Part shown: positions 1 to 64,000 of the stretch, in pieces
Position numbering within the stretch: position 1 is the first letter of the stretch
Layout: each line of letters starts with the position of its first letter
Assembly (NCBI GenBank): GCA_964497125.1
Contig: CAZCDU010000007.1
Location: 5,503 to 69,502 of the forward strand
Reading direction: 5' to 3'
DNA from: an uncultured Victivallales bacterium
GTDB taxonomy: Bacteria; Verrucomicrobiota; Kiritimatiellia; UBA8416
DNA: 64,000 nt
The notes under the pieces: model-generated
Told to the model about the DNA's origin: nothing
Databases searched by the model: none
What the model saw: only the letters and a program-made list of their open reading frames with translations
Translations under genes and position numbers: made by a program

Positions 1-392
1 TCACCGATGACGAAGGATCGCGAGAGGTCGATGCCATGATCCTGTGCCGCCTTGTGGAGAAAGTACGGTTTCGGCTTGATGCAGTGACATCCATCGGCAC
101 GGTCGTGCGGACAGACGTAGGTTTCAACAATCCGTACCCCCGCTTCCGCCAATACAGATTCAACGTAACCGTTGACACGTGCCACATCGTCCATTGTGAT
201 CTCGCCTTTGGCGACTCCCGATTGGTTCGTCACGATGAAGAGGTCGAACGTCTCTTGCAGCTTCAACAAGGCCGGCACGCTACTGGGGTAAAAAACGACC
301 TCATCCTCGCGGGACAGGAAGCCGCGATCATCAATGATCGTGCCGTCCCGGTCGAGGAATATCGCCGGTCGTCTGTCTGATATCTCACTCAT
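1..392 (-). CDS. gmhB: HAD-IIIA phosphatase, D-glycero-D-manno-heptose 1,7-bisphosphate phosphatase-like (3' end outside window)
   Basis: Reverse-strand translation from ATG at 390-392 gives MSEISDRRPAIFLDRDGTIIDDRGF...VTNQSGVAKG...CPHDRADGCHCIKPKP. The FLDRDGTI, NQSG and Cys-cluster motifs are typical of GmhB/HisB-N HAD-IIIA enzymes. The ORF runs off the window edge. Confidence 0.65.
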   Translation of the reverse strand, partial: MSEISDRRPAIFLDRDGTIIDDRGFLSREDEVVFYPSSVPALLKLQETFDLFIVTNQSGVAKGEITMDDVARVNGYVESVLAEAGVRIVETYVCPHDRADGCHCIKPKPYFLHKAAQDHGIDLSRSFVIG

Positions 393-566
393 GGCGCGCA
401 TACTAGCGAACAACAGAAGGCAGGGACAGCCTAACCGTTCAGCCCGTGCTTTTCTTGAGTAGTGGGTTGTCTTGGCACCATGACGTGGCTGTCTCGCTGA
501 ACATCCGCACTGGACAGCCCGTCGGCCGCAATGACACACTTGGCAGGGCAGGGAGATCAAAAACGT

Positions 567-1406
567 ATGAACCACTACGATATTCTTGGCGTTCGGCAGG
601 ACGCCAACTTCCAGGAGCTCCGCAAAGCTTACCGTTCCCGGGCTATGGAGTGCCATCCGGATCGTTTTGCCGGTTCGCCGGAGAAGAGCGAGGAGTTCAA
701 GGCTGTTGTTGATGCGTTCAACGTGTTGTCCGATCCGCTGGCACGTCGCAGCCATGATCTTTCGCTTGGTGCCGAGGTCCGGGAATCCCGTAGTGCTTCC
801 CCTGCGTTCGAAATGGGCACATACCCCGAGGATGACGGCGCGATTCTGGATACGCTGGCAGATGATATCCTGGAGGAGTTGATTGTCGGGAATGTGCTTC
901 CGCACGGGACGTCGCTCCAGACGCTCATGCTGGACCTGGAACAAACAGAGCAGTTCTGCCTCTTTCGGGAGGCGAAGACATGCCTCTACAATGGGGCGAC
1001 AAGCTCCGCGGAACAGCTGTTTCGACAGTATATTGCGGCATCGCCCGTCAATATCCTTGCGCATTACTTCCTCGCGAAGTGTTGTGTTGCCAATGGCAAG
1101 TGGGCCGATGCTGAGCGCCATCTCAAGACCGCCATTACGATTGGGTCGTTTCGACGCCCTCCGCTGCAACTTGTGCGCGTGCGGCGCGAGCTGGAGAAGA
1201 TCCGCAAAACACGCCCGGGATTCATTGGTGCCGTCCGGCGGCTGTTTGTCTCGCCGAAGACGTTTGACGAGAATATCCCGACGGAGGAGGCAGAGCGACG
1301 AGCGTTGAACCATGCCATCAACCGGCTGGCCATGGAGCGCCTACGCTCGCGTCCGCTGCGAGGTGAACTGGCGCATCCGGCTGCCGACAGCCCCGAGGGA
1401 TCCTGA
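567..1406 (+). CDS. J-domain (DnaJ-like) protein with TPR-like C-terminal region
   Basis: J-domain signature: HYDILGV...AYR...HPDR (HPD motif). GGGAG RBS before ATG 567. A longer ORF from 531 is possible. Confidence 0.6.
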   Translation: MNHYDILGVRQDANFQELRKAYRSRAMECHPDRFAGSPEKSEEFKAVVDAFNVLSDPLARRSHDLSLGAEVRESRSASPAFEMGTYPEDDGAILDTLADDILEELIVGNVLPHGTSLQTLMLDLEQTEQFCLFREAKTCLYNGATSSAEQLFRQYIAASPVNILAHYFLAKCCVANGKWADAERHLKTAITIGSFRRPPLQLVRVRRELEKIRKTRPGFIGAVRRLFVSPKTFDENIPTEEAERRALNHAINRLAMERLRSRPLRGELAHPAADSPEGS

Positions 1407-1407
1407 G

Positions 1408-2304
1408 ATGATGAGGCCTTTCAGATTGCTATTGGTGGGGTTTGTTATAGCGACGTCCATGATTGCGGACGAATCGCATCCCGTTCGAACATGGCGTTCG
1501 CTAAAGGGCACGGCGGTGGAGGCCCGCTACGTGCGCCGATCGGGCCGGTCCGTTGTTCTCGAGCGAGAAGGTGGCGGGGCCATCAGGATCTATCCCGAGG
1601 ATCTCTGCCGGGAGGATCGCAAGTACCTCGCGTCGGTGATCGCGGTGGAAGAGGAGAAGGCTCTGAAAAGGCGCAATGCGATCCTGTTCGACAAGAAACG
1701 GGAGAAGCCGGTATCTGCGGCCACTACCCCCCAGTGTCCCGATTACCTGACAAAGAGCGATTGGGGCGTGATCCAGGAGCTCAACCTGGCACGCCAGGAT
1801 CCCGCCGCCTATGCCGAGTTCGTTCGAGACCACCGCAAGCGGCATCGAGGCAACGGCGTCTTCGGGACTGCCCGGGGAGACATCCAGAGCAAAGAAGGGC
1901 TGGCTGCCGTCGATGAGGCGATTACCTTTCTTGAGAACGCGCAGTCGCTCGGCCCATTGGAACCCAGCGAAGGTCTGTCGTTGGCGGCGAAGGACCATGC
2001 AGAAGATACGGGCCCTAAGGGCATTGTGGGGCACAGCGGTTCAGATGGCAGTACAATCCAGCAACGGGTCAACCGGCACGGTCAATGGAAGCGGTCCATC
2101 GGTGAGAACATCTCCTATGGCTTCAAGAATGCCCGCGCGATTGTGATTCAGCTCATTGTCGATGATGGTGTCCCGGGGCGTGGCCATCGCAAGAATATAT
2201 ACACCGAGTCGTTTCGCGTGGTGGGAGTTGCCAATGCTGAGCACAAGCGGTATGGCGCTCAATGCGTGATGGATTTCGCCGGGGGATTCGAAGCGTCCCG
2301 GTGA
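1408..2304 (+). CDS. secreted CAP/SCP/PR-1 family protein with N-terminal SHD1-like domain
   Basis: Signal peptide MMRPFRLLLVGFVIATSMIA. CAP-domain motifs GHSGSDGS...GHRKNIY...FAGG at the C-terminus. Start ATG abuts the upstream stop (TGAgATG). Confidence 0.55.
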   Translation: MMRPFRLLLVGFVIATSMIADESHPVRTWRSLKGTAVEARYVRRSGRSVVLEREGGGAIRIYPEDLCREDRKYLASVIAVEEEKALKRRNAILFDKKREKPVSAATTPQCPDYLTKSDWGVIQELNLARQDPAAYAEFVRDHRKRHRGNGVFGTARGDIQSKEGLAAVDEAITFLENAQSLGPLEPSEGLSLAAKDHAEDTGPKGIVGHSGSDGSTIQQRVNRHGQWKRSIGENISYGFKNARAIVIQLIVDDGVPGRGHRKNIYTESFRVVGVANAEHKRYGAQCVMDFAGGFEASR

Positions 2305-2321
2305 GGGATGCCACGTCACTG

Positions 2322-3182
2322 TTACCACAGCAGGTCAAGCAGTCGCTCCGCCGGGACGCAGCGCTTCCAGACCATTTGCAGGTTGCTGTCTACGCCATCC
2401 ACCTTCTTGTAGTAGATCGATGTGGTTGCGCGGGCAATACCGACTACAGCCCCGTTCGCATTCAGAACGGGCGCCCCGCTGGAGCCCTTCGCGAAGTCCG
2501 CCGTAATCGTGATGACGTCGTTCTTTGTCCCGCCGTGTTCGTGTGTATATCTGCCACTTACGATGCCTTCAGAGAAGGTATAGAGGTGTTTCTGTGGGTG
2601 GCTTATCACCCAGATGGGCGTTCCTATTTCGGCGCCGCCGGACACAGGCAGTGCTGATAGGTTTTCTGCCTCAACCTTCATAACAACAAGATCGTCGTTC
2701 TTGGAGGCCGCCAGCACCTCGGTCACCGGGAATACGCGGCCATCATGGGTACGGATGCCAAGTGTGGGCGCTTCCTTCTCGTTCTTCTCCTTCTCTTCGA
2801 TGACATGGTAGTTGGTGACGATAACACCATCTTTGTGGATCACGAAGCCGGTGGCCATCGACACATGCCAGCGGCTGCAGTTGTTGCATTTGTAGAGCTT
2901 GCCAACCGATACGACGCCTTCCCTCGCCTGTCGGTAGAGGTCGGTCGGGGCGAGCGCTTTCGTTCTCGCGGCAAGCGGTTCAATGGCATGTGAGTGCTTC
3001 TTTGCTGCCTGGCGCCGCAGTGTTTCGATAGCGGTCGTCTCATCGGCCTTGTGTAGAGCTTCCAGCTCCTTCGCAAATGACCGGCGTACGGCGGCATTGT
3101 CTATATAGGCGGTAGTGCCCGCTGCGGCACCGGCGACGAGGCAGGCCATGAGGATGAGTGTTCTGTATCGTGCTGTGTTCAT
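2322..3182 (-). CDS. trypsin-like (S1/S1C) secreted serine protease
   Basis: Signal peptide. TNYHVI (His), DLVVMKV (Asp) and GSSGAPVL (Ser) catalytic motifs. Confidence 0.7.
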   Translation of the reverse strand: MNTARYRTLILMACLVAGAAAGTTAYIDNAAVRRSFAKELEALHKADETTAIETLRRQAAKKHSHAIEPLAARTKALAPTDLYRQAREGVVSVGKLYKCNNCSRWHVSMATGFVIHKDGVIVTNYHVIEEKEKNEKEAPTLGIRTHDGRVFPVTEVLAASKNDDLVVMKVEAENLSALPVSGGAEIGTPIWVISHPQKHLYTFSEGIVSGRYTHEHGGTKNDVITITADFAKGSSGAPVLNANGAVVGIARATTSIYYKKVDGVDSNLQMVWKRCVPAERLLDLLW

Positions 3183-3192
3183 ATCGTAAGTG

Positions 3193-4362
3193 CTATTGCT
3201 TCTTGATTTCTTTGAGGATGGCGCTGCCTACGGGAGGGCAGCCGGCGACGAAGGTGCCACGTTCACGATGGCATGCGGTACAGTTGCCGATGCAGATGGT
3301 TCCCGGCGGCAGCTCGGTATGGCCCTTTCCGATGGCAATGTGGATGGCCTCACCCTCCGGGACGTATTCGAGAAGCTCATTGCCGGAGTTCTTCAGAAAG
3401 AGGAGCAGGGTGGACTGGCAGGCACTGCACGATTGTTCGTCATGGACGGTGACGTTCGGGAATTCGATGGCCATGTTCTTCGGCGCTGCCGCGAATGGGG
3501 ACGCGAAGGACTCCCAGTTGTCAGGCGCGATGCTGAGCTTTGCGAGATCGATAGTGCCATAGCCCCGTTCGGCCCCGATGCGCAGGTGTGCAATATTGCC
3601 GGCATCGCGTCCCATCAGGTGACAGGCGACGGCGTCAGCGGCAAAGGCATCGGCGCTCGCGATAACCACCCCAAGCGGCTTCGGTGCGCCGGCGCTGGGG
3701 CCAAGCCCTTCCATGCCAATGGTCCCGTCAATCAGCGAGAAATGGGGCCGTAGAACGGACGCCATGTCAGCAATGGCGATCTCCAGGGACCTGGCATCCT
3801 TGCGGTCCTGGGCCGGCAGCATATGCAGTTCAACTTTGCTACGTCGCCACAGGCAGCCCTTCATGTTCTTGACGGCGAGGGTCACACCCGTGTGCATGTG
3901 GGTCTTCATGACAGGAATGGACACCACGGCATCGAACTCGAGGGCCTCAGGGCAGACGCGGAGTTCGTCTATGGCTTCGCCCTCGGGAATCGGGACGGTG
4001 ACGGACGGGCGGGCATCCATATCGATCAGCGGGCAACTGCGGGCACGCGCCACTGCCGCAATCCCGGTGGTCTCGAATGCCTCCAGGGTCTTTACTCCGG
4101 TGATGGGGCTCTCCCCAACGGCGACATCGGCGCCAGCCTTCCGGAACATGTCGATGGCAGCCGCGACGACGTCGGGGTTGGTCGTGACACCACTACCGGG
4201 GGTCGCACATCGCCCCGCGTTCGGCTTAAGCAGAACACGTTTGCCGTCAAACATCTCGAGAGAGAATGCGCGGAGGGCTTCACACGCGGCGGCGTATCCA
4301 TCGGTATCGTGGGCAACGACCACTTGCGGGGCTGCGCTACTGTCTGGCTGGATCGATTCCAT
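3193..4362 (-). CDS. DUF362 family protein with C-terminal Cys-rich (Fe-S) tail
   Basis: Full-length similarity to the DUF362 fold (KPN...GESP...KTH core). C-terminal CxxC...C...CPP cluster. Sits between the kinase and protease genes on the same strand. Confidence 0.5.
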   Translation of the reverse strand: MESIQPDSSAAPQVVVAHDTDGYAAACEALRAFSLEMFDGKRVLLKPNAGRCATPGSGVTTNPDVVAAAIDMFRKAGADVAVGESPITGVKTLEAFETTGIAAVARARSCPLIDMDARPSVTVPIPEGEAIDELRVCPEALEFDAVVSIPVMKTHMHTGVTLAVKNMKGCLWRRSKVELHMLPAQDRKDARSLEIAIADMASVLRPHFSLIDGTIGMEGLGPSAGAPKPLGVVIASADAFAADAVACHLMGRDAGNIAHLRIGAERGYGTIDLAKLSIAPDNWESFASPFAAAPKNMAIEFPNVTVHDEQSCSACQSTLLLFLKNSGNELLEYVPEGEAIHIAIGKGHTELPPGTICIGNCTACHRERGTFVAGCPPVGSAILKEIKKQ

Positions 4363-4455
4363 GAGGGGAGAGTAGGGTGAGACGTCTGACGTGGGAAGTG
4401 GAAAGTGCGGAGAATGCGGCGTACACGGCGGGTCGCCCCGGTCATCGTACGGTGT

Positions 4456-6684
4456 CTAGCGGGCCACGAGGGAAAATGAACAGCTGAGTTTGACGCCCTT
4501 ACCGGCTTGGGATGTGGCCTCGAACTCTCCCCCGATGAGGTCAGTACGATGTCGCATCAGTCTTAGTCCCATGCCGCGTGGGGCTTGATGCGGGACGTTT
4601 GAGAAGCCTTTTCCATTGTCCTTTATGATCATAAGTCCCATGTCTTCTGACTGCCTCATGATGCTGATCTCGACGACAGTGGCTGAACCATGTCGGACGG
4701 CATTGTTAACCGACTCATGCACAATGTGGTAGATATGGACGCAGGTACTCTGAGGAATATCCTCTTCGGCAAGGTCGGTTTGGAAGTTGCATGTGATCGA
4801 ATAGAGTTCTTCAGCTTCGTCGGTGAAGCGCTGCACCCCATTGAGGCAGCCGCCATCTCTCTGCTCTGCCGGATTCAGCCCTCGAGAGAGAGATCGCGTT
4901 TCATCAATGGAGCTCTGCAAGACTTCAAGAATCGCATTCAGTTGATGCTCCAGTTGGGGGCACTTCTCCGTGAGCGGTTTCTGGAGTGCCTGTGCGGCAT
5001 AGTAGATTCCGACGAGCTTCTGTCCCAGCGAGTCGTGCAGGTCTCCGCCAATGCTGCGCGTGACATCCATGGTGGTGTCGAGAATCGCCTGTTGCACAGC
5101 AATGCTCTCGCTGCTGTCATGCACGTAGGCAATGACATGCGAACCCGCCCCGGGCTCAATTCGACGCAGGCTGACCCTGGCAGGGAATGCTCTGCCTTGC
5201 TTCCGCCGGGCCGTAATCCGTATGTCGTCAATGCCCGCACCCAACGTTTCTGCATCACCGTCCAGGTAGCTCACGATTGCCGGTAGGAACCCCGAGGCAG
5301 GCTCTCCAACAAGCCCCGCCTGCGACGTTCGGAACATCGTGACGGCAGCGGGATTACTGTCGATAATCGTGCCATCCCTGTTGATGACCAGAATGCCATC
5401 GGCCGCGACATCGAACAGGGCTCGGAACTGTTGCTCGCTTTCCTCGATGATATCAGAGGCCCGGGAGAGTTGGGCCAGTTGCTGACGCTGATCGCCGAGC
5501 ATCATGTCGACATCCATCTTGATCGTATCCAGGGCATCAAGAAGTACGCGCACCGGATGTCCGGGGGGGAAACGCTCCGCAATCGGGAATGCGCCGGGAA
5601 CGTCCCAGCGGGTATTGCTCAAAATCTGCACGAGTGTATTTGCGACATCTTCTTCGCTGCTGATCTCATTGGGGAGAGGCATACTGATGTCGAGGGGAAC
5701 CGCAGACCCCTCCCGGTGGCAGTTAATAATGGCGATGGCTTCGTCCAGCGATTTGGCTTCAATGACCTGGATAGGAATACGCATCTGCGTGAAACGCGCG
5801 GAGGCATTCGTGAATGCCTGGTCGCCAATGAGAATGATGAGCTTCGTGGTCAGTTCGCTCTGTCCCCTGGTGATCAGTTGGGCGTAGTGGGCGAGAGCTG
5901 AAATGGGGAACTCGTCCATATCCTCGATTCGAGCGACGACATAGTCGAATTGGGAAGGTCCCAACCTGGGCGTCAGATCATTGCGCCGTTGAGCCACGAC
6001 TTGGTCTATGCCCGTGCGCGTTGCCTTGCCGCAGTAGCAGATAAGCAGTACATCAGGTGCGATACTCCGGTAATCGACCTTCATGGCCTCTACCGCGTAG
6101 GATCCCAGCAGAGGATAGTCTTCCGGGTGTGAGGCGGTCTTCGGTTCCGGGTCAACCGATGGTGAGTCCGTTGGTTTTACGCGGCCGAGAGGGACGCCGA
6201 GAATCTTGGAAGCACAGATGATCGACTCCTCGTAAGTCCTGCGGAATTCAATGGGGTAGGGGACGATATGGAGGCGTCTTCCAATGCCAAGGTTGAAACG
6301 GAAGTATGTTGAGAGATTGTAGCAGACCAGGCCGGCGATCTCAGGACGCTTCTTGAGTCCGTCAATATAGACCTTGCGGGCTTTCTGGCTAATGCCGTTG
6401 TACAAGGCGAAGTCATCGATGAGGACAAAGTGTCGGTCCTTGCCCTGGTACCGGTCAAATATGCCATGCATGATCTTGACGTACTCGACCATGCCGGACT
6501 CGCTACCCCGGCCCCAGGGTAGTGAGAAGATGATGCGGTTATCCATGAGTCCCACGCCGACAGCGTAGGCCTGTTCGATGACGCGCCATTCAGACGGCGA
6601 GGTAACCTCGCACCCCGTAAACTGGCAGAAGCCGAGGTTTGCAGGATGCGGATAGGTCTTGGCTAATTTCTCGGGACATTCCAT
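4456..6684 (-). CDS. cytoplasmic sensor histidine kinase, HisKA_3/NarL-type, with unknown N-terminal domain + receiver-like domain + PAS
   Basis: H-box DLHDSLGQKL (HisKA_3). HATPase_c motifs (NNAVRHG, DNGKGF, GMGLRLM). PAS block (FRALFDVAADGILVINRDGTIIDSN). No TM segments. About 230 aa at the N-terminus match nothing I recognise. Confidence 0.7.
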   Translation of the reverse strand: MECPEKLAKTYPHPANLGFCQFTGCEVTSPSEWRVIEQAYAVGVGLMDNRIIFSLPWGRGSESGMVEYVKIMHGIFDRYQGKDRHFVLIDDFALYNGISQKARKVYIDGLKKRPEIAGLVCYNLSTYFRFNLGIGRRLHIVPYPIEFRRTYEESIICASKILGVPLGRVKPTDSPSVDPEPKTASHPEDYPLLGSYAVEAMKVDYRSIAPDVLLICYCGKATRTGIDQVVAQRRNDLTPRLGPSQFDYVVARIEDMDEFPISALAHYAQLITRGQSELTTKLIILIGDQAFTNASARFTQMRIPIQVIEAKSLDEAIAIINCHREGSAVPLDISMPLPNEISSEEDVANTLVQILSNTRWDVPGAFPIAERFPPGHPVRVLLDALDTIKMDVDMMLGDQRQQLAQLSRASDIIEESEQQFRALFDVAADGILVINRDGTIIDSNPAAVTMFRTSQAGLVGEPASGFLPAIVSYLDGDAETLGAGIDDIRITARRKQGRAFPARVSLRRIEPGAGSHVIAYVHDSSESIAVQQAILDTTMDVTRSIGGDLHDSLGQKLVGIYYAAQALQKPLTEKCPQLEHQLNAILEVLQSSIDETRSLSRGLNPAEQRDGGCLNGVQRFTDEAEELYSITCNFQTDLAEEDIPQSTCVHIYHIVHESVNNAVRHGSATVVEISIMRQSEDMGLMIIKDNGKGFSNVPHQAPRGMGLRLMRHRTDLIGGEFEATSQAGKGVKLSCSFSLVAR

Positions 6685-6820
6685 TTAAGCGCAGTCTAGC
6701 AGACTGGTCATGGGGTGTCATGCGACAAATGTAGAAAATGACAGGGAATTGCAGTCGTCCGCCAGACGGGATATACTTGCCCCGGATTTGGGTTTTCATC
6801 AGGTGCAACAGGAGTATGCC

Positions 6821-7975
6821 GTGAGTCGAGACAAGTCAGATAATTTTGATCCGTTCGTGGCCCGGGCGCAGCAGTCTGCAAAGGAGGGGCGCGCCGCTGC
6901 GCGCCGCAAGAATCTACGGCGGCTGCTGTACCTGGTGGTTTTCGCCGCATTGGTCGTCGTGCTGATGCATGCGCTTGGCGGGAGCGACCAGCCGGCGGCT
7001 TGGGCAGAGGTCGGACGTGAGCTCTCGTCAGTCAGGAAGGGTGAGGATGGCCTGGCTGCGACGGAGCGACTGTTGAACGCGGCGAGGCGGGTTGAGCCTA
7101 AGCGCGGAAACATGAGCGCACTGGAAGGTATGTATGCGGTCGCCAGCCTTGAGTACCTTCTCGATGACAAGCCCAGCAAGGCTGCAGCCGTGATCCAGCT
7201 CTTGCGCGCAGAGTTCCAGAGCGGGTGGCTGTTCGGTGAGCATTGGGATGAGCGGAATCTAACCGAGGGATGCGGTGACTGTTCGCTCTCGGATGGACGC
7301 CAGGTCCTGACCTGTGCCGCGTGTGGCGGCTCGGGTAAAGCGTCCGGCTTGACCAGTGGCATGAAGGGTCCGCACAATACAGCGCGGCAGCGAAAATGCG
7401 TGGCCTGTAATGGGCAGGGCAGAGTCTCCGATGCATCCCGGGCAGCTAGCTGCAGAACCTGTGGCGATCGCGGCCGAGTGCTCTCCAGAACTGAGCTCAC
7501 GGAGCATCGACGCAGAGCTTTGACGAAGGCACAAGTTGCGGCGGTACTGAAGCGCATCCAGTGTATGTTAAGCCTTCGGTTTCTGAAGCGCGAATCGGCG
7601 CCCAAAACGAGAGTTCGGCCGGCTGAGCCCGGAACGCCAGGCTGGGCCTTTACGACGGAAATACGGCGGCGTATTTCTGTGTCCACTCTTCCGCAGCCTC
7701 TTCGTGGGTCAAGGTACGCCCTTTCTCTCGCTCCTGCTCGGTATAGGCTTCGATGTAGCAGATCTGTTCCACGAGGCGCGCGCGAAAGTGGTCCTGCTCA
7801 TCAAGGAATCGGATGCCTTCGATATAGCGCTTGGTTTCGGATTGAGGGTCGACGTGGCTCCAGACCACTTCCCCTTGAAGATGGGGTTGGGTTCTCAGTG
7901 ACGGAAAAGACAGTTCGAGTACATCGCCCGGGGCGTGGCGTTCCGGGGATACAAAGGCAAGGCCACCGAAGCTGA
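6821..7975 (+). CDS. membrane protein with DnaJ-type CxxCxGxG zinc-ribbon repeats (3' end uncertain, probably near 7650)
   Basis: GTG start after a CAGGAG RBS. One TM helix (LLYLVVFAALVVVLMHAL). Four CxxC pairs (CGDC...CAACGGSG...CVACNGQG...CRTCGDRG). Codon third-position GC drops sharply after about 7650, where the ORF runs antisense through the PilZ gene. Confidence 0.45.
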   Translation: MSRDKSDNFDPFVARAQQSAKEGRAAARRKNLRRLLYLVVFAALVVVLMHALGGSDQPAAWAEVGRELSSVRKGEDGLAATERLLNAARRVEPKRGNMSALEGMYAVASLEYLLDDKPSKAAAVIQLLRAEFQSGWLFGEHWDERNLTEGCGDCSLSDGRQVLTCAACGGSGKASGLTSGMKGPHNTARQRKCVACNGQGRVSDASRAASCRTCGDRGRVLSRTELTEHRRRALTKAQVAAVLKRIQCMLSLRFLKRESAPKTRVRPAEPGTPGWAFTTEIRRRISVSTLPQPLRGSRYALSLAPARYRLRCSRSVPRGARESGPAHQGIGCLRYSAWFRIEGRRGSRPLPLEDGVGFSVTEKTVRVHRPGRGVPGIQRQGHRS

Positions 7976-8096
7976 CGTTGGTCAATTCCTGCGGGGGATC
8001 GTCTCGATGCCCTGCCCGGCTACACGACAGAGGAATCTTCGATGCGTGGCGGATGAACCTCCGGGCCTGTACGAACTGTGTTTCTTGTGCTGTCAT
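7650..8096 (-). CDS. PilZ domain protein (c-di-GMP binding)
   Basis: RRFIRH and NVSFGGLAF motifs (RxxxR / DxSxxG). It is the last gene of the small-protein-nadE operon. Confidence 0.7.
   Translation of the reverse strand: MTAQETQFVQARRFIRHASKIPLSCSRAGHRDDPPQELTNVSFGGLAFVSPERHAPGDVLELSFPSLRTQPHLQGEVVWSHVDPQSETKRYIEGIRFLDEQDHFRARLVEQICYIEAYTEQEREKGRTLTHEEAAEEWTQKYAAVFPS
7658..7677. other. perfect 8-bp stem / 4-nt loop hairpin (GAAATACG-GCGG-CGTATTTC) inside the 3' end of the PilZ CDS
   Basis: Read directly from the sequence. It encodes TEIRRRISV in both strands' overlapping ORFs. Confidence 0.6.
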
Positions 8097-8100
8097 TGTC

Positions 8101-10008
8101 TCACTCCGGTAGACCGTGCAAAAGAAGTTCCTGTTTCAGAACGTCATAAGCCTCGGTGTAATGTGCCCCCATTTGGGCTTCACGGTGATCAAACCCAAAG
8201 GCGCGCCGCTTGACGGCGAGCACCGGGGGCGCCTGGATGCGTTTTGCAAGCCCCATCCCCTGGTAGAGATTCCACCATCGCTCCAAGTCGGTGATGAAGG
8301 CCTGCGGTGTTGGGAACAGTTCTGAGATGGTGCCGTCGAACTCGAGCTTGGTCTCCAGGTTCTTGTTGGCATACCAGACCAGTATCTCTTCGGGGGTCGC
8401 TCGATCCCACCATTCCACCCAGCTATGGAAGAGCGCATCGTGATAGGGGTAGATGAGGGGATCGCCTTTGCCCTCGTCAACGTTCTGTGCATCGCTGAGT
8501 TCAGCGGAAGGCACGATGTCGATCGAGCCTCGAGGAATGAGCTCGCGGCCGAATACGGCCTCGTTGAGGTAATCCGCAAGCGCGTAAACTTGTGTTTTCC
8601 ATAGATCGGCAATGCATGCGAGATACCCCCCCAAATCTCCGTAGAGCGTGGTATACCCAACCGTGAGTTCCGATTTGTTGGCATTGCAGGTGAACACGCC
8701 CCCGAAGGCGGAGGCCAGCGCTGCGAGTATGCGCGAAGATCGGTCGCGTGCCTGGACGTTCTCCCGCATGAATCCCGACAGGGAAAGCTCTTGCCGGCGT
8801 CGTCCATCGGTGCTCTGGATTGCAAGTCCGTCGATCTGGTCCAGTGTCACAGCGACGCTATCCTCAATGGAAACATCAGCGTAGAAACACCCGGCATTCT
8901 GTGCCAGCTCACGAGCCAGGTTCTTGGTTGTGTCCGAGTTGTAGCGACTGGGCATATTCACCAGGAGCAGGTTGTCGGGAGGGAGAATTTCGGCGTGGAT
9001 GGCGGCCACAACGGCGGAGTCGATGCCGCCGGAGACGCCGATGACGGCACGTTCGACACCGCACAGCTCCATGAACCTGCGGGTGCCATAGGTAATCGCC
9101 GTGTGGGTGTCGGCAATGGTGTCGTGCTGTGGGCTGCTGTGATCGGCAAACGTGGCGTCCTGCCCCAGGGGGAGGTCGATCGTCAGGGTTGTTGCCTCAA
9201 ACGGCCCCCCACACCGGATGTGGTTGCCATGGGCATCATAGACGCTGGATGCCCCATCGAACGTAAATACGGTCTTGCCATTGTTCTGGATGCCAACCTT
9301 GTTGACATAGAGCAGGGGGCGGCCGAGATGACGGGCATGCGCTGCGAACACGCGGTTCCGTTTGTGGTTCTTGTCGAGCGTAAAGGGCGACGCACTGGCA
9401 TTGATGAAGAGATCAATCTCCTTGCGTGCCCCCAGGATGGCCAGGGGAGAGACCGCATAGTCAATATCCCAGGCGTCTTCGCATAGGATGCAGCCAAGGA
9501 CGGCGCGCCGTGTCTTGAAGGGCGTCAGGAGCGCTTCGATGCTGCCGTGTTCTTCGAAAGCCAGCTTGCGAAGGTCAAAGAAGTGCCGGCTGTCATCGAA
9601 TTGCCGGTAGTTCGGCATGAGGGCCTTGATGCTAAACGGATAGGGGCTGTTCTCGGGGCTGACGAATTCGCCATCCTCGGCCACGAAAAGGGCATTGTAT
9701 TTCCTGACGCGCCCATCCTCGTTCCGCCGTTGCCAGTCGATGGCAACGTTCCCGAAGACGACGGCAATGCCCTGGCTGGCTTCACGGATCTGGTGACCGC
9801 AGGCCTCACACTGGCGCAGGAATGCCTGGTGTTCCCATTCATCTCCCAGAAGATACCCGGGAATCGCCATCTCGGGGAAGACGAGTAACTCGACGCCATC
9901 CTGAATAGCCGTTTGGATGTGTTGCAGGATGGTTCTGGTGTTGACGCGTGGACGTCCAGGCTGGACGTCGATCTGGGCAAGTCTACACGTGAGCGTTCCG
10001 GAGGACAT
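8101..10008 (-). CDS. nadE: glutamine-dependent NAD+ synthetase (nitrilase domain + NAD synthase domain)
   Basis: N-terminal CN-hydrolase triad (FPEMAIPGY ... K ... LGCILCEDAW). C-terminal PP-loop SGGIDS. 635 aa, typical of the long NadE form. Confidence 0.9.
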   Translation of the reverse strand: MSSGTLTCRLAQIDVQPGRPRVNTRTILQHIQTAIQDGVELLVFPEMAIPGYLLGDEWEHQAFLRQCEACGHQIREASQGIAVVFGNVAIDWQRRNEDGRVRKYNALFVAEDGEFVSPENSPYPFSIKALMPNYRQFDDSRHFFDLRKLAFEEHGSIEALLTPFKTRRAVLGCILCEDAWDIDYAVSPLAILGARKEIDLFINASASPFTLDKNHKRNRVFAAHARHLGRPLLYVNKVGIQNNGKTVFTFDGASSVYDAHGNHIRCGGPFEATTLTIDLPLGQDATFADHSSPQHDTIADTHTAITYGTRRFMELCGVERAVIGVSGGIDSAVVAAIHAEILPPDNLLLVNMPSRYNSDTTKNLARELAQNAGCFYADVSIEDSVAVTLDQIDGLAIQSTDGRRRQELSLSGFMRENVQARDRSSRILAALASAFGGVFTCNANKSELTVGYTTLYGDLGGYLACIADLWKTQVYALADYLNEAVFGRELIPRGSIDIVPSAELSDAQNVDEGKGDPLIYPYHDALFHSWVEWWDRATPEEILVWYANKNLETKLEFDGTISELFPTPQAFITDLERWWNLYQGMGLAKRIQAPPVLAVKRRAFGFDHREAQMGAHYTEAYDVLKQELLLHGLPE

Positions 10009-10010
10009 GA

Positions 10011-10202
10011 CTACTGCTCCGTCGTGCCTTTGGCTTCAGTCTCGTTGTCTTCTACGGATAGTGCCGTTTCGAATGCCTCTTGGCGCTTGGCCCCCCATAG
10101 TTCCTCTTCGATCCGGCGCAGTCTTCGAAAGAACCAATACAAGACTCCGGATGTTGTGGCGACAACCACAAGTGCAAGCGCAAGCATCATGATATTCTTC
10201 AT
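10011..10202 (-). CDS. small single-TM membrane protein (63 aa), first gene of the nadE operon
   Basis: MKNIMMLALALVVVATTSGVLYWFF then a charged tail. 3-nt gap to nadE. The upstream part of the 190-aa ORF is Pro/Arg-rich and overlaps the repeat region, so it is treated as non-coding. Confidence 0.4.
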   Translation of the reverse strand: MKNIMMLALALVVVATTSGVLYWFFRRLRRIEEELWGAKRQEAFETALSVEDNETEAKGTTEQ

Positions 10203-10251
10203 AGAGCTATGATAGGTAGGTGGGTTGGGTGTGTCGAGTGATAGTTGCTCC

Positions 10252-10332
10252 GGCATTTGATGCCCCTCTTGGCTGGAGCCTGCTTGCCGGGGACGGCTGC
10301 GCAGGCTAGGCCTGCGAGGGGCATCAAATGCC
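10252..10332. repeat. perfect 17-bp inverted repeat (GGCATTTGATGCCCCTC / GAGGGGCATCAAATGCC) with 47-nt spacer; each arm also contains the GGCAT-TTG-ATGCC mini-hairpin
   Basis: Arms at 10252-10268 and 10316-10332, read directly. Confidence 0.8.
10262..10292. repeat. 31-bp direct repeat unit Y copy 1 (GCCCCTCTTGGCTGGAGCCTGCTTGCCGGGG)
   Basis: Identical second copy at 10366-10396. Confidence 0.8.
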
Positions 10333-10348
10333 TTCGCTGGTGGTTGGG
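10311..10348. repeat. 38-bp direct repeat unit Z copy 1 (CCTGCGAGGGGCATCAAATGCCTTCGCTGGTGGTTGGG), followed by a G-tract-rich segment
   Basis: Second copy at 10610-10647 with 2-3 mismatches. Each copy is followed by G-runs (GGGGGAGAAGGGGAGG / GGGGTGAGGGGAGG). Confidence 0.75.
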
Positions 10349-10365
10349 GGAGAAGGGGAGGTCGT

Positions 10366-10396
10366 GCCCCTCTTGGCTGGAGCCTGCTTGCCGGGG
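10366..10396. repeat. 31-bp direct repeat unit Y copy 2
   Basis: Identical to 10262-10292. Confidence 0.8.
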
Positions 10397-10609
10397 GGGG
10401 CGAGAGTGCTCGGACTATGCGGGTGTGAAACTTGGAGACAGGAGAAGGTGGACGCCGGCGTCCCGACGGCGTTGCGCAAGACACGAGCCTCCTGTGAGGA
10501 AGAAGAGGACGATGTTCTCCACTGTCACACGACAGGCGCTCTATTTTCTCGACCGCGTCCGGAGGCCACGGTCCACCTTTCACACGGATAACAATGATTG
10601 AAGACCCGG

Positions 10610-10647
10610 CCTGCGAGGGGCATCAAATGCCTCCGCTGGTGGTGGGG
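10610..10647. repeat. 38-bp direct repeat unit Z copy 2
   Basis: See copy 1. 299 bp separate the two copies. Confidence 0.75.
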
Positions 10648-10687
10648 TGAGGGGAGGATGTGCGGTGGTTGGGGTGAGCGTGGGCTA

Positions 10688-11680
10688 CTACTTCTTCCTG
10701 GCGGTTGCGAGCCAGTGGGGCATGGGGGGGGGGAGCGGTGAGCACTGGAAATCGGTGAACCCGGCCTCACCGAGCCATCCTTCCAGCTCACGATCTGAGA
10801 AGACCCAGCCATTCTGGGCCGTGAGGGCCATGTTGACGGCGAAGAGGGCGGAGAATGCGGGTTGTGTGTGTGTGGCATCGGTCATCATGTCGAGAATGAA
10901 CACTTTGCCGCCCGGGACGAGAGCATCGTAGGCCTTGCTGAATAGGTTCGCGATACTCTCAGGAGATTCCTGGTGTAGCATGCCAAAGAAGGCAATGGCG
11001 TCTTGTCCTTGGGGAAACGGTGTGGTGCGGTAGTCACCGGGCAAGGTCTTGACGCGGTCCTGCATGCCCTGCTGTGCAATGAGCTCATCTGCTACCGCCA
11101 CGACGGCGGGTAGGTCAAGCACTGTGCATTCCAATTCCGAATTGGCCTGGGCCATGAGCACCGAGTAGGTGCCCGGCCCGCCGCCGACATCCAGCAGGGC
11201 TCGGCAGTCACTTAGGTCGAGCTGGGGGACCACGGAACGACCAATTCCCATCGCACGCCCATGCATCGACAGCACGAAGGTACGGGTGCGGTCAGCATCA
11301 TCACCAAGGTGGATTTCGGGGCGCTCAACAGGGCTGCCGGTCTGTGCGAGCTGCGTGAGTTTGCCCCAGGCGGGATAGACGTCACGATTGTAGCGGATCG
11401 CGCCACCAAGATAGGCGGGTGAGCTGGGAACAAGAAATGTTGCCGAATCGGGCGTGTTGGCATAGGTGTCGTCTGACTTCGTGAGCAGTTCCAGCGCTAC
11501 ACAGGCATCCAGAAGCAGCCTGGCACCGCGTGGATCAAGGCTGAGGTCCGCAGCAATGGCCTCCGCGGTCGCCCCGGGTGTGCGGTTCAAGCAGTCGAAA
11601 ATGCCGAGGTCGGAGGAGGCAAAAAGGACGCAGGAGTCATAGAAGGCAGAGGCCATATCAACGATGCGCGTAGAATTCAT
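10688..11680 (-). CDS. class I SAM-dependent O-methyltransferase (CrtF/COMT-like, with dimerisation domain)
   Basis: LDVGGGPG SAM motif. About 330 aa, typical of the O-MT family 2 architecture. Transcribed divergently from the ebo-like operon. Confidence 0.7.
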   Translation of the reverse strand: MNSTRIVDMASAFYDSCVLFASSDLGIFDCLNRTPGATAEAIAADLSLDPRGARLLLDACVALELLTKSDDTYANTPDSATFLVPSSPAYLGGAIRYNRDVYPAWGKLTQLAQTGSPVERPEIHLGDDADRTRTFVLSMHGRAMGIGRSVVPQLDLSDCRALLDVGGGPGTYSVLMAQANSELECTVLDLPAVVAVADELIAQQGMQDRVKTLPGDYRTTPFPQGQDAIAFFGMLHQESPESIANLFSKAYDALVPGGKVFILDMMTDATHTQPAFSALFAVNMALTAQNGWVFSDRELEGWLGEAGFTDFQCSPLPPPMPHWLATARKK

Positions 11681-11787
11681 GTCGGCTTTTCCTTTCGGGA
11701 GACGCGGCTGTGTTGCTAAGGTTTACGGTCTGAAGTACGTATATACCACACGAAGAGTGGAATTCAACGCATTGAACGAGAGAGTGA

Positions 11788-12630
11788 ATGACGATGACGA
11801 TTATTGAACCCCATATACATATGTATTCCCGGACGACGAACGACTATGAAGCGATGTATGCCGCAGGCATCCGGGCCTGCCTGGAACCGTCCTTCTGGAT
11901 GGGAGCAGACCGGCGTTACGCCGGGACATTCTTCGACTACTTCCAGCTCATCCTGGAGTTTGAGACCGTACGGGCCCGCCGCTTTGGAATCGACCATTTT
12001 GCCGCGGTCTCGCTGAATCCGAAGGAGGCAGAAGATACGGCCTTGGCGGACGAAGTCATTGATGGCCTGGGGGAGTACCTTGATCATCCGCGTTGCGTGG
12101 TGCTCGGGGAGATCGGTTTCAACAACCAGACCCCTAACGAGGAGCGGGCGTTCGTCCGTCAGCTTGAGATTGCCGCCGAACGCGATATGCCCGTGATTGT
12201 GCACCTTCCGCATGTCGACAAGCTGCGTGGCACGAAGCGTACGATCGAGATTATCCAGGAAATGGAGTTGAACCCGGACCACATTATCATTGATCACAAC
12301 ACGGAAGAGACCATCGCGCTGAGCCGTGAGTCCGGTTGCTGGTCGGGGATGACCGTGTATCCCATATCCAAGCTAACTCCCCAGCGCGTGTCTGGCATCA
12401 TCCGTGAGCATGGCAGCGATCGCATGATCGTGAATGGCTCAGCTGATTGGGGCGTTTCGGACCCATTGAGTCTCGTCAAAGTAGCCGACCACATGGCCGC
12501 CGACGGGCATTCAGAGGAGACCGTGCGCAAGTTGGTGTTCAGCAATGCCATGGCGTTCTATGGGCAGTCCGAAAAGTGGCAGCCCGAACTGGATCTGGTA
12601 CCCGTTGATCCTCGTGAGTTCCAGCGATGA
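11788..12630 (+). CDS. eboB: TatD-family metal-dependent hydrolase (EboB-like)
   Basis: N-terminal EPHIHM (HxH) motif and TIM-barrel hydrolase layout. First gene of the cluster. 4-bp overlap with the next gene. Confidence 0.6.
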   Translation: MTMTIIEPHIHMYSRTTNDYEAMYAAGIRACLEPSFWMGADRRYAGTFFDYFQLILEFETVRARRFGIDHFAAVSLNPKEAEDTALADEVIDGLGEYLDHPRCVVLGEIGFNNQTPNEERAFVRQLEIAAERDMPVIVHLPHVDKLRGTKRTIEIIQEMELNPDHIIIDHNTEETIALSRESGCWSGMTVYPISKLTPQRVSGIIREHGSDRMIVNGSADWGVSDPLSLVKVADHMAADGHSEETVRKLVFSNAMAFYGQSEKWQPELDLVPVDPREFQR

Positions 12631-13337
12631 GGGTGAAAGCCTGGTTGGAGCTGGTACGCGTTCCTAATCTACCCACGGTCCCCGGTGATCCGTTGGCTGG
12701 CTTTGCCCTGGCGAGTCTTGGCGCGGGCCGGGTTGATTGGGTGAGGGCATTGCCCGCCGTTGGGGCTTCGTTGCTGCTCTACATGGCCGGTATGATCTGG
12801 AACGACTGTGCTGACCTGGCGGAGGACCGGCGGGACAGACCACAGCGCCCGCTTGCCAGTGGCCGCATCCGTAGGCGCGATGCCATGGTTGTTGCGGGGT
12901 TAATGGCTGTTGCCGGTGTCGCGCTGGCCGGGCTTTCGGGGTGGGGCTCCATGGCCATGGCACTACTTCTCCTGTTGCTGGTCCTGGCCTATGATTTCGT
13001 TTCCCGGCGTATTCGTTTGCTCGGGTTTATCAATATGGGTGCCTGTCGGGGCGTTAGCCTGTTGCTCGGTGCTTCTGCGCTTGGGGTGCCTTCCCTGTAC
13101 CCGATCAGTGCAGCGGTGGGGGTATCCCTCTATATCGCGTGTGTCACGAGGCTTGCCTGCGATGAGGTCAATGGCCAGAGTCATGGGGTGAGTATTGGCC
13201 TCCTGATCCGCCTGCTTTTGGTCATCCAGGCGTGTCTGTGTGTTTCTGCAGGCTGGAGCGGGGTTGCTGTTGGGGCCGCGATCCTTCTAGGATGGCCGGT
13301 GTCGGCCTTGTTGAACAAACGGTTTTACGCGAGCTAA
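12627..13337 (+). CDS. eboC: UbiA-family aromatic/polyprenyl prenyltransferase (EboC-like)
   Basis: Multi-TM protein. Asp-rich motif NDCADLAEDRRD. Confidence 0.6.
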   Translation: MRVKAWLELVRVPNLPTVPGDPLAGFALASLGAGRVDWVRALPAVGASLLLYMAGMIWNDCADLAEDRRDRPQRPLASGRIRRRDAMVVAGLMAVAGVALAGLSGWGSMAMALLLLLLVLAYDFVSRRIRLLGFINMGACRGVSLLLGASALGVPSLYPISAAVGVSLYIACVTRLACDEVNGQSHGVSIGLLIRLLLVIQACLCVSAGWSGVAVGAAILLGWPVSALLNKRFYAS

Positions 13338-13386
13338 GCGATGGCATGACGCCGCAGTCGTTGCGTTGCTGACCGTGAGATGTGTG

Positions 13387-14682
13387 ATGACGAAAAAGAA
13401 ATTACTGGTCGTTCAAGTGGCGGGGCTGGGGTACGAGTTCCTCGCCTCTCACCATGGGGTCAAATGGGACGGTCTCACGTTTCATCCGTCCCAGGGAGTC
13501 TTTCCTGCCCTGACGTGCACTGCCCAGGCAACGTTCCGGACTGCCCGGGCTCCCGGCACGCATGGCATAGTCGCGAATGGGCTATGGGACCGGCGATATG
13601 CGAAAGCACGTTTCTGGGAGCAGTCGTCTCTGTTGGTCGACGGGGACCGTATATGGCAGGACTATCGTGAGGCCGGCAACAAGGTGGGCATGCTGTTCTG
13701 GCAGCAGAGCCTCGGCGAGGCCGTCGATACGGTTCTCTCGCCGGCCCCGATTCACAAACACCATGGGGGCATGATCCAGGATTGCTACGGCCTACCGGCC
13801 GGGCTCTATGACAAACTTCGGCGCCAGGTTGGACGTGGCTTTAACCTAATGCATTACTGGGGACCATTGGCATCGCATCGATCGTCTGCATGGATTACGG
13901 ATGCTACACTGGCCGTCATGTCGGACCCCCAGTTGGCACCGGACCTCTGTCTTACGTATCTGCCGATACTCGACTATGACCTGCAGCGGTTTGGCACGAA
14001 ACACCCCCGCAGCCGGCGGGCACTGGCACAGTTGCTTGGGCAGTTACGTACGTTGCGGGTGGGTGCCGTGACGCACGGATACGACGTGTTGATTTTCGGC
14101 GACTATGCGCTGGGTGATGTGACGGCGGCTCCCGTGGCTCCGAACCTGGTGCTGCGCAAGCAAGGCCTCCTTGGTGTTCGACAGGTTGGGCGCATGACAT
14201 ATCCTGATTTCCATAGCAGCACCGCATTCGCCATGGTCGACCACGAGATCGCGCATGTCTTTGTCCCCAATGCTTCCAACATTGACCGAGTACGCGCCGC
14301 CCTTGACGGGACGCCAGGCATTGCCGAAATCCTGGATCGCGAGCAGCAGACGGCGCGGGACGTCGGACATGCGAACGCTGGCGATTTGATGCTGGTGGCG
14401 GAAGAAGGATCCTGGATGACCTACCCGTGGTGGGAGAACCGCCGGGAGGCCCCCGACTATGCAGGACATGTCGACATTCACAGTAAGCCTGGGTACGATC
14501 CGTGTGAGTTGTTCTGGGGGTGGCCACCTGGTACAGTTAGCAAGAACTGTGAGCGAATACGTGGTACTCACGGCCGCATCGGGAACGGCCGGGAGATTGC
14601 GTGGGCTTCGAGTTGTATTGAGCAGGGTCCCACCTCTCTGGTAGAACTCTCGCTGGCTGTACAGCAATGGCTTGCCGGCTAA
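13387..14682 (+). CDS. eboF: alkaline-phosphatase superfamily, type I phosphodiesterase/nucleotide pyrophosphatase (EboF-like)
   Basis: N-terminal KKKLLVVQVAGLG...TCTAQATFRT metal-site Thr motif typical of NPP/AlkP enzymes. Start could be 13366. Confidence 0.55.
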   Translation: MTKKKLLVVQVAGLGYEFLASHHGVKWDGLTFHPSQGVFPALTCTAQATFRTARAPGTHGIVANGLWDRRYAKARFWEQSSLLVDGDRIWQDYREAGNKVGMLFWQQSLGEAVDTVLSPAPIHKHHGGMIQDCYGLPAGLYDKLRRQVGRGFNLMHYWGPLASHRSSAWITDATLAVMSDPQLAPDLCLTYLPILDYDLQRFGTKHPRSRRALAQLLGQLRTLRVGAVTHGYDVLIFGDYALGDVTAAPVAPNLVLRKQGLLGVRQVGRMTYPDFHSSTAFAMVDHEIAHVFVPNASNIDRVRAALDGTPGIAEILDREQQTARDVGHANAGDLMLVAEEGSWMTYPWWENRREAPDYAGHVDIHSKPGYDPCELFWGWPPGTVSKNCERIRGTHGRIGNGREIAWASSCIEQGPTSLVELSLAVQQWLAG

Positions 14683-14709
14683 TATGAAATCCAAGACCGA
14701 CAGATAGGT

Positions 14710-15966
14710 ATGAAACACTTTAAAGACAACAAGGACGTGGAGACGATTCAACAGACGTTCCAGGTCACGTTTGATTACTCGGTCAGCTTCACGTATGGCC
14801 TATTTGATGTCGGGAACCCGTTGCTTGCCGATACCATTGGCGATTGTCGCGGGGAAAGGGCCCACCGAATCCTCGTCTACGTAGACGATGGGGTCGCCGA
14901 GGCTCGCCCGGAGCTTCTTCAGCGTGTTCGCAATTACATTAAGCAGCACGGCGGTCAGCTTGAGCTTGTTGCGGACCCCATATTGGTTCCCGGCGGGGAA
15001 CGAGCCAAGAACGGCTGGAACATTGTGCGCAATATCATGTCGGATATCGGCAACGCGCATCTCGACCGGCATAGCTTCATCATGGCAATAGGCGGCGGCA
15101 GTGTGTTGGATAGCGTGGGCTTCGCGGCTTCCATCGTGCATCGTGGGATCCGGCTGATTCGGGTGCCAACCACGGTGCTGGCACAGAACGATGCCGGTGT
15201 TGGTGTGAAGACCGGCATGGATGAGCACGGGGCAAAGAACTTCGTTGGTACGTTTGCTCCACCGTATGCTGTGCTCGTTGATTTTGCTTTTCTCCCAACG
15301 CTCAAAGACAAGTATTGGTTCGGAGGCATTTCCGAGGCGTTTAAGGTTGCGCTGATCAAGGATGCTGCCTTCTTTACGTTTTTGGAGGAAAGCGCGGGAG
15401 CCCTGCGCGCACGCGATGCCGATGCGATTGAAACCGTCATAAAGCATACGGCTCGTCTGCACCTGGACCACATCCGTACCAGCGGCGATCCTTTCGAAAG
15501 CGGGACCGCACGTCCTCTCGATTTCGGGCACTGGGCCGCACACAAGCTCGAAGTCCTGTCCAACTACAGGCTGGGGCACGGTGAAGCCGTTGCGATCGGG
15601 ATTGCCCTGGATAGTCGCTATGCTGCATTGAGCGGACTTCTCACGGATGCCGAGGCCACTCGGATTGTGGATACGTTGCGTGCCGTTGGCTTGCCCGTAT
15701 GGGATACGCTACTTGAGTCTGTCACCGGTAGCGGTGAATTTGAGATTCTCAAGGGCCTCGAGGAGTTTCGCGAGCACTTGGGCGGGACACTGACGATAAC
15801 GCTGCCGCAGGGGATCGGGAACAAACTGGAAGTTCACACGATGGATACAGCGTTGATTTTGCAGGCAGCCGCACAGTTGAAGGATGCGTGCAGTCGTTCC
15901 TCTTCTCCTGTTGAGCACGGGACGGATGCATCCCGGTTGGCCGCGCTGGGTGGGAGCTCTGGCTGA
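14710..15966 (+). CDS. eboD: 3-dehydroquinate-synthase-like sugar phosphate cyclase (EboD-like; EEVS/DDGS-type)
   Basis: GGGSVLD...VPTT(V)LAQNDAGVGVKTG...HG...H motifs of the DHQS superfamily. I cannot discriminate DHQS from EEVS or DDGS from sequence alone. Confidence 0.65.
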   Translation: MKHFKDNKDVETIQQTFQVTFDYSVSFTYGLFDVGNPLLADTIGDCRGERAHRILVYVDDGVAEARPELLQRVRNYIKQHGGQLELVADPILVPGGERAKNGWNIVRNIMSDIGNAHLDRHSFIMAIGGGSVLDSVGFAASIVHRGIRLIRVPTTVLAQNDAGVGVKTGMDEHGAKNFVGTFAPPYAVLVDFAFLPTLKDKYWFGGISEAFKVALIKDAAFFTFLEESAGALRARDADAIETVIKHTARLHLDHIRTSGDPFESGTARPLDFGHWAAHKLEVLSNYRLGHGEAVAIGIALDSRYAALSGLLTDAEATRIVDTLRAVGLPVWDTLLESVTGSGEFEILKGLEEFREHLGGTLTITLPQGIGNKLEVHTMDTALILQAAAQLKDACSRSSSPVEHGTDASRLAALGGSSG

Positions 15967-17129
15967 TGATTGTGGGGCGGAACGCGTCGCAACACCTGAC
16001 TTACTGTCTCAATGTGCACCCGGGCGAGGACTGGGATGCCAACCTGGCTGCCATCCAGACGCACGCATTGGCTATTCGGGAGCGTGTTGCCCCGAAGCAG
16101 CCTTTTGGGTTGGGACTGCGCCTGAGCAATACAGCCGTCAATTCCCTGGCTGAGCCCAACACGCTGAGCGCGTTTCGGGAATTCCTCGACTCACACAGTC
16201 TCTACGCCTTCACGATCAACGGGTTTCCCTATGGCGCCTTTCACGGTACGAGGGTCAAAGAACGCGTCTATGCGCCGGATTGGCGGTCACCCGATCGCCT
16301 GGCCTATACCACACGGTTGGCGGACGTGCTGTCGGCACTTCTGCCGGAAGGTGTGCCGGGCAGCATCAGCACCGTGCCGGCCTCTTACCGGTCATGGATT
16401 CAGACCGACGAGGATCGTGACGCTATTGCCCGGAACCTGGCCCAGTGCGCATCGCACCTGGCGCAGATTGAGTCCCGAACAGGGCAGCACATTGCCCTGG
16501 CCCTGGAGCCGGAACCGGACTGTCTGTTTGATACGACGCAGCAGACTGTTGCCTTCTTTGAAGAGGTGCTGGCGGAGCACGCAGCGATAGGGAAACTCAA
16601 TGTCGACTGGCGGCGATACATTGGCGTCTGTTTCGACACGTGCCACCTTTCGGTGGTATTCGATGATCCCACCGAGGGATTGCTTGAGCTGAAGCGGCAC
16701 GGGATCTCTGTGCCGAAAGTCCAGATCAGTACAGCCCTTCGCGCGACAGGCGGGGGGGACACCGCGGCACGTTTGGAGGCGTTCGCGGACAACACCTACC
16801 TGCACCAGGTGCGGCTTCGTGGGGCCGATGGCACGCTGCGTTGTTTTCCAGACCTGACTGCGGAAACGCTCGCCGCCGTGGCGGCAGAGGAGCGGGGCGA
16901 GGTGCGCGTACATGTGCATGTTCCGCTGTACTTTGAAGAGTCCGGCTCCCTGCAGTCTACCGGCACAGACCTTTCCCCGCGCTTCTTTGAGGTCCTTGGC
17001 TCGTCCGGTATCCCTCATCTTGAGATCGAGACCTATACGTTCAGCGTTTTGCCCCCGGCGTTGTCTGCGTTACCGATTGAAGAGAGCGTCGAAAAAGAAT
17101 ATCAGTGGGTCCACGAGCGTATACGTTGA
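15966..17129 (+). CDS. eboE: xylose-isomerase-like TIM-barrel protein (EboE-like sugar phosphate isomerase/epimerase)
   Basis: TIM-barrel AP-endonuclease-2/xylose-isomerase-like pattern. Start overlaps the eboD stop (TGATG). Confidence 0.5.
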   Translation: MIVGRNASQHLTYCLNVHPGEDWDANLAAIQTHALAIRERVAPKQPFGLGLRLSNTAVNSLAEPNTLSAFREFLDSHSLYAFTINGFPYGAFHGTRVKERVYAPDWRSPDRLAYTTRLADVLSALLPEGVPGSISTVPASYRSWIQTDEDRDAIARNLAQCASHLAQIESRTGQHIALALEPEPDCLFDTTQQTVAFFEEVLAEHAAIGKLNVDWRRYIGVCFDTCHLSVVFDDPTEGLLELKRHGISVPKVQISTALRATGGGDTAARLEAFADNTYLHQVRLRGADGTLRCFPDLTAETLAAVAAEERGEVRVHVHVPLYFEESGSLQSTGTDLSPRFFEVLGSSGIPHLEIETYTFSVLPPALSALPIEESVEKEYQWVHERIR

Positions 17130-17186
17130 TTTTTGGCTGCGGAGGCATTAGAGTGCGACGCAGAAACAGCAATGGAGGAGATGAAA

Positions 17187-18409
17187 TGTTCAAAGTTCGG
17201 GTTGCAGTAGTTCTGGGGTTGGTCGCTCTGAGTGGTTGTGTGAGTCTGCCAAGAGGTGGGAGCAGAATAACGTTTCAGGATGATGTCGAGTTCTTAAGAA
17301 AGCACATTGATGTCGTCGTGCTTTCGGATAAGACCGCACGCAGCCAGGTGGCCGTTGCCCCGTCGTTGCAGGGGCGGGTGATGACAAGTACGGCGAACGG
17401 CGGATCCGGGGATAGCTACGGCTGGATCAACCGCGAACTGATCGCATCCGGCGAGACGGTAGAGCATATCAATGTCTATGGTGGGGAAGACCGGTTCTGG
17501 ATTGGCCCTGAGGGTGGGCAATTCTCAATCTTCTTTGCCAAGGGGGTTCCCTTCGACCTGGAGCACTGGTTCACACCGGCGCCGATTGACACGGAACCGT
17601 TTGGATTGGTGTCGCAGGATGGTCGCAAGCTCACGCTCTGCAAGAACATGGAGTTGAAGAACTACTCGGGAACGGAATTCTCGCTTCGCGTTGATCGGGA
17701 AGTACGCGTGCTGGAGCAGTCTGAGATTGCCAAAGCGTTGGGGATTGAGCCGACCCCGGAAGTCCGAAGCGTCGGTTTCGAGTCACGCAACTCCATGATG
17801 AACAGCGGTACCGTCCCCTGGAGTCGGGAGACAGGACTGCTTTCGATTTGGATCCTGGGAATGTTCAACCCGTCGCCTTCCACGACCGTTGTTGTGCCGT
17901 TCGTGACCGGGGATGAGAAGCTCCTTGGGCCCATCGTGAACGACGCCTATTTCGGTAAGGTCCCTGCAGAACGGCTCGTCGTTGGTGACGGAGTGATGTA
18001 CTTCAGCGGGGATGGTCAGTATCGGAGCAAGATCGGCCTTCTACCGCAGCGCGCAAAGCCGGTGGTTGGCAGCTATGACGCCCAGCAGAAGGTCTTGACG
18101 CTGGTGCAGTACAACAAGCCAAACGGGACACGGGACTACGTGAACTCAATGTGGGAATTGCAGGAAGAGCCTTATCGTGGTGACGTTGTGAATTCCTACA
18201 ATGATGGTCCTCCGGACCCCGAGTCGGAACCTCTCGGGCCGTTCTATGAATTGGAGACGTCATCGCCGGCCGCCAAACTCGGTGTCGGTGGGAGCATGAC
18301 GCATATTCATCGCACGATCCACCTGACGGGCCCCGAGGCCGCTCTGGATCCCATTGCGCGCAAGTTGCTCGGCGTGGGTATTGATGACATCAAAACCGCG
18401 CTTCGTTAG
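17187..18409 (+). CDS. lipoprotein of unknown function (lipobox ALSGC)
   Basis: GGAGGAG RBS. Signal peptide with lipobox. 407 aa with no recognisable catalytic motif. Immediately downstream of eboE on the same strand. Confidence 0.55.
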
Positions 18410-18478
18410 GGGGCTGCTCTGGGTGCCTCGGGGAATAGCTCAGCCGCCACACATCTGAGAAGCGGCATTGTCGCTCTC

Positions 18479-19351
18479 GTGGGTTGTGCCAACGTGGGCA
18501 AGTCCTCCCTGCTGAACCGCATTCTGCAGGACAAGGTCAGTATTGTCAGCAATGTGGCGCAGACGACGCGTAACATGGTCCGCGGCATCCACAGTGATGA
18601 ACGCGGTCAGCTTGTCTTTCTCGATACTCCCGGTGTCCACAAGGCCTCCTACGACCTCGGTCGGATCATGAACCGTGCGGCCCGGGCCTCAATCTCCGGG
18701 TCGGACGTGGCTTTGCTCGTCCTGGATCCCTCCACGCATGTGTGGGACGAGGCCGAAGGCTGGATGCGCAAGCTCCTGCGGGCCGAGGACAATCATGTTG
18801 TCTTCGTGTTGAACAAGCATGACCTGGCGTGGCGATTTGAGCAGGACTATCGTGACTGCTGGCAACGCGTTTGTGAAGAGGCGGGCATGACGCGTCCCGT
18901 CGTCTGGATGACAGTCTCGGCCCAAACCGGCGAAGGGGTGGAAGACCTGCTGGCGTTGCTTTTCGATGCCGTGCCGTGTGGCCCCCCTCTCTTCCCTGAA
19001 GACATGCTGACTGATTTTCCGCGTAAGATCGCTATTGCCGATGTCGTCCGCGAGAAATACTTCAAGGTGTTGCGGGATGAAGTGCCGCATGACTTGGCCG
19101 TTCGCGTCGGGGATATTCGGGAAGAAGGCAACCACTGGACAATTGAAGCTGACATTCTCGTGAACCGTCCGTCCCAGAAGGGCATCGTGATTGGCCACAA
19201 GGGACGGTTGCTTCGCAAAGTTAAACGAGAAGCAACTCTGGATATTGAAGGAATGTACGATTGTGAGCTCGACCTTGCATTGTGGGTTAAGGTCGAGAAG
19301 AACTGGACGAAGAACCACTGGATTCTGAAACAGTTGGGATATGTTGAGTAG
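18479..19351 (+). CDS. era: GTPase Era (5' end unresolved: conserved N-terminal residues lie upstream of any canonical start codon)
   Basis: G1 GCANVGKSS, G2 TTR, G3 DTPG, G4 NKHD and the C-terminal KH domain. The frame is open back to the TAG at 18407 and encodes SGIVALVG (conserved Era beta-1 strand), but carries no ATG/GTG/TTG. Confidence 0.85.
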   Translation: MGCANVGKSSLLNRILQDKVSIVSNVAQTTRNMVRGIHSDERGQLVFLDTPGVHKASYDLGRIMNRAARASISGSDVALLVLDPSTHVWDEAEGWMRKLLRAEDNHVVFVLNKHDLAWRFEQDYRDCWQRVCEEAGMTRPVVWMTVSAQTGEGVEDLLALLFDAVPCGPPLFPEDMLTDFPRKIAIADVVREKYFKVLRDEVPHDLAVRVGDIREEGNHWTIEADILVNRPSQKGIVIGHKGRLLRKVKREATLDIEGMYDCELDLALWVKVEKNWTKNHWILKQLGYVE

Positions 19352-19365
19352 AGGCTGAAGCAGGT

Positions 19366-20754
19366 ATGACGTTAGCAGAGCTGATTTCGACGATTGATGG
19401 CTATGTTTGGGGGGTGCCGCTGATGGTGCTCCTGGTCGGGACTGGGGTGTACCTTACAGTCAGGATGCGCCTGGTTCAGTTTCGTGGGTTCGCCCATGCC
19501 ATCCGTGTTCTGCGAGGGGGGTACGATTCCGAGGGGGACAAAGGGGAGATCTCCCATTTCCAGGCACTGTCGGCCGCGCTGTCGGCCACGATTGGTACAG
19601 GCAATATCGTCGGTGTGGCGGCCGCCATCCTGGCCGGCGGGCCGGGGGCGGCTTTTTGGATGTGGGTCACGGCGTTAGTCGGCATGGCCACCAAGTTCAC
19701 GTCCTGTACGTTGGCCGTTCATTTCCGCCGCATCGACGAGCACGGGGAAGCCCACGGTGGCCCGATGCACTTCATCGAGCTCGGCATGGGCCGGCGGTTC
19801 AAGTGGCTGGCGGTCTTGTTCGCTTTCTTCACGGTCACGGCGAGTTTCGGTATTGGGAATATGTTCCAGATCAATAACTGTGCTGTGAGTCTAAATGCCC
19901 TGGTGCGGCCTGGATCGGAGCCGACACCGGGATTCAGTTTGTTGGTCGGTGTGGTTGTAGCCGTGCTCGTCGCCTGCGTGATCCTCGGTGGGATCAAGCG
20001 AATCGGACGTTTTGCATCCGAGCTCGTTCCCGTGATGTGTTTCATCTACGTGGCCGGCGCTCTCTATGTTCTGATCCGCAATGCACCTGCGATTCCCGGT
20101 GCATTCAACACGATCTTCTACCATGCGTTCCACAAGCCAGAGGCGCTTGCCGGTGGCCTGCTTGGTACCGTGATCCGGTCCGGCGTGGCGCGCGGTCTCT
20201 TCTCCAACGAGGCCGGCATGGGATCGGCCGCCATGATGTTCGGTGCGGCTCGGACAAAGGAGCCCGTGCGCGAGGGGCTCGTGGCCATGCTGGGACCCTT
20301 TGTTGATACCATTGTGATCTGCACCATGACGGCGCTGGTGATTGTTACAACGGGAGCCTACGAGGTCTGTTCCATCAAGGGCGAGTTGACAGGGAGAGCG
20401 TTTGAGCTTGGGATGGGGCATCCCATTGGCGCCAGGATCGTTTCTGTCGGGGTGATTCTGTTCTCATTCTCGACCCTGGTTTCCTGGTCCTACTACGGTG
20501 ACCGCGCCGCCGACTATCTCTTCGGGCGCCGTGCCGTGTTGCCCTATCGCCTTATCTATATCGGGTTCGTCGTACTCGGAGCCGTTGTTAGTATTGGAAC
20601 CATCATCGACTTCTGCGATGCGATGAACGGCTTGATGGCGGTGCCAAACCTGGTTGCTCTCATCGTGCTTTCACCGTTGGTGGCCAAGCTGACGCGGGAT
20701 TACTTCAAGCGCATGCGTTCCGCCGGTGCTCAAAAGTCTGCTGCAGATAGTTGA
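19366..20754 (+). CDS. alanine/glycine:cation symporter (AGCS family)
   Basis: AGCS hallmark N-terminus (GVPLMVLLVGTGVYLT...FQALSAALSATIGTGNIVGVA). About 11 TM segments. Confidence 0.8.
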   Translation: MTLAELISTIDGYVWGVPLMVLLVGTGVYLTVRMRLVQFRGFAHAIRVLRGGYDSEGDKGEISHFQALSAALSATIGTGNIVGVAAAILAGGPGAAFWMWVTALVGMATKFTSCTLAVHFRRIDEHGEAHGGPMHFIELGMGRRFKWLAVLFAFFTVTASFGIGNMFQINNCAVSLNALVRPGSEPTPGFSLLVGVVVAVLVACVILGGIKRIGRFASELVPVMCFIYVAGALYVLIRNAPAIPGAFNTIFYHAFHKPEALAGGLLGTVIRSGVARGLFSNEAGMGSAAMMFGAARTKEPVREGLVAMLGPFVDTIVICTMTALVIVTTGAYEVCSIKGELTGRAFELGMGHPIGARIVSVGVILFSFSTLVSWSYYGDRAADYLFGRRAVLPYRLIYIGFVVLGAVVSIGTIIDFCDAMNGLMAVPNLVALIVLSPLVAKLTRDYFKRMRSAGAQKSAADS

Positions 20755-20800
20755 CGAATGCCACAGACCCCGTATACTTTTTGTCAAGGGACAGAAGTAT

Positions 20801-22147
20801 ATGGAACCCGAAGATCCTAAAACACTATTGCGCGCATACTGGCGTGAGCAATCCGAGCGGACGCTCCCAGTTGGAAAGCTGACGGGCTGGCTCGGGGTCA
20901 CAACGCTTCCCGCCTTCATGATCCAAGACATCTTCTTTGTACAGACGGGCTGGGCAACCCTGTTTCGCCTGTTGGGAATCGCGGCATCGATCCTCTTTCT
21001 CGTGAAGGCGCACACAACGTTCCGACATGATGTCAGGAAGGTTATCCACTATCACTCGCTGGTTCTTGTCATGCTCATGGTGCAGATCTGCGGGTTAACC
21101 TATGTTCTGTGGCGAAACGGTTCTGCGACCTCCCATTACGAGGTCGGCACAACGCAAGGCATCACGGTCGTGACGCTTGTTGTCTTCCTGCTTGCGAAAG
21201 GTGCGCGGCGGTTCCTGCCGCTCATTACGGGCATACCCTTTGGCATTCTCGCAATCCTAATGCTGACAACCGCTAACCGACCTCTTGGGGATTTGGCGCT
21301 GTTCACGAATCCCGGGATTGTCGTGGTTGTTGTGGCTCTGTATTCCCGGTCACGCGAGAAGGTCACCTTTTCGGAGTTTTCGATGCGCCGGCTAGCGTCG
21401 CGTCACGAAGAAGAACTTGAGCTGTCTGCGAAGAGGCTGGCCCGCACGAACGCGGAGCTGCGTGGGTTTGCCTACACGGCATCGCATGATCTACAGCAGC
21501 CGTTGCGGTCGATCTCCGGTTTTCTTGACCTGATCCGTGACGAGCTGAGCGGCGCGGGTGTGTTGAAGGATACCGTTGCGGACCACTTCTCACGGGTGAC
21601 GGGCGCTGCACAGCGGATGTCCGAGCTTGTCGACGCCCTGTTGGCCTATTCGCGAGCGACTTCGCGCGATGCCGTATTCGTCAATGTGGACCTGGACCAG
21701 GTCTTGGATGACGTGAAGAGCGATTTGAGTTCAGCGATTCAGAGTTCTAACGCGACGATTGATAGCACGCCGCTGCCCCAGGTGCGGGGCGATATCCATC
21801 AGCTTGCATCTGTTCTGCAGAATCTCATCACGAATTCGATTAAATATGCGAAAGACGATGAAGCGCCGCTTATCCGAATCAGGGCTATCGATGAAGAGGA
21901 TTCTGTCCGCATTTCGATTACCGATAACGGAATTGGATTCGACCCTGAGAATGCCTCTGCTCTCTTCGAGGCCTTCAAACGGCTGCACAAATCGGGAGAG
22001 TTTGAGGGTGTTGGGCTTGGGTTGGCAATATGCCGCAAGTATGTCGAGGGCCATGGGGGAGAGATTGGGGCGACCGGGGAGCCGGGGCTGGGGGCCACGT
22101 TCTGGTTCACACTTGCCAAAGATCCTGACGGTGCCGGTCAAGGTTGA
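20801..22147 (+). CDS. membrane sensor histidine kinase (paralog 1)
   Basis: About 6 TM helices at the N-terminus. H-box ASHDLQQPLRSISGF. HATPase_c N/G1/G2 boxes. The start overlaps the transporter stop region; 20726 is an alternative start. Confidence 0.7.
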   Translation: MEPEDPKTLLRAYWREQSERTLPVGKLTGWLGVTTLPAFMIQDIFFVQTGWATLFRLLGIAASILFLVKAHTTFRHDVRKVIHYHSLVLVMLMVQICGLTYVLWRNGSATSHYEVGTTQGITVVTLVVFLLAKGARRFLPLITGIPFGILAILMLTTANRPLGDLALFTNPGIVVVVVALYSRSREKVTFSEFSMRRLASRHEEELELSAKRLARTNAELRGFAYTASHDLQQPLRSISGFLDLIRDELSGAGVLKDTVADHFSRVTGAAQRMSELVDALLAYSRATSRDAVFVNVDLDQVLDDVKSDLSSAIQSSNATIDSTPLPQVRGDIHQLASVLQNLITNSIKYAKDDEAPLIRIRAIDEEDSVRISITDNGIGFDPENASALFEAFKRLHKSGEFEGVGLGLAICRKYVEGHGGEIGATGEPGLGATFWFTLAKDPDGAGQG

Positions 22148-22224
22148 GCCGGTGGTTCGCCTGATACGCTCCCTCAATGATGTTTCTGTGGGGAGGACTC
22201 GTGTCTATTCCATTGCTGTATTCC

Positions 22225-23604
22225 ATGAACGCGGGAGGCTCGATACTCGATGGCGCTACCGGTGAAGAACGGGAAGCCCTTCTGATCGCGTATCGCAGTG
22301 AGCAGGCGGCGCAGACGCTTTCCATTACGCGATTCAGCGCATGGGTTGGCATCCCCGCTATACTTTTCCTGATGTTGCAGGATACCTTTGTTACACGCAT
22401 CGGGTGGATTTCTCTACTTCGCCTGATTGGGCTTGTCCCGTGCTTCTTCGTCCTCGTCAAGGCGTATACCGTTTTTGAACGCGACACGACGACTGTGATT
22501 CGTGACCACTGTATCATGCTCTCTCTCGTCATGACGCAGATCTGCCTCATATCTTACGTGTTGTGGCGTCTTGATCCCGAAGGCATCAACTATCAGCAGG
22601 GGACGACACACGGCATCACAACAGCGATTCTTGTCGCGTTCCTGGTAATTGGCGGCGGACGGCGATTCCTCCTTCTGGTCCTGGGCATTCCCTTTCTCAT
22701 CCTGACGATCTTGCTGTTGACAGCTTCCGGTAGGGAATTGGCGGATCTCTCGCTATTCGTTATTCCCGCGGTGACTCTCGGCACGCTGTCGATTTACTCG
22801 GCATCGCGCGAAGACGTCGTCTTTTCTGAGTTTGCCATGCGCCGACTTGCTGCCCGGCAGGAGGAAAAGCTCAAGAGGTCCGCTGAAGCGCTATCGCGCA
22901 CCAACGCTGAGCTGCGCGGGTTTGCCCATACCGCCTCGCATGATCTGAAACAACCGCTCCTGTCGATTTCCGGATTCCTGGACATCATCCACCATGAGTT
23001 GGGCCAGGAAGGGCTGCTGAAGGACAGCATCGCCGACTTCTTTGGGCGGGTACAGGGGGCGGCACACCGAATGTCTGAGCTCATTGATTCCATGTTGGTC
23101 TATTCCCGTGCAACATCACGTGAAACGGTGTTCTCTATAGTGGATCTGAACCAGCTCCTGGATGCTGTGAAGGATGATCTGCACTCAGCCATTCAGAACT
23201 CTGGTGCCACGATCGAGAGCACACCACTTCCCAACGTGCATGGCGACTTCTCCCAGCTCGCATGCGTTCTTCAGAATCTCATCGCAAACTCGATTAAATA
23301 CGCGAAAGCGGGTGAAGCGCCATTGATCCGGATTAGCGCCAGTGATGAGGAGAACGTTGTCCGCATCGTGATCACCGACAACGGGATCGGCTTTGATCCC
23401 GGGTATGCCTCTGCACTTTTCGATGCCTTCCGAAGATTGCACGAGGCGGGCGACCATGAGGGGGTCGGGCTTGGACTGGCAATATGCCGTAAGTACATCG
23501 AACGTCATGGCGGAGAGATTGGGGCAACCGGCGAGCCGGGGGTGGGAGCCACGTTCTGGTTCACGGTCGCCAAGCAGTCGGCCTGCAGCACGGAGTCGGG
23601 CTAG
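22225..23604 (+). CDS. membrane sensor histidine kinase (paralog 2, tandem duplicate of 20801-22147)
   Basis: Same architecture as paralog 1 and collinear with it along its full length (e.g. ASHDLKQPLLSISGF). Confidence 0.7.
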   Translation: MNAGGSILDGATGEEREALLIAYRSEQAAQTLSITRFSAWVGIPAILFLMLQDTFVTRIGWISLLRLIGLVPCFFVLVKAYTVFERDTTTVIRDHCIMLSLVMTQICLISYVLWRLDPEGINYQQGTTHGITTAILVAFLVIGGGRRFLLLVLGIPFLILTILLLTASGRELADLSLFVIPAVTLGTLSIYSASREDVVFSEFAMRRLAARQEEKLKRSAEALSRTNAELRGFAHTASHDLKQPLLSISGFLDIIHHELGQEGLLKDSIADFFGRVQGAAHRMSELIDSMLVYSRATSRETVFSIVDLNQLLDAVKDDLHSAIQNSGATIESTPLPNVHGDFSQLACVLQNLIANSIKYAKAGEAPLIRISASDEENVVRIVITDNGIGFDPGYASALFDAFRRLHEAGDHEGVGLGLAICRKYIERHGGEIGATGEPGVGATFWFTVAKQSACSTESG

Positions 23605-25817
23605 GCCCAGTCGCGAGGGTAGTTGAATGTACTCGTCGACGCCTCGCCCCACGCGGCGTGTGTGAGATCGACGAAGCGGTGGGAGCCTGGCGTGGGTTGA
23701 ACTTCGAAGGCTTTGTCCGGGAGTATAATGGTGGTGTCTTCGCCGTGCTCTACCATGAACCTGGCGCCCCGTGCATCTCGGATCTCTCCGGTTGCAGGAA
23801 TCTCCATACGCGTTGAGAGCAGAGGTAGTCGCGCATAGATGAGCTGCTCCCCGGCATTGCCAACTTGGTTCAGCAGGTCATTGGCCGATTCTGCCTCGAG
23901 CTCAACCCAAGCCGTTGCACGTGTGACCGCGTAGGGACGCAATGCTTTGCAGGCCGCGCTGTTACAGACGGGTAGGGGATAGGACACCGCGATCTCGATA
24001 TTCTCCAGTCCTCGAAGGAGTTCAATCCCGTAGAGTGAAGTGACTCGGAATCGCTTGATTCCTGTCGCCGCTGCATGTTCAACGTGCCGGCGAAGCTGGG
24101 GGAGCTTCGCCTCGGGACAGAACTCGGGGAGGACTGCTTCTGCCGTGTCCGGGGTGATTGCATCTACAGCATGAGCGACGATGGCGCCGGGAATGGGAGA
24201 GGGGATCGCATCCCTGAGGAGGACGGTAGTCTCCTCGTTACCGGGGGATAGCGGCGTTGGGGAATCGAGAATGTCCAAGGCTACTTCTGCCAAACGGGCT
24301 CCGTAGGCAGACCGAAGCTGTTCAACGGAAACACGAGCGCTGAACCACTCCCAGAACTCACGGCGGAGTTGCTTCAGTTGGCTTGGCGGAAAGAAGATCC
24401 CGGGAGTGACCTTGCAGCGGATTGAGCCGGTCACGAACGCCGGCGTGCGCGTACGGGAGAACTCAGCTTCGACGGCCACGGCCTCGAGTGGACGTTTCTG
24501 AGCCGGCTGAGTCTCAATTGGTTGTTCCCAACTCTGTGCAAGGAGCGGCATGTCGACTCTGAGGGCCTCTGCCGTTATGGCTATGCTCAGATCTACGGCT
24601 GTGCCCTGGACGGGCAGGTTCTCAACGCGCTTATCCAGGCTGGCGCTGTGAGCCGCCGTTTTGAAGATGCGGGAGCCGGAAACGACGGGCTTATCGAACG
24701 CGATCCAGCAGGTCTGGCCCGCTGATGCCTTCCGGCAGTTCTGTTGATCGACCATCAGCCGCGTGACAACCATGCGAGGGCCTTCATCCCCGGACGGTGG
24801 CTGGACGCGAATGCTGTCGTTGAGATGCAAATTGCCGCTCAGCTTGGCCGAGAATCCGTTCTTCCTTGCCTGAGCAACCGTGCCAATTAGTCGGCCGGAG
24901 GTCCCCATGGAACGATGCTGGATGGTCTCGGCAAAATCTGCTTCGGTGCGGAAAGGCTTTGTCCATTTGCGCCCGAGGGCCTGCGCCAGGATACGCTTGG
25001 CTTCGGGTAGTGTCTTGGCCCGATCTTCCGGGGGGGCATCCAGCATAAGCCGATAGGCCGAGACCACGTTGTGGATGTAGTCCGGTTGGCGCATGCGGCC
25101 TTCGATCTTGAGACTTGAGATTCCCATGTCGACCAGGCGGGGGAGGTCCTCGAGCGCATAGAGGTCTTTTGGTGAGAAGAAGAAACCATTGCCTTCATCG
25201 GCGAAGTAGCGGCGCCGACAGGGCTGTTTGCAGCGCCCGCGATTGCCGCTCCAGCCGCCCATCCAGGAGGAGAAGAGGCATGACCCCGACTGTCCACAGC
25301 AGAGCGCCCCGTGGATGAAGACCTCCAGCTCGACATCCGTTTGCTTCCGAATGGCATCGATTTCGTCATAGGTGACCTGGCGTTCCAGGATCACGCGGCT
25401 GATGCCCATCTCTGCCGCCATGCGGACCCCGGCGCTGTTATGGACTCCCATTTGGGTAGAGGCATGTACCGTGAGCTCAGGGAAATGGGTGCGGAGCAGG
25501 TAGAGGACGCCCAGGTCCTGCACGATGATGGCGTCCGGGCGCACGGAGAGAAGCTCAACCAGCAGTTCCACGACTTCGGACAGCTCGGACTGCTTGATCA
25601 GCGTGTTCAAGGTGACGTAGACCTTGCTGCCGTGGCGATGGGCGTAGGCGATGAGCTTGCCCAGCTCCTCCAGCGTGCAGTTCTGGCCCCGCTCCCGGGC
25701 ATTGAATCGTGGCAGCCCCACATAGATGGCATCGGCACCAGCATCCAGTGCCGTGATGCCTGCATCAATGCTCCCCGCCGGTGCGAGAAGCTCTGGCTTT
25801 GATTTGCCTTCTCTCAT
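23601..25817 (-). CDS. peptidase U32 family protein, long form (RlhA/YegQ-like), 738 aa
   Basis: U32 core (YVGLPRFNAR...ELGVLYLL, Cys-rich CCGQSGSCLFSSWMGGWSGNRGRCKQPCRRRY). About 300-aa C-terminal extension. Confidence 0.65.
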   Translation of the reverse strand: MREGKSKPELLAPAGSIDAGITALDAGADAIYVGLPRFNARERGQNCTLEELGKLIAYAHRHGSKVYVTLNTLIKQSELSEVVELLVELLSVRPDAIIVQDLGVLYLLRTHFPELTVHASTQMGVHNSAGVRMAAEMGISRVILERQVTYDEIDAIRKQTDVELEVFIHGALCCGQSGSCLFSSWMGGWSGNRGRCKQPCRRRYFADEGNGFFFSPKDLYALEDLPRLVDMGISSLKIEGRMRQPDYIHNVVSAYRLMLDAPPEDRAKTLPEAKRILAQALGRKWTKPFRTEADFAETIQHRSMGTSGRLIGTVAQARKNGFSAKLSGNLHLNDSIRVQPPSGDEGPRMVVTRLMVDQQNCRKASAGQTCWIAFDKPVVSGSRIFKTAAHSASLDKRVENLPVQGTAVDLSIAITAEALRVDMPLLAQSWEQPIETQPAQKRPLEAVAVEAEFSRTRTPAFVTGSIRCKVTPGIFFPPSQLKQLRREFWEWFSARVSVEQLRSAYGARLAEVALDILDSPTPLSPGNEETTVLLRDAIPSPIPGAIVAHAVDAITPDTAEAVLPEFCPEAKLPQLRRHVEHAAATGIKRFRVTSLYGIELLRGLENIEIAVSYPLPVCNSAACKALRPYAVTRATAWVELEAESANDLLNQVGNAGEQLIYARLPLLSTRMEIPATGEIRDARGARFMVEHGEDTTIILPDKAFEVQPTPGSHRFVDLTHAAWGEASTSTFNYPRDWA

Positions 25818-25915
25818 TCGGGAAATCTACGTTGGCGCGTGCTCATTGTCGAGACCCTCCACACTTGACAGAAGCGATCATGAACTTGAGACTCTCTGCC
25901 CATAAGGGGGATGAA

Positions 25916-28678
25916 ATGGACAAACATGCTTATCACGAAACTGTTGCGGAGGTGTGTTCAAGGCTGAATACGGATGTAGGTTCCGGACTGAGCCCATCAG
26001 ATGCGGCTGCCCGCCTGGTGAAGAACGGACCCAATGAGCTAACGCACGCATCCCAGAAGCGGGCCTGGCAAATTCTGTTGGCTCAGTTTACGAATCTTCT
26101 GGTTGTTCTTCTCATCGTTGCAGCTGTTGTTTCATTCTTCCTGGGAGATGGCAAAGATGCGATTGCGATTGTTGCGATCATTGTGCTCAACGCCATCCTC
26201 GGTTTCCGGCAGGAGTACAACGCCGAGAAGGCCATGGCTGCGCTTAAACGGCTTTCGGCGCCACACATCAAGGTCAGGCGAGGCGGGACGGTCGAAGAGG
26301 TCGATGCGCGGGAGTTGGTCTGCGGGGATGTGGTGTTGCTCGAAGCGGGGAACCTGGTGCCTGCCGACTGTCGTTTGAGCACGGCTGCGTCGCTCAAGGT
26401 GCAGGAATCAGCGCTGACCGGTGAGTCGGAAGCGGTTGCGAAGAGCGTAGATGCCATTGAGGGGAACGATCCCGCGATCGGTGATCGGCGCAACATGGTT
26501 CACATGGGGACGATCGTAACCTACGGGCGGGGCGAGGCCGTTGTCACGTCTACGGGTATGGACACCGAGCTGGGCCATGTGGCCACGTTGCTCCAGGAGA
26601 CGGAAGATGACCCCACACCGCTAACCTCAAAGATCGAACATCTTGGTAGAGTACTGGTAGGGGTTGCGCTGGGGCTGATTACCCTGGTTGCCGTCGTCGG
26701 TTTCTGGCGCGGTGACGGTTGGAAGACAGTCTTCATGACCGCAGTAAGCATGGCCGTCGCGGCTGTGCCTGAGGGACTTCCGGCCGTGGTGACCATTGCG
26801 CTGGCGCTGGGCGCCAAGCGTATGCTCGCCCGGAAAGCCCTGATTCGGAATCTGCCTGCCGTTGAGACGCTGGGTTCAGTCACGGCAATCTGCACAGACA
26901 AGACGGGAACCCTGACCCAGAACGTGATGACCGTGACACGCGTTGTGCTGCCGGACCGTCAGGTTGATATTGCTCCCACTGGTGATCTCGCTCTATCGCC
27001 ATCTGACGAGGACGATGTACTTCTGTGTGTTGGGGCGTCCGCACTAGCCAGCGATGCAACGCTGAATCGCCAGGAGGCCGGGGCGGAGTCATGGACCGCC
27101 CTTGGTGACCCGACCGAGGGCGCCCTTGTTGTCGCTGCGGCACGGGCCGGCATGGAGAAGGACGCGCTCGAGCGTCTGCTGCCGCGCTATGGCGAGGCCC
27201 CCTTCGATTCGGACCGGAAGCGTATGTCGACCGTCCATGGTGTGCAACCCGGTGACGCCGCGGGTCCATGCGCCCGGATCCTGGCGGCCTGCAATGTGCC
27301 GGACGAAGGGAAGTCCATTGTCTTCGCCAAGGGGGCGGTGGGCAGTATTCTTGACGTCTGCGAGAGCATTCGGAGCGGTGGTCAGACCGTGGCGCTGGAT
27401 GACAAACAGCGCGAACACGTGCTTGCCCAGATGGAGCATGCGGCAGCGGAAGGCATACGTATTCTTGGCGTAGGCTATCGTGTGGATTCCGAAGTACTGT
27501 CAGACCCCAAGATTGGAGATCTCGAGCAGGGGCTAACCTTCCTTGGTCTTGTAGGCATGATGGATCCGTTGCGTGAGGACGTCAAAATGTCGGTCGCGGA
27601 GTGTCAGAAAGCGGGTATTCGCCCCATTATGATCACGGGTGACCATCCAGCCATGGCACGGCACATTGCCGAGGACCTGGCCATGCCGCTTGATGATTCT
27701 GTCTTAACGGGACCCGAGATTGCGAAGATGTCCGAAGAGGAGCTCAAGGCAGCTGCGGAGCATGCCTGTGTTTACGCCCGGGTTTCTCCCGAGGACAAGT
27801 TACGTATTGTGGATGCCTTGCAGGCTCGCGGCGAGATTGCCTCGATGACAGGCGATGGTGTTAACGATGCGCCGGCTCTGAAGAGCGCGGATATCGGTGT
27901 GGCGATGGGTATTACGGGGACAGATGTTGCCAAGGAAGCGTCTGACATGGTTTTGCTGGATGATCGATACGCCACGATCGTTGCCGCGGTGCGCGAAGGA
28001 CGGGTCATTTTTGACAATATTCTCCGGTTCATTCGGTTCATTCTCGCGAGCAACGCCGGCGAGATCCTTGTGATGCTACTGGCTCCACTGTTCGGCCTCC
28101 CTCTTCCTCTGTTCCCTGTCCAGATTCTTTGGATGAACCTGGTTACGGACGGTCTGCCGGCGCTCGCCCTGGGCGTGGAGGGGCCCGAAAAGGATGTCAT
28201 GGATCGTCCGCCGCGTGATCCCGATGCGCCTATCATTGATTGGAAGATGGGTCGCAGTATCCTCTGGGTCGGCTTGCTTATCGCCGGTATATCGCTCGTT
28301 ATCGGTAAGCAATTCTACACGGGGGGTGCCGTGGAAAGTGTGGCTTCGTCGCACGGGCATGGTGCCGGTGAGGCGGCTGTTTGGCAGACCATGCTGTTCA
28401 CCACGATGGTCCTGGCTCAACTGTTTCTGGCCTTGGCCGTTCGCTCCTCCCGGGAGTCTCTATTCAAGATTGGCGTGTTCAGCAATCGCCCCATGATCGC
28501 AGCGTTGGCCGTTACGCTTCTCCTGCATGTGGGCGTCATCTATGTCCCCGCACTTCAGAGCTTCTTCAAGACGGCAGCCCTTTCGCTGCCACAGCTTGGA
28601 ATCTGCGTGGTAACTGGACTTGCCGTCTTCGCGGCTGTAGAGGTAGAGAAGCTCATCATCCGCATGCGCACAGATTGA
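25916..28678 (+). CDS. P-type ATPase, type II (Ca2+/Mg2+-transporting, SERCA/PMCA-like)
   Basis: DKTGTLT phosphorylation motif. [12 protein letters not shown] hinge. TGES actuator motif. AAGGGGGA RBS before ATG 25916. Confidence 0.85.
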
Positions 28679-28729
28679 CCCTTTCCCCCGAATCCGATAC
28701 CTTGTCGGGCTATGGGCAGAGGTGTGAAC

Positions 28730-30142
28730 ATGGATCTGTGGGACGAAAAAGGAGTGGGGCTGCTGGACGCGATCTTGCGCTGGGCCACATTCGCTACGCT
28801 TGTCGTTGTTGTCCTACTCGCCCCGTGGTTTTTCGGGGCGTGGGAGGTGTGGTGGTTCTGGCCATTCATCGCCGTTATTTCCGTGGGAATGGTATCGACG
28901 GGGCTGCGGTTGGTGACTGGCTCTTCAGCCACGCGTGCCGCACCACCCAGGATATGGATGATTCTGGGAGCGGCGGCGCCCTTTCTTGTCTACGCTCTTG
29001 TGCGTCTCTTCACGACAGAAGTGTTTGCCGATGGCGAGAAATCGGTCCTTCTGCACCTGTCCGGCCTGGCCGTTGCGGTGCAGGTATCGCTGGGTATTAG
29101 CGGACACCAGCGGCGGGTGTTGTTCTGGGTGATCTTTGCGAGCTTGTCACTACTCGGACTCTACGGCCTCGTGAATCATCTGGGATGGGGTAGTGAACAC
29201 GTGCTGTGGGCTCCCCGGTATCCGCAGTACGCGGGCCGGGCAACCGGTTCCTATTTCTGCCCGGATCATTTCGCGGGCATCATGGAGCTCCTCATGTGCC
29301 TCGCTCTTGCCGTTATTGCTGACCGAGGGCGTAGGGCTGCCATGAGATGGGCTACAGCAGGTGCTGTTGTCCTTGCGCTCACCGGTGTCATTCTCAGCCA
29401 GTCACGGGGTGGGGGAATGGCCGCAGCCGTGATCCTGGGTGCCGCCATGGTTTGGGGCGTTGCTCGATGGCCTCGGGGTGTGCGCTGGAACCTGCGGCTG
29501 GTAGCGGTATCGGGCTCTCTGCTTCTTCTGATCGGGCTGTCAGGGCTGGGCGGCCCCTATGTTGAGCGTTTCGTCTCGTATGGGGGATGGACCGTGTCCC
29601 CTGAGCAAGAGGGCGGACGTATGGAGCTGCTCAAGAAGTCCCTGAGCCGTACGAGCCGTGGTCGAATGTATGGCGGTGCAGTGCGGGCATGGCAAACGGC
29701 CCCATGGATTGGGATTGGCCCGGGCATGCACCAGAACATCTGGCCCCATGTTGCAGCGACACGAGATGGGGATGCCGCTATTGGTAAATGGCCTACGCTC
29801 TCCAATGCGAGCTTCCATTCCTATAGCGTGCACAGCGACTGGCTTCAACTTCTCGAGGAGTATGGCATCGTTGGGCTTGTGCTGTTCATGATTCCGTTCT
29901 GCACGGTCTTCGTCTATCTTGCCTCCATGGTCTCTGGCTGGCGACCTGAGGCGCTGAGCGGACCGGCAGTCGGGGCGTTCTCGCATGCCGTTGGGGCTAT
30001 GCTGGCATTCATCGCCATGGCATTCCACTCCCTCGGTGATTTCAACCTGCAGATGCCGGCCACGGTGTGGCTGTTTGCAGCGATTCTGGCACTTGGACTC
30101 AACAGCCGCAGAGAGATACAAGAGACGCAAGGAATAGAATAA
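28730..30142 (+). CDS. Wzy_C / O-antigen-ligase-like membrane protein (exosortase-A-associated O-glycosylation ligase type)
   Basis: About 11 TM helices. Wzy_C signature region NASFHSYSVHSDWLQLLEEYGIVGL. First gene of the EPS locus. Confidence 0.55.
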   Translation: MDLWDEKGVGLLDAILRWATFATLVVVVLLAPWFFGAWEVWWFWPFIAVISVGMVSTGLRLVTGSSATRAAPPRIWMILGAAAPFLVYALVRLFTTEVFADGEKSVLLHLSGLAVAVQVSLGISGHQRRVLFWVIFASLSLLGLYGLVNHLGWGSEHVLWAPRYPQYAGRATGSYFCPDHFAGIMELLMCLALAVIADRGRRAAMRWATAGAVVLALTGVILSQSRGGGMAAAVILGAAMVWGVARWPRGVRWNLRLVAVSGSLLLLIGLSGLGGPYVERFVSYGGWTVSPEQEGGRMELLKKSLSRTSRGRMYGGAVRAWQTAPWIGIGPGMHQNIWPHVAATRDGDAAIGKWPTLSNASFHSYSVHSDWLQLLEEYGIVGLVLFMIPFCTVFVYLASMVSGWRPEALSGPAVGAFSHAVGAMLAFIAMAFHSLGDFNLQMPATVWLFAAILALGLNSRREIQETQGIE

Positions 30143-30822
30143 TGCAGACGATTATTACGAGTGATTTGCATCTCGGCTGTTCGCACTGTCGTACCGCCGA
30201 TATCATGGCTTTCCTGAAGTCGTTACCGGATGGCGCACGACTGGTTCTGAATGGTGACATCGTTAACCACCACCACGACGACACGAACCTGGATGACGAG
30301 TACCTGGAAGTGTTGAACGCGATCCGAGCGGCTTCGTTTGAGCGCGAGGTTATCTGGACCCGTGGCAACAACGACAAGAAGCTTGTCTTGGCCGATCCGG
30401 GGCAGATCAAGCTCGTTGAGGATTATGCGATCGGCAAACGTCTCTACATAGCACACGGCGACCGGTTCGATTTGCTCATGCCTACGGCACGGCTAGTACT
30501 GATTCCTATCCGCTGGATCTACTATGGGATTGCCTATCTAAGAGGGTCGAAGACACACGTGGCACAGTCGGCCAAGCGGCTATCGAGACTCTACAAACTG
30601 CTCTGCAAGCACGTGGCCGGCAACGCGGTTCGCTACGCAAAACGCCATGGCTTTGAAGCCGTTACCTGCGGTCATACGCATTGGGTAGAGGACCGTGAGG
30701 TGCAGGGCATTCGCTATCTCAATACCGGGTGTTGGACAGAACCCAATACCGCAACGGTTGTTGTGGACGACAACGGTATCGAATGCCGCCGTCTGTTTAG
30801 TGCAAAGGCAGGGCAAGCATGA
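30142..30822 (+). CDS. calcineurin-like metallophosphoesterase (LpxH-like)
   Basis: SDLHLG, GDIVNH, GNND and GHTH metal-binding motifs. Start overlaps the upstream stop (TAATG). Confidence 0.6.
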   Translation: MQTIITSDLHLGCSHCRTADIMAFLKSLPDGARLVLNGDIVNHHHDDTNLDDEYLEVLNAIRAASFEREVIWTRGNNDKKLVLADPGQIKLVEDYAIGKRLYIAHGDRFDLLMPTARLVLIPIRWIYYGIAYLRGSKTHVAQSAKRLSRLYKLLCKHVAGNAVRYAKRHGFEAVTCGHTHWVEDREVQGIRYLNTGCWTEPNTATVVVDDNGIECRRLFSAKAGQA

Positions 30823-31511
30823 CTTTCGCGGAACGACTCTTCCCCCGGATCTTCTCCTATGTCGATCCGGATTCTTTTGTGAACCGGTGTCGTCGCCGCC
30901 GTTCCGCACTGATATGGGAGCGTCTCCAGCAAGTTCCCCCGTCAGGTGGCCTTGTGCGCATCCTCGATGTCGGCGGTTGCCTGGGATTCTGGTACGCCAT
31001 TGGGCTTCCTGATCCCAGCCGATACCACGTCACGCTTCTGAACCTGAGCGGCGGATCCGATGATGGCCTGCCGGGGTTCTCTGCTGTCCAGGGGGATGCC
31101 TGCGACTTGCCCTATAGGCGAGGAGAGTTTGACGTCGTCTTGTCGAACTCCGTCATCGAGCATGTGGGAGGTCAGCAGAATATGCGGCGGATGGCAGGGG
31201 AGATCGTAAGACTCTGCGATAACTATATCGTACAGACGCCATCATTTTGGTTCCCCTTCGAGCCCCATGCCCAGCTACCGTTCTTCCATTACTTGCCCCC
31301 GGTGCTTGGCGGGATCCTAATCAAGCATTTCAACATTCGAGGATTCCCGCGAGGCGGCAGCCTAGCCGAGTGCTCGGCGAGCTTCAGGAATACGAAAATG
31401 CTGACACGGAAGTCCTTCCAGTCCCTCTTTCCTGTTGCGAGCATCCATACGGAACGGCTCATGGGGGTGACGAAATCCTACGTCGCTATTCACGGGTTTC
31501 AGGAGCAATAG
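30819..31511 (+). CDS. class I SAM-dependent methyltransferase
   Basis: ILDVGGCLG motif I. Acidic loop motif II. Confidence 0.55.
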   Translation: MTFAERLFPRIFSYVDPDSFVNRCRRRRSALIWERLQQVPPSGGLVRILDVGGCLGFWYAIGLPDPSRYHVTLLNLSGGSDDGLPGFSAVQGDACDLPYRRGEFDVVLSNSVIEHVGGQQNMRRMAGEIVRLCDNYIVQTPSFWFPFEPHAQLPFFHYLPPVLGGILIKHFNIRGFPRGGSLAECSASFRNTKMLTRKSFQSLFPVASIHTERLMGVTKSYVAIHGFQEQ

Positions 31512-31527
31512 GACAGAACGGTAAAGT

Positions 31528-33042
31528 ATGCAACGCAGTCGCAGGATCGTCCTGAATACGGTTTCCAACATTGTTCTGCAATGTGTCAGTGTGGGTGTAT
31601 CGTTTGTCATGATGCCCCTAGTCCTGCGGTATTTTGGCAAGGAGGTGTTCGGCATCAACGCCTATGTTGCCGGGATTGTTCTGCTGTTCACGTTCATCTC
31701 ATCCGCTATATCCATGTCGCTGATGAAGTTCATCCCCGAGAGCCTCGCGAGCGGCGACTACGAGACATTCAACGGCCATGTGTCCACCACGTTGTCTGTT
31801 TCCCTGATGGTCAACGTGTTGGTTGGTGGACTGATTTGGGCATTCCCCATCTACGGGGTCAGGCTGTTCGATGTTCCGGCACATTTGCAGGAGGTTACGC
31901 GAGCCGTGTTTGCGGTTCTCGGAATCGCCACCATGCTCAAGTTCCCCGTTCCGGTCATCAATGGCATATACTATGGCCTCGAGCGCTTCTTCGTTATCAA
32001 CTGCATCCAGTTGATCGCGGTCGTGGCTCCGGTCGTGGCCTACTGCTTCGTGGTTTCGAACCAGGGGTCGTTGGCTCAGTACATTGGCATCGTTCAGTGT
32101 GGCTCGATCCTGGTCATGGTGCTCTCCATTCTGATGGTGTTTGCCCTGTTGCCCTGTAAGCTCAAATGGCGGCCACCGACGCTGGTGTCGCTGAAGCGGA
32201 TGTTTGCGTTTAACCTATACCTGATCTCGAACCAGGCCGCGGACACGCTTCTCTACTCGGCCGATAAGATGATCCTGCAGAAACTCATGGGGGTAACGGC
32301 CGTGGCCGATTATCACATTGCGCGCCGCACGCAGAGCATGGCGCACGCCGCTATCAGCCTGCCCCTCAGCGCGATCATACCGAGTCTGTCGGCCGCGTAC
32401 GCATCGGGAGACACACGCTACATCAGTCGAATGAATCGCGTGGGGACTTTCCTGTATGCCGCGTTTCTCGTGCCTCCGCTGGCGACGCTTTTTTGCCTGT
32501 ACGATAGCTTCATCCAGCTTTGGATAGGTGGTGACGTCGCTCATATCGTCCTTCCCGGACGACTGTTTCTCCTAACCGTAATCATGGCCCTGCCATTCAA
32601 GGTCTTCTCGCACTGTCTCGTCGCGCACGGGCGAGTCAGGGAGCTGGGAATCGCCAAGGTGAGCTACGCCCTGCTGAACATTCCCCTGAGCATCATTCTT
32701 GCATCGCGGATTGGGCTGGTTGGCGTCGTGATTCCGACCGTGTGCTACTGGCTGGTCGTCTACCCCCTTGTGGTTGGTGCCCTTGCCGTGCCCCAGCAGG
32801 TGGGGAGGGGGATCCTCAGCAGTTTCGGATTGGCTACATGCGCCGTTGCGATGGCGTGGTTGGCCCGGACCTGTCTGTTCACGACACTGTCAACATCCTG
32901 GCTGGGCTTTGCAGCCAGGGCCGTCGCTGTTTTTGTTGCTTTTGCCGTACTCTACGCGGGTGTTGCCCTGGTTTGGTTTCTTGCTGATATCCGGGAATTG
33001 CTTGGGGTGCGCCGGCAGGGGGGGAGCGGTGCGAATGCGTGA
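31528..33042 (+). CDS. oligosaccharide flippase (Wzx, MOP/polysaccharide biosynthesis family)
   Basis: About 12-14 TM helices. N-terminal pattern typical of Wzx/RfbX. Confidence 0.6.
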   Translation: MQRSRRIVLNTVSNIVLQCVSVGVSFVMMPLVLRYFGKEVFGINAYVAGIVLLFTFISSAISMSLMKFIPESLASGDYETFNGHVSTTLSVSLMVNVLVGGLIWAFPIYGVRLFDVPAHLQEVTRAVFAVLGIATMLKFPVPVINGIYYGLERFFVINCIQLIAVVAPVVAYCFVVSNQGSLAQYIGIVQCGSILVMVLSILMVFALLPCKLKWRPPTLVSLKRMFAFNLYLISNQAADTLLYSADKMILQKLMGVTAVADYHIARRTQSMAHAAISLPLSAIIPSLSAAYASGDTRYISRMNRVGTFLYAAFLVPPLATLFCLYDSFIQLWIGGDVAHIVLPGRLFLLTVIMALPFKVFSHCLVAHGRVRELGIAKVSYALLNIPLSIILASRIGLVGVVIPTVCYWLVVYPLVVGALAVPQQVGRGILSSFGLATCAVAMAWLARTCLFTTLSTSWLGFAARAVAVFVAFAVLYAGVALVWFLADIRELLGVRRQGGSGANA

Positions 33043-33084
33043 CCTGGTGATTGTGAATGTGAACAGCCTTGGGCCGGTACCGGT

Positions 33085-34455
33085 ATGGGGAACATGAAAC
33101 GAGCAAGCAGTGTTCTTGATCTTCGCCTGTGCATAGGGTGTGGGGTCTGTTGTGCCGTATGTCCCGAGACGTGCATCGGTATGCGCTTCGACAGGTACGG
33201 CGAATACCATCCGGTGGCAACGACGTCCGCATGTACCCACTGTGGGCTCTGCCTGTCGGCCTGTCCCTTTGTCGACTCTCCGATGGATGAGGGCACGCTG
33301 GCGGCGGCACGATTCAAGGAGGTGCCGGGCATAGAACACCGCCACGAGTGCGGGTATGTCTTGTCCGCACATGTGGGGGCTCTTGCGGACGACGGGAGAC
33401 GGTCTGCGAGATCGTCCGGGGGGCTGGCAAGTTGGTTCCTGGCAGAGCTCCTGAAACGTAACCACGTTGATGCGGTGATTTGCGTACTCAATACGGAGTC
33501 GGGTGAAACGGCGTTCGAGTATGCGCTGTTGGAAACGCCTGCTGCCGTGCTGAACAGCTCGAAGTCCTGCTACTACCCCGTGGAGCTGTCCCAGGTGCTC
33601 CGGTCCGTCGTGCACGACAACAGACGCTATGCCGTGGTTGGCCTGCCTTGTGTGTTGAAGGCGATTCAGAAGGCGGCGGCGAAGAACTCGGCATTGAAAG
33701 ACCGCATCGTCCTGCACGTGGGGCTGACCTGTGGGCATCAGAAGAGCGCGCGGTTCGCTGAGTACCTCTGCAAGGAGCGTTCAGCCTGCGCCGAGAAGCA
33801 TGCCATTTCATTTCGGGAGTCGGAGCCAGGCACGCCCCCCTACCGGTTTGTCTTCTCTTGCCGGCACGGCCGGAACAGGCAGTGGAGTTCGCGGGCATTT
33901 GAACGCGGGTGGTTCAAAATTGGTGCCTGCAGATGCTGTGATGATGTCTTTGCGGAGTGCGCGGATGTTGCCTTCATGGATGCCTGGCTGCCTGGTTATC
34001 GTGATGACTCACGGGGCACCTCAATCGTGCTATCCCGAAAACCATTCATTTCGGAACTGTTTGATGGCAGGAACCGCGATATCCGTGTCGAACGACTCGA
34101 CCTAGATAGCGTGATCCAATCACAGCTGCCGGTCCTGGCGAACAAGAGGGAGAGGCTGAGCAAACGACAGGCGTTGCGATTCCTGCGCAGCAACAGACTT
34201 CACAAGCGGGTAGCATCCTGTCACTGCGGGTGGCTCGAAACAGGAGGTCTGTACGTGGCCGAGATGGCGTCGTGGATGACAAGAGAACTATGGTGCCTGT
34301 TGCGTTTGCTGCCGTTTGGTCGTTGGCTGTTCAATCTGCTAGTATGGCACATTCCCTCATTCTGCCGAAAGTGTCTCCGGAGAGTAGGCAAACTGGTCGG
34401 GTGCAAGCCATTGGCCGTGAGGTCAACGTGTTCGGGAGAGCAGGTGAAACAATGA
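33085..34455 (+). CDS. coenzyme F420 hydrogenase/dehydrogenase beta-subunit-like Fe-S flavoprotein (FrhB-like)
   Basis: Two N-terminal 4Fe-4S ferredoxin motifs (CIGCGVCCAVCP, CTHCGLCLSACP) followed by FrhB N/C-like domains. Translationally coupled to the pyruvyl transferase (ATGA overlap). Confidence 0.55.
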   Translation: MGNMKRASSVLDLRLCIGCGVCCAVCPETCIGMRFDRYGEYHPVATTSACTHCGLCLSACPFVDSPMDEGTLAAARFKEVPGIEHRHECGYVLSAHVGALADDGRRSARSSGGLASWFLAELLKRNHVDAVICVLNTESGETAFEYALLETPAAVLNSSKSCYYPVELSQVLRSVVHDNRRYAVVGLPCVLKAIQKAAAKNSALKDRIVLHVGLTCGHQKSARFAEYLCKERSACAEKHAISFRESEPGTPPYRFVFSCRHGRNRQWSSRAFERGWFKIGACRCCDDVFAECADVAFMDAWLPGYRDDSRGTSIVLSRKPFISELFDGRNRDIRVERLDLDSVIQSQLPVLANKRERLSKRQALRFLRSNRLHKRVASCHCGWLETGGLYVAEMASWMTRELWCLLRLLPFGRWLFNLLVWHIPSFCRKCLRRVGKLVGCKPLAVRSTCSGEQVKQ

Positions 34456-35717
34456 GAGTTCTTTTCTGTGGCTGCATATACGGTGCCGGCAATATTGGCG
34501 ATGATGCCATTCTTGGCGGATTCGTCAGCGCTTTCCGCAAATATGTGCCGTCAGCTGAGCTGGGCGCGATATCATGGGATCCCGGTAAGACAAAGGATGA
34601 GCTGGGTCTGGCGCGGGTGTGGGGGCTGTCCCGGAAAGAGGAGACTGCTGCCATTAAGTGGGCAACACATGTTGTCCTGGGTGGGGCCACCTTGATTTCG
34701 GAGAACCCGAACATTGACTATCCCTTGCTCCACAACTGTCGGATCATCGACAAGTGTCTTATACACAACAAGCCGGTGTCGCTCCTCGGCGCGGGCGCCA
34801 GTGATATACATACTGACCGCGCACGGCGGCTGCTCAAGAGCCGCTATGAAGCTGAACTGGACATTATCGCCGTCCGGTCTGTTCATGATAAACAGCAGGC
34901 GATCGCGGTGGGTGGTCTTCGTGGCGGGGCAATCCAGGTGACGGCCGACGCAGCTTTTGCCTTGCCCGTGCGGGAGGATTGCCGTCGGGATCCCCGGGGA
35001 CTGGTGGGGATCAACCTGGTGGGAGAGCGGCAAGTCTCCCTTGCCTTTACTGATCGCATCAGTTCGGCGCTCCGCGACTTCTTTGGGGCGGCGCCGTCCT
35101 ATCGCCCTGTTGGTGTTTGCAGCGAGACAAGACAGGAGAAGGGCTTCGACTATGTCCTGACGCGCGATGCTGTCCGGTCGATTGATCCGACGGCTGAACT
35201 GTGGTGCGACTATCTCTCCTGTGATACATTCCTCACGTTGCTGTGTCGGTGTGAATTCATCGTGACGATGCGCATGCATGTGCTTCTGTTCTGTGGCCTG
35301 CTCGGTATTCCCTGCCTGGCCATCGTCCGGGAGCAAAAGACCGCGAGTATGCTCAAAGAACTTGGGTTGCCCGTGGAACTTCACCTGGACAGTACTGCGG
35401 TTGAGATTGGCGAGGCGCTGTCGCACATTCTCGAGTCCCCCGAGGCATACATTCCATCCCGGGAGCGTATTGCGCAGCTTCGCGGGCGAGCGCAGCAAAA
35501 TGCAGATCTGTGGCTGGATTACTATACCGGCGGAGAGCGGGGGCGACGTGGGATGTCGCGCCGGGTTGGCGCGTGGGGGCGCGTGGCCTGGGGGGAGAGT
35601 TTGCCCATGCGCGCATGCCGGCGGTTGGTGGCGATAATGCGCCGTCGGGGGAGTAGGGGCCGCAGAGTCGGAGATGACCGTCCGCGCACGAGCACCAAGG
35701 AAGCGACAGGGACATGA
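34452..35717 (+). CDS. polysaccharide pyruvyl transferase (CsaB/WcaK family)
   Basis: MRVLFCGCIYGAGNIGDDAIL N-terminal signature of PF04230. Arg-rich C-terminal tail. Confidence 0.65.
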   Translation: MRVLFCGCIYGAGNIGDDAILGGFVSAFRKYVPSAELGAISWDPGKTKDELGLARVWGLSRKEETAAIKWATHVVLGGATLISENPNIDYPLLHNCRIIDKCLIHNKPVSLLGAGASDIHTDRARRLLKSRYEAELDIIAVRSVHDKQQAIAVGGLRGGAIQVTADAAFALPVREDCRRDPRGLVGINLVGERQVSLAFTDRISSALRDFFGAAPSYRPVGVCSETRQEKGFDYVLTRDAVRSIDPTAELWCDYLSCDTFLTLLCRCEFIVTMRMHVLLFCGLLGIPCLAIVREQKTASMLKELGLPVELHLDSTAVEIGEALSHILESPEAYIPSRERIAQLRGRAQQNADLWLDYYTGGERGRRGMSRRVGAWGRVAWGESLPMRACRRLVAIMRRRGSRGRRVGDDRPRTSTKEATGT

Positions 35718-36853
35718 AAGATGAATGGCAAACGCGACAGTGTCGGTCGATCCTGCTAATCAAGTTGGACGAGATTGGCGATATGGTTCTCGCGTCCCCG
35801 GCGTTTCGGGTCGTGCGGGAGCAGCACCCCAAGGGGAAAATCGTCTGTCTCGTGCGACCTGAGGTGCTTCCTCTCGTGCAGCAGTGTCCCTACGTGGATG
35901 CGTTCCTGCCGATGCCGAGAGCACGCAAGAGCTTTGGGATGGCGAAGATTCGACTGCTGTTTCAGATCCTGGAATTCTGCCGGAGGAATCGGCTGTTCGG
36001 GTTCGACATGTCGATCGTCTTGCGCACCACACCCTATGTCCAGGAGTGTATACTCAGTCGCGTGGCTGGGGCCAGGCGGCGCGTGGGCTGGCGGAATCCC
36101 GAGTTATGGTGGAGTCGGTACTGCTTCACGCATATGATCTCGGACGCAGCGGGGTGGCATGAAACTGATCGTCTGGCCTCCGTGCTTGGCCCGCCGAGCG
36201 TTGGAGCTCAAGGGCGGAAACTTGAGGTGTGGCTGACGGAGAGTGACCGGCGGCGTCCGGAACGATGGGGTGAGGATGGACTCTGTATCGCGATTGGCTG
36301 TGGATCGTCGTGTATCGGGAAACGCTGCTGGCCGGTGGAGCGGTATGCCGATGTTGTGAAGAGGATGCACGTGTTGCACCCCGATCTTAGCTGTGTTATT
36401 GTTGGTGGTTCTGATGACGTTGAGACGGCGGACCGACTGATCGATCTGACCGGTGAGTATGTCACAAGTGTTGCCGGCAAGCTGTCCCTTCGTGAGTCGT
36501 GCGCCTGGCTCGAGCGCTGTGACTGTTTCGTGGGAAACGACTCGGGGCCAATGCATATGGCGGCAGCTGTTGGTCTTCCGGTTGTGGAAGTGTCCTGCCA
36601 TCCCGTCGGGGGATCGACGGAGCACGCGAACGCGCCAGAGCGGTTTGGGCCGTATGGCGTACCTCACGTTGTGTGTCGTCCGGCACGGGCGTTGGAGCCC
36701 TGTGCGGATGCGTGCACATCAACGGTTGCTCACTGCATCCTGTCCGTCACGGCGGACAACGTGGCGGAGGCATTGGCGGGCCTGACGCCGCGTGCGGGGA
36801 GAACGCGTGAGCCGGCCGTTGCAGCTGGCGTAAATGGAGGAGAAGGGCGCTGA
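35714..36853 (+). CDS. glycosyltransferase family 9 (heptosyltransferase-like)
   Basis: GT9 pattern (IGDMVLASPAF ... GNDSGPMHMAAAVGLPVV). Confidence 0.65.
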   Translation: MKDEWQTRQCRSILLIKLDEIGDMVLASPAFRVVREQHPKGKIVCLVRPEVLPLVQQCPYVDAFLPMPRARKSFGMAKIRLLFQILEFCRRNRLFGFDMSIVLRTTPYVQECILSRVAGARRRVGWRNPELWWSRYCFTHMISDAAGWHETDRLASVLGPPSVGAQGRKLEVWLTESDRRRPERWGEDGLCIAIGCGSSCIGKRCWPVERYADVVKRMHVLHPDLSCVIVGGSDDVETADRLIDLTGEYVTSVAGKLSLRESCAWLERCDCFVGNDSGPMHMAAAVGLPVVEVSCHPVGGSTEHANAPERFGPYGVPHVVCRPARALEPCADACTSTVAHCILSVTADNVAEALAGLTPRAGRTREPAVAAGVNGGEGR

Positions 36854-36854
36854 T

Positions 36855-38348
36855 ATGCCGACAAGCATCAAAGCTGTAATTCACGGGACCGTTGCCGTCG
36901 TGCTTGCCATCACGCTGGGGCGCCTGATTGGCACGGGCAACACTGCGACGCTGGTTGGCTTGCTGTTGTTGTTTTGGGGGCTGTCTGTTCTTTTCCGGTA
37001 CCGTACGACACTGCCGGCCATTGCCGTTGCCATGTGCTGGTATTCGGGGGAGAACGTCTTCTTCAGACTACCCTACGTGACCCTGGTGCTGGCCGCATTC
37101 TGTGGGGTGACAATCTTCCGGCATCTTCTTCTCCGGCGGCGTGAGGAGGAGCGGCTGTTCTGTTCGCGCTCGTCTCGACTAGGAGTTGCCGCCTTAATGG
37201 GTATGGGTGCCGTTCTGGTGGCAATCACGTTCCTGCGGCACGCCGGCGTCTGCCCCAGCTCCGTCTATGGTCAGCCGGGAGGTCTGCGGCACGCATTGAC
37301 GATGATGGTGCTGGCCGGATTCACAATCATGGGGATGGGGGGGATGGTTGGTACCCGACGATTCGCCGTGATCCCGGTTGCTGCGCTCTCGATCGCCGTC
37401 TTCAACGCGGTGATCGATGCTGCCAACTACATCAACCCCAGGACGGCCTACCTAACCAACTACATCGCGACAAGCGTGAACCATGAAGTGACGAACGTCC
37501 TGGCCGGGGGTGCCGAGTCCGTCTTGCGCATCAGTGCGCTTCGGGAGCTGGGTTTCTACTTTGCGGCGTTCTTGCTGTGTCTCTTCGTTCATCAGCGCAA
37601 CAGAGCCGGGCGCGGGTCGATGCCTATGTATGTGCTTCTCGGCCTGCTGGCATCCGCCCTGCTGGTCGTCGTCAGCGGGTACCGCAGCTACGTGATTCGC
37701 TATTCCGTGATCTGTGTCATGGTGTTCTGGGTCTATGACAGGAAATGGGCACTGGCATCCGTTGCGGGGATCGGAACGCTATGGGGCGGCATCGTGTTGC
37801 TTGGACGGGCCATTTCGGCACTGCCTCACCAGGTCCAGCGTGTTGTCGGTTCAATTCCGGGCGCTTACAAGACTGATATCGCGCTGGGGGCACTGAGTGG
37901 AATTGACTGGCGTGCGGATCTCTTCTCCCGTTTCTTTCGCTACGAGTTTCCGCTGCATCCCTGGTTCGGGCGGGGCGTGATCGGCGAGATTGATCTCTCT
38001 TTCTACCTTTATTTGCGAGATCCGGTGCGCTACTTCGAGAAGGCGCAGCTCTACCATTCCGGCTTCGCGTCGGCCCTGGACGTCGTTGGGGTCGTGGGGA
38101 CCTCTTTTCTAATCGTGGCGCAACTGATTGCGCTGCGGTGCTGCGTTATCCTTGTCCGCAGGCATCGATTCGCGCTCAACGGTTGGCAGTGGTGGTGTGT
38201 GCTCCATTTTTGCGCGAGCATACCCCTTTACTGGTATACCGGCTTTTTTGCGCGCCAGGTGCCGCTGCTCTGGCTGACGTGCCTGGGGGTGTATGCCGCC
38301 AACGACAGTGTTGTACACGCCAAATCGGAGGCGGCGGATGAAGCGTGA
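36855..38348 (+). CDS. polytopic membrane protein, possible Wzy-type polymerase
   Basis: At least 10 predicted TM helices and no soluble domain. Sits in the EPS locus. GGAGGAG RBS. Confidence 0.35.
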   Translation: MPTSIKAVIHGTVAVVLAITLGRLIGTGNTATLVGLLLLFWGLSVLFRYRTTLPAIAVAMCWYSGENVFFRLPYVTLVLAAFCGVTIFRHLLLRRREEERLFCSRSSRLGVAALMGMGAVLVAITFLRHAGVCPSSVYGQPGGLRHALTMMVLAGFTIMGMGGMVGTRRFAVIPVAALSIAVFNAVIDAANYINPRTAYLTNYIATSVNHEVTNVLAGGAESVLRISALRELGFYFAAFLLCLFVHQRNRAGRGSMPMYVLLGLLASALLVVVSGYRSYVIRYSVICVMVFWVYDRKWALASVAGIGTLWGGIVLLGRAISALPHQVQRVVGSIPGAYKTDIALGALSGIDWRADLFSRFFRYEFPLHPWFGRGVIGEIDLSFYLYLRDPVRYFEKAQLYHSGFASALDVVGVVGTSFLIVAQLIALRCCVILVRRHRFALNGWQWWCVLHFCASIPLYWYTGFFARQVPLLWLTCLGVYAANDSVVHAKSEAADEA

Positions 38349-39255
38349 CACCTGGGTGGTCATTCCTGTACACAACCGAAAGAACACAACCCTGGTCTGT
38401 CTAAGGCGTCTGCGGGAACTCGGATGTTTCGATTGGACGCATGTTGTGGTGATCGACGACGGATCGACGGATGGCACCGGCGCGGCCGTAGAGAGCGAGT
38501 TCGGGACGGATCCGGTGCGTGTGGTCGCCGGGGACGGCCACCTCTGGTGGGCCGGCGGAATCAATGTTGGGATGCAGTTGGCGTGTGATGAGGGCGCCGA
38601 CTATGTTGTGTGGCTGAATGATGATTGCCTGCCGGAGGGAGATGCCTTACGGCAACTCCGAGACTACGCTGAGGTGGAGACGTCCGTTGCGGTTGGGCAA
38701 GCGGTCTGTCCGTCGGGAAACTACTATGGGGGATACCGACGCACGCTCTTCGGAATCCACAAGATGCCGCGCCAATCGACCTCGCGAGCCATTCCCTGTG
38801 ACACCTTCAGCGGCAATGCGGTCTGTATTCCGCGTGCGGTGATTGACAAGGTGGGATCCCTGGATACGATGAACATGCCGATGACCTATGGGGACGCGGA
38901 TTTTGGTCTCCGGGTCCGGCTGGCGGGGTTCCGTGCGGCCGTTATCGGTAGCGCGCGGTTCACGAACGAGGACAACCTGGGACGTGACTACCAGTCCTGG
39001 TTGCTTGGTGACTACGCTGCCCGCGAGATGTGGCGTTCGTTCTACACCGAGAAGAGTCCGCTTTTCTTCAGGGGGCGTTTCCGGTTCTACGTACGACACT
39101 GGGGCCCTTGGGGCTATGTGTTGGCTGGGCAGGCGTATGTTCGATTTGGTCTTATGACGCTGATTCGATCCGTTGTTCCCTTGCGCCTGCTCAGGGCACT
39201 ATACGGACGGCGGTCGAAGGCTTGGCGGGTCTTTGCCTGGCAAGAGAGGGAATAG
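38338..39255 (+). CDS. glycosyltransferase family 2
   Basis: VVIPVHNR...VVIDDGSTDGT...DAD pattern (DXD). Confidence 0.7.
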   Translation: MKRDTWVVIPVHNRKNTTLVCLRRLRELGCFDWTHVVVIDDGSTDGTGAAVESEFGTDPVRVVAGDGHLWWAGGINVGMQLACDEGADYVVWLNDDCLPEGDALRQLRDYAEVETSVAVGQAVCPSGNYYGGYRRTLFGIHKMPRQSTSRAIPCDTFSGNAVCIPRAVIDKVGSLDTMNMPMTYGDADFGLRVRLAGFRAAVIGSARFTNEDNLGRDYQSWLLGDYAAREMWRSFYTEKSPLFFRGRFRFYVRHWGPWGYVLAGQAYVRFGLMTLIRSVVPLRLLRALYGRRSKAWRVFAWQERE

Positions 39256-39259
39256 GAAG

Positions 39260-40351
39260 ATGAAGATTGCGCTCGACACAACCGCGCTTAAGCTGGGCCG
39301 GGCGGGTGTGCACATGTACGTAAGGGAGCTGCTCTCGGCATTGCAGGAGTCTGGTGAGGCGGAGATTGTGCCTGTTCCCTATCGCTTGAAGTTCTCCCGC
39401 TCCAATCGCATGTTCGGGAAGATCGACACCCTGTATCGCGATACGGTGTGGCAGAACCTCTCGTTGCCGCGCGCTATCTCGAAAGCGAATGCGGATGTCT
39501 TCCATGCCCCACAAGCCAGGACGACCCTGCTGTCTCCCGTTCCGCTGGTCGTCACGATTTACGACCTGTATGCCTACCATAATCCTAAGGGCTTCTCGCG
39601 CTGGACCGCGTTCCTGCGCAATCTCGCGCCACGGTTGCTCCGGCAGGCCGCCGCCATCCTGGTGATCTCGGATTTTACGCGTCGCGAGCTACTACGTTTC
39701 TTTCCGCATGTCTCCCCCTCCAAGATCCATGTCACGCACCTTGGGGTGGCAGACCGATTTCGGCCGGCCCCAAAGGCGATGGGTCAACAGGTTCGATCGA
39801 AGTATTCGCTTCCTGAGCGCTACCTTCTTGCGGTGAATACGCTCGAACCACGCAAGAACCTGCCTCGCCTTCTCGACGTATTTGCCCGGGTGCAGGACCA
39901 GATGGCGGAAGATCTTGTCCTTGTCGGGGATTCGGGGTGGATACCGGAGCACGCCAAAAGCATTGTCGATGCCGCGCAGGAAAACCCGCGTATTCACCAC
40001 ATCGGTTACGTGCCGGATGATGATCTGACGGCGCTCTACAGCGAAGCCACGGCGTATGTCTTTCCGTCATACTACGAGGGGTTTGGGCTCCCGGCGGTTG
40101 AGGCAATGGCGTGTGGTTGCCCGGTTGTTGCCTCTCGCGGTTCCAGCCTCGACGAAGTTATGAGCGATGCCGGAGTCCGGTTTGATCCGCACGATCCGGA
40201 GGAGATGGCTGCCGCCATCTTGCGCATAACCGCGTCTTCAGAGCTTCGCGAAGATCTCAAGGTCAGGGGGGTCGCCAATGCACAGCGTTTTACCTGGGAC
40301 CATACGGCCGCGTGTACCGTGGCTGCATATGAGAAAGCAATGACAAGGTAA
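39260..40351 (+). CDS. glycosyltransferase family 4
   Basis: EGFGLPAVEAMACGCPVVAS (E-x7-E motif region). Confidence 0.7.
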   Translation: MKIALDTTALKLGRAGVHMYVRELLSALQESGEAEIVPVPYRLKFSRSNRMFGKIDTLYRDTVWQNLSLPRAISKANADVFHAPQARTTLLSPVPLVVTIYDLYAYHNPKGFSRWTAFLRNLAPRLLRQAAAILVISDFTRRELLRFFPHVSPSKIHVTHLGVADRFRPAPKAMGQQVRSKYSLPERYLLAVNTLEPRKNLPRLLDVFARVQDQMAEDLVLVGDSGWIPEHAKSIVDAAQENPRIHHIGYVPDDDLTALYSEATAYVFPSYYEGFGLPAVEAMACGCPVVASRGSSLDEVMSDAGVRFDPHDPEEMAAAILRITASSELREDLKVRGVANAQRFTWDHTAACTVAAYEKAMTR

Positions 40352-40491
40352 TCCCTATGAGACTGGTGGCATTGGTTTTGGGCGTCTTGCTCTGTTCCGA
40401 AGCCTAGGGCCTGCACGTCACAGCCTTGCCGATTGCGGCATGGTCCGGTACCGTAGGTCCGCCAATCTGACCATAAACTGATTGAACACAG

Positions 40492-42057
40492 ATGATGACA
40501 AGCGCAGAAACGAACCCAATACAGCCTGATCCCATTTTCGCTGCTCGTATCGGCAATGTGGCATCCGCGACCCTTCGGGGCGGGGGCGCACGCTGGGTGC
40601 AGCCTGACGGCGAGGGGTGCTTCCTGATCTCCGGAGACCAAACGGGCAGTCCCGTCGTGTTCGTGTATTGTGATGGAGAGTACCTTTTTGCGGACACAGA
40701 TCCGGCTGCCCTGTTTGACTACGTGGTTGCAGAGAAGCTACCGCTCGACGTCTCGGCCGAGGCAATCAGCCACTTCCTCACCGCAGGGCTGGTCCCGATT
40801 CCGATGTCGATCTTTCAGCAGGTGTTCACGTTGGGAATCGGGGACACTCTTCGGGCGACAGCGGCCGGAGGGGAGTGGCTCTGCACGCATGAGCTCGATT
40901 TTCCCTACTTCGAGGAACGTTCAACCGGCAGGAGCCGGCCCGATGCAGGAATGCTCAAGTCGCTGCTCGTTCAGTCGGTGGAGCGGCAATTGGCGGGAGA
41001 ATCGGACCCGGTACTGATGCTGAGTTCAGGTAAGGACTCAACGGCACTGGCGGTCGCGCTTTCCGAGCTGGGCCGGGCTGATGTCAACGCATTGACGTTC
41101 GTTTCCGAGACCCAGGTAGATGAAGGTGAGTATGCGGCAGAGCTGTGTAGACGGTTGGGGTTGTCTCACAGACGTATTTCGGTACCGCGGGACAAGCCAC
41201 TTCCGTCAGACTTGTTCGATCGCCTTTTTCAGACCGCTCCGCTACCGTGCGCCGATGATTGCCAGCTTCCCTATCTCTACGCCATGTCGGAGGCCGAAGG
41301 TGCAGGGAGCATCATGGATGGCTCTGGAAATGATGTCTATGTCGGTCACGTTCCCTCCAGGAACGATCGACGACGACAGCTCCTGCGCGTACGAAACCGT
41401 CGCCTGGCACATGTGCTGGAGTCGGCCGTGCCGTCGTGCACGCGACGGGCGCAACTACTCCGCAATTCGGCGGAGATTATCTTTGTCCTGGGGTTGCTTC
41501 ACCATCGTGAAGTGGAACGGTTCTATCCTGGCTTCGTGGAGACGGATCCCTTCTGGTGCTCGGCCGTCGCTCCGTTCCAGCAGCGCAGTGTGTTTGATTT
41601 TCGTGCCGTTATTCGAGGGCGGCACTATGACCAGATGAGCGTCGCCCTCAAAGCGGTCACGGCAGCCGGAACGATTGGGGCCGGGGTCGCTTTCCCCTGG
41701 TGTGATGACGCTGTTGCCGATTTCTACTTCAACTTGCCGCAGGAGCGGCGTTTCGACAGCCGGCGCTTTGTCAACAAGCTCTTGGTCCGGGAGATGTTGC
41801 GGGATGCAGTTGACTACCCTGATGCCGAGATTGGAAAGCGCTATTTCTTGTTCGACCGGTTTGCATTCTTCCTGGCGAATGCCGAGAGGGTCCGGGGCGA
41901 GATCTTAGCCTGTCCGCTCTGGGATTCTGCGGCAAGCGAGGCGTTGCTGGATGTTCTCTATACGCGACTTCCGCACAATGAGAGAGTGGGGGTTGCGCTC
42001 AACTCATGGTTTCTGCTTTCGGGGTGGTTGAATCACAACCGATGGGTGGCGGTCTGA
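40492..42057 (+). CDS. asparagine-synthetase-like PP-loop amidotransferase lacking the N-terminal Cys nucleophile (exosortase-A-system amidotransferase-like)
   Basis: PP-loop LSSGKDSTALAVA (SGGxDS variant) at about residue 180. The N-terminus MMTSAE... has no Cys2 glutaminase nucleophile. Confidence 0.5.
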   Translation: MMTSAETNPIQPDPIFAARIGNVASATLRGGGARWVQPDGEGCFLISGDQTGSPVVFVYCDGEYLFADTDPAALFDYVVAEKLPLDVSAEAISHFLTAGLVPIPMSIFQQVFTLGIGDTLRATAAGGEWLCTHELDFPYFEERSTGRSRPDAGMLKSLLVQSVERQLAGESDPVLMLSSGKDSTALAVALSELGRADVNALTFVSETQVDEGEYAAELCRRLGLSHRRISVPRDKPLPSDLFDRLFQTAPLPCADDCQLPYLYAMSEAEGAGSIMDGSGNDVYVGHVPSRNDRRRQLLRVRNRRLAHVLESAVPSCTRRAQLLRNSAEIIFVLGLLHHREVERFYPGFVETDPFWCSAVAPFQQRSVFDFRAVIRGRHYDQMSVALKAVTAAGTIGAGVAFPWCDDAVADFYFNLPQERRFDSRRFVNKLLVREMLRDAVDYPDAEIGKRYFLFDRFAFFLANAERVRGEILACPLWDSAASEALLDVLYTRLPHNERVGVALNSWFLLSGWLNHNRWVAV

Positions 42058-42058
42058 T

Positions 42059-43234
42059 ATGCGTATCCTGTTCTATCAGAGTGGCGCGGATCTCTATGGC
42101 TCAAGTCGGTCTCTGTTGCGCCTGGCTGGGCGGTTAGTGAGGGATGGTCACGCGGTCAAGGTTGTGTTTCCGGCTGATGGGCCTTTGGTGCCTGCTCTGC
42201 GGGGGGAAGGTGTTGAAGCCGAGGTCGCCAAGGTGTTTCCCCTCGTTGAACGCTTCGTCTTTCGGAGTCCTGTCGGCATCCTGAAGTTCCTCTGTTCTCT
42301 GCCGCTGGCTGTCTTCGGCGCATGTAGTACAATACGAAGGTTCAGACCGGACATTGTGCACAGCAATACATCTGTCATTCCTTTTCCGGCTGTGGCGACG
42401 CGCCTGCTTCGTGTACGGCACGTCTGGCACATTCGTGAAACGTACGTTGAGTTCGGGGCGTTCTGGCGGTTCTACAGGCGCTACATGCGGTATGGCAGCG
42501 ACGTGGTCGTTGCGGTGTCGACTCCCATCGCGCGTCAGTTTCCGGAGCTACCGCAGGTTCGCGTGATTCACAACGGACTTCCATTGAGCGAGGCCGTGCC
42601 GGCTGCGCCGGAACGCCTTCATGCCTTCCGCGAGAAGTTCAACCTGGGGGCGGCCCGACTCGTCGGGCTTGTCGGACGCATCAAGTATGTCCGGAAGGGG
42701 CAGGAGATACTCGTCGATGCCGCTGCGGAGTTGAAGCCGCGTTTTCCGGGGGTCCGCTTCCTTCTGGTGGGGAGCCCATATCCCGGCAACGAGCTTCATC
42801 TTGAGAGATTGCGGGAACGCATCCGCGAGCGCGGGGTTGAGGATACTGTGGTCTACACGGGAGACGTGGCCGACATCAATGCCGTGTATGGCGTGCTTGA
42901 CATCTCGGTGCTGGCATCGCAGCTTCCAGAGCCCTTTGGCGGCGTGGTGATTGAATCCATGGCCCATGGGCTTCCCGTCGTCGGCACGGCTATCGGGGGG
43001 ACCCTTGAACAGATTGCGGATGGGGAGACCGGCATTCTGGTGCCGCCCGGAGATGCCGGCGCGATGGCCGAGGCGATCGCGCGGTTGCTTGAAGATGATG
43101 CGCTTCGGGAGCGTATGGGAAAGGCCGCGAGAAGACGCTACGAACGGTGTTTTGAATTTGAGCAGTTCTATGAGCGTGTCACGTCGCTCTACCGGGAGGT
43201 TGCGGGGCACGAGCCAAAGGAAGGTATGAGCTGA
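42059..43234 (+). CDS. glycosyltransferase family 4
   Basis: EPFGGVVIESMAHGLPVVGTAIGG. Confidence 0.7.
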   Translation: MRILFYQSGADLYGSSRSLLRLAGRLVRDGHAVKVVFPADGPLVPALRGEGVEAEVAKVFPLVERFVFRSPVGILKFLCSLPLAVFGACSTIRRFRPDIVHSNTSVIPFPAVATRLLRVRHVWHIRETYVEFGAFWRFYRRYMRYGSDVVVAVSTPIARQFPELPQVRVIHNGLPLSEAVPAAPERLHAFREKFNLGAARLVGLVGRIKYVRKGQEILVDAAAELKPRFPGVRFLLVGSPYPGNELHLERLRERIRERGVEDTVVYTGDVADINAVYGVLDISVLASQLPEPFGGVVIESMAHGLPVVGTAIGGTLEQIADGETGILVPPGDAGAMAEAIARLLEDDALRERMGKAARRRYERCFEFEQFYERVTSLYREVAGHEPKEGMS

Positions 43235-44016
43235 TGACAGCGCAGCGGTGTAGAATTGGTCCAGTCGGTATCTCCTGCGTCACAATGCAACAGGCTCTTG
43301 ACCGTCTTCGCGTGGCGCTTGGCGGTGAGGCAACCACATCTGCCCCGCTCGTGATCCAGGCGGTCAATGCCCACATCTGCAACATGGCGGGCCGTGATGC
43401 TGATCTTGCGGACCGTCTGAATTGCTCGGGACTTCTGCTAGCTGATGGTATGTCGATTGTATGGGCTTCGCGCCTTCTGCGGAGACCTCTCTCTGAGCGC
43501 TGCAACCTGACGGAGTTCTTCAGGCTCTACCTGGAGGCGGAGATGCCGGCTGCGATGGCCGTGCTGGTGGGGTGTGGGGAGGAGGACGCACGGGCCGCTG
43601 CCGAGGCTATTCATGCCGGTAGCAAGCATTGCCGCATCCTAGAGACGATGGATGGCTACCGATCGGAGGCCTTCTATCGCAATTGGTTGCGTTCGCGCCC
43701 TGAGCCCATCGATATGCTTCTTGTGGGTATGGGCACGCCACGCTCCGAAGCATTGATCGCGTTGGCGAGGGACGTTCAGGCGGCTCGTGTAATCTGCCAT
43801 ATTGGCGGCGGCACGGTACGCTTTCTGGCGGGTACTGATGCCGAAGCCCCCCAGTGGCTGCGCCGGATCGGGCTTCAATGGCTCCACCGCCTGCTGCTGC
43901 ATCCCAGCATGTGGCGGCGATATCTGCTTGGTAATCCGCGTTTCGCCCGGCTAGTGTTCCAGCAGTACTGCCGGGAGCGATCCGCCTCTGCTGCAGGCGG
44001 ACACAAGGGGGCGTAG
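43234..44016 (+). CDS. WecB/TagA/CpsF-family glycosyltransferase (GT26)
   Basis: About 250 aa with a family-typical N-terminal third. Overlapping start/stop. Confidence 0.55.
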   Translation: MTAQRCRIGPVGISCVTMQQALDRLRVALGGEATTSAPLVIQAVNAHICNMAGRDADLADRLNCSGLLLADGMSIVWASRLLRRPLSERCNLTEFFRLYLEAEMPAAMAVLVGCGEEDARAAAEAIHAGSKHCRILETMDGYRSEAFYRNWLRSRPEPIDMLLVGMGTPRSEALIALARDVQAARVICHIGGGTVRFLAGTDAEAPQWLRRIGLQWLHRLLLHPSMWRRYLLGNPRFARLVFQQYCRERSASAAGGHKGA

Positions 44017-44928
44017 ATGATGAGATCGAGGACAGGCGCGACATCGGGGTGGCCATGGGATGCTGTCTGGGGCGTGGTCATTGCCGGGCTTGTGGTGGCT
44101 CTCTTCCATGGGTTCGGGACGGCCGAAACCCACGGTGAAATCGGCCGATCGCTCTTCCGTTGGATTGGTGTCCAGTGGGCCAATCGTGAGGGGGATTTCT
44201 CGCACGCCTGGTTGATGCCGGTCATCAGCCTTGGATTCGTATGGGTGCGACGCCGGCAGATCGCCGCGGCCCCGAAGCGCGTATGCTGGCATGGCGTCGG
44301 CCTCGTGGCCCTGCTGCTGTTGGGGAACTGGCTCATGGTGCGTGCGGAACAACCTCGCCTCTCTCTTCTGACATTTGCGGCACTGACGTGGGCCATTCCT
44401 TATGGCCTGTATGGATTTGACGTGGCGCGCCGGTTGATCTTTCCCTCCCTCTACCTGATGCTCTGTTTCGGGTCCTACTTCCTTGTGGCATTGACCTTCA
44501 AGTTGCGCCTGTTGAGCAGCGCCGTCTCGGCCGTGCTGTTGAACGGACTGGGGATCGCCACGGAGCGGCATGGCACCGCACTCTACTCCGCAGCCGGTGG
44601 CGGATTCAGCCTGGACGTTGCTGATCCGTGCAGTGGGTTGCGTTCGCTGGTGGTGATCACCGCGCTGTGTGCCCCCTATGCTGTATTGACGCAACCCAAG
44701 TTGTGGGGGAAGTGGCTTCTGTTTGCGCTCTCGATCCCGTTGGCCGCGATCGCCAATATCTGTCGAATTCTGATTCTTGCGGGTATTGCTGCGCTTATGG
44801 GGCAGGAAGTGGCGGTGCGTATCTACCATGATTTTGCGGGGCTACTGGTCTTTGGCATTGCCACTATCCTCATCACCGTGACGGGGCGCATCTTGTTGCG
44901 CTACCAGAAGGAGAATGTGAAGGAATGA
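44017..44928 (+). CDS. xrtA: exosortase (EpsH/XrtA-type)
   Basis: 8-TM protein. Conserved Cys in ADPCSGLRSL and Arg in NICRILIL, as in exosortase/archaeosortase active sites. Followed by an EpsI-like gene. Confidence 0.65.
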   Translation: MMRSRTGATSGWPWDAVWGVVIAGLVVALFHGFGTAETHGEIGRSLFRWIGVQWANREGDFSHAWLMPVISLGFVWVRRRQIAAAPKRVCWHGVGLVALLLLGNWLMVRAEQPRLSLLTFAALTWAIPYGLYGFDVARRLIFPSLYLMLCFGSYFLVALTFKLRLLSSAVSAVLLNGLGIATERHGTALYSAAGGGFSLDVADPCSGLRSLVVITALCAPYAVLTQPKLWGKWLLFALSIPLAAIANICRILILAGIAALMGQEVAVRIYHDFAGLLVFGIATILITVTGRILLRYQKENVKE

Positions 44929-45659
44929 CACGGGCGCAACATGCAGCAGCCGGCGTGATTGCAGGACTACTATTGGCAGGTATCGTTGTGATTGCCGTAG
45001 ATCGTCCCGCCTATTCGCGTGATTCAGCGGCTCACGCGCTTCCGGAATCGGTTGGCGAGTTCGTGGGTGAGGGCGTATCGTTCTGTCAGAATGATCAATG
45101 CCTCGCTGTCATCATGGATTCGGAGCATGCGGGCGCGACGCAATGTCCTGAATGCGAGGGCGAACTGCGGGGCGTTTCGCTCGCGGAGCTGCGTAAGTTG
45201 CCGGCGGATACGGAGGTGCGCAAACGACAGTATCGAGATGGCCGGCAGTCCTACGGGGTTTCTTCCGTCGTGTCCGGATACTCACGGGCGGGCATTCATC
45301 GCCCTGAGGTATGTCTTGTTGCGCAGGGCTATCGCATCGTGGCACGGAGCATAGAACCGGTGACCGCGCCATCCGGCAAAACGTTTGATGTGGCGCGGCT
45401 GAGGGCAGTCAATGGATCGGGCCGTGCGGTGCACTACGTATACTGGTTCAGGAGTGGGCCGTATGAAACGGCCAGCCACACGACTCGCATTTTCCGCATG
45501 GGATGGGATGGCATTGTCCGCAACACCAGGCGGGCCTGGGTCTATTTTGCCATTGTGGCCCCCGCTGATGCCGTCTCATCGAGTGAGCGGGAGATCCACG
45601 ATCTGCATCGATTCCTCGGTCTGCTCCACGACGGAATCGGCGTTGGTTCTGCCGACTAG
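44925..45659 (+). CDS. epsI: EpsI-family exosortase-associated protein
   Basis: 4-bp overlap with the exosortase gene. N-terminal TM anchor. Size and position match the EpsH/EpsI pairing. Confidence 0.5.
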   Translation: MTRAQHAAAGVIAGLLLAGIVVIAVDRPAYSRDSAAHALPESVGEFVGEGVSFCQNDQCLAVIMDSEHAGATQCPECEGELRGVSLAELRKLPADTEVRKRQYRDGRQSYGVSSVVSGYSRAGIHRPEVCLVAQGYRIVARSIEPVTAPSGKTFDVARLRAVNGSGRAVHYVYWFRSGPYETASHTTRIFRMGWDGIVRNTRRAWVYFAIVAPADAVSSSEREIHDLHRFLGLLHDGIGVGSAD

Positions 45660-47128
45660 TAGGCGCCGGTACCAAACAGGACGACCTTGGTCGTGCGTAG
45701 GACAATCTCGATGTCCATGATCCAGGTATGGTTGCGTAGGTAGTAGACGTCGAGGATGCACATGTTATGGAAGTCCAGATCGCTACGGCCCGAGATCTGC
45801 CAGAGGCAGGTCAACCCGGGGAGACCGCCGTGGCGGCTGTAGTGCCAGTCTTCGTAGTAGTTCTCGAAGTCCCGCTGGGGTAGGGGACGCGGACCCACGA
45901 GCACCATGTCGCCCTTGATGACATTCAGGAGCTGGGGCAACTCGTCGAGACTGAACCGCCTCAGAAAACGACCGATCGGTGTGATTCGCGGGTCTTGTTT
46001 GATCTTGAAGAGCGCCCCCGCCGATTCGTTGAACTCCTCCACCTGAGCCTGAAGTTCCTCTGACTTGTTGCGCATGGTGCGGAATTTGTACATTCGGAAC
46101 GGTTTACGGTTCACCCCGATGCGCTCCTGGACGAAGATGGCCGGTCCGCGGCTGGTGATACGTACCAGTAGAGCGATGATGAGAAGCAAGGGAGACAGGA
46201 GTACCAGTCCCGCCGCGGAGATAGCAAACGTCATCGCCCTTCGCACGATGCCGAGCTTGCCCTGGTTCTCCGGGGCATCAAAATGCACCAGCGGGGTGCC
46301 GTGGATAATGTCGCATGGGAGATGGGCGCGGGAGACGAGGACATCCAGTTTCTCTGAGAGAATCTTGGTTGGAATGCCGAGTGTATCGGTTTCTTCAAGC
46401 ACCTGCATGATCTGTGGCACGCTTAGGTCCTTGTCCGATGCAATGAGCATATCGGCTTTACAGGCTATTGCCGCAGAGGCGATGCTGCGCAGCTGCTGTT
46501 CGAACGGGGCTTCCTTGTCGAGCACAAGCTGCTTTGCACATGTGATTCCATGGGGTTGCAGTACCTCGAGAACCGTGGCGATGAAAGAGGCCTCTTCCCC
46601 ACTGCCGACAAGAAGGGCCTGGCATGTGTCGATATCCCAGCGCTTCCTTATGATCTCCGAGAGGCGCGCGGCCAACCGCCTGAAGACGATGCAGAAGACA
46701 ATGTTCATGACGATTACCGACGCGAACATGCTGCGAGGGTGGTAGATGTTCCGTTGCAGGTACCAGTAGGTATAGAAGATTGCCAGGGTAATCGTGTTCG
46801 CCACGATGACGTTCCATGCAATGGGCTGTTCCAGGAGAAAACGTCGTCCCGTGTAGAGGTGACGGAGTGCGTACAGCAGGCAGACGGTCAACGTGATAAT
46901 CAGGATGATCCGCAGGCCGGCCGTGTAGTAGAACGTCTCCAGTATCGGACCGACGTCACCCATGGGTTGGTCTGCTATGAGTTTGGGCAGTGTACCGTAG
47001 ATATGCTCCCCAACGTCGCTATGGAACCGCAGGAAAATTGTGGCATAGTAGGCCGCCACGATGGCCAGAAAATCGGCTAGGAACATGGGCAGCCAGGGGA
47101 ACTTCGATTTCTTTCTGCCGAATTGCAT
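45656..47128 (-). CDS. exopolysaccharide polyprenyl-phosphate glycosyl-1-phosphate transferase (WbaP/EpsB-like priming enzyme)
   Basis: C-terminal bacterial sugar-transferase domain (RGPAIFVQERIG...KFRTM...LDELPQL...GDMVLVGPRP). N-terminal TM and Rossmann-like region. Confidence 0.8.
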   Translation of the reverse strand: MQFGRKKSKFPWLPMFLADFLAIVAAYYATIFLRFHSDVGEHIYGTLPKLIADQPMGDVGPILETFYYTAGLRIILIITLTVCLLYALRHLYTGRRFLLEQPIAWNVIVANTITLAIFYTYWYLQRNIYHPRSMFASVIVMNIVFCIVFRRLAARLSEIIRKRWDIDTCQALLVGSGEEASFIATVLEVLQPHGITCAKQLVLDKEAPFEQQLRSIASAAIACKADMLIASDKDLSVPQIMQVLEETDTLGIPTKILSEKLDVLVSRAHLPCDIIHGTPLVHFDAPENQGKLGIVRRAMTFAISAAGLVLLSPLLLIIALLVRITSRGPAIFVQERIGVNRKPFRMYKFRTMRNKSEELQAQVEEFNESAGALFKIKQDPRITPIGRFLRRFSLDELPQLLNVIKGDMVLVGPRPLPQRDFENYYEDWHYSRHGGLPGLTCLWQISGRSDLDFHNMCILDVYYLRNHTWIMDIEIVLRTTKVVLFGTGAY

Positions 47129-47243
47129 AGGAGTGCACGGTACACTGACGTCGGCGTCCGTGCAAGCGGAGGCTTCAGGCTTGTGTGTGTCGTGATGATG
47201 CTGTATTTGTTGATGAACTGAATGATCTTAAGGAGGGGTGGGA

Positions 47244-48110
47244 ATGTTCACGGGTGTATATACGGCGATAGTGACGCCATTCAATGCTGACGGGGCGGTA
47301 GACTTTGGTAGTTTGGATGCGTTGATTGATCGTCAGGCTGCCGCGGGGGTAGATGGAATTGTCTCGGTCGGGACAACGGGGGAGTGTCCAACACTGAGCG
47401 TTGATGACCATGATCGCGTGATTCATGCGACGGTTGAGGCGTGTCGCGGTCGCATGAAGGTGATTGCCGGAACCGGTGCCAATTCAACCGCCGAAGCTTT
47501 GGATTTGACGGCACGAGCCAAGGACGCAGGGGCCGACGGGACCTTGCAGGTGACGCCCTACTACAACAAGCCGAACCAAGAGGGACTCTACCGTCACTTC
47601 TCCGCCGTGGCGGACCTCGGGCTTCCCGTTGTCCTTTACAATGTGCCTGGTCGCACGGGCCGCGAAATCGCAATCGAGACGATCGTTCGACTGGCAGATC
47701 ACCCTTCGGTCGTGACGGTAAAAGAGGCGGGGGGCTGCGTGGACCGGGTCAGCCAGATTTTGAGCGTCTGTGATATCGGCGTGCTCTCTGGCGATGATGC
47801 GCTCACGCTGCCGATGATGAGTGTGGGTGCAGAAGGCGTCATCAGCGTCGCATCGAATGTGATTCCCGAGGTGCTGGTCCGTATGGTCCAAGCGGCCCGA
47901 GAAGGACACTGGGATGACGCGCGGGAGATTCACCTCGCACACCACAAGCTGTTCTCCGACATGTTCCTGGATACGAATCCGATCCCTGTGAAGGCCGCCT
48001 TGGCGATGATGGGCCTTTGTGATGAGGGGTGTCGTCTTCCGCTGTGCGAAATGCAGAACGATTTGAAAGAAAGCCTCCGGTCGACCCTGAAGGCCGCCGG
48101 CGTGATATAG
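47244..48110 (+). CDS. dapA: 4-hydroxy-tetrahydrodipicolinate synthase
   Basis: AIVTPF...GTTGE signature. AGGAGG RBS 7 nt upstream. Confidence 0.85.
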   Translation: MFTGVYTAIVTPFNADGAVDFGSLDALIDRQAAAGVDGIVSVGTTGECPTLSVDDHDRVIHATVEACRGRMKVIAGTGANSTAEALDLTARAKDAGADGTLQVTPYYNKPNQEGLYRHFSAVADLGLPVVLYNVPGRTGREIAIETIVRLADHPSVVTVKEAGGCVDRVSQILSVCDIGVLSGDDALTLPMMSVGAEGVISVASNVIPEVLVRMVQAAREGHWDDAREIHLAHHKLFSDMFLDTNPIPVKAALAMMGLCDEGCRLPLCEMQNDLKESLRSTLKAAGVI

Positions 48111-48119
48111 GGAATCAGA

Positions 48120-48926
48120 ATGACAAAAGTAGCAATCGCGGGTGCAGCGGGTCGCATGGGGCAGGCACTGATACGGTGTTCTCTACAGTCCGAGGAAATC
48201 GAGGTGGTGGGGGCAACCGAGCGGGAGGGGCATGAGGCCCTGGGGCAGGATGCCGGTACCTTGATCGGTGGTGAGCCACTGGGCGTGGCCATAACTGACG
48301 ACTTGGCCGCCGTGATGCCCGCTGCCGATGTCCTGATCGACTTCACGTACCATGCTGCCGTACCCGTCAACACGGACATTGCAGCGAAGGCTGGGCGTGC
48401 CGTGGTAATCGGCACAACGGCTCTCGAGGATGCCGAACTTGCGGTTGTCGAAGCAGCGGCAGGCAAAGTACCCATCGTTCTGGCCCCGAATATGAGCCTT
48501 GGCGTCAATCTGCTTTTCGCCGTATCGAAGCGGGCCGCGTCTGTGCTTGGGCCAGGGTATCGCGTCAGAATTGACGAAACACACCATATCCACAAGCTGG
48601 ATGCACCCAGTGGTACTGCTCTACGCCTTGGCGAGAAGGTGGCCGAAGGCGCCGGTGTCAGTTTTGAAGATACATGGCTGCACGACGAAGGTGGGCAGCA
48701 GGAATCCTATCCGGAGGGGCGAATCCCCATCCGTTCCTTCCGGGAAGGCGAAGTGGTGGGGGACCACACGGTCTGTTTCGAGAACGACGTTGAGCGCATT
48801 GAGTTGACGCACCATGCATGGAGCCGGGATGCGCTGGCGATGGGATCGCTGCATGCCGCAAAATGGGTCTGCACCAAACGGCCCCGACTCTACGATATGC
48901 AGGATGTGCTGGGATTGAGTACATGA
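48120..48926 (+). CDS. dapB: 4-hydroxy-tetrahydrodipicolinate reductase
   Basis: VAIAGAAGRMG N-terminal NAD(P)-binding motif. EL/HH region. Confidence 0.85.
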   Translation: MTKVAIAGAAGRMGQALIRCSLQSEEIEVVGATEREGHEALGQDAGTLIGGEPLGVAITDDLAAVMPAADVLIDFTYHAAVPVNTDIAAKAGRAVVIGTTALEDAELAVVEAAAGKVPIVLAPNMSLGVNLLFAVSKRAASVLGPGYRVRIDETHHIHKLDAPSGTALRLGEKVAEGAGVSFEDTWLHDEGGQQESYPEGRIPIRSFREGEVVGDHTVCFENDVERIELTHHAWSRDALAMGSLHAAKWVCTKRPRLYDMQDVLGLST

Positions 48927-49273
48927 AGATTCTCGTCCTCGATGACGATACGGTTCTACTGACCGTGATGGAATCTGTTCTTTCGAAGAACGGCCATGAG
49001 GTCACCTGTATCGATAACCCGGAAGAAGCGGTTGGGCTGGTTGCTGAGAACGACTACGATTTTCTCCTCGTTGACTATCAAATGGAAGGCAAGACCGGCG
49101 TCTGGTTCATGGAAAATGTGAATCTGCCGGCCCAAACGAAGGCACTGCTGATAACGGGTAGCGTTGACCGGGATATCATCACCAACATGTTTGACCTGGG
49201 TGCCTCCGGGTATATCATCAAGCCTTTCGATGAAGCCGAACTGTTGCGGCATCTTGAATTCCACACGAAGTAG
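48923..49273 (+). CDS. single-domain response regulator (receiver only)
   Basis: ILVLDDD, DFLLVDYQM and GYIIKP receiver motifs. ATGA overlap with the dapB stop. Confidence 0.7.
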   Translation: MKILVLDDDTVLLTVMESVLSKNGHEVTCIDNPEEAVGLVAENDYDFLLVDYQMEGKTGVWFMENVNLPAQTKALLITGSVDRDIITNMFDLGASGYIIKPFDEAELLRHLEFHTK

Positions 49274-49279
49274 TGATCA

Positions 49280-50074
49280 ATGTCACCATGGACGACAAGT
49301 AAGATCCGGGAGAGCAAGGGGCAGGAGCGGATTGCATGCCTGACGGCAAGTGATTACGCGACAGCCCGTGTGATGGATCAGGCGGGGATACCCCTCGTGC
49401 TTGTGGGGGATTCCCTCGCGATGACAACCCTGGGGTATGAGACGACACTTCCGGTCACGATGGCCGAGATGTTGCATCACACGTCCGCTGTGGTTCGTGG
49501 TGTTGAAAACGCCCTTGTCGTTGCCGACATGCCATTCATGTCCTACCAGGCTTCGGTTGAGCAAGCCCTGGAGAATGCCGGTCGCTTTCTGAAGGAAGCG
49601 GGTGCGGATGCTGTCAAGATTGAGGGTGGAAGTCTGCGTGCCGAGACCGTGAGGGCTTTCGTTGCAAATGGCATTCCCGTTCTTGGCCATATTGGTCTGA
49701 CGCCACAGAGCATTCGGCAGATGGGTGGGTACAAGGTCCAGGGCAAGGTAAGTGAAGAGGCCCAGACGTTGCTCGCCGATGCGAAGGCGCTCGCCGATGC
49801 CGGCGTGTTTGCCCTGGTGCTTGAGTGTGTGCCGCGAGGATTGGCTGCCGATATCACGCAGAGCATACAGGTTCCGACAATTGGAATCGGTGCGGGGCCT
49901 GACTGTGACGGGCAGGTTCTTGTGACGAACGATATGCTGGGAATGTACTCGGACTTATCGCCGTCGTTTGTGAAACGCTATGCCGAGCTCGGGGCCCTGA
50001 TGCGAGAGGCGTTCGAGAACTACCGGGACGAGGTCGTGCAAGGTGACTTTCCTACCGACGCTCACAGCTTCTAG
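49280..50074 (+). CDS. panB: 3-methyl-2-oxobutanoate hydroxymethyltransferase
   Basis: LTASDY...LVGDSLAMT...KIEGG motifs. Confidence 0.85.
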   Translation: MSPWTTSKIRESKGQERIACLTASDYATARVMDQAGIPLVLVGDSLAMTTLGYETTLPVTMAEMLHHTSAVVRGVENALVVADMPFMSYQASVEQALENAGRFLKEAGADAVKIEGGSLRAETVRAFVANGIPVLGHIGLTPQSIRQMGGYKVQGKVSEEAQTLLADAKALADAGVFALVLECVPRGLAADITQSIQVPTIGIGAGPDCDGQVLVTNDMLGMYSDLSPSFVKRYAELGALMREAFENYRDEVVQGDFPTDAHSF

Positions 50075-50084
50075 TTGCTGTCTG

Positions 50085-50588
50085 CTACCACTCTGATGTG
50101 AAGAGTTTTGCACCCGGCAACGGTGGCAGCGAGGCGAGCACGTCGCGAACCCGCCTCTGATCTCCAGGGAACACGAGGTCAGGTTTGATGTCGGCCAGGG
50201 GTTGGACCACGAAACGCCGTTCCGCCCAGCGAGGGTGGGGCAGTGTGAGGTCATCATCATCGCTCATCGTGTCGCCGGCAAAGAGCATGTCAATATCAAT
50301 GGGCCGAGGAGCAAAGCGATCGTCGGTTCTCATACGACCCAAGTCCTCTTCGATCCTATGAATGGCATCTGAGATGACATCGGGCGGCAGATCGCTTGCG
50401 ATAACCAGAACGGCGTTCAGGTAGTTCAGGTCTTCGTACTCAGGGCGGACCCCGACGGGCTCCGTCTCATAGACGTTTGACCTCCGCACGTCAGTTACCC
50501 CGGGGATCTGTTCGATGCAGATTCTGGCCTTCTTGAGAAATGCAAGGCGATTTCCGAGGTTGGACCCAAGGCTTAGTCCGTATTCCAT
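50085..50588 (-). CDS. folK: 2-amino-4-hydroxy-6-hydroxymethyldihydropteridine pyrophosphokinase
   Basis: LSLGSNLGNR...YETEPVG HPPK signature. Confidence 0.8.
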   Translation of the reverse strand: MEYGLSLGSNLGNRLAFLKKARICIEQIPGVTDVRRSNVYETEPVGVRPEYEDLNYLNAVLVIASDLPPDVISDAIHRIEEDLGRMRTDDRFAPRPIDIDMLFAGDTMSDDDDLTLPHPRWAERRFVVQPLADIKPDLVFPGDQRRVRDVLASLPPLPGAKLFTSEW

Positions 50589-50612
50589 GAAGTGTCTTCC
50601 GGGTGGTCTAAG

Positions 50613-50688
50613 TGGAGCCAGTTGAGGGACTCGAACCCCCGACCTAGTGATTACAAATCACTTGCTCTGCCAACTGAGCTAAACTGGC
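50613..50688 (-). tRNA. tRNA-Thr (anticodon UGU)
   Basis: Cloverleaf reconstructed by hand: 7-bp acceptor GCCAGTT/AACTGGC, anticodon loop TTTGTAA, T-arm GGTTCGAGTCC, encoded CCA. Confidence 0.8.
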
Positions 50689-50764
50689 GTTGTCGACGTG
50701 AAAAGTCGCGGGGTACTGTAGCCATCTGAGGCTGATTGTCAACGTCAGAACGTACCCCGTGCTT

Positions 50765-51553
50765 CTATTTTACGAATCGGCGAATTGCTGCCAGCAGGTC
50801 GTCCGTGTTGTTCGACGTCAGGTACTGCGATACGCCCTCCGGAATGCGGCGCCCGTATCGGCTCTCCTCATCGAATGTTCGCGTTTCATCGTAGAGAATG
50901 ATCGGTACGTGTTTTGTGCTCGGCATGGCTCGTACAAGGGGTGCCACGACACGGCCGTTCATGCCGGGGAGGATGTCCTTCATGACGATGGCTGCCGGTT
51001 TCGTTACGGCAGCCGTTTCCAGAAGTTCGGCGCCCGTTTCACAGAGCTGGACATCGAATCCCGCAAGGTCAAGATCCTTCGTGAGTCGCTTGACGACCTC
51101 AACGTCGTTCTCTCCCAGCAGAAGCTTCTCCCGCTGCCTGCTAGGCTCTTCCACTTCCTCTAGTTGCTGGCGGGGGTTGTCGGCAAGGACCTTGTTAACC
51201 TTGCTGAGCAGTTCCTGTTCCGAGCAGGGCTTGGCCACGAACCCGGCAACATTCAGGGCATCAAAGAACTCCTGCATTGCCGCGCGTGCCGTGAAGACCA
51301 GGACGGGGTAGGGAAGCGTCTCATTTTCCTTCTGCAGCTTGTTTAAGAAGCCAATCCCACCGATACCAGGCATGCTGATGTCAAGAATGATGAGATCCGG
51401 GTCAAGTTTCTCAAGCTTTTTGAGTGCTTCTTCACCGCTCCTCGCTACGACAACTTCGAAGCCCTCGTACGTGAGATAGTCGGCAAGCGTGATCCCTAGA
51501 TGCTTGTTGTCATCAACCAGGAGTAGTGTTGGTTTTTTCTTATCTTCAGCCAT
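50765..51553 (-). CDS. tandem double-receiver protein (REC-REC, no output domain)
   Basis: First REC LLLVDDNK...ILDISMPG...FVAKP. Second, more divergent REC. Paralog of 55685-56452. Confidence 0.7.
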   Translation of the reverse strand: MAEDKKKPTLLLVDDNKHLGITLADYLTYEGFEVVVARSGEEALKKLEKLDPDLIILDISMPGIGGIGFLNKLQKENETLPYPVLVFTARAAMQEFFDALNVAGFVAKPCSEQELLSKVNKVLADNPRQQLEEVEEPSRQREKLLLGENDVEVVKRLTKDLDLAGFDVQLCETGAELLETAAVTKPAAIVMKDILPGMNGRVVAPLVRAMPSTKHVPIILYDETRTFDEESRYGRRIPEGVSQYLTSNNTDDLLAAIRRFVK

Positions 51554-51562
51554 GGTATCTTC

Positions 51563-51952
51563 CTATTCTGGGCTCTGTAGCGCTTCTCTAATTCTTGCCG
51601 TCAGTTCATCAAGCCTGAAAGGCTTGGCCAGAAATGACTCCCCGCCGATGCTCCCCCCGTGCATACGTTCCTCGGATTTGCTCACAACGGCGGTTGTGAA
51701 TATGATTGGGACATGCTTCAAGCCAGGTTTGGTTCGTATTGCCTGGGCGACATCACCACCGTCCATTTCCGGCATCATGACGTCCAGCATGATGACGTCG
51801 GGGCGAACCGTCTTGAGTTTCTCAAGCGCTTGCTTTCCGTCGCCTGCAGCGACAACGTCGAACCCCTCGAAACGAAGAAAGTCTGTGATCGTTGTCAGCA
51901 GGTGTTGGTCATCATCGACGACCATCACGGTGGCTTTTGTGTTTGGTGTCAT
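51563..51952 (-). CDS. single-domain response regulator (receiver only)
   Basis: VMVVDDD, IMLDVMMPEMDG and LAKPF. Confidence 0.75.
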   Translation of the reverse strand: MTPNTKATVMVVDDDQHLLTTITDFLRFEGFDVVAAGDGKQALEKLKTVRPDVIMLDVMMPEMDGGDVAQAIRTKPGLKHVPIIFTTAVVSKSEERMHGGSIGGESFLAKPFRLDELTARIREALQSPE

Positions 51953-51963
51953 CCGCTAATCCC

Positions 51964-53628
51964 TCAAATGCATTGCCACAGTGTGTACCTGTTTGCGCTA
52001 TCTTGCAAGATAGTGTTTTCCAATAATTGCGCTTTCGATAGCGTCGAGCAGGGCCTCTCGCTCCTCCACGGTTTTGCCAGGGCAGGTACACTGAATCGCT
52101 CCAACATATCTCGAGTTTCCCGGTTAAGCTCAGATCCTGTGAGAACAACGATGGGAACCCGGCGCAGCTCGTGGTCCGCCTTCACCATGGCAATCAGCAT
52201 GTCGCCGGATATCTTGGGCATGACCAGGTCGACGAGCAGAATGTCGGCGCGCTTTTGAGTAAGAACAGTCAGGGCCTCGTGGGGGTCGGAAACGGGAAGT
52301 ACCGCGTAGCCGTCAGTGGCAAGTTGGGTACAGGCCACCTCCAATACCTCGGGGCAGTCGTCGACGGCCACGATGGTCGGTGGCTCCGGAGCTGCGGGAA
52401 GTGAGACGGTGACACGAGTGCCCCGATCCCGTCCCGGCGGCGGGCTCTGGATGGCAATCGTTCCGCCATGCAGTTCTACGATCTCCTTTGCCATGGAGAG
52501 TCCCAGGCCCATCCCGTCAACATGGTCTCCAACGCGGAAGTAGCGGTCCGTTACCTTGTCAATATACTCGTGGGGAATACCGCTGCCGGCATCCGTTATT
52601 GCAACACAGAGCATGTCGACAGGGTCGGTGGCCCGGAATAGCTGGACATTGATGGTGCCGTCGGGGCTCGTGTAGTCCATGGCGTTTCGCACGATGTTGA
52701 GCAGGACGCGCTCTATCTTTGTGACATCACAGGCAGCGAACCCCATGTTGTCCGGGATGTCGGTTTCGAGCGAGATGCTGCGTTCGTCCAGTTCGATCAT
52801 CACGCTCTTAAGTGTGTGCCGTAGAAAGCGGCCAAAGGGGACAACGGCCTGCTCGAGCTTCAAGGTGTTGGCTTCGATTCGGCCCAGGTCCAGAATATCA
52901 CTTATGGTCCGGTGCATTCGCCGGGTGTCATCGCGCACCATTTCGAGATAGATCCTGACACGGTCCGGCACCTCCCCCATAAGGCCCTTCAGCAGATTGC
53001 CGACCGCGTAGCTCATGGAGGCAAGCGGTGTCTTGAGTTCATGCGATACATTGGTGACAAACTGGGTCTTGGCGCGGTCATGTTCTTCCAGGCTGGAGAT
53101 AGCCTGGCGCAGGCTCCGCTCTGTCTCTTTGCGGACCCCAATCTCTTCAGTGAGCTGACGGTTTGTTTCTTCGAGCTCCCGCGTGCGGTCCTGCACGAGC
53201 TCTTCAAGTTGGTTCTTATAGCGATGTAATGCCGTTTCCGTGGCTTTACGCTGGATAGCATATTGGACGGATCGCACCAGGACATTGGCTGTTTCGACGG
53301 AGCCTTTGACCAGGTAGTCCTGGGCGCCCTGGTGAACAGCCTTCACGGCAAGCTCATTGTCCTCAAGCCCCGTCATGAGAATGATCGGCAGATCCGGTGC
53401 GCCTTCTCGCATGGTGGTGAACGTTTCCCAGCCCGTGGAGTCGGGAAGCGTCAAGTCGAGGATGACGACATCGAAAACGTTTGCTGCGATCGCGGCAATA
53501 CCGTCGTCCAGTGTTTGCCGCCATTCGATCGTGAAACGCTGTTCGGCTTCCTTCAGAAGTTGCGATGTCAGGATGAAATCATCCTCATCGTCTTCAACGA
53601 ATAACACGGTGATGGGCTCTGTGCGCAT
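51964..53628 (-). CDS. hybrid histidine kinase REC-HisKA-HATPase-REC
   Basis: N-terminal REC (VLFVEDDEDD...ILDLTLPD). H-box SHELKTPL. HATPase. C-terminal REC (IVAVDDC...LLVDLVMP). Paralog of 56449-58053. Confidence 0.8.
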   Translation of the reverse strand: MRTEPITVLFVEDDEDDFILTSQLLKEAEQRFTIEWRQTLDDGIAAIAANVFDVVILDLTLPDSTGWETFTTMREGAPDLPIILMTGLEDNELAVKAVHQGAQDYLVKGSVETANVLVRSVQYAIQRKATETALHRYKNQLEELVQDRTRELEETNRQLTEEIGVRKETERSLRQAISSLEEHDRAKTQFVTNVSHELKTPLASMSYAVGNLLKGLMGEVPDRVRIYLEMVRDDTRRMHRTISDILDLGRIEANTLKLEQAVVPFGRFLRHTLKSVMIELDERSISLETDIPDNMGFAACDVTKIERVLLNIVRNAMDYTSPDGTINVQLFRATDPVDMLCVAITDAGSGIPHEYIDKVTDRYFRVGDHVDGMGLGLSMAKEIVELHGGTIAIQSPPPGRDRGTRVTVSLPAAPEPPTIVAVDDCPEVLEVACTQLATDGYAVLPVSDPHEALTVLTQKRADILLVDLVMPKISGDMLIAMVKADHELRRVPIVVLTGSELNRETRDMLERFSVPALAKPWRSERPCSTLSKAQLLENTILQDSANRYTLWQCI

Positions 53629-53636
53629 GCCGGTCC

Positions 53637-54080
53637 CTACAGGTCTGGGGGTAGCTCCACGATTTCAAGCCAGTAGTGTCCCAGTTCCTTGACAAGGTCC
53701 ACAAGCTTATCGAACGTAACGGGTTTCCTGATGTATGAGCTGATGCCCATGTCGTATGTCGAAATGATATCCTCTTCCGCCGATGACGTCGTCAGCACGA
53801 TGACGGGAATTCGCCGCAGCTTTTGATTGGCCTTAATTTCCTTTAGGGCTTCCCTGCCATCCTTTCGGGGCATGTTCAGATCAAGCAGAATAATGTGTGG
53901 GTGTGCTGCATCCGCGTATTCGCCTCTCTGGAGAAGATAGTCCATCAGCTCTTCGCCATCGGCAACAATGGCCAGGTCGTTGGCCAGTCGTGCCTCCTCG
54001 AACGCTTCTCGCACGAGCATCTGGTCTTCGACATCGTCCTCAGCCATAAGTATGGAAATCGGTGTTGCGGGTCCCATCAT
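53637..54080 (-). CDS. single-domain response regulator (receiver only)
   Basis: ILMAEDD, ILLDLNMP and YIRKP. AAGGAG RBS before the ATG at 54078-54080; the longer ORF to 54155 would overlap the upstream kinase. Confidence 0.7.
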   Translation of the reverse strand: MMGPATPISILMAEDDVEDQMLVREAFEEARLANDLAIVADGEELMDYLLQRGEYADAAHPHIILLDLNMPRKDGREALKEIKANQKLRRIPVIVLTTSSAEEDIISTYDMGISSYIRKPVTFDKLVDLVKELGHYWLEIVELPPDL

Positions 54081-54102
54081 TGTATTTCTCCTTCGTTGCC
54101 CC

Positions 54103-55680
54103 TTATTCAGTGCTGGGTAGAAGAATCCTAAAGCAGGCACCTTCACCTTCTTCACTGATCGCCGTTAACTGTCCATCATGTCGTTCAGCAATTCTGCGGC
54201 AGATCGCAAGCCCTATGCCGGTTCCCGGGTACTCTTGAGCCCCATGCAGGCGCTGGAAGACACCAAAGATCCGATCCACATCCTCCTGTGGAAACCCGAT
54301 ACCGTTGTCTTCTATCATGATTTCATGCTGGGGGACATCATTCTCTTCGTCGGGTGGCACAATCGTACTTGTTACTTCTACGATCGGCGGGACGTCCGCC
54401 CTGTGGAATTTCAGTGCGTTGCCGATGAGGTTCTGGAACAGCTGGCGCATCTGGATTGGGTCAGCCACCAGCGTTGGTAATGGCCCAATATTGACGGTTC
54501 CACAGGTCTCATGAAGGCTGGCCTCAAGGTCCGACAGAACGCCTTTGACCATCTCATTCAAGTCCACCGGTTCGTGAGGCTTCTCGCGCGTTGTGACCCG
54601 CGAGTAACGGAGCAACCCCTCAATCAGTTCCACCATGCGGCCTGCTGAATGCTGCATCCGGCTCAGTGCATCCTGTATGTCGGGTGCCAGCTCAGACTCA
54701 TCATGCCCCATGATGATATCGGCAAAGGTCGTGATCTTCCGCAAGGGCGCCTGAAGATCGTGTGAGACGGCGTAGGCAAACTGTTCGAGATCCTCATTGG
54801 AGCGTTGCAGCTCCGTCAGGGTCCGCTCCAGTTTTAGCGTGGTCAGCTTTACATCGGTAATATCCAGTAGGGAAAACACCATGCCCGTTACTTCGTCGTC
54901 TGAGTTCATGTTTGGGGCAACGGAGGCACGGACATAGAATGTGCTCCCGCGCACCGTCTCGCAGGCGAGCTCCTGGGCCCACGCAAGTCGTCGGGACACC
55001 GCCATCAAAATGGCATTCGCTGTATCGTCGTCGCACAGAAACGTGCGCATGTTCTTCCCGACCATGTCCTCCAGACTGCGCATGCCCCAGAGTTCAAGCA
55101 TGGCAGAGTTAACGTAGCTGATGTTACCCTTGAGGTCGGCTACGGCGATGCCGTTAGCCGCATTCTGGATGGCAGTGTGACCGGTCCGGAGACGGTCCTC
55201 GGCCTCCCGGCGAACGGAGATGTCGCGGATGAAGAAGCAGTAGTATTCGGTATCCTGCAGTGAAACACGATTGACGGAGATTTCGGCAGGGAACATCCGT
55301 CCGTCGCTGCAAACACAGGCTGCTTGAATGAGAAGGAATTTGTCATTCTCCAGGCTACCCCGGACTTCGTCTATCAGCGTCATGTCCGAGCCGTAGAGCA
55401 TCCCGACGATGCTACATCCCAGGATGTCGCTGTGCTCATAGTTGAGGAACTGACAGGCTCGCCCATTGGCATCCAGGATGTTCCCGGAGGTGTCGGTGAG
55501 CAGAGCACCATCATATACGCTATCGAGCAGTTGCTGGAAATCAGCCCCCCCCAGGGGGCGATAGGAGTCCTGAGCATCAAGGGGATTGGCCAGGCTCACG
55601 TTCTGGGTCTGTCGCTTGGCAGACGCATAGTCAGGCAGGATGTCGATTCGTGTTGTCGTGGCGAGTATATTCCGGTCCAT
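54103..55680 (-). CDS. cytoplasmic PAS-PAS histidine kinase
   Basis: Two PAS blocks. H-box SHDLQAPLRKI. HATPase motifs. No TM. Confidence 0.8.
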   Translation of the reverse strand: MDRNILATTTRIDILPDYASAKRQTQNVSLANPLDAQDSYRPLGGADFQQLLDSVYDGALLTDTSGNILDANGRACQFLNYEHSDILGCSIVGMLYGSDMTLIDEVRGSLENDKFLLIQAACVCSDGRMFPAEISVNRVSLQDTEYYCFFIRDISVRREAEDRLRTGHTAIQNAANGIAVADLKGNISYVNSAMLELWGMRSLEDMVGKNMRTFLCDDDTANAILMAVSRRLAWAQELACETVRGSTFYVRASVAPNMNSDDEVTGMVFSLLDITDVKLTTLKLERTLTELQRSNEDLEQFAYAVSHDLQAPLRKITTFADIIMGHDESELAPDIQDALSRMQHSAGRMVELIEGLLRYSRVTTREKPHEPVDLNEMVKGVLSDLEASLHETCGTVNIGPLPTLVADPIQMRQLFQNLIGNALKFHRADVPPIVEVTSTIVPPDEENDVPQHEIMIEDNGIGFPQEDVDRIFGVFQRLHGAQEYPGTGIGLAICRRIAERHDGQLTAISEEGEGACFRILLPSTE

Positions 55681-55684
55681 AGAG

Positions 55685-56452
55685 CTATACTCCCAGGGTT
55701 TGTGTGACGGCCTTCAGAAGCGCGGGGCCATCATTAGCAGAGAGGAAACAGGACACGCCTACCGGCATACCAGAGTCCTGAGTGCCGTCATCACGTGCGT
55801 CATCATAGAGTACAATAGGTATTGACCGCGTGCTGGACATAGCCGCCATCAAGGGGGCTGCAACGTGTCCCTTTATATTGGGTAGCGAGTCTTTGATCAG
55901 CACAACGTCAGGCTGGTTCTCCCGGGCCGCATCCAGGAGCTCCGTCGCTGTCTGCAGGACATCGACCCGGAAGCCGGCTGAAAGAAAGAAGGCCGTCAGT
56001 TCCGTCGCCGTCTCCGCATCATCTTCCACAAGCATCAGCCGGCTGGGAAGGTCTTGCTTTGCAGCCGCCTGGCGTTCGTGGCGCGCGAGAATGCTGCGCA
56101 CTTCGGAAACAAGCACAGGCTCCGGGCAGGGCTTCATAAGAAAACCATCTATAGGGAGCTTTGCGAAGAACGACCGGAGCGTGCCGCGTGCCGTCAGCAC
56201 AAGAACGGGGTGTCTTGGTACGCCGGATTCGTCGGAAATCTGCTTCAGGAATTCAATTCCTCCCATTCCCGGCATACTGATGTCCAGGATGATCAAATGG
56301 GGAGCCATTGATGTCAGTTTTTCCAATGCCTCTTCGCCGCTTGACGCCGTTTCGACATTGAATCCTTCGAATGAGAGGAAGTCCTTGAGTGCTACCTGGA
56401 AGTGCTCGTTGTCATCGACGACAAGAAGTGTGTGTGAGCGGTTCTCTTTCAT
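55685..56452 (-). CDS. tandem double-receiver protein (REC-REC), paralog of 50765-51553
   Basis: LLVVDDNEH...ILDISMPG...LMKP, then a second REC-like half. Confidence 0.7.
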   Translation of the reverse strand: MKENRSHTLLVVDDNEHFQVALKDFLSFEGFNVETASSGEEALEKLTSMAPHLIILDISMPGMGGIEFLKQISDESGVPRHPVLVLTARGTLRSFFAKLPIDGFLMKPCPEPVLVSEVRSILARHERQAAAKQDLPSRLMLVEDDAETATELTAFFLSAGFRVDVLQTATELLDAARENQPDVVLIKDSLPNIKGHVAAPLMAAMSSTRSIPIVLYDDARDDGTQDSGMPVGVSCFLSANDGPALLKAVTQTLGV

Positions 56453-58053
56453 TGTTGTGTAAGTCCCATTGCATCGGCATTCAAGTATCGCATGCCGAAG
56501 ACGGTTGTTTCAATCAGGTCCAGAAGATAGTCGAGCTCCCAGGGCTTCGATAGGGTCGGGATGGAGAAGCCTTCGAGGATCTCGCGCCTGGTTCGATCAA
56601 GCTCGCTGCTCGTAATCGCAATGATGGGGATATGGCGCCATGCGGGATGAGCCTTGATCTCGGCGATCATGGCTACGCCGTCTAGAACAGGCATGATTAA
56701 GTCGGTGATGATGATGTCAGGATGCGTGGCTTCAAGGAGTTCCATGGCTTGCCCGCCATCCTTGCAGTGGGCCACCTTGTAGTCCTGGCCGCCGAGTTGC
56801 CCTGAGATGAGCTTACCCGTAACATCACAGTCATCCACCGTTAGTACGTAGGGGGGCGTGCTTTTCGGCAGCCTTACATCGACTCGTGTTCCGCTCTCCC
56901 GGTCGGGGGGAGGGCTGGACAGGGAAAGGCTGCCGCCGTGCAGTTCAACGATACTCTTCGAAATGGCCAGACCTAAGCCCGTGCCTTCAGCATGTTCGCC
57001 GACGCGGAAGTAGCGCTCTGTCACCTTCTCGAGATGCTCTTTCGGAATGCCAATGCCGCTATCCGTAACGGATATCAGGAATTGCTGTTCGTCCTGTGGA
57101 TCCGTGTCGAAGGAGACCTTAATGGATCCTTCAGCCGGGGTGAATTTGACGGCGTTGCGGATGATGTTGAGTATGACGCGTTCTATCTTCTGGGGATCAC
57201 ATTCTGAGAATCCTGTTGCCCGGGTGACAATGCTAAGTTCAAGTTGGCCCTCGGCTGCCTGAAGCTGAAGGGATTCAACCGTCCGACGTACCAGGCGCCC
57301 CAATGGAATTCGTACTTTGTCAAGAGCCAGTCGGTTCGACTCGATACGGCTCAGGTCCAGAATGTCGCCGACGGTGTGACTCAAGCGCTGTGCGTCTTCT
57401 TTTAGCATTTCCAGGTAGGTCACGGCCCGGTCCGGTATCGGTCCCACGATGCCTTTGAGAAGGTTGTCAATCGCGTAGCTCATGGATGCCAGTGGCGTCT
57501 TGAGTTCATGCGATACATTCGATACAAACTCGGTCCGAGCACGATCATGTGCTGTCAGCCGTTCATTGGCCGTCTGCAGTTGCGTATTCGACTGCTCCAG
57601 TTCATTGGTCCGGTCGCTGACCATCTCTTCCAAGTGATCACGGTAGCGCTTGAGGGCGAGCTCCGAACGTTTTCGCTCAATCGCGTAGCGGATAGCCCGA
57701 GCCAGCCGATCTCGATCGATGTGCCCTTTGAAGAGGTAGTCCTGAGCGCCTACCTGGACGGCCTTGACGCCCATGCTCTCATCAGAGAGTCCCGTGAGTA
57801 GAATGACGGCGATATCCGGCGCGTGGGACAAGGTGCTAACCAGTGTTTGCCATCCCCGGGAGTCGGGAAGCGTCAGGTCGAGTAAAATGACATCCGGCGG
57901 GGCCTCATCGATGAGCGTGAAGGCATCACGTAGCCGACCCGCACTCCTTACGCCGAAGTTCTGAGGTCCGGCTTGGGATAGTAGGTGTTTCGTGATGACG
58001 ACATCGTCTTCATCATCCTCGATCAGTAGGACCTTGATGGATTCTTCGTTCAT
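56449..58053 (-). CDS. hybrid histidine kinase REC-HisKA-HATPase-REC, paralog of 51964-53628
   Basis: Same motif set: SHELKTPLASMSYA, HATPase boxes, REC domains at both ends. Confidence 0.8.
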   Translation of the reverse strand: MNEESIKVLLIEDDEDDVVITKHLLSQAGPQNFGVRSAGRLRDAFTLIDEAPPDVILLDLTLPDSRGWQTLVSTLSHAPDIAVILLTGLSDESMGVKAVQVGAQDYLFKGHIDRDRLARAIRYAIERKRSELALKRYRDHLEEMVSDRTNELEQSNTQLQTANERLTAHDRARTEFVSNVSHELKTPLASMSYAIDNLLKGIVGPIPDRAVTYLEMLKEDAQRLSHTVGDILDLSRIESNRLALDKVRIPLGRLVRRTVESLQLQAAEGQLELSIVTRATGFSECDPQKIERVILNIIRNAVKFTPAEGSIKVSFDTDPQDEQQFLISVTDSGIGIPKEHLEKVTERYFRVGEHAEGTGLGLAISKSIVELHGGSLSLSSPPPDRESGTRVDVRLPKSTPPYVLTVDDCDVTGKLISGQLGGQDYKVAHCKDGGQAMELLEATHPDIIITDLIMPVLDGVAMIAEIKAHPAWRHIPIIAITSSELDRTRREILEGFSIPTLSKPWELDYLLDLIETTVFGMRYLNADAMGLTQQ

Positions 58054-59636
58054 TGTTCCCTATCGAATCGCTGTTCGTACGGTAGCGTGACCGCGAAGGT
58101 TGACCCGATCCCCTGTTCTGACGTTACCGAGATATCACCACCATGAACATCGGCGATACGCCGGCAGATGGCCAACCCGATGCCCGTTCCTTCATAGACG
58201 TGCCGCGCATGCAGCCGTTGGAAGATCTCGAAAATCCGAGCCTCATATTTCTGGTCAAATCCCATGCCGTTGTCCTCGACGGAAATGGTGACACGATCAC
58301 CCTCAGAGACGGCGAAGACCTTGATTTCAAGGTGCGCGTCTGTGCGTCGGAATTTGATGGCGTTGGCAAGGAGGTGGCGGAACAACTGCTGCATCTGGGG
58401 TTGTTCGGCGTCGATCGTGGGCAGGTCGCCGATCACAATCGTCCCGCCTGCGTCAGCGAGGTCCTGCTCGAGATCTTTCACGACCTGCTCGAGAATGCCG
58501 TTCAAGTCAACAGACCGGAAAATAGGTTTGCGGCGGGCAAGGCGTGAGAAGGCCAGCAGGTCATTGATCAGAAACTGCATCTGTTTGGCTGACTGAACGA
58601 TGCGTTCCAAGTAGTCCCGTGCCCGCGCGTCCAGACCATCACCCGCGGCCGACGCCAGGCGGTCACCAAAGGCCAGCATTTTCCGAAGGGGTTCCTGGAG
58701 GTCGTGCGCGGCAACCTGGGCGAAACGTTCCAGCTCACTGTTCGTGGTCTCCAGATCAGATAGCGTTCGCCGTAGCATGCGTTCGGCCCGTTCATGCTCC
58801 TGTACCTCTCGCCGGAGATCCTCATTCGCCCGTTCCAATTCAGCGGTGCGCTCTGACACTATTTTCTCGAGCTGATCGCCGTACTGGCGGAGCTCCTCCT
58901 CAGCTTTGCGGCGCTCCGCAACTTCGTTACTCAACTCAATGTCCCGCTGTTGGATGGTATGGAGCATCTCGTTGAACGCATCATTGCATGACTGGATTTC
59001 CTCGCTGCCCTGTTTCGTCGCCCGCAGTGAATAGTCCCCTTCCTTGGAGACGTGGCGCGCCATGTGGGCCAGGTCCAGAATAGGCCTTGAAATGACGGAT
59101 TGCAGCTTTGCGGCCGCAAGGAGAGCCAGCAACAGCGCGCCCAGCACAATGAAGACGAGGGTGATGACATTCCGCCTGGCGGCATCACGCAGGGATGACA
59201 GATCATCCTCGATACAGACTGAGCCAAGGATCTGGCCCCTAACGGCAACGGGGGCGTAGACCCGCACATGGTGGTTCTGGAACATGTGCCCTGAACCCTC
59301 CATCGGGGCTTGATAGGCGGATTGCGGCCTGCCTTCTGGTGTATACGATGCGAACACGGCACCGTTAGCGTCATACGTGTATGCCGCTGAAACCGATTCC
59401 CGCGTATGAAGAATCTCCAGCATATGCGCAGCATCATCTTCACCATCAAAGGTAAGAGCGGCCTCGCTGTTGTGAGCAATGGCCTCAGCCATTCCCTGCA
59501 AATCCTGGACAAGGCTGCGCCGGTTGCTGATGTAGGAGAGCGATCCGAATGAAATGCCACAGGCTACAACGGCAATTGTACACGTGATCATCTGGATCAG
59601 TGTCAGCTGTGCCCTTGTCGTTGTTCCAATTCTCAT
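58050..59636 (-). CDS. membrane sensor histidine kinase with extracytoplasmic domain + HAMP
   Basis: Two TM helices flank a roughly 140-aa domain. HAMP. Coiled coil. H-box AHDLQEPLRKM. HATPase boxes. First gene of the eight-gene two-component operon. Confidence 0.8.
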   Translation of the reverse strand: MRIGTTTRAQLTLIQMITCTIAVVACGISFGSLSYISNRRSLVQDLQGMAEAIAHNSEAALTFDGEDDAAHMLEILHTRESVSAAYTYDANGAVFASYTPEGRPQSAYQAPMEGSGHMFQNHHVRVYAPVAVRGQILGSVCIEDDLSSLRDAARRNVITLVFIVLGALLLALLAAAKLQSVISRPILDLAHMARHVSKEGDYSLRATKQGSEEIQSCNDAFNEMLHTIQQRDIELSNEVAERRKAEEELRQYGDQLEKIVSERTAELERANEDLRREVQEHERAERMLRRTLSDLETTNSELERFAQVAAHDLQEPLRKMLAFGDRLASAAGDGLDARARDYLERIVQSAKQMQFLINDLLAFSRLARRKPIFRSVDLNGILEQVVKDLEQDLADAGGTIVIGDLPTIDAEQPQMQQLFRHLLANAIKFRRTDAHLEIKVFAVSEGDRVTISVEDNGMGFDQKYEARIFEIFQRLHARHVYEGTGIGLAICRRIADVHGGDISVTSEQGIGSTFAVTLPYEQRFDREQ

Positions 59637-59674
59637 GGCTCAAACCCGACGTACGATAGCCTCTCGTGCTCGAT

Positions 59675-59690
59675 GAGGCAGCGCTGCCTC
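59675..59690. promoter_or_regulatory. perfect 16-bp palindrome GAGGCAGCGCTGCCTC in the leader of the two-component operon
   Basis: Read directly. Located 39-54 nt upstream of the 59636 start codon on the coding strand side. Confidence 0.35.
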
Positions 59691-59860
59691 CATGCACGAT
59701 GAGTCCCCCATGGCCGTCTTGCCCGCGTCTGTACGTGTTCCCCGTGGCATGTTCCTCCCATACCGTGGTTTTGTCAATTCGGGGAATTGCTGGTTTTTCC
59801 ATCGGGGAATCCCTTACGCAAGCGGGATATGGTGTGGCAGACTCGTGCCTGGCAGTCCGG

Positions 59861-61087
59861 TTAGCCGCGGGGCGTTCGCTTCCAGGTGCCGGACATATTG
59901 CCGCCGAGATAGCGGACGAATCCGGCGAGAAGGGCCGCGTGCATTACCACGAAGTGGTCGCAGGTTGAGCAGAGCTGAGCTGTGCGCCCGCCCTGGTTCC
60001 GGTTCCGGAGAAGCACACCCACTCGCCCTATGAGCACGAGTGTGGTCAGCCCCATCGCGACGGCGTATGCCGGCCAGGCGTTTGCGAACGGGATACCTCG
60101 CAGCCATGCATCGCCGGCAACAAGGAAGCTGATTAGGGCCATCACGAGCAAGACGTGAGGCATCAACCACCGGAAGATCTTGTGGGACCAGAACGACCAG
60201 GCGAAGGCTCTGAACCGGGGGTGCAGGCATGCTTTGCACAGTACGGCAGCCTGGTAGTCGCCTGCACCGATACGGACGCGTCGCACCCATTCGTCCTCCA
60301 CGGCAGGCAGCTCTTCTGCCGCGATGGCGTCGGGGTCGTACCGCATATGGTAGCCCTGTTCACGGACCTTCATTCCGATTACGAAATCATCGACAATGGT
60401 ATTGGTGGGGATGGCCTTCCAGAAGAGTTCGGGCCTGATCGCATAGATTGCGCCATTGGCACCGAGGCAGGAGTCAAGTGAGGACTCCCAGGTCTTTAAC
60501 TTGGTCTCAAGGCGCCAGTAAGCGCCCTCTTCAGCAGGGTTCTCGGAGGCGTTCCCTGTTTCCGTGAAGACCAGTCGTCCGCAGGCGCCACCGATACGCG
60601 CGTCACCGAAATGGGTGACGAGACGCCGGACGGCATCCGGCGCAAACATGGTGTTCGCATCTGTGAAGAGTAGAAGGTGCGGGGGGGCTTGTTCGACTTC
60701 TGTTTCGGCAACAAGTTTGCGCAGGACGGCAACCTTCCCTTCGTTCTCTGCGAACTCCAGAACTCGAATGCGCGTGTCTTGCTGAGCTACGTTCCTCGCC
60801 GCGGCCGCTGTTTCATCCGTGCATCCATCGGTTCCCAGTAGAACGATGAGCTTGTCTGGCGGGTAGTCGACCGACTGGAGGTTACGGATACGGTCTGCGA
60901 TAACCTCTTCCTCGTTGAAGGCGGCCAGAAGGACGTAGACGAGAGGAAGCGCCTCTTCCGGCGGAACGGGTTGGTGGTGAGGCGATGTTGGCCTGGCGGC
61001 CAGGGCCAACAGAATGGGATAGCCTATCCATGTGTACACAACGATCAAGGCCAGGGCGAATAGGAGAATATTGAACACTGGAGACAT
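59861..61087 (-). CDS. membrane-embedded family-2 glycosyltransferase (processive synthase-like)
   Basis: N-terminal TM. GT2 core (VLLAAFNEE...DGCTDET...FTDAN D,D,D). Three or four C-terminal TM helices. Confidence 0.7.
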   Translation of the reverse strand: MSPVFNILLFALALIVVYTWIGYPILLALAARPTSPHHQPVPPEEALPLVYVLLAAFNEEEVIADRIRNLQSVDYPPDKLIVLLGTDGCTDETAAAARNVAQQDTRIRVLEFAENEGKVAVLRKLVAETEVEQAPPHLLLFTDANTMFAPDAVRRLVTHFGDARIGGACGRLVFTETGNASENPAEEGAYWRLETKLKTWESSLDSCLGANGAIYAIRPELFWKAIPTNTIVDDFVIGMKVREQGYHMRYDPDAIAAEELPAVEDEWVRRVRIGAGDYQAAVLCKACLHPRFRAFAWSFWSHKIFRWLMPHVLLVMALISFLVAGDAWLRGIPFANAWPAYAVAMGLTTLVLIGRVGVLLRNRNQGGRTAQLCSTCDHFVVMHAALLAGFVRYLGGNMSGTWKRTPRG

Positions 61088-61184
61088 GAAACGGTGATAG
61101 ACGAAAACCGTGAAAACGTCAACAAGGGGCGGAGATCAGGTACGAGGGATTGCCGCTGCGGGAGGGGTCTGGTAAGGTGCGGTC

Positions 61185-62342
61185 ATGTTACGTGCGATCG
61201 ACAGGTGGTTGCCTGGATACGTGGCGTCGATTGGCCGGCGCCCGCCCATAAGCGGCGATATACGCCATCTGTTGGTTTGCGTCGCGGACCACTTTGAACC
61301 CCTGAACTGTACGATCCTTCCCGACGGAACCGTAACGGGAGGAGCTACGGCTTCGGACGCGCGCGCGTTCGTGGACTCGTGGTGCCGTGACTACCGTGAG
61401 ACGCTGGCGGCGTTCCGGGATGCTGACGGGTATTCACCCCGCCACACCTTTTTCTACCCCTGGGATGAATATGAGCCTGGTTGCCTGGATATTCTGGCTG
61501 ACTTCTGTCGCGACGGGCATGGCGAGGTAGAAGTGCACCTTCACCACCGCAATGACACGGAAGCCGGACTCAGGGATAAGTTGATTGCCTGTCGGGATAC
61601 GTACGCGAACCAGCATGGCCTGCTGGGGCGGCGTCTGTCACCCAGCGCATCCGCTGCTGATCTGACGGCGGGGGGAGGGGCTCCGGCCTATGCGTTCGTC
61701 CACGGGAACTGGTGCCTGTGCAATGCAAGGCAGGACGGCGACTGGTGTGGCGTCGAGCGTGAGTTGTCCGTGCTTGCCGAGACCGGTTGCTATGCCGACC
61801 TGACCTTTCCGTCTGCACCGGACCGCACGCAGCCGCGCTTCGTGAACACCGTATACTATGGCCGCAATCCCGGGGGAGGGGAGCGTGGCGTTCAAGTTGA
61901 TCGATGTGTTGGGCCCGGCGGCGAGCGCCGCAAGCCGGTGGATGGGATACTCATGGTTCCCGGCCCGCTGGGATTGAACTGGCAGGCTCGCAAGTTTGGC
62001 ATTGTACCCAAACTGGAGAACGCCGAGATATCCGGAGCCAACCCGGCAACGGCTGAACGGCTGCGCCTGTGGCAGCGGCTTGCGGTGACTGTGCCGGGCC
62101 AGCCTGACTGGACGATCATCAAACTCCATACCCACGGTGCCGATCCCGCAAACCGTGGTGCGCTGCTCGGACCGGCCATGGCTGGCTTCCATGGCGCATT
62201 GAAAGAGGCATGCGATGGGGACAGCGGATGGCGTCTGCATTACGTAACGGCTCGGGAGCTCTTCAATATTATAAAGGCCGCCGAATCCGGCCATGGCGGC
62301 AATCCCGCTGACTACAGGAATGCGGCCATCGTGAGCCCCTAG
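61185..62342 (+). CDS. hypothetical protein (possibly carbohydrate-esterase/deacetylase-like), divergent from the GT2 gene
   Basis: Only weak His/Asp-rich motifs (CVADHFEP, HLHHRND). No confident family assignment. Confidence 0.35.
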   Translation: MLRAIDRWLPGYVASIGRRPPISGDIRHLLVCVADHFEPLNCTILPDGTVTGGATASDARAFVDSWCRDYRETLAAFRDADGYSPRHTFFYPWDEYEPGCLDILADFCRDGHGEVEVHLHHRNDTEAGLRDKLIACRDTYANQHGLLGRRLSPSASAADLTAGGGAPAYAFVHGNWCLCNARQDGDWCGVERELSVLAETGCYADLTFPSAPDRTQPRFVNTVYYGRNPGGGERGVQVDRCVGPGGERRKPVDGILMVPGPLGLNWQARKFGIVPKLENAEISGANPATAERLRLWQRLAVTVPGQPDWTIIKLHTHGADPANRGALLGPAMAGFHGALKEACDGDSGWRLHYVTARELFNIIKAAESGHGGNPADYRNAAIVSP

Positions 62343-62359
62343 CAGCCCTGAATCTTGTG

Positions 62360-62389
62360 TTGACGAGTCCTAGGGGGTTCCCCTATAGT
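62360..62389 (+). promoter_or_regulatory. sigma70-like promoter (TTGACG - 18 nt - TATAGT) upstream of the ExeA-like ATPase gene
   Basis: -35 TTGACG at 62360-62365, -10 TATAGT at 62384-62389, read directly. About 60 nt upstream of ATG 62449. Confidence 0.4.
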
Positions 62390-62448
62390 CGCTTGGTATT
62401 CTCGGATTAGCGTGTCGTCTTGTCAGTGGTACTGTGGGAGAAGGGTTC

Positions 62449-63348
62449 ATGAGTTACTATCGTGTGTTAGGACTTCAGAAAGAACCGTTCTCTACCAGCC
62501 CCGATCCATCCTTCTTCTATGCTTCATCCGGCCACCGAACGGCACTGTGCCGTCTCCAGATTGCGATTGCGCTCAAGCGTGGTCTCAGTGTGATGATTGG
62601 CGACATCGGCACAGGCAAGACCACGGTCAGCAGGAAGCTCTCCCGGGCATTGAACGAAGACGATAACGTGATTTTCCGGATGATCCTCAATCCCTACTTC
62701 CGTACCGAGAAGCAGTTCCTCTCCCGTATGGCTGCACTTTTCCATGTGCCGCTGCCCAAGGGAAGGCTGACGTCGCTTGACTATATGGAGGCCATCGAGC
62801 GGTACCTGTTTTCGCAGGGCGTGGAGCAGAACAAGACCGTTGTGCTTCTGATTGATGAATCTCAGATTCTGCCGGACTTCGTATTTGAGGTCTTGCGCAT
62901 TCTCCTTAATTATGAGACTAACGAGTTCAAGATTTTGCAGCTTGTGCTTGTAGGACAAATGGAACTGTTGCCGCGCATTACGCGAATGGCAAATTTCTGG
63001 GATCGTGTTTCGGCCAAAGTGATGTTGAAGTCACTGGCGGTTGGGGAAGTTCGTGAGTTCATCGAGGCCCGTCTGCGTTATGCAGGCTACCGTAAAACGA
63101 AACCCATGTTTTCCCCCGAGTCGATTGAACTGATCTGCAAGCACACGGAAGGGTTCCCGCGACGCGTGAACCTTTTCTGTCATAACGTGTTGGAGCAGAT
63201 GGTGATGCATGACAAGCGGTATGTTGATTTACAGCTTGTGCACCGAGTGATAGAGAATGAGATAGCAGCTGATGATTTCAAGGGGCTGCTTGCTGATGAC
63301 GATTTTGACCAGGATGAGCCAGGCATGTTGCGTGTTGTTGGCGCATAG
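62449..63348 (+). CDS. ExeA/GspA-like AAA ATPase (PEP-CTERM/exosortase-locus type secretion ATPase)
   Basis: Walker A GDIGTGKT. Walker B LLIDESQ. Family-typical length and N-terminal SYYRVLGL start. No peptidoglycan-binding extension. Confidence 0.65.
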   Translation: MSYYRVLGLQKEPFSTSPDPSFFYASSGHRTALCRLQIAIALKRGLSVMIGDIGTGKTTVSRKLSRALNEDDNVIFRMILNPYFRTEKQFLSRMAALFHVPLPKGRLTSLDYMEAIERYLFSQGVEQNKTVVLLIDESQILPDFVFEVLRILLNYETNEFKILQLVLVGQMELLPRITRMANFWDRVSAKVMLKSLAVGEVREFIEARLRYAGYRKTKPMFSPESIELICKHTEGFPRRVNLFCHNVLEQMVMHDKRYVDLQLVHRVIENEIAADDFKGLLADDDFDQDEPGMLRVVGA

Positions 63349-63357
63349 AGGACCGAG

Positions 63358-64000
63358 ATGGCAGAAGACGAACAAGAATTGACCCCCGAGGAAAAACTCC
63401 TGGAAGTGATCCAGAAAGGCGAAGCCGCGGCAGATGGAACTGCTGATTCCTCCGCAACGCTTGGCGATGAAAGTGACGGGTTGCCGGTGGCACGTCCCAT
63501 CGTGACGAGTGGCGGTGTTTTCAGTGTTGGTGTGCTCAACAACGTCCTCGGTCTTGCAGCGATCCTCCTTCTCGCGCTCTGCGGCTACGAGATGTATCGG
63601 AATCTGCCGCAGCCGGCGAAGGTCTATTCCTCTACCGACATGGAGTTCAAGAAGGGCGGTGAAGTCCTTGCGCTGGCATCCCTGAGCGACACCTTGGACA
63701 TGTTCTCCAAGCGTCGCATCCTCGGCGTACCCCCGAAACCATGGGAGCCGGAGCACAACGGCCTCAGCATTGAAGAGCTCAAGGGATGGCGCGCCTATGC
63801 ACGCGACAATCTTAAGCTAATGGGAATGTCGGACGTCCAACGCGAGACGGCCGGCGGCGATACGGTGAGTGTCCTCGAAGCGATTGTTATGGACACGAAG
63901 GAGAAAAAAATGCATTTTCTCACCGCTGGGCAGACTATTGTCCTTAGTAAGCAGGACGTGTATGTCGATGACATCGGCGACAGCAAAGTCGAGCTTCAGG
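63358..64000 (+). CDS. single-TM membrane protein, partner of the ExeA-like ATPase (GspB-like position); 3' end outside window
   Basis: Open frame from ATG 63358 to the window end. Acidic N-terminus, one TM (VLGLAAILLLALCGY), then a soluble region. Confidence 0.45.
   Translation, partial: MAEDEQELTPEEKLLEVIQKGEAAADGTADSSATLGDESDGLPVARPIVTSGGVFSVGVLNNVLGLAAILLLALCGYEMYRNLPQPAKVYSSTDMEFKKGGEVLALASLSDTLDMFSKRRILGVPPKPWEPEHNGLSIEELKGWRAYARDNLKLMGMSDVQRETAGGDTVSVLEAIVMDTKEKKMHFLTAGQTIVLSKQDVYVDDIGDSKVELQ

Follow-up and report, generated by a model that had tools for sequence, protein, structure and literature searches.

A palindromic, hairpin-forming repeat cluster with 104-nt tandem units beside the nadE operon of an uncultured Victivallales bacterium

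Between an O-methyltransferase gene and the nadE operon of an uncultured Victivallales bacterium lies an island of 485 bp (positions 10203-10687) with repeats far beyond chance. The window, as the term is used here, is the whole 64,000-nt stretch of DNA that was analysed. As far as its sequence tells, the island is a REPIN/BOX-like palindromic cluster under local tandem amplification, new in sequence and of a known kind (a palindromic repeat cluster or minisatellite). This hairpin-forming cluster, absent from the six related lineages examined and seen in this species only, is probably selfish or neutral DNA in a permissive spacer, with at most incidental terminator activity. We rank this neutral or selfish repeat first, a dispersed mobile family second, and a selected terminator, which overlaps with the first reading, third; regulatory readings come last.

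Pfam matches confirmed the context given in the original prediction, which was a non-coding gap between the O-methyltransferase gene and the nadE operon. The genes and the parts of the island are as follows:

7650-8096, minus strand: PilZ protein (Pfam)
8101-10008, minus strand: NadE, glutamine-dependent NAD synthetase (Pfam)
10011-10202, minus strand: conserved 63-aa ORF, small membrane-type, with its stop 2 nt before the nadE ATG (sequence search)
10209-10237, minus strand: predicted sigma-70-like promoter of the small ORF-nadE-pilZ operon, TCGACA, 17 nt, TATCAT, bounding the island on its downstream side (10 of 12 matches)
10252-10332, minus strand: 81-nt REPIN-like hairpin with a perfect 17-bp outer stem (X1p/X2) and a 7-bp inner stem (fold, inverted-repeat scan)
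10252-10292, minus strand: terminal partial unit Y+, whose first 32 nt match the start of the tandem unit and whose end, TCAAATGCC, completes the inverted 17-mer X2 at 10252-10268 (repeat scan)
10293-10396, minus strand: one full 104-nt tandem unit, made up of Y, a C-rich tract, X1 and a GCAGGC-CTA-GCCTGC mini-hairpin (TRF on contig L002, alignment, module positions)
10309-10362, minus strand: module Z, the proximal copy, with 17-mer X1p at 10316-10332 (repeat scan)
10402-10607, minus strand: unique segment U, 206 nt, between Z' and the first Y, with the GGACGCCGGCGTCC palindrome; without homologue, and its ORF without Pfam match
10608-10661, minus strand: module Z', the distal copy, 54 nt and 87% identical to Z, with 17-mer X1d at 10615-10631 (repeat scan)
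10632-10687, minus strand: C-rich, G-poor, rut-like tract (base counts, fold, GC skew)
10688-11680, minus strand: O-methyltransferase, Methyltransf_2 and Dimerisation domains (Pfam)

The repeats claimed in the original prediction were all present, with coordinates right to within 1-2 nt. The perfect 17-bp inverted repeat has the arms that had been given (10252-10268 and 10316-10332), and a third copy was found at 10615-10631. This 17-mer, GAGGGGCATCAAATGCC, lies on the minus strand in the first copy and on the plus strand in the other two. With 3 mismatches allowed, 0.29 copies were expected against the three found, and none of 100 shuffles reached 3. Each copy holds a GGCAT-TTG-ATGCC palindrome, and these 13 bp are identical in all three. 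The two copies of the first direct repeat, described as 31 bp, agree at every position over 32 nt (10261-10292 and 10365-10396); the repeat extends to 37 nt at 95% identity, with a spacing of 104 nt. The second, described as 38 bp, has a 38-nt core with 2 mismatches and extends to 54 nt at 87% identity (10309-10362 and 10608-10661), with a spacing of 299 nt. A CRISPR array had been dismissed on account of irregular spacing, and this stands, since the repeats stand in mixed orientation at distances of 64, 104, and 299 nt, and the supposed "spacers" recur as well.

Read along the minus strand, the O-methyltransferase stop is followed by the C-rich tract, by Z' (with X1), U and Y, by Z (with X1), 11 nt and Y+ (with the inverted X2), and then by 14 nt and the -35 hexamer. 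Perfect 17-bp inverted repeats bound a unit of 81 nt and one of 380 nt, with enclosed segments of 47 bp and 346 bp. We read the island as two adjacent inverted-repeat-bounded elements, one long and one short. Since Z and Z' are only 87% identical, their duplication would be the older event.

The short element, which other strains carry in tandem copies, folds exceptionally well. The inverted 17-mers at 10252 and 10316 have arms that lengthen to 32 nt, and the hairpin at 10252-10332 is the strongest close inverted repeat across the 64-kb window. As minus-strand RNA, it has a predicted fold of -63.4 kcal/mol (z = -8.0) that makes up 78% of the ensemble. The minus-strand RNA of the island also folds better than shuffles (z = -4.5). 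Within U, direct reading found the GGACGCCGGCGTCC palindrome at 10450-10463 and the AGGTGGAC/GTCCACCT pair at 10446 and 10572. Both had been named in the original prediction and both exist as sequences; the segment that holds them (10402-10607) is not unusually structured, with a fold no better than that of shuffles (z = -1.0).

G-quadruplex potential had also been suggested for the G runs next to the second direct repeat. A regular-expression search of 10203-10687 found neither (G3+ N1-7)x4 nor (G3+ N1-12)x4 on either strand; a better reading of these runs is that the transcribed minus strand has a tract rich in C and poor in G there. Directly past the O-methyltransferase stop codon, 56 nt include 32 C and 6 G, and no structure is predicted for them. 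The C-rich tract is likewise unpaired in the fold of 10600-10690 on the minus strand (z = 0.09), and 10641-10720 is among the 4 windows of the 64-kb stretch with the strongest GC skew. At the 3' end of the O-methyltransferase gene there is a C10 homopolymer (10725-10734), which is C9 in one assembly, where the ORF runs on into the island.

Variation within the species was followed through exact look-ups in the JGI, ENA, and Logan assemblies, which returned 24 contigs with NadE and 17 with the O-methyltransferase. The spacer that holds the island is 485 bp in three contigs (L001, L100, and L102) and 589 bp in three others (L002, L003, and L101). The difference is exactly one 104-nt unit. Another contig, L004, begins inside a further copy of the unit. 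Thus, with identical NadE and O-methyltransferase proteins, there are 1.3 copies in the window, 2.3 in the 589-bp contigs and at least 3.3 in L004, or one, two, and at least three full units, respectively; these counts come from short-read metagenome assemblies, in which exact 104-nt copies may be collapsed or miscounted, so the polymorphism could be partly an assembly artefact. TRF on L002 gave a period of 104, 2.3 copies, and 100% matches. The complete identity of the 104-nt units suggests that they are recent and dynamic. Head-to-tail units and, in these short-read assemblies, a polymorphic copy number are the marks of a minisatellite or VNTR.

A simple mechanism could produce this pattern. 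The Y modules are 37-nt direct repeats 104 nt apart, and unequal recombination or replication slippage between them would add or drop exact 104-nt units, giving a minisatellite-like locus. The copy numbers themselves are seen in the contigs, and the recombination or slippage would be the step behind them. The repeat also leaves its trace on the assemblies. At least 12 of the 18 contigs listed break off within the island, from both sides, and an exact tandem repeat longer than the assembler k-mer is enough to account for these breaks. The island is therefore a hotspot at which metagenome assemblies of this organism fragment, and it could serve as a strain marker (VNTR).

Substitutions are also more frequent in the island, where 6 sites vary over 450 bp and about 6 kb of flanks has 4, a comparison that is biased because the flanks were chosen beforehand for identical proteins. 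Across 13 contigs, nadE has zero synonymous differences. Two of the island SNPs, at 10330 and 10332, are singletons that disrupt the outer stem of the 81-nt hairpin. A third, at 10301, is common to several contigs and changes a G-C pair to G-U.

In contig L103 and 6 others like it, the sequence departs from the repeat after CCCCGGCAAG, enters an unrelated 103-nt tail and then ends. The tail had no match in any sequence fetched, and a purely local duplication model leaves this junction unexplained. A likeness of the tail to a hairpin element of L096, a contig of a related lineage (GGCAAGTG...TGAATAGT in both), was rejected since its score of 23 falls within that of shuffles (mean 16.7, max 27).

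The junction looks as if it linked the repeat to another copy or to an insertion, and it is one of the reasons to consider a non-autonomous mobile family of the MITE/REPIN type, dispersed through the genome and moved in trans by a transposase encoded elsewhere in it. The island would then be one of its loci, with the tandem cluster as a secondary local expansion. The anatomy agrees with this in several ways. The perfect 17-bp inverted repeat has palindromic arms and bounds both the 81-nt and the 380-nt unit, so that long and short forms share common ends, as MITE deletion derivatives do. The description of a REPIN cluster fits, with paired inverted palindromes (X1p/X2) forming a hairpin of 81 nt where about 70-110 nt is typical. 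Different palindromic elements also lie in the same operon region of two relatives, L110 and L096. Of the features expected of a MITE, the terminal inverted repeats are there; a target-site duplication and empty sites were not found. No convincing duplication could be read directly, as the sequences on the two sides of either unit have no more than 3 nt in common, and the relatives' spacers are unrelated and therefore offer no alignable empty site.

Against such a family stands, above all, the search for further copies. No unit of the island, neither the GGCAT-N3-ATGCC palindrome nor the 17-mer and direct-repeat units, occurs again within the 64-kb window, and none was found in a further 10 kb (about 76 kb of genome altogether). 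Among the genes called in the 10 kb to each side, there is no RAYT, transposase or recombinase. Exact 17-mer scans gave 27 matches in 596 Gb of species-representative genomes, 57 in JGI metagenomes, and 6 in IMG/VR, all of them single. The 84 genome and metagenome matches have random flanks, with at most 24 of 60 flank identities. This is a weak null, because contigs in which the island is known to lie, those from JGI included, did not come up in the scanned collections; the organism appears to be absent from them, and the scans are silent on copy number inside its genome. Blastn against plasmids and phages left the island without a match. A 200-aa all-frame query from the tandem unit, run against 5.8 billion proteins, returned nothing at E <= 10, which is a weak null as well, since the island's own 87-aa called ORF was also unreturned.

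REP and REPIN families in well-studied genomes, such as those of Pseudomonas and E. coli, have one copy about every 5-10 kb. A dispersed family of that density (one copy per 5-10 kb) is excluded by the stretch of genome that was searched, while a low-copy dispersed family may be compatible with the data. Overall, we regard the mobile family as less likely than the neutral or selfish repeat. The modular REP/MITE-like nature proposed in the original prediction is borne out in its anatomy (inverted palindromic 17-mers, shared modules, local tandem growth), and the many dispersed copies were not found. An integron attC, a dif site, a retron and a tRNA-derived element were also considered and rejected: the hairpin ends lack RYYYAAC/GTTRRRY cores, the genes nearby include neither a reverse transcriptase nor a recombinase, and there was no tRNA or Rfam match.

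NadE homologues were traced to contigs of six related lineages, at 89, 87, 81, 80, 77, and 70% identity. The best named relatives of NadE come from metagenome-assembled genomes of Verrucomicrobia, Kiritimatiellia, and Lentisphaerae, which places the organism in the PVC superphylum, to which these phyla belong. The island sequence is absent from all six. Their spacers have other content and are 154, 309 or 880 bp long, and with blastn and tblastx the alignment to these spacers was limited to the O-methyltransferase 3' end and the small ORF. The 81% lineage has the 154-bp spacer and no O-methyltransferase gene. In the two 80% lineages, the gene order UbiA-TatD-O-methyltransferase-small ORF-nadE is found again and is therefore ancestral; one of them has an O-methyltransferase-small ORF spacer of 309 bp and the other a spacer of 880 bp, which carries a PEP-utilizers gene fragment and different palindromes of its own. 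Palindromic elements other than those of the island lie in the same operon region at 3008-3153 of L110 (an 80% relative) and at about 118-188 of L096. That sister lineages have such different elements beside this operon may, together with the L103-type junction, be a hint that elements of this sort are actively turned over. It would be a long shot, and rather improbable, that the island is the tip of an undescribed REPIN/MITE-like family in uncultured PVC bacteria (related to Kiritimatiellia/Verrucomicrobia), with the 104-nt copy number, directly before a leaderless promoter, tuning or phase-varying small ORF-nadE-pilZ expression. The original prediction had also allowed that the units might be unique and unconserved, which would make the region a chance low-complexity spacer. 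Within the reach of our searches they are indeed unique and without conservation; "chance low-complexity spacer" is nevertheless the wrong description, since the repeats are highly non-random and polymorphic.

In contrast to the island, the start of the operon is conserved. The small ORF lies just upstream of nadE in five of the six lineages, with a partial copy in L096, and the 63-aa protein has 42 relatives at E <= 1e-3 in an exhaustive search of 1.84 billion representatives, which indicates a real gene. The promoter sequence TCGACA-17-TATCAT is the best sigma-70-like site among positions 1-20000. In an alignment of 118 nt around the small-ORF start, CTnGACA, 17 nt, TAnnnT, 6 nt, ATG is common to five of the six lineages, and the 6 nt between -10 and ATG are kept in all six. 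Conservation starts exactly at the -35 hexamer, and upstream of it there is none. A seventh lineage (L124), read separately, keeps the -10 and the ATG spacing, and its -35 is degraded and not recognisable. Since the ATG at 10202 is 6 nt past the -10 and has no Shine-Dalgarno sequence, we infer that the small ORF-nadE-pilZ mRNA is leaderless and starts at or next to 10202. The more interesting biology at this locus may lie in the promoter, conserved and apparently leaderless, and in the small ORF, also conserved, that is coupled to nadE in this PVC clade.

This promoter speaks against another proposal, in which RNA from the island would control the operon in cis as a leader, attenuator or riboswitch. 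The fold of the minus-strand RNA relative to shuffles, noted above, and the alternative pairings of X2 with either X1d or X1p could be seen in its favour. However, the promoter lies downstream of the island, and the island is missing in every relative examined that keeps the operon. Its copy number differs between strains. At gathering threshold, Rfam gave no cis-regulatory or other match, the NAD+ riboswitch motifs of class I (nadA) and class II (pnuC) included, and at E <= 10 on 10000-10800 there was only miRNA-precursor noise on the hairpin. A structured leader, as suggested in the original prediction, is thus already largely refuted and is the least credible of the readings weighed. The result matters chiefly as a correction: the region should not be annotated or pursued as an attenuator or riboswitch for NAD biosynthesis, since it is neither.

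Since the island is upstream of the operon promoter and downstream of the O-methyltransferase gene, it is spacer DNA that flanks the 3' side of that gene and not a nadE leader. Its position raises the possibility of transcription termination. The rut-like C-rich tract and the very stable hairpin after it could end O-methyltransferase transcription before the nadE promoter, and of the incidental activities that the island might have, this is the most plausible. A stronger form of this idea is that the island is a selected terminator or insulator, in which the rut-like tract loads Rho and the hairpins pause polymerase or protect the 3' end of the O-methyltransferase mRNA, shielding the nadE promoter. 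The island does follow the O-methyltransferase stop directly and leaves 14 bp before the -35 of the next promoter, and it has the right order, with the unstructured tract before the hairpins. Canonical terminators with a hairpin and a U tract show no enrichment in the 20 kb around it, where 17 were counted and 16.7 expected, and L110 has other hairpins in the same position. On the other hand, selection for termination would need neither 485 bp, perfect tandem copies nor a length that varies between strains. The sequence is unconserved even at 89% NadE identity, the 81-nt hairpin has no U tract, and the SNPs at 10330 and 10332, each in a single contig, break its outer stem. The lack of conservation, the variable length and the stem-breaking SNPs argue against a selected role, which we consider unlikely; the neutral or selfish repeat accommodates the same tract and hairpin as an incidental terminator.

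The palindromes could also act as DNA. In a regulatory array, the GGCAT-N3-ATGCC sequences would be operators for a dimeric transcription factor, or an invertible switch would have the 17-bp inverted repeats as its ends. The 13-bp palindrome is present in three identical copies, and the centre of the proximal copy lies at -56 relative to the inferred start, where class-I activators typically bind; perfect inverted repeats flank the 47-bp and 346-bp segments. Yet the palindrome does not recur in the 64 kb, which gives no indication of a regulon, and it is unconserved in the relatives. All 18 contigs listed that reach the island have it in one orientation, with no inverted form, and a recombinase gene is lacking within 10 kb on either side. 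We therefore hold both versions of the array to be very unlikely. On the minus strand, 11 nt at about 10586-10596 (ATTGTTATCCG) match a lacO-like half-site; noticed post hoc, this was put down to chance.

Among known systems, the terminator-like features are closest to what is found in E. coli, where there are Rho-dependent terminators and where REP elements act as 3' mRNA stabilisers or terminators. The island is like these in having an unstructured C-rich, G-poor tract 3' of a stop codon and then stable stem-loops without a U tract. It is much longer and more repetitive than termination needs.

The variable copy number recalls the MIRU-VNTRs, whose units are intergenic and tens to about 100 bp long. 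MIRU-VNTRs are minisatellites of Mycobacterium tuberculosis (PMC3635867). Like these loci, the island consists of intergenic tandem repeats between co-directional genes, and the copy number differs among near-identical strains. MIRUs differ from the island in forming a multi-locus family (about 40 loci) and in having no long hairpin at their core.

For the hairpin itself, the nearest comparison is with REPIN clusters, in which REP doublets form hairpins and are mobilised by RAYT transposases, as in Pseudomonas fluorescens SBW25 (PMC3116915). Both are extragenic, and in both, two short inverted palindromes form a long hairpin of about 80-110 nt. REPINs number tens to hundreds per genome and come with a RAYT gene, whereas the island is one locus in about 76 kb with no RAYT seen. 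It has no sequence similarity to known REPs, and its host is a bacterium of the PVC superphylum. Since no second copy and no associated transposase were found, the analogy with REPINs, and with the BOX elements below, is one of architecture only.

The BOX elements of Streptococcus pneumoniae have the structure boxA-(boxB)n-boxC, with a strain-variable n (PMC3049150). They differ from the island in being dispersed, with more than 100 copies and a boxB of 45 nt, while the island is a single locus of unrelated sequence with a 104-nt unit that holds half of the hairpin. The two are alike in plan: each is an intergenic, modular composite with terminal modules that pair as a stem-loop and an internal tandem module whose copies vary between strains. 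BOX elements can affect the expression of neighbouring genes, which may count as a further likeness. The island is an example of REPIN/BOX-like architecture outside the Proteobacteria and Firmicutes, where such elements were studied.

The small ORF adjoins nadE on its upstream side and is conserved in this position, with a length of 60-68 aa and a hydrophobic N-terminus.

Window 10011-10237, (-) strand: small ORF and its promoter (counterparts in relatives' contigs at L095:140-373, L097:3764-3998 and L110:3760-3998, and in L108 and L112).

Only 2 nt separate the small-ORF stop codon from the nadE ATG. Pfam holds no family for the small ORF, and 42 relatives were found at E<=1e-3 among 1.84 billion representative proteins. 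A putative promoter of the form CTnGACA-17-TAnnnT lies upstream and is invariant across six PVC lineages. Since the -10 element ends 6 nt ahead of the small-ORF ATG in all six, the motif implies that the mRNA would be leaderless.

One NCBI metagenome-assembled genome, GCA_046766155.1, carries two differing small-ORF-nadE loci on separate contigs (L097 and L108), with NadE proteins 81% and 77% identical to that of the window. An FGE-sulfatase gene comes next after both loci. This arrangement suggests that the bin is mixed or that a duplication took place recently.

Differences were also seen among individual assemblies.

Window 10725-10734, coding strand: C10 homopolymer at the 3' end of the O-methyltransferase gene, near the C-terminus.
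L103:4399-4501 (same-species contig Ga0117909_1000421, and 6 similar contigs besides): alternative junction.
L122, about 18036-18190, ~7 kb past the right end of the window: 155-bp tandem duplication, in one assembly.

The homopolymer is C9 in one same-species assembly (L003:9172-9180), and the resulting frameshift lengthens the 330-aa O-methyltransferase to 384 aa, its reading frame then running on into the repeat island. This could be slippage-type variation or else an assembly or sequencing error. L103 exits the Y module, the 37-nt direct repeat of the island, past ...GCCGTCCCCGGCAAG and continues into an unrelated 103-nt tail, which contains two direct repeats of the ATTTGAGTC type and runs to the contig end. 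Such a junction may reflect an insertion or a second repeat locus, or it may be a mis-join. In L122, the duplication is internal to a HisKA/HATPase histidine-kinase gene and splits it, leaving 354 aa compared to 551 aa in contig L120.

Two relatives carry other palindromic elements in the operon region.

L096:110-190 (species with NadE 87% identical): hairpin element, different from that of the island.
L110:3008-3034 and 3120-3153 (from a species whose NadE is 80% identical): REP-like palindrome of another kind, present twice.

The L096 hairpin, GTGGCAAATGGCAAG ... CTTGCCATTTGCCAC, has a perfect 15-bp stem and is flanked by direct repeats of GTGGCGAGTG. It sits in a ~240-bp spacer separating the small ORF from nadE, a distance of 2-12 nt in all other lineages. 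In L110, the equivalent of the island's spacer, between the O-methyltransferase gene and the small ORF, is 880 bp long; both palindrome copies (ACGGGCTTC...GGAGCCCGTGCTG) lie in it, together with a gene fragment of 130 aa that belongs to PEP-utilizers_C. The O-methyltransferase-small ORF spacer seems to gather differing palindromic elements, lineage by lineage.

Follow-up and report, generated by a model that had tools for sequence, protein, structure and literature searches.

A PVC-type ebo gene cluster with a divergent methyltransferase gene in a Victivallales genome: a probable source of a thallusin-type, possibly methylated product

Introduction

The ebo genes form one of the most widely conserved gene clusters whose role was long unclear, and they have only just been tied to thallusin, a morphogen that acts on seaweeds at picomolar concentrations. 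The canonical cluster, eboABCDEF, occurs in Bacteroidota, cyanobacteria and eustigmatophyte plastids and as the EDB cluster of Pseudomonas fluorescens. Phylum-specific gene orders have already been published, as has the lack of eboA in Planctomycetota, and the literature describes eboA as either dispensable or, in that phylum, missing. An unreviewed 2026 preprint ties eboB, eboC, eboE and eboF to thallusin/saccharoquinoline synthesis (bioRxiv 10.64898/2026.05.21.724671): deletion of eboB, eboC, eboE or eboF abolishes thallusin, the compound is made solely by ebo-positive strains, Nostoc included, and the thallusin gene set is reported in Verrucomicrobiota and Planctomycetota. In the literature, EboC farnesylates an ester of 6,7,8-trihydroxyquinaldic acid, with aspartate being incorporated, Ubi-297/EboC farnesylates 8-hydroxyquinaldic acid and EboD is reported as a synthase converting mannose 6-phosphate to DEI. 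An earlier note on the locus described here had held the product to be still unknown and its cyclitol to derive from sedoheptulose 7-phosphate; both statements are outdated by these reports. We have analysed this locus in a 64 kb stretch of DNA (the window) from an uncultured Victivallales bacterium.

Results and discussion

Locus organization

The open reading frames and their profile matches (Table 1) agree with the gene positions and families given in the earlier note, and the divergent spacer, taken there for a promoter region, is exactly 107 bp long. The description of five translationally coupled genes holds for two junctions only, eboB/eboC (a 4 bp ATGA overlap) and eboD/eboE (a 1 bp overlap), whereas eboC/eboF, eboF/eboD and eboE/lipoprotein are separated by gaps of 49, 27 and 56 bp, respectively. 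All genes of the locus are under purifying selection, the dN/dS values being merely indicative because dS is saturated. Four blocks of the spacer (CGGCTTTTCCTTTCGGG, TTGCTAAGGTT, ACGTATATACCACA and CAACGCATTG) are retained relative to the related species L085, even though the genes on either side have reached saturation at synonymous sites. The 107 bp contain no match to the sigma-70 consensus and no intrinsic terminator signal, and in the region neither kind of signal exceeded the level of shuffled sequence. No riboswitch or other known RNA was detected in the region by Rfam, whose sole match was a tRNA at 50616–50688.

Table 1. Features of the ebo locus, numbered from the first nucleotide of the window.
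Feature	Positions	Strand	Supporting match or remark
Methyltransferase (Methyltransf_2, 330 aa)	10688–11680	minus	PF00891 95.5 bits, PF08100 65.1 bits
Divergent methyltransferase/eboB spacer, 107 bp	11681–11787	.	Blocks conserved in a related species
eboB, TatD-like metal-dependent hydrolase	11788–12630	+	PF01026
eboC, UbiA-type prenyltransferase, short 236 aa form	12627–13337	+	NF035940 130.5 bits
eboF, nucleotide pyrophosphatase/alkaline phosphatase superfamily	13387 (ATG)–14682	+	PF01663 120 bits
eboD, DHQS-like sugar phosphate cyclase	14710–15966	+	NF004852 550 bits
eboE, xylose-isomerase-like TIM barrel	15966–17129	+	NF035939 431 bits
DUF6786 lipoprotein, 407 aa	17186–18409	+	GGAGGAG Shine–Dalgarno upstream, L-S-G-C lipobox

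Identity and layout of the ebo cluster

By homology, the locus is classified as a genuine ebo-type cluster in the version of the PVC superphylum, eboB-C-F-D-E without eboA. That it encodes the ebo/EDB enzyme set, as claimed earlier, is borne out by full-length alignment of all five proteins to members of canonical eboA-containing clusters. Profile searches, which had been proposed as a check, place EboE and EboD above curated NCBIfam cut-offs but EboC below the EboC cut-off. EboE scores 431.4 bits on NF035939 (TIM_EboE; cut-off 250) and covers profile positions 1–379 of 379. The score of EboD on NF004852 (PRK06203 type; cut-off 333) is level with the 552 bits of EboD from a canonical eboA-containing cluster (L053), to which it is 47–51% identical over the full length; it is assigned as EboD because of this orthology. 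NCBIfam has no dedicated model for EboB or EboF, and their homology was judged by tblastn. EboB, encoded by the most conserved gene within the cluster, is 69–89% identical to its counterparts in other PVC B-C-F-D-E clusters and 42–47% identical, at full length, to those encoded beside verified eboA in Rhodothermales and Acetobacteraceae. EboF shares 53–71% identity with its PVC counterparts and, along almost its whole length, 35–40% with EboF of the canonical clusters in the same two groups. The window thus resembles canonical eboABCDEF in its five enzyme families, its co-oriented and tightly packed genes and the curated models that EboE and EboD exceed; it differs in lacking eboA, in gene order, in the extra divergent methyltransferase, in the identity of EboB and EboF (only 35–47%) and in an EboC that is about 57 aa shorter and below the curated cut-off.

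The reported absence of eboA was upheld. A profile HMM derived from verified EboA proteins (the seed, EboA of L053, scores 179 bits on NF035938) gave no match at E ≤ 10 in a six-frame translation of the whole window, whether in another frame or elsewhere in this stretch, and no match in any PVC locus either. A small conserved ORF (c15) that lies upstream of type-2 eboB was considered as an eboA substitute and rejected, since it is missing from the window.

The gene order, formerly regarded as an unusual rearrangement, is the standard PVC layout: of 80 species-level ebo loci, 19 have B-C-F-D-E without eboA and 38 have F-D-E. The identical order, again without eboA, recurs in MAGs of Victivallales, Lentisphaerae, Verrucomicrobia, Kiritimatiellae and Phycisphaerae (L002–L011, L028, L036–L040 and others), whose ebo proteins are 46–89% identical to those of the window; in most of these clusters eboC is long and no methyltransferase gene lies less than 10 kb away. 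The locus is therefore a variant of a known system, one among many similar clusters in PVC genomes. It had been called an undescribed variant of an orphan pathway, a description that suits neither a layout typical of the lineage nor a pathway now tied to thallusin.

The short EboC

EboC lacks approximately 55–60 residues, equivalent to about two transmembrane helices, compared with ordinary EboC (236 versus about 290–300 aa). It is a conserved short form, which the earlier note overlooked. Its match to NF035940 (cut-off 250 bits) spans profile positions 1–208 of 292. Long PVC EboC (L003 and L005) is likewise below this cut-off, at 128–147 bits, and type-2 EboC (L146 and L056) is above it, at 313–343 bits. 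On the SCO3242 family model, both long and short PVC EboC reach about the same score as on NF035940, and the best two family matches of the window protein are EboC and SCO3242.

The divergent methyltransferase

The divergent gene is predicted to encode a SAM-dependent methyltransferase of the Methyltransf_2 (COMT/CrtF) type with an N-terminal dimerization domain. The PF00891 catalytic domain, the PF08100 dimerization domain, the SAM motif and the conserved histidine are all present, and VGGGPG and His236 (in LHQES) are invariant across 84 homologues. The protein does not pass the BchU/CrtF equivalog model TIGR02716 (85 bits versus a cut-off of 276). Its closest solved structures are DsyB (7wdq), RedM (8tji), SibL (4qvg) and ASMT (4a6d), and the closest solved relatives use small aromatic or amino-acid-derived substrates. 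The dimerization and Rossmann domains, the SAM motif and the histidine of LH(D/Q) are common to DsyB, RedM, SibL, ASMT, DnrK and the window protein, but its bit scores to any solved Methyltransf_2 enzyme are only about 100–140.

The methyltransferase gene recurs as an accessory to ebo clusters. Among 80 metagenomic loci of methyltransferase homologues, an ebo gene lies within 500 bp in 14 and within 6 kb in 16; where at least 10 kb of flank is available, the latter holds for nine of 31 loci. Against a generous null rate of 0.0045, the adjacency has a P of ~6e-22, and it takes at least seven different arrangements in at least ten subclades of the methyltransferase tree, including the co-directional operons methyltransferase-eboC-eboD-x-eboB-eboE-eboF and eboE-methyltransferase. 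This neighbourhood comparison supports the earlier proposal, the association being far above chance. Seen from the ebo side, the gene is present in only four of 80 loci. Four PVC clusters with the order of the window (L001, L006, L010 and L011) carry it; in L006, L010 and L011 it is located downstream of eboE, whereas in the window it is upstream and divergent. Two clades of the family occupy other gene contexts. The ebo/thallusin papers searched discuss no methyltransferase, the sole mention being a generic COG0500 SmtA row in a supplementary gene-cluster table of the preprint.

Proposed pathway

The window contains eboB, eboC, eboE and eboF, whose presence in one genome is the criterion used in the preprint, together with eboD, and it lacks eboA as do Planctomycetota. 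The set is scattered in the tested planctomycetes and clustered in the window. We consider it probable, with some reserve, that this PVC ebo cluster gives a product of the saccharoquinoline/thallusin type, which a dedicated divergent SAM-dependent methyltransferase may methylate, and that the DUF6786 gene belongs with era. EboD would convert mannose 6-phosphate to the cyclitol DEI, as shown for EboD elsewhere and expected here by orthology. EboB, EboE and EboF, the genes for which are essential in Stieleria, would then use L-aspartate to turn the cyclitol into a polyhydroxylated quinoline-2-carboxylate. Membrane-bound EboC would farnesylate, and possibly cyclize, the quinoline ring to a drimane meroterpenoid of the saccharoquinoline/thallusin type, a step shown for long EboC and presumed for the short form. 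Finally, the methyltransferase may act on a hydroxyl of the ring, either in an intermediate or in the finished compound, to give a methylated analogue.

Alternative explanations

The cluster might instead build a membrane-bound prenylated cyclitol that carries metabolites across the inner membrane, as suggested by the cytoplasmic accumulation of scytonemin monomer in Nostoc ebo mutants and by the NCBIfam name 'metabolite traffic protein' for EboE and EboA. We regard this as unlikely in place of a thallusin-type signal: in the preprint, ebo-positive strains (Nostoc among them) are the only thallusin producers, the four deletions abolish the compound and EboC prenylates quinolines rather than cyclitols, and in the window no scytonemin-like cargo genes lie beside the cluster. 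Less likely still is that the short eboC is decaying, so that the cluster is heading for loss or yields only an unprenylated quinoline or cyclitol. The length of 236 aa against about 295, the sub-threshold profile match ending at position 208 and the lowest conservation in the cluster (59–65% identity to relatives) would fit such decay; however, alignment shows an internal in-frame deletion with the C-terminal WPxS..KRFYAS retained, short homologues fall into at least 25 independent sequence clusters from several clades, and the protein retains each of the 30 residues that are invariant among aligned PVC EboC sequences, NDxxDxxxD (Asn59-Asp60..Asp63..Asp67) and Glu180 among them. Moreover, pN (0.25–0.27) is far below pS (0.72–0.74), and the AF2 model is a compact UbiA fold with a pLDDT of 94. 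On the same features, a frameshifted or truncated pseudogene was rejected.

For the flanking genes, the question is whether they belong to the pathway at all. It is a real, if minority, possibility that the methyltransferase is merely an unrelated neighbour from a methyltransferase–nadE block and that ebo landed between this block and DUF6786–era. The methyltransferase-x-nadE synteny is retained in the window, L085, L001/L093, L094 and L096; L094, from the window's own clade, has trpF/trpB rather than ebo on the other side of the methyltransferase, and 64 of the 80 homologues have no ebo gene in the available DNA. Chance insertion is nevertheless at odds with the recurrence of the adjacency across arrangements and subclades, co-directional operon positions included, and with the conserved blocks in the spacer. 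The lipoprotein was correctly described as a 407 aa protein encoded after eboE with a GGAGGAG ribosome-binding site. It has an L-S-G-C lipobox; its N-terminus (MFKVRVAVVLGLVALSGC) comprises a signal peptide and the lipobox cysteine, and Gly17 and Cys18 are invariant in 29 homologues. Its co-orientation close behind eboE, its strong ribosome-binding site and the same arrangement in the sister species L085 might suggest that the pathway uses it to deliver or process its product in the envelope, but we find this highly improbable. None of the 80 ebo loci from other species carries the gene, and its co-occurrence with ebo does not extend beyond the genus-level lineage of the window; homologues of 73–76% identity (L088 and L089) keep era downstream with no ebo genes upstream, those of Sedimentisphaerales come after a giant CotH/LTD protein, and the modelled mutarotase-like fold points to carbohydrate binding. 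Our search found no paper on DUF6786. Neighbourhood comparison from both sides and the fold lead us to reject the ebo partnership put forward earlier, and envelope delivery by the lipoprotein has no support because the protein travels with era and not with ebo. We thus assign it as a probable bystander that goes with era, outside the ebo pathway.

Implications

The analysis eliminates the lipoprotein as a false lead and sets right an outdated assumption about the substrate. Both the naturally minimized EboC and the recurrent tailoring methyltransferase would be useful handles: the former would reveal which helices a UbiA-type enzyme can do without, and the substrate of the latter would identify a pathway intermediate. 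More speculatively, the methyltransferase may be an unrecognized facultative seventh ebo gene which, together with the eight-helix short EboC, leads to a methylated saccharoquinoline-type meroterpenoid distinct from thallusin. If so, a methyl group on the catechol-like ring would prevent the oxidative cleavage from which thallusin arises, and PVC bacteria not associated with algae would make a different signal molecule.

Gene content and identity of the cluster

ORF mapping together with Pfam and NCBIfam scans confirmed the genes and coordinates listed in the earlier note, which are collected with neighbouring features in the table. The G+C content is even throughout the region. The description of the genes as translationally coupled is partly right, because start and stop codons overlap only at eboB/eboC (ATGA) and eboD/eboE (TGATG); the remaining junctions are short gaps.

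Features of the ebo region and its surroundings in the window
Feature	Coordinates	Strand	Basis or remark
Repeat-rich non-coding spacer between a small membrane-protein ORF and the methyltransferase 3' end	10203-10687		486 bp
Methyltransf_2 methyltransferase, 330 aa, N-terminal dimerisation domain	10688-11680	-	ORF map, Pfam, NCBIfam
Divergent spacer, methyltransferase/eboB			107 bp
TatD-like (eboB)	11788-12630	+	ORF map, Pfam/NCBIfam
UbiA-like (eboC), 236 aa	12627-13337	+	ORF map, Pfam/NCBIfam
Nucleotide pyrophosphatase/alkaline phosphatase-like (eboF)	13387-14682	+	ATG at 13387
DHQS-like (eboD)	14710-15966	+	Pfam/NCBIfam
EboE TIM barrel	15966-17129	+	NCBIfam
DUF6786 lipoprotein, 407 aa	17186-18409	+	GGAGGAG ribosome-binding site; N-terminal MFKVRVAVVLGLVALSGC lipoprotein signal
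DUF6786-era pair	17186-19351
Two neighbouring histidine-kinase genes	20726-23604		After an alanine/sodium symporter, downstream of era

With 431 bits, EboE clears the cut-off of its curated equivalog model (250), and the cyclase EboD clears that of NF004852/PRK06203 (550 bits, cut-off 333), on which EboD of a canonical eboA-containing Rhodothermales cluster scores 552 bits. NCBIfam has no dedicated model for the TatD-like (EboB) and phosphodiesterase-like (EboF) proteins, which can be aligned almost end to end with the products of the eboB and eboF genes flanking verified eboA in Rhodothermales and Acetobacteraceae (42-47% and 35-40% identity, respectively). The top models for the UbiA-like protein are the SCO3242 family (139 bits) and EboC (130.5 bits), and it lies under both cut-offs. 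Since the profile searches and alignments place the genes with the ebo families, the region is, judged by sequence, an ebo cluster, as had been proposed.

Compared with the sister species (L085), eboB is by far the best-conserved gene of the cluster (89.6% amino-acid identity, pN 0.056) and eboC the least (65%, pN 0.25). The spacer beyond the methyltransferase 3' end contains two direct repeats of 54 nt (10309, 10608), two of 37 nt (10261, 10365) and three copies of a hairpin-containing 17-mer, GGCATTTGATGCCCCTC, with no copy elsewhere in the window. According to the called-gene list of the locus, no histidine-kinase-associated response-regulator gene adjoins the histidine-kinase pair.

Gene order and the absence of eboA

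An EboE scan with one genome per species yielded 80 loci, the closest of which belong to MAGs labelled Victivallales and Verrucomicrobia (67-68% identity). These matches place the window in a PVC-group bacterium, probably one of the Lentisphaerota, that lacks a close species-level representative. Identical DNA is present in several metagenome assemblies, and the sister species (~82% identity) is syntenic over the whole region. The order B-C-F-D-E occurs in 19 of the 80 loci; a further 10 show C-F-D-E and another 9 show F-D-E, part of them cut by contig ends; their labels are Victivallales, Lentisphaerae, Verrucomicrobia, Kiritimatiellae, Phycisphaerae and Planctomycetota. The Rhodothermales order differs (B..D-E-F), as does that of Acetobacteraceae (B-E-F). 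An EboA HMM matched Rhodothermales and Acetobacteraceae loci, two further loci and no PVC locus; it also gave no match at E<=10 in a six-frame translation of the whole window, which bears out the reported lack of eboA. Given these order counts and the lack of EboA in any PVC locus, the eboA-less B-C-F-D-E layout is the norm for the PVC superphylum and not an unusual rearrangement, as it had first appeared. In the literature, gene orders are phylum-specific and eboA is missing in Planctomycetota.

In the closest species-level relative (L001:4998-7109, and L093) the methyltransferase is directly divergent from eboC; no eboB lies within the available 10 kb, so it must be elsewhere in the genome. 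A second type of eboB (type 2) is 39-45% identical to that of the window. Immediately upstream of it, 18 loci carry a conserved ORF of ~90-100 aa (L013, L016, L047, L050, L051, L054, L055, L058, L064, L066, L111, L114, L135, L136, L146, L151, L152 and L161; for example L050:8889-9152 and L161:14457-14759). This ORF has no Pfam or NCBIfam match and is not EboA, and neither the window nor the B-C-F-D-E clusters have it; the ORF may encode an unrecognised small ebo-associated protein.

A short form of EboC

The 236-aa length of the UbiA product was overlooked in the earlier note. Aligned with PVC EboC, the window protein has a clean internal deletion of ~55-60 residues, right after a conserved ..A-x-x-E.. 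and ahead of the conserved IGxLIRxLxxxQA...WPxS...KRFYAS tail. A decaying gene might be suspected from such a deletion; the evidence is against it. The short form recurs in six comparison loci (L001, L002, L034, L041, L076 and L085) and in no fewer than 25 other sequence clusters (228-257 aa), and the window EboC keeps all 30 positions that are invariant in an alignment of 36 short and long EboC sequences, including N59-D60-x2-D63-x3-D67 and E180. Its AlphaFold model is highly confident (pLDDT 94, pTM 0.91), with about eight helices, and resembles the UbiA-family structures 7bpu, 4tq4 and 4od5, and pN (0.25-0.27) is far under pS (0.72-0.74). Rather than a pseudogene, short EboC is a conserved minimised subfamily.

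Long PVC EboC proteins also fall under the curated EboC cut-off, and their scores on the SCO3242 family model are about the same. Because even these fail the cut-off, whereas EboC from the other ebo lineage passes it, the PVC clusters form a deep branch within the ebo system.

METHYLTRANSFERASE

The methyltransferase keeps its SAM motif, with an invariant His at the LHQES position. Among solved structures, DsyB, RedM, SibL and ASMT come nearest; their substrates are small aromatic or amino-acid-derived compounds. The label 'CrtF/COMT-type' holds at the family level and fails for the BchU/CrtF equivalog (85 bits, cut-off 276). Available ebo and thallusin papers discuss no methyltransferase; the sole trace of one is a row with the generic label COG0500 in one supplementary table.

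Orthologues with 64-79% identity adjoin ebo clusters in L001, where the gene is divergent as in the window, and in L006, L010 and L011, where it lies downstream of eboE on the same strand. A metagenome scan from the methyltransferase side gave 80 loci with homologues 57-84% identical; in 14 of these an ebo gene is no farther than 500 bp away and in 16 no farther than 6 kb, and where 10 kb or more of flank is available the fraction is 9 of 31. Against a generous null rate of 0.0045 the association is above chance (P ~6e-22), in agreement with the earlier note. The gene is found divergent from C-F-D-E, from B-C-F or from eboD, after B-C-D-E or D-x-B-E-F, between eboC and a convergent F-E-B-x-D, and at the head of an operon (methyltransferase-eboC-eboD-x-eboB-eboE-eboF). 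In a neighbour-joining tree the ebo-adjacent copies are spread over at least 10 subclades. This recurrence in varied arrangements and subclades is good evidence that the methyltransferase is functionally linked to ebo.

The link is not obligatory. Two large clades have other contexts: one a block of NAD_binding_4 reductase, FAD_binding_4, UbiE/COQ5 methyltransferase, amino-acid permease, methyltransferase, glyoxalase-fold and redoxin-like genes (without ebo in L104, L106, L116, L117, L120, L122, L126, L132, L133 and L142), the other a putative regulator of sigma-54 type, recognised by eye in its sequence. In the window's own clade the methyltransferase is also syntenic with nadE, and in a relative, L094, its other side faces trp genes, not ebo. 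For this lineage it is possible that the gene is a bystander tied to nadE, but the many independent ebo adjacencies are hard to square with that reading. The 107-bp divergent spacer retains four sequence blocks relative to the sister species, at which distance synonymous sites are saturated.

A radical-SAM protein of ~425 aa adjoins the methyltransferase and/or ebo in six metagenomic loci (L136, L146, L154, L157, L158 and L172; for example L154:4298-5578). A secreted-protein pair recurs beside the methyltransferase and ebo in 3-4 loci (L129:3732-5641, L135, L143:3303-... and L100). One member has a weak squalene-hopene cyclase C-terminal domain match, below the Pfam cut-off, which is of interest because the drimane part of thallusin has no known terpene cyclase.

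DUF6786 lipoprotein

The 407-aa protein belongs to DUF6786 (538 bits) and has more than 8000 unusually conserved homologues; it is 66-87% identical to those labelled Planctomycetota, Sedimentisphaerales and Verrucomicrobia. Participation in the ebo pathway had been suggested for it; the co-occurrence test is against this, as none of the 80 ebo loci has a homologue. In the two nearest species the whole region, DUF6786 included, is syntenic with the window, so these do not count as independent evidence. In the next relatives (L088 and L089; 76% and 73% identity) DUF6786 is followed by era and preceded by unrelated genes, with no ebo. By the co-occurrence test set in the earlier note, the proposed association of the lipoprotein with ebo is refuted. 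DUF6786-era is a conserved pair despite everything upstream differing; in Sedimentisphaerales a giant CotH/LTD protein (1500-1580 aa) precedes DUF6786. The predicted model has a galactose-mutarotase-like fold; the protein is an envelope lipoprotein of predicted carbohydrate-binding type, and its gene travels with era.

Proposed pathway

The view that the ebo product is unknown is out of date, and its sedoheptulose-7-P origin is an idea that traces to older proposals. EboC homologues farnesylate 8-hydroxyquinaldic acid. A preprint of May 2026 reports that thallusin production follows the ebo genes over five phyla and is lost in Stieleria maiorica when eboB, C, E or F is deleted, that the quinoline-derived part takes up L-aspartate, that a 6,7,8-trihydroxyquinaldic acid ester is farnesylated by EboC proteins of three phyla, and that core ebo genes are found in Verrucomicrobiota and Planctomycetota, among others (bioRxiv 10.64898/2026.05.21.724671). 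The same preprint weakens the older model, in which the cluster builds a metabolite-traffic carrier.

The best-supported reading, by orthology to the published work, is that EboD would make a cyclitol, which EboB, EboE and EboF with aspartate would convert to a hydroxylated quinoline carboxylate; EboC would prenylate this to a saccharoquinoline/thallusin-type compound. In this lineage the methyltransferase may methylate a hydroxyl of an intermediate or of the product, a step suggested by the linkage of the genes and by what is known of the family's chemistry. Taken by itself, the cluster adds another member to a known and by now partly explained system, and its layout is the usual one for PVC. 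Two features are new compared with the literature searched: an accessory methyltransferase that recurs with ebo and a short EboC that is conserved.

Follow-up and report, generated by a model that had tools for sequence, protein, structure and literature searches.

The eight genes g1 to g8, which come from an uncultured marine bacterium of the Lentisphaerota type, form a real and conserved operon, which is an elaboration of known bacterial designs and no new type of system. We lean towards the view that this single operon encodes two His-Asp kinase cascades of three tiers each, paralogous to one another and of the Lvr type known from Leptospira, in which one histidine kinase would activate a second one through a receiver domain and the second kinase would address a protein made of a receiver and a pseudo-receiver.

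Organization and duplication of the operon

All eight genes announced in the preliminary description were found as open reading frames on the minus strand of the 64,000-nucleotide stretch analysed here (the window), and the Pfam annotation returned the domain orders given for them. From g1 onwards they are g1 (58050-59636, CHASE8-HAMP-HisKA-HATPase, the last domain being HATPase_c), g2 (56449-58053, REC-HisKA-HATPase-REC), g3 (55685-56452, REC-REC), g4 (54103-55680, PAS-PAS-HisKA-HATPase), g5 (53637-54080, REC), g6 (51964-53628, REC-HK-REC), g7 (51563-51952, REC) and g8 (50765-51553, REC-REC). The spacing from g1 to g8 (-4, -4, +4, +22, +8, +11 and +9 nt) fits a single operon, no terminator-like site was found between the genes, and the tRNA-Thr gene located 3' of g8 has its own promoter-like site in the window copy. 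Pfam and NCBIfam revealed no recognisable output domain in g1-g8 and nothing beyond the domains listed; the stretches left uncovered are all of about 45 residues or less, and the AF2 models of g2 (pLDDT 86) and g3 (pLDDT 91) contain REC, DHp and CA folds only. Any output must therefore run through contacts between proteins or through a partner whose gene lies elsewhere, as had been supposed.

For HisKA and HATPase_c, all four kinases (g1, g2, g4 and g6) reached the thresholds of Pfam, and reading of the translations showed the H-box histidine together with motifs N, G1 and G2 in each of them. The sensor g1 has two transmembrane segments, a periplasmic CHASE8 domain (YfiN-like, 57.5 bits in Pfam), a HAMP domain and a coiled coil, and its kinase core, of "class A", carries the H-box AHDLQEPLRK; the score of g1 against NF053592 ("HK near YfiR-like") is 183 bits, below the cutoff of 194. 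The sensor g4 is a cytoplasmic PAS-PAS histidine kinase whose core is likewise of class A (H-box SHDLQAPLRK). The duplication of the REC-HK-REC and REC-REC pair noticed earlier was recovered, with 47% identity between g2 and g6 over the full length and 44% between g3 and g8, but its extent had to be revised: because g1 and g4 also have paralogous kinase cores (44% identity), the repeat unit has three genes and not two. The duplicated unit is composed of a sensor kinase, a REC-HK-REC kinase and a REC-pseudoREC protein, and the duplication is old.

The second kinases share a characteristic geometry. In g2, the N-terminal REC carries Asp59, the DHp domain His182 and the C-terminal REC Asp451, and the AF2 model (pLDDT 85.6) contains one continuous 86-residue helix (residues 114-199) running from REC into DHp; the best Foldseek match of this model among 350,542 PDB chains is LvrB (8vc9, E 8e-22). 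Across 38 homologues, D59, K109 and H182 are invariant, D451 is kept in 37, and the distance between the REC lysine and the H-box is 59, 66, 73, 87 or 94 residues in 35, so that the linker lengths vary by multiples of seven. The single gap between g2 and g6 (REC-helix-DHp-CA-REC) is 14 residues long and lies in the linker, the signalling helix of g6 being longer by two heptads. The catalytic set is complete in eight of the ten REC domains of the operon, among them the C-terminal receivers of both proteins; only the second domains of g3 and of g8 lack it.

These two proteins do have two domains by Pfam, as their earlier designation as REC-REC implied, but the residues of the second one are those of a pseudo-receiver in which the acceptor Asp is replaced. 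The N-terminal REC of g3 is canonical (D13, D14, D57, T87, K107), and a long helix joins it to the second domain, where Lys187 occupies the phospho-Asp position and helix alpha4 is absent. The equivalents of the phospho-acceptor Asp, of Thr87 and of Lys109 are all missing from the second domain of g3 and g8 (in g8, K stands in place of D57, D in place of T87 and S in place of K109); lacking the acceptor Asp, this domain is unable to participate in phosphotransfer. Lys, Asn or Arg replaces the phospho-Asp in 86 of 86 family members, Lys being near-invariant. A PDB sequence search with g3 gave matches to its N-terminal REC only, and the best Foldseek match of its AF2 model (pLDDT 91.4) is the REC-REC stem of PleD. 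A neighbour-joining tree places g8 beside L013, L014 and L023, separate from the g3 clade; by this phylogeny, g8 is an old paralogue of g3, and both are distinct, not interchangeable copies.

Conservation, genomic neighbourhood and leader

Two other species (loci L010 and L011) have all eight genes in identical order, the orthologues being 65-94% identical compared with 44-48% for the paralogues, and the same types of parts are found in rearranged order in L013, L014 and L062. The REC-pseudoREC family itself is widespread; its best 80 loci are nearly all from PVC-group bacteria or Omnitrophota. In 73 of these 80 species-level loci (L010-L089; Lentisphaerota, Kiritimatiellia, Verrucomicrobiota and Omnitrophota), a histidine-kinase gene immediately precedes that for REC-pseudoREC, 63 of the 73 kinases have a C-terminal REC (hybrid HK-REC), and the N-terminal domain of the kinase differs between loci. 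About half of the family loci adjoin housekeeping genes (nrdR, purC, an amidase) rather than EPS genes.

One flank of the operon carries an exosortase (TIGR02602, above cutoff), EpsI, a priming transferase and glycosyltransferases. On the other flank, GT2 is accompanied by a gene that matches the PEP-CTERM ATPase model TIGR03015 with E 7e-50, its 169.9 bits remaining under the cutoff of 324.5 bits. This position between the two arms of an exosortase EPS locus is kept in three species, the second arm comprising GT2, unk385 and ATPase genes in L010 and being partial in L011 (GT2 only, folK downstream). The related clusters of L013 and L014 lie outside EPS loci. Judged by position alone, the likeliest target of the operon would be the surrounding exosortase/PEP-CTERM EPS locus, which had been named among the candidate outputs. 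The two other candidates found no support: the orphan receiver of the dap/pan operon does not adjoin the operon in L011, and the PilZ protein is 43 kb from the operon, with nothing linking both. Two orphan kinases in tandem also lie in the window, at 20.7-23.6 kb.

Upstream of g1, about 75 nt of the leader (59740-59813, minus strand) are nearly invariant in three species, the remaining leader being variable. This block contains two copies of the direct repeat ATTCCCCGA (59802-59810 and 59779-59787), 23 bp apart, beside a -35-like TTGACA (59772-59777). Both copies show an identical C-to-T change in L011, and the paired motif is restricted to the operon-leader position among 94 loci; single copies across the window are at chance level. 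We regard the block as a probable promoter of the operon combined with a site for an activator or repressor. The perfect 16-bp palindrome GAGGCAGCGCTGCCTC, which the preliminary description had pointed out in the leader, is indeed present at 59675-59690, but three such 16-mers occur in the window with 1.3 expected by chance, it is missing from the corresponding leaders in L010 and L011, and the fold of the leader RNA has a z of -0.88; it was judged non-functional and rejected. Compared with it, the direct repeat with TTGACA is the better candidate cis element.

Proposed cascade and alternative readings

The phosphotransfer wiring that we propose draws on gene adjacency, domain classes and analogy. 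The flow between the kinase classes could also run in reverse, since in LvrA-like proteins (NCBIfam NF047465 matches) a g7-like REC stands ahead of a class A kinase core. In module A, the class A sensor g1, with its periplasmic CHASE8 domain and HAMP, would phosphorylate the N-terminal receiver of g2; in module B, the class A sensor g4, with its cytoplasmic PAS-PAS region, would phosphorylate that of g6. The phosphorylated receiver could then switch on the second kinase through the long coiled-coil signalling helix, and the activated g2 or g6 would transfer a phosphoryl group onto the canonical receiver of g3 or g8, respectively. The pseudo-receivers of g3 and g8, which cannot be phosphorylated, would be the output modules, acting via protein-protein contact, and in g2 and g6 the C-terminal receiver is probably an internal phosphate sink or modulator.

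Module B has two additional single-domain receivers; g5 would act at the first tier and g7 at the second, as competitors for phosphoryl groups or as side branches. g5, 147 aa long according to metagenome gene callers (the 172-aa GTG ORF is the mechanical maximum), is of the phytochrome-associated Rcp1/RcpA type (PDB matches 5te9, 1k68 and 1i3c, E 1e-34 to 1e-38), within receiver sequence classes that are weakly separated, g5 being 24-30% identical to several of them. Its catalytic residue set is complete, and the adjacency of g4-like and g5-like genes is kept in L010, L011, L013 and L014. It is also the most conserved protein of the operon, with 94% (L010) and 91% (L011) identity versus 65-80% for the other seven; this conservation, far above that of g3 and g8, suits an effector better than a sink. 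In the identity matrix, g7 is nearest to the first receiver of g3 and that of g8 (33-34%), and we propose that it is a competitor or sink for the g6 kinase.

The locus had been called a phosphorelay, a term that we do not retain. No Hpt domain was found by Pfam in g1-g8, and none is recorded among the called genes of the window or within +/-10 kb of the six annotated related loci, which argues against a classical phosphorelay; the domain content would make the architecture a kinase-to-kinase cascade of the Lvr type rather than a His-Asp-His-Asp relay. A multistep phosphorelay, in which g2 and g6 would hand phosphoryl groups from their C-terminal receivers to an Hpt protein encoded beyond the window, which would in turn serve a response regulator with DNA-binding or enzymatic activity, the REC-only proteins tuning the flux, is unlikely in our opinion. 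HK-REC hybrids as a rule signal through Hpt, both hybrids have an intact C-terminal receiver with the conservation of D451 described above, Hpt is present on a few distant multi-REC kinases, and an Hpt protein could be encoded beyond the 64 kb. However, what invariably neighbours the hybrid kinase is REC-pseudoREC and not Hpt.

The same neighbour bears on a second reading, unlikely too and placed just behind the first, which locates the output in a partner-switching module elsewhere in the genome (REC-PP2C or LvrC-like REC-anti-sigma), the REC-only proteins of the operon being sinks, insulators or connectors. A REC-SpoIIE (PP2C) gene, with a receiver of the g2N/g6N class, lies inside the equivalent clusters of L013/L093, L014 and L062 and points to a partner-switching output; the Lvr cascade is terminated by a REC-anti-sigma protein (PMC13269768). 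In contrast, no such gene, REC-PP2C included, is found in the window operon or its two orthologous copies, whereas REC-pseudoREC is present in all versions and is, in most family genomes, the sole partner beside the hybrid kinase.

A single linear cascade, in which phosphorylated g3 would bind and control g4 so that module A feeds module B as an AND gate of periplasmic and cytoplasmic signals, seems to us quite improbable. It would be consistent with the g1-g2-g3-g4-g5-g6-g7-g8 order kept in three species, with the age and distinctness of the g3 and g8 paralogues, and with the placement of a receiver ahead of the class A core in the LvrA-like proteins. Nevertheless, the search for fusions of REC-pseudoREC with a kinase returned ordinary multi-REC kinases only, and the gene order is different in L013 and L014. 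Finally, a chance grouping of unrelated two-component genes, each with its partner elsewhere, is disfavoured and hardly credible: orphan two-component genes are many in PVC genomes, the tandem kinases of the window being an example, but here the start and stop codons of neighbours overlap or nearly so, the order is identical in two other species at 57-94% identity, the same parts stay together, rearranged, in more distant genomes, and the adjacency of kinase and REC-pseudoREC is family-wide.

Comparison with known systems

The closest precedent for g1-g8 is the Leptospira Lvr cascade, in which LvrA phosphorylates LvrB (PMC5863495), a REC-DHp-CA "Rec-controlled histidine kinase" whose REC-to-kinase mechanism is established (PMC13269768), and LvrB acts on LvrC, a REC-anti-sigma protein (PMC5863495, PMC13269768). 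The kinase cascade that we favour shares with it (i) an upstream kinase that would phosphorylate the N-terminal receiver of a second kinase, (ii) a long coiled-coil helix between REC and DHp, and (iii) a terminal regulator devoid of DNA-binding domain that would be phosphorylated by the second kinase. Sequence identity to LvrB is low (about 22%). Unlike LvrB, g2 and g6 have an additional C-terminal receiver, the terminal protein is REC-pseudoREC instead of REC-Bergerat anti-sigma, and two paralogous modules and two single receivers are combined in one operon.

The RedCDEF "four-component" system of Myxococcus xanthus, in which a membrane kinase is encoded together with a dual-receiver and a single-receiver protein and signalling works by competition for phosphoryl groups (PMC2755868), is likewise an operon of kinases and receiver-only proteins without output domain. 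The kinase-like RedE is unable to autophosphorylate and takes its phosphate from RedD (PMC2755868), whereas the catalytic motifs are intact in all four kinases studied here; moreover, g3 and g8 have no phospho-acceptor Asp in their second receiver, and Red has no REC-controlled kinase. In the Che3 system of Rhodospirillum centenum, CheA3 signals to CheS3 (REC-HK) and CheS3 to CheY3 (PMC3868531); as we propose here, one kinase phosphorylates the receiver domain carried by another, and the single-domain receiver is phosphorylated by this second kinase alone. Che3 is of the chemotaxis type (CheA, MCP, CheB/R), and none of these is found in g1-g8.

For g3 and g8, the combination of a phosphorylatable and a degenerate receiver is also that of the REC-REC' stem of PleD (PDB 2v0n, 1w25), the best full-length structural match of g3, but PleD has a GGDEF output. 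Xanthomonas DrdR, a tandem receiver without output domain that acts through target-protein binding (PMC13507683), has one phosphorylatable and one degenerate receiver as well; unlike in g3 and g8, its pseudo-receiver comes first, it is an orphan, and it is not detectably of the same family. The near-invariant Lys at the acceptor position and the absence of helix alpha4 distinguish the g3/g8 family from both. PrsK/PrsR are the two-component regulators of PEP-CTERM/exosortase loci (PMC1569441), and no regulator of this type occurs in the window (no TIGR02915 or TIGR02916 match, no sigma-54 activator domain). Like PrsK/PrsR, g1-g8 is a two-component system inside an exosortase EPS locus and, if it regulates EPS, would be a non-homologous replacement of PrsK/PrsR.

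Organisation of the operon

The eight minus-strand genes follow one another closely, with intergenic distances of -4, -4, +4, +22, +8, +11 and +9 nt from g1 to g8. According to Pfam, they encode CHASE8-HAMP-HisKA-HATPase (g1, 58050-59636), REC-HisKA-HATPase-REC (g2, 56449-58053), REC-REC (g3, 55685-56452), PAS-PAS-HisKA-HATPase (g4, 54103-55680), REC (g5, 53637-54080, 147 aa in public gene calls), REC-HisKA-HATPase-REC (g6, 51964-53628), REC (g7, 51563-51952) and REC-REC (g8, 50765-51553). HisKA and HATPase_c exceed their Pfam gathering thresholds in all four kinases (g1, g2, g4 and g6), whose H-box His and N/G1/G2 motifs are readable in the translations. No DNA-binding, GGDEF/EAL, CheB/R, PP2C or Hpt domain was found in the eight proteins by Pfam (E <= 0.01), nor by NCBIfam in g1, g2, g3, g5, g7 and g8, the six proteins scanned, for which no curated model reached its cutoff. 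Since ORF packing, domain orders and absence of output domains all agree, the preliminary description of a compact operon made only of kinases and receivers is confirmed as written. A hidden output domain was rejected, as neither Pfam nor NCBIfam revealed an extra domain, g2, g3, g5 and g8 gave none against PADLOC/PDB-type resources, and only REC, DHp and CA folds are seen in the two AF2 models, those of g2 and g3.

The pair formed by a hybrid kinase and a REC-REC protein had been described as duplicated. The paralogy is real (47% identity for g2/g6, 44% for g3/g8), but the repeated unit comprises three genes, including the g1/g4 kinase cores (44%), and we refer to g1-g2-g3 as module A and to g4-g6-g8, with the single receivers g5 and g7, as module B. 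Orthologues from the two related species that carry the same operon are 65-94% identical, versus 44-48% for the paralogues. Because orthologues are far closer than paralogues and the family tree places g3 apart from g8, in another clade, a recent tandem duplication of the module is ruled out; judged by these identities, the duplication is old. Chance co-location of the eight genes is effectively excluded by their conservation.

Alignment of the operon leaders from the three species revealed a nearly invariant block, some 75 nt long, in otherwise diverged sequence. The block contains ATTCCCCGA twice, 23 bp apart, beside TTGACA; both repeats carry an identical C-to-T change in one of the relatives (L011), and the paired motif occurs only at the operon leader position among 94 loci. 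This block probably comprises the operon promoter and a putative regulator-binding site. Taken singly, ATTCCCCGA was discarded as a regulon marker, its 18 occurrences in the window being at chance level (18.3 expected). The perfect 16-bp palindrome of the leader (59675-59690), to which attention had been drawn earlier, is present but lies in the diverged part and was not retained as an operator or RNA hairpin, with three perfect 16-mers in the window against 1.3 expected and an unremarkable leader fold (z = -0.88). The two others are found at 14873-14888 (TCGTCTACGTAGACGA) and, within the 3' end of g6, at 51998-52013 (CTATCTTGCAAGATAG). An Rfam scan detected no RNA element in the leader, its sole match being a tRNA-Thr(TGT) gene 3' of g8 (50613-50688, minus strand), with a near-consensus promoter-like site, TTGACA-16-TACAGT, just upstream (50715-50742, minus strand). 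Since this tRNA gene lies between g8 and folK, and does so in L011 as well (11205-11280, there on the other strand with respect to the operon), the operon stops at g8.

The REC-pseudoREC proteins and their kinase partner

The ten REC domains of the operon were aligned with E. coli CheY and were judged at the acidic pair, Asp57, Thr/Ser87 and Lys109. The catalytic set is complete in eight of them, namely both receivers of g2 and of g6, the N-terminal receivers of g3 and g8, g5 and g7. In the C-terminal domains, the positions of Asp57, Thr87 and Lys109 are occupied by K/D/A in g3 and by K/D/S in g8. Read earlier as double receivers, g3 and g8 thus have one receiver each: the second domain is a pseudo-receiver, with no hidden non-REC domain. 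In the AF2 model of g3 (pLDDT 91.4), a long helix connects the two REC folds and a variable loop takes the place of helix alpha4 in the second one. The best two-domain Foldseek match of this model is the REC-REC' stem of PleD, and a PDB sequence search with g3 matched the first domain only.

Both proteins show the features of a family of about 255 aa, with the N-terminal REC motifs DISMPGMGG, PVLVLTAR and KPC, an acceptor-less second REC-fold domain and a kinase gene upstream. In a 59-sequence alignment of this family, the N-terminal REC is fully canonical and the second-domain Lys nearly invariant; all 86 members drawn from genomes have the N-terminal Asp, and at the corresponding position of their second domain 74 have K, 11 have N, one has R and none has D. 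A scan with one genome per species yielded at least 557 loci, the best 80 of which, mapped with HMMs made from the window's own domains, belong nearly all to Victivallales/Lentisphaerota, Kiritimatiellia, Verrucomicrobiota and Omnitrophota. In 73 of these 80 species-level loci, the REC-pseudoREC gene is immediately 3' of a histidine-kinase gene, an adjacency borne out by Pfam-annotated example loci. The adjoining kinase has a C-terminal REC in 63 of the 73, its N-terminus being REC, PAS or other.

An orthologous core copy, in which a hybrid kinase and a REC-pseudoREC gene are followed by nrdR, a gene for a conserved unknown protein, Amidase_2 and purC, was recognised in about 36 of loci L008-L088, and the L010 genome carries one (L064) besides the operon. 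Examples are found at 10037-13071 in L048 and 8458-11837 in L008; the unknown protein is about 200 aa long and the arrangement spans many PVC genomes. A search for a conserved third gene as functional partner returned these neighbours, which we read as inherited housekeeping synteny. Given the 73/80 adjacency and the core copies, of which L010 has one in addition to the operon, gene order indicates that the conserved functional unit is the kinase and REC-pseudoREC pair, the window operon being a lineage-specific elaboration with two such pairs. Fusions were also sought ("Rosetta stone" approach), with a profile of the pseudo-receiver alone run against 1.84 billion representatives; this was uninformative, the long matching proteins being ordinary multi-REC hybrid kinases with the Asp of the second REC intact. 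The family and its kinase partner appear to be uncharacterised. A large response-regulator family is thus defined by its constant pairing with a histidine kinase, in most cases a hybrid HK-REC, and by a diagnostic Lys at the dead acceptor site.

REC-controlled kinases, single receivers and the proposed cascade

All of 38 full-length homologues of the hybrid kinase g2 have D59, K109 and H182, and 37 have D451. The REC Lys is separated from the H-box His by 59, 66, 73, 87 or 94 residues in 35 of the 38, that is, in a single seven-residue register, and one 14-residue gap in the REC-DHp linker distinguishes g2 from g6. The g2 AF2 model (pLDDT 85.6) contains a single helix (114-199) that runs from the REC into the DHp through His182, and LvrB (8vc9) is its top Foldseek/PDB match. 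By sequence and model, the g2 family has the architecture of LvrB-type Rec-controlled kinases, with an N-terminal REC bearing its Asp, a continuous coiled-coil alphaS-DHp and a CA domain. LvrB is the prototype of such kinases: phosphorylation of its receiver induces the coiled coil and frees the catalytic domains, LvrA being the kinase that phosphorylates LvrB, which in turn phosphorylates LvrC, a REC-anti-sigma protein (PMC13269768, PMC5863495). In the g2 orthologue of L011 (3466-5481, P0290; 670 vs 534 aa), an inserted PAS domain separates the N-terminal REC from the kinase core, so a PAS can interrupt the REC-to-DHp helix among close relatives.

By sequence and fold, g5 is an Rcp1/RcpA-type single-domain receiver, its full-length PDB matches being 5te9 (E 2.6e-38), RcpA (1k68, 7.8e-35) and Rcp1 (1i3c, 2.5e-34). 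No phytochrome partner was recognised in the neighbouring kinase g4, which according to Pfam has PAS-PAS without GAF or PHY, and a g4-like kinase always precedes the g5-type receiver. Of the eight proteins, g5 is by far the most conserved, with 94% identity in L010 (12371-12811) and 91% in L011 (7900-8337) compared with 65-80% for the seven others; this unusually strong constraint hints at a role as effector, not as sink. The other single receiver, g7, is closest to the N-terminal RECs of g3 and g8. Sensors of the YfiN type are characterised by a periplasmic CHASE8 domain with HAMP and by a YfiR-like periplasmic partner encoded close by. In g1, CHASE8 scores 57.5 bits (cutoff 27) and NF053592 183 (cutoff 194); no YfiR-like gene was found among the annotated neighbours of the operon, one neighbour, of 385 aa, having no annotation. 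At 20726-22147 (+) and 22177-23604 (+), two orphan membrane histidine kinases are encoded in tandem; they share 61% identity and have no adjoining response regulator. Their cores are of the g1/g4 class (40% identity to g4, H-box SHDLQQPL), and they might provide additional input to the N-terminal receivers of g2 and g6 and to g5.

We propose that each module would act as a three-tier cascade, in which the sensor kinase (g1 or g4) phosphorylates the N-terminal REC of g2 or g6, and this activates the g2 or g6 kinase, which passes phosphate to the REC of g3 or g8. The receiver g5 would take phosphate at tier one, since it is of the Rcp1/RcpA type and always follows a g4-like kinase, and g7 at tier two, since it is closest to the g3 and g8 receivers; the C-terminal receivers of g2 and g6 may serve as sinks or modulators. 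The output would be exerted by the pseudo-receiver of g3 or g8 through protein contact, by analogy with the unrelated DrdR, a tandem-receiver protein shown to act in this way (PMC13507683). A partner-switching output encoded elsewhere is a serious alternative, since clusters of more distant Victivallales MAGs (L013/L093, L014 and L062) have the same types of parts in another order together with a REC-SpoIIE (PP2C) phosphatase (11921-13135 in L093, 14591-15862 in L014, 1143-2369 in L062), the receiver of which resembles the N-terminal RECs of g2 and g6. In L014, a REC-GerE (LuxR-type) regulator is encoded divergently as well (8396-9136, minus strand). It is also possible that the modules are arranged serially, module A feeding module B, and not as the two separate cascades proposed here.

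Genomic setting, possible targets and comparison with known systems

The DNA of the window is also present in several metagenome assemblies and an NCBI MAG, the nearest genomes being those of an uncultured Victivallales MAG (L010) and of a MAG labelled Verrucomicrobia (L011). An exosortase/PEP-CTERM EPS locus surrounds the operon, with one arm on either side. The first arm (28.7-47.1 kb) encodes Wzy, a flippase, several glycosyltransferases, an AsnB-like amidotransferase, an exosortase (TIGR02602, above cutoff), EpsI and a priming transferase, and is followed by dapA-dapB-REC-panB and folK. The second begins with a GT2 gene directly upstream of the operon on the same strand, then a TIGR03015 PEP-CTERM ATPase match (below cutoff) and a large TPR protein. 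The GT2/ATPase flank is kept in L010, and L011 keeps GT2 upstream and folK downstream. A conserved 385-aa protein without Pfam or NCBIfam match (61185-62342, plus strand; 66% identical in L010) is divergent from GT2 and adjoins the PEP-CTERM ATPase. Inside the dapA-dapB-REC-panB string lies a 116-aa receiver with the full catalytic set (48923-49273, plus strand).

Three outputs had been suggested within the window. No supporting evidence was obtained for the PilZ protein or for the dap/pan receiver, the neighbourhood of the latter not being beside the operon in L011. The EPS locus fares better, as the operon lies inside it and its flank is partly kept, but this support is positional; on these grounds it would be the favoured target of the cascade. 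We consider possible, though rather unlikely, the broader reading that REC-pseudoREC proteins are a hitherto unrecognised class of terminal response regulators, largely of the PVC group and Omnitrophota, whose output is a Lys-substituted, alpha4-less pseudo-receiver binding a conserved cellular target, such as the exosortase/EPS machinery or a component of sigma-factor partner switching, the present operon being a lineage-specific expansion with two such regulators under stacked REC-controlled kinases. If so, periplasmic (CHASE8) and cytoplasmic (PAS) signals would jointly set how much cell-surface polysaccharide is produced, without a dedicated transcription factor. Should the link with the exosortase locus hold, the operon would regulate the production of PEP-CTERM exopolysaccharide without being homologous to PrsK/PrsR. 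Interest in the operon, which is moderate, lies chiefly in the access it gives to PVC signalling and to cascades of REC-controlled kinases. Hardly any experiments have addressed signalling in Lentisphaerota, Kiritimatiellia and Verrucomicrobiota, and the operon offers a compact natural case of two Lvr-like cascades with built-in competitor receivers, a possible test bed for the mutual insulation of REC-controlled kinases.

Several known systems can be compared with the operon. The preliminary description had spoken of a phosphorelay; the classical His-Asp-His-Asp type needs an Hpt or Spo0B-like phosphotransferase, and no Hpt was found in the eight proteins (Pfam, E <= 0.01) or is recorded among the genes called in the window, although one may be encoded outside it. 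PrsK and PrsR are regulators of PEP-CTERM systems (PMC1569441); neither PrsK (TIGR02916) nor PrsR (TIGR02915, a sigma-54 activator) appeared among the 25 best families of each of the six scanned operon proteins and three other window kinases. The stem of PleD has a fold like that of g3, but PleD carries a GGDEF domain, whereas g3 and g8 end at residues 255 and 262 without one. The operon shares with RedCDEF (PMC2755868) and Che3 (PMC3868531) the lack of an output domain. In contrast to the Red kinase-like protein, which cannot autophosphorylate and takes phosphate from a dual receiver, the four kinases of the operon keep their catalytic motifs, and the second receiver of g3 and g8 lacks the acceptor Asp. 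For the Red, PleD, PrsK/R and classical phosphorelay classes, one defining feature each was thus looked for and found absent, so that the operon belongs to none of the four. By analogy, we propose that it works like the Lvr kinase cascade.
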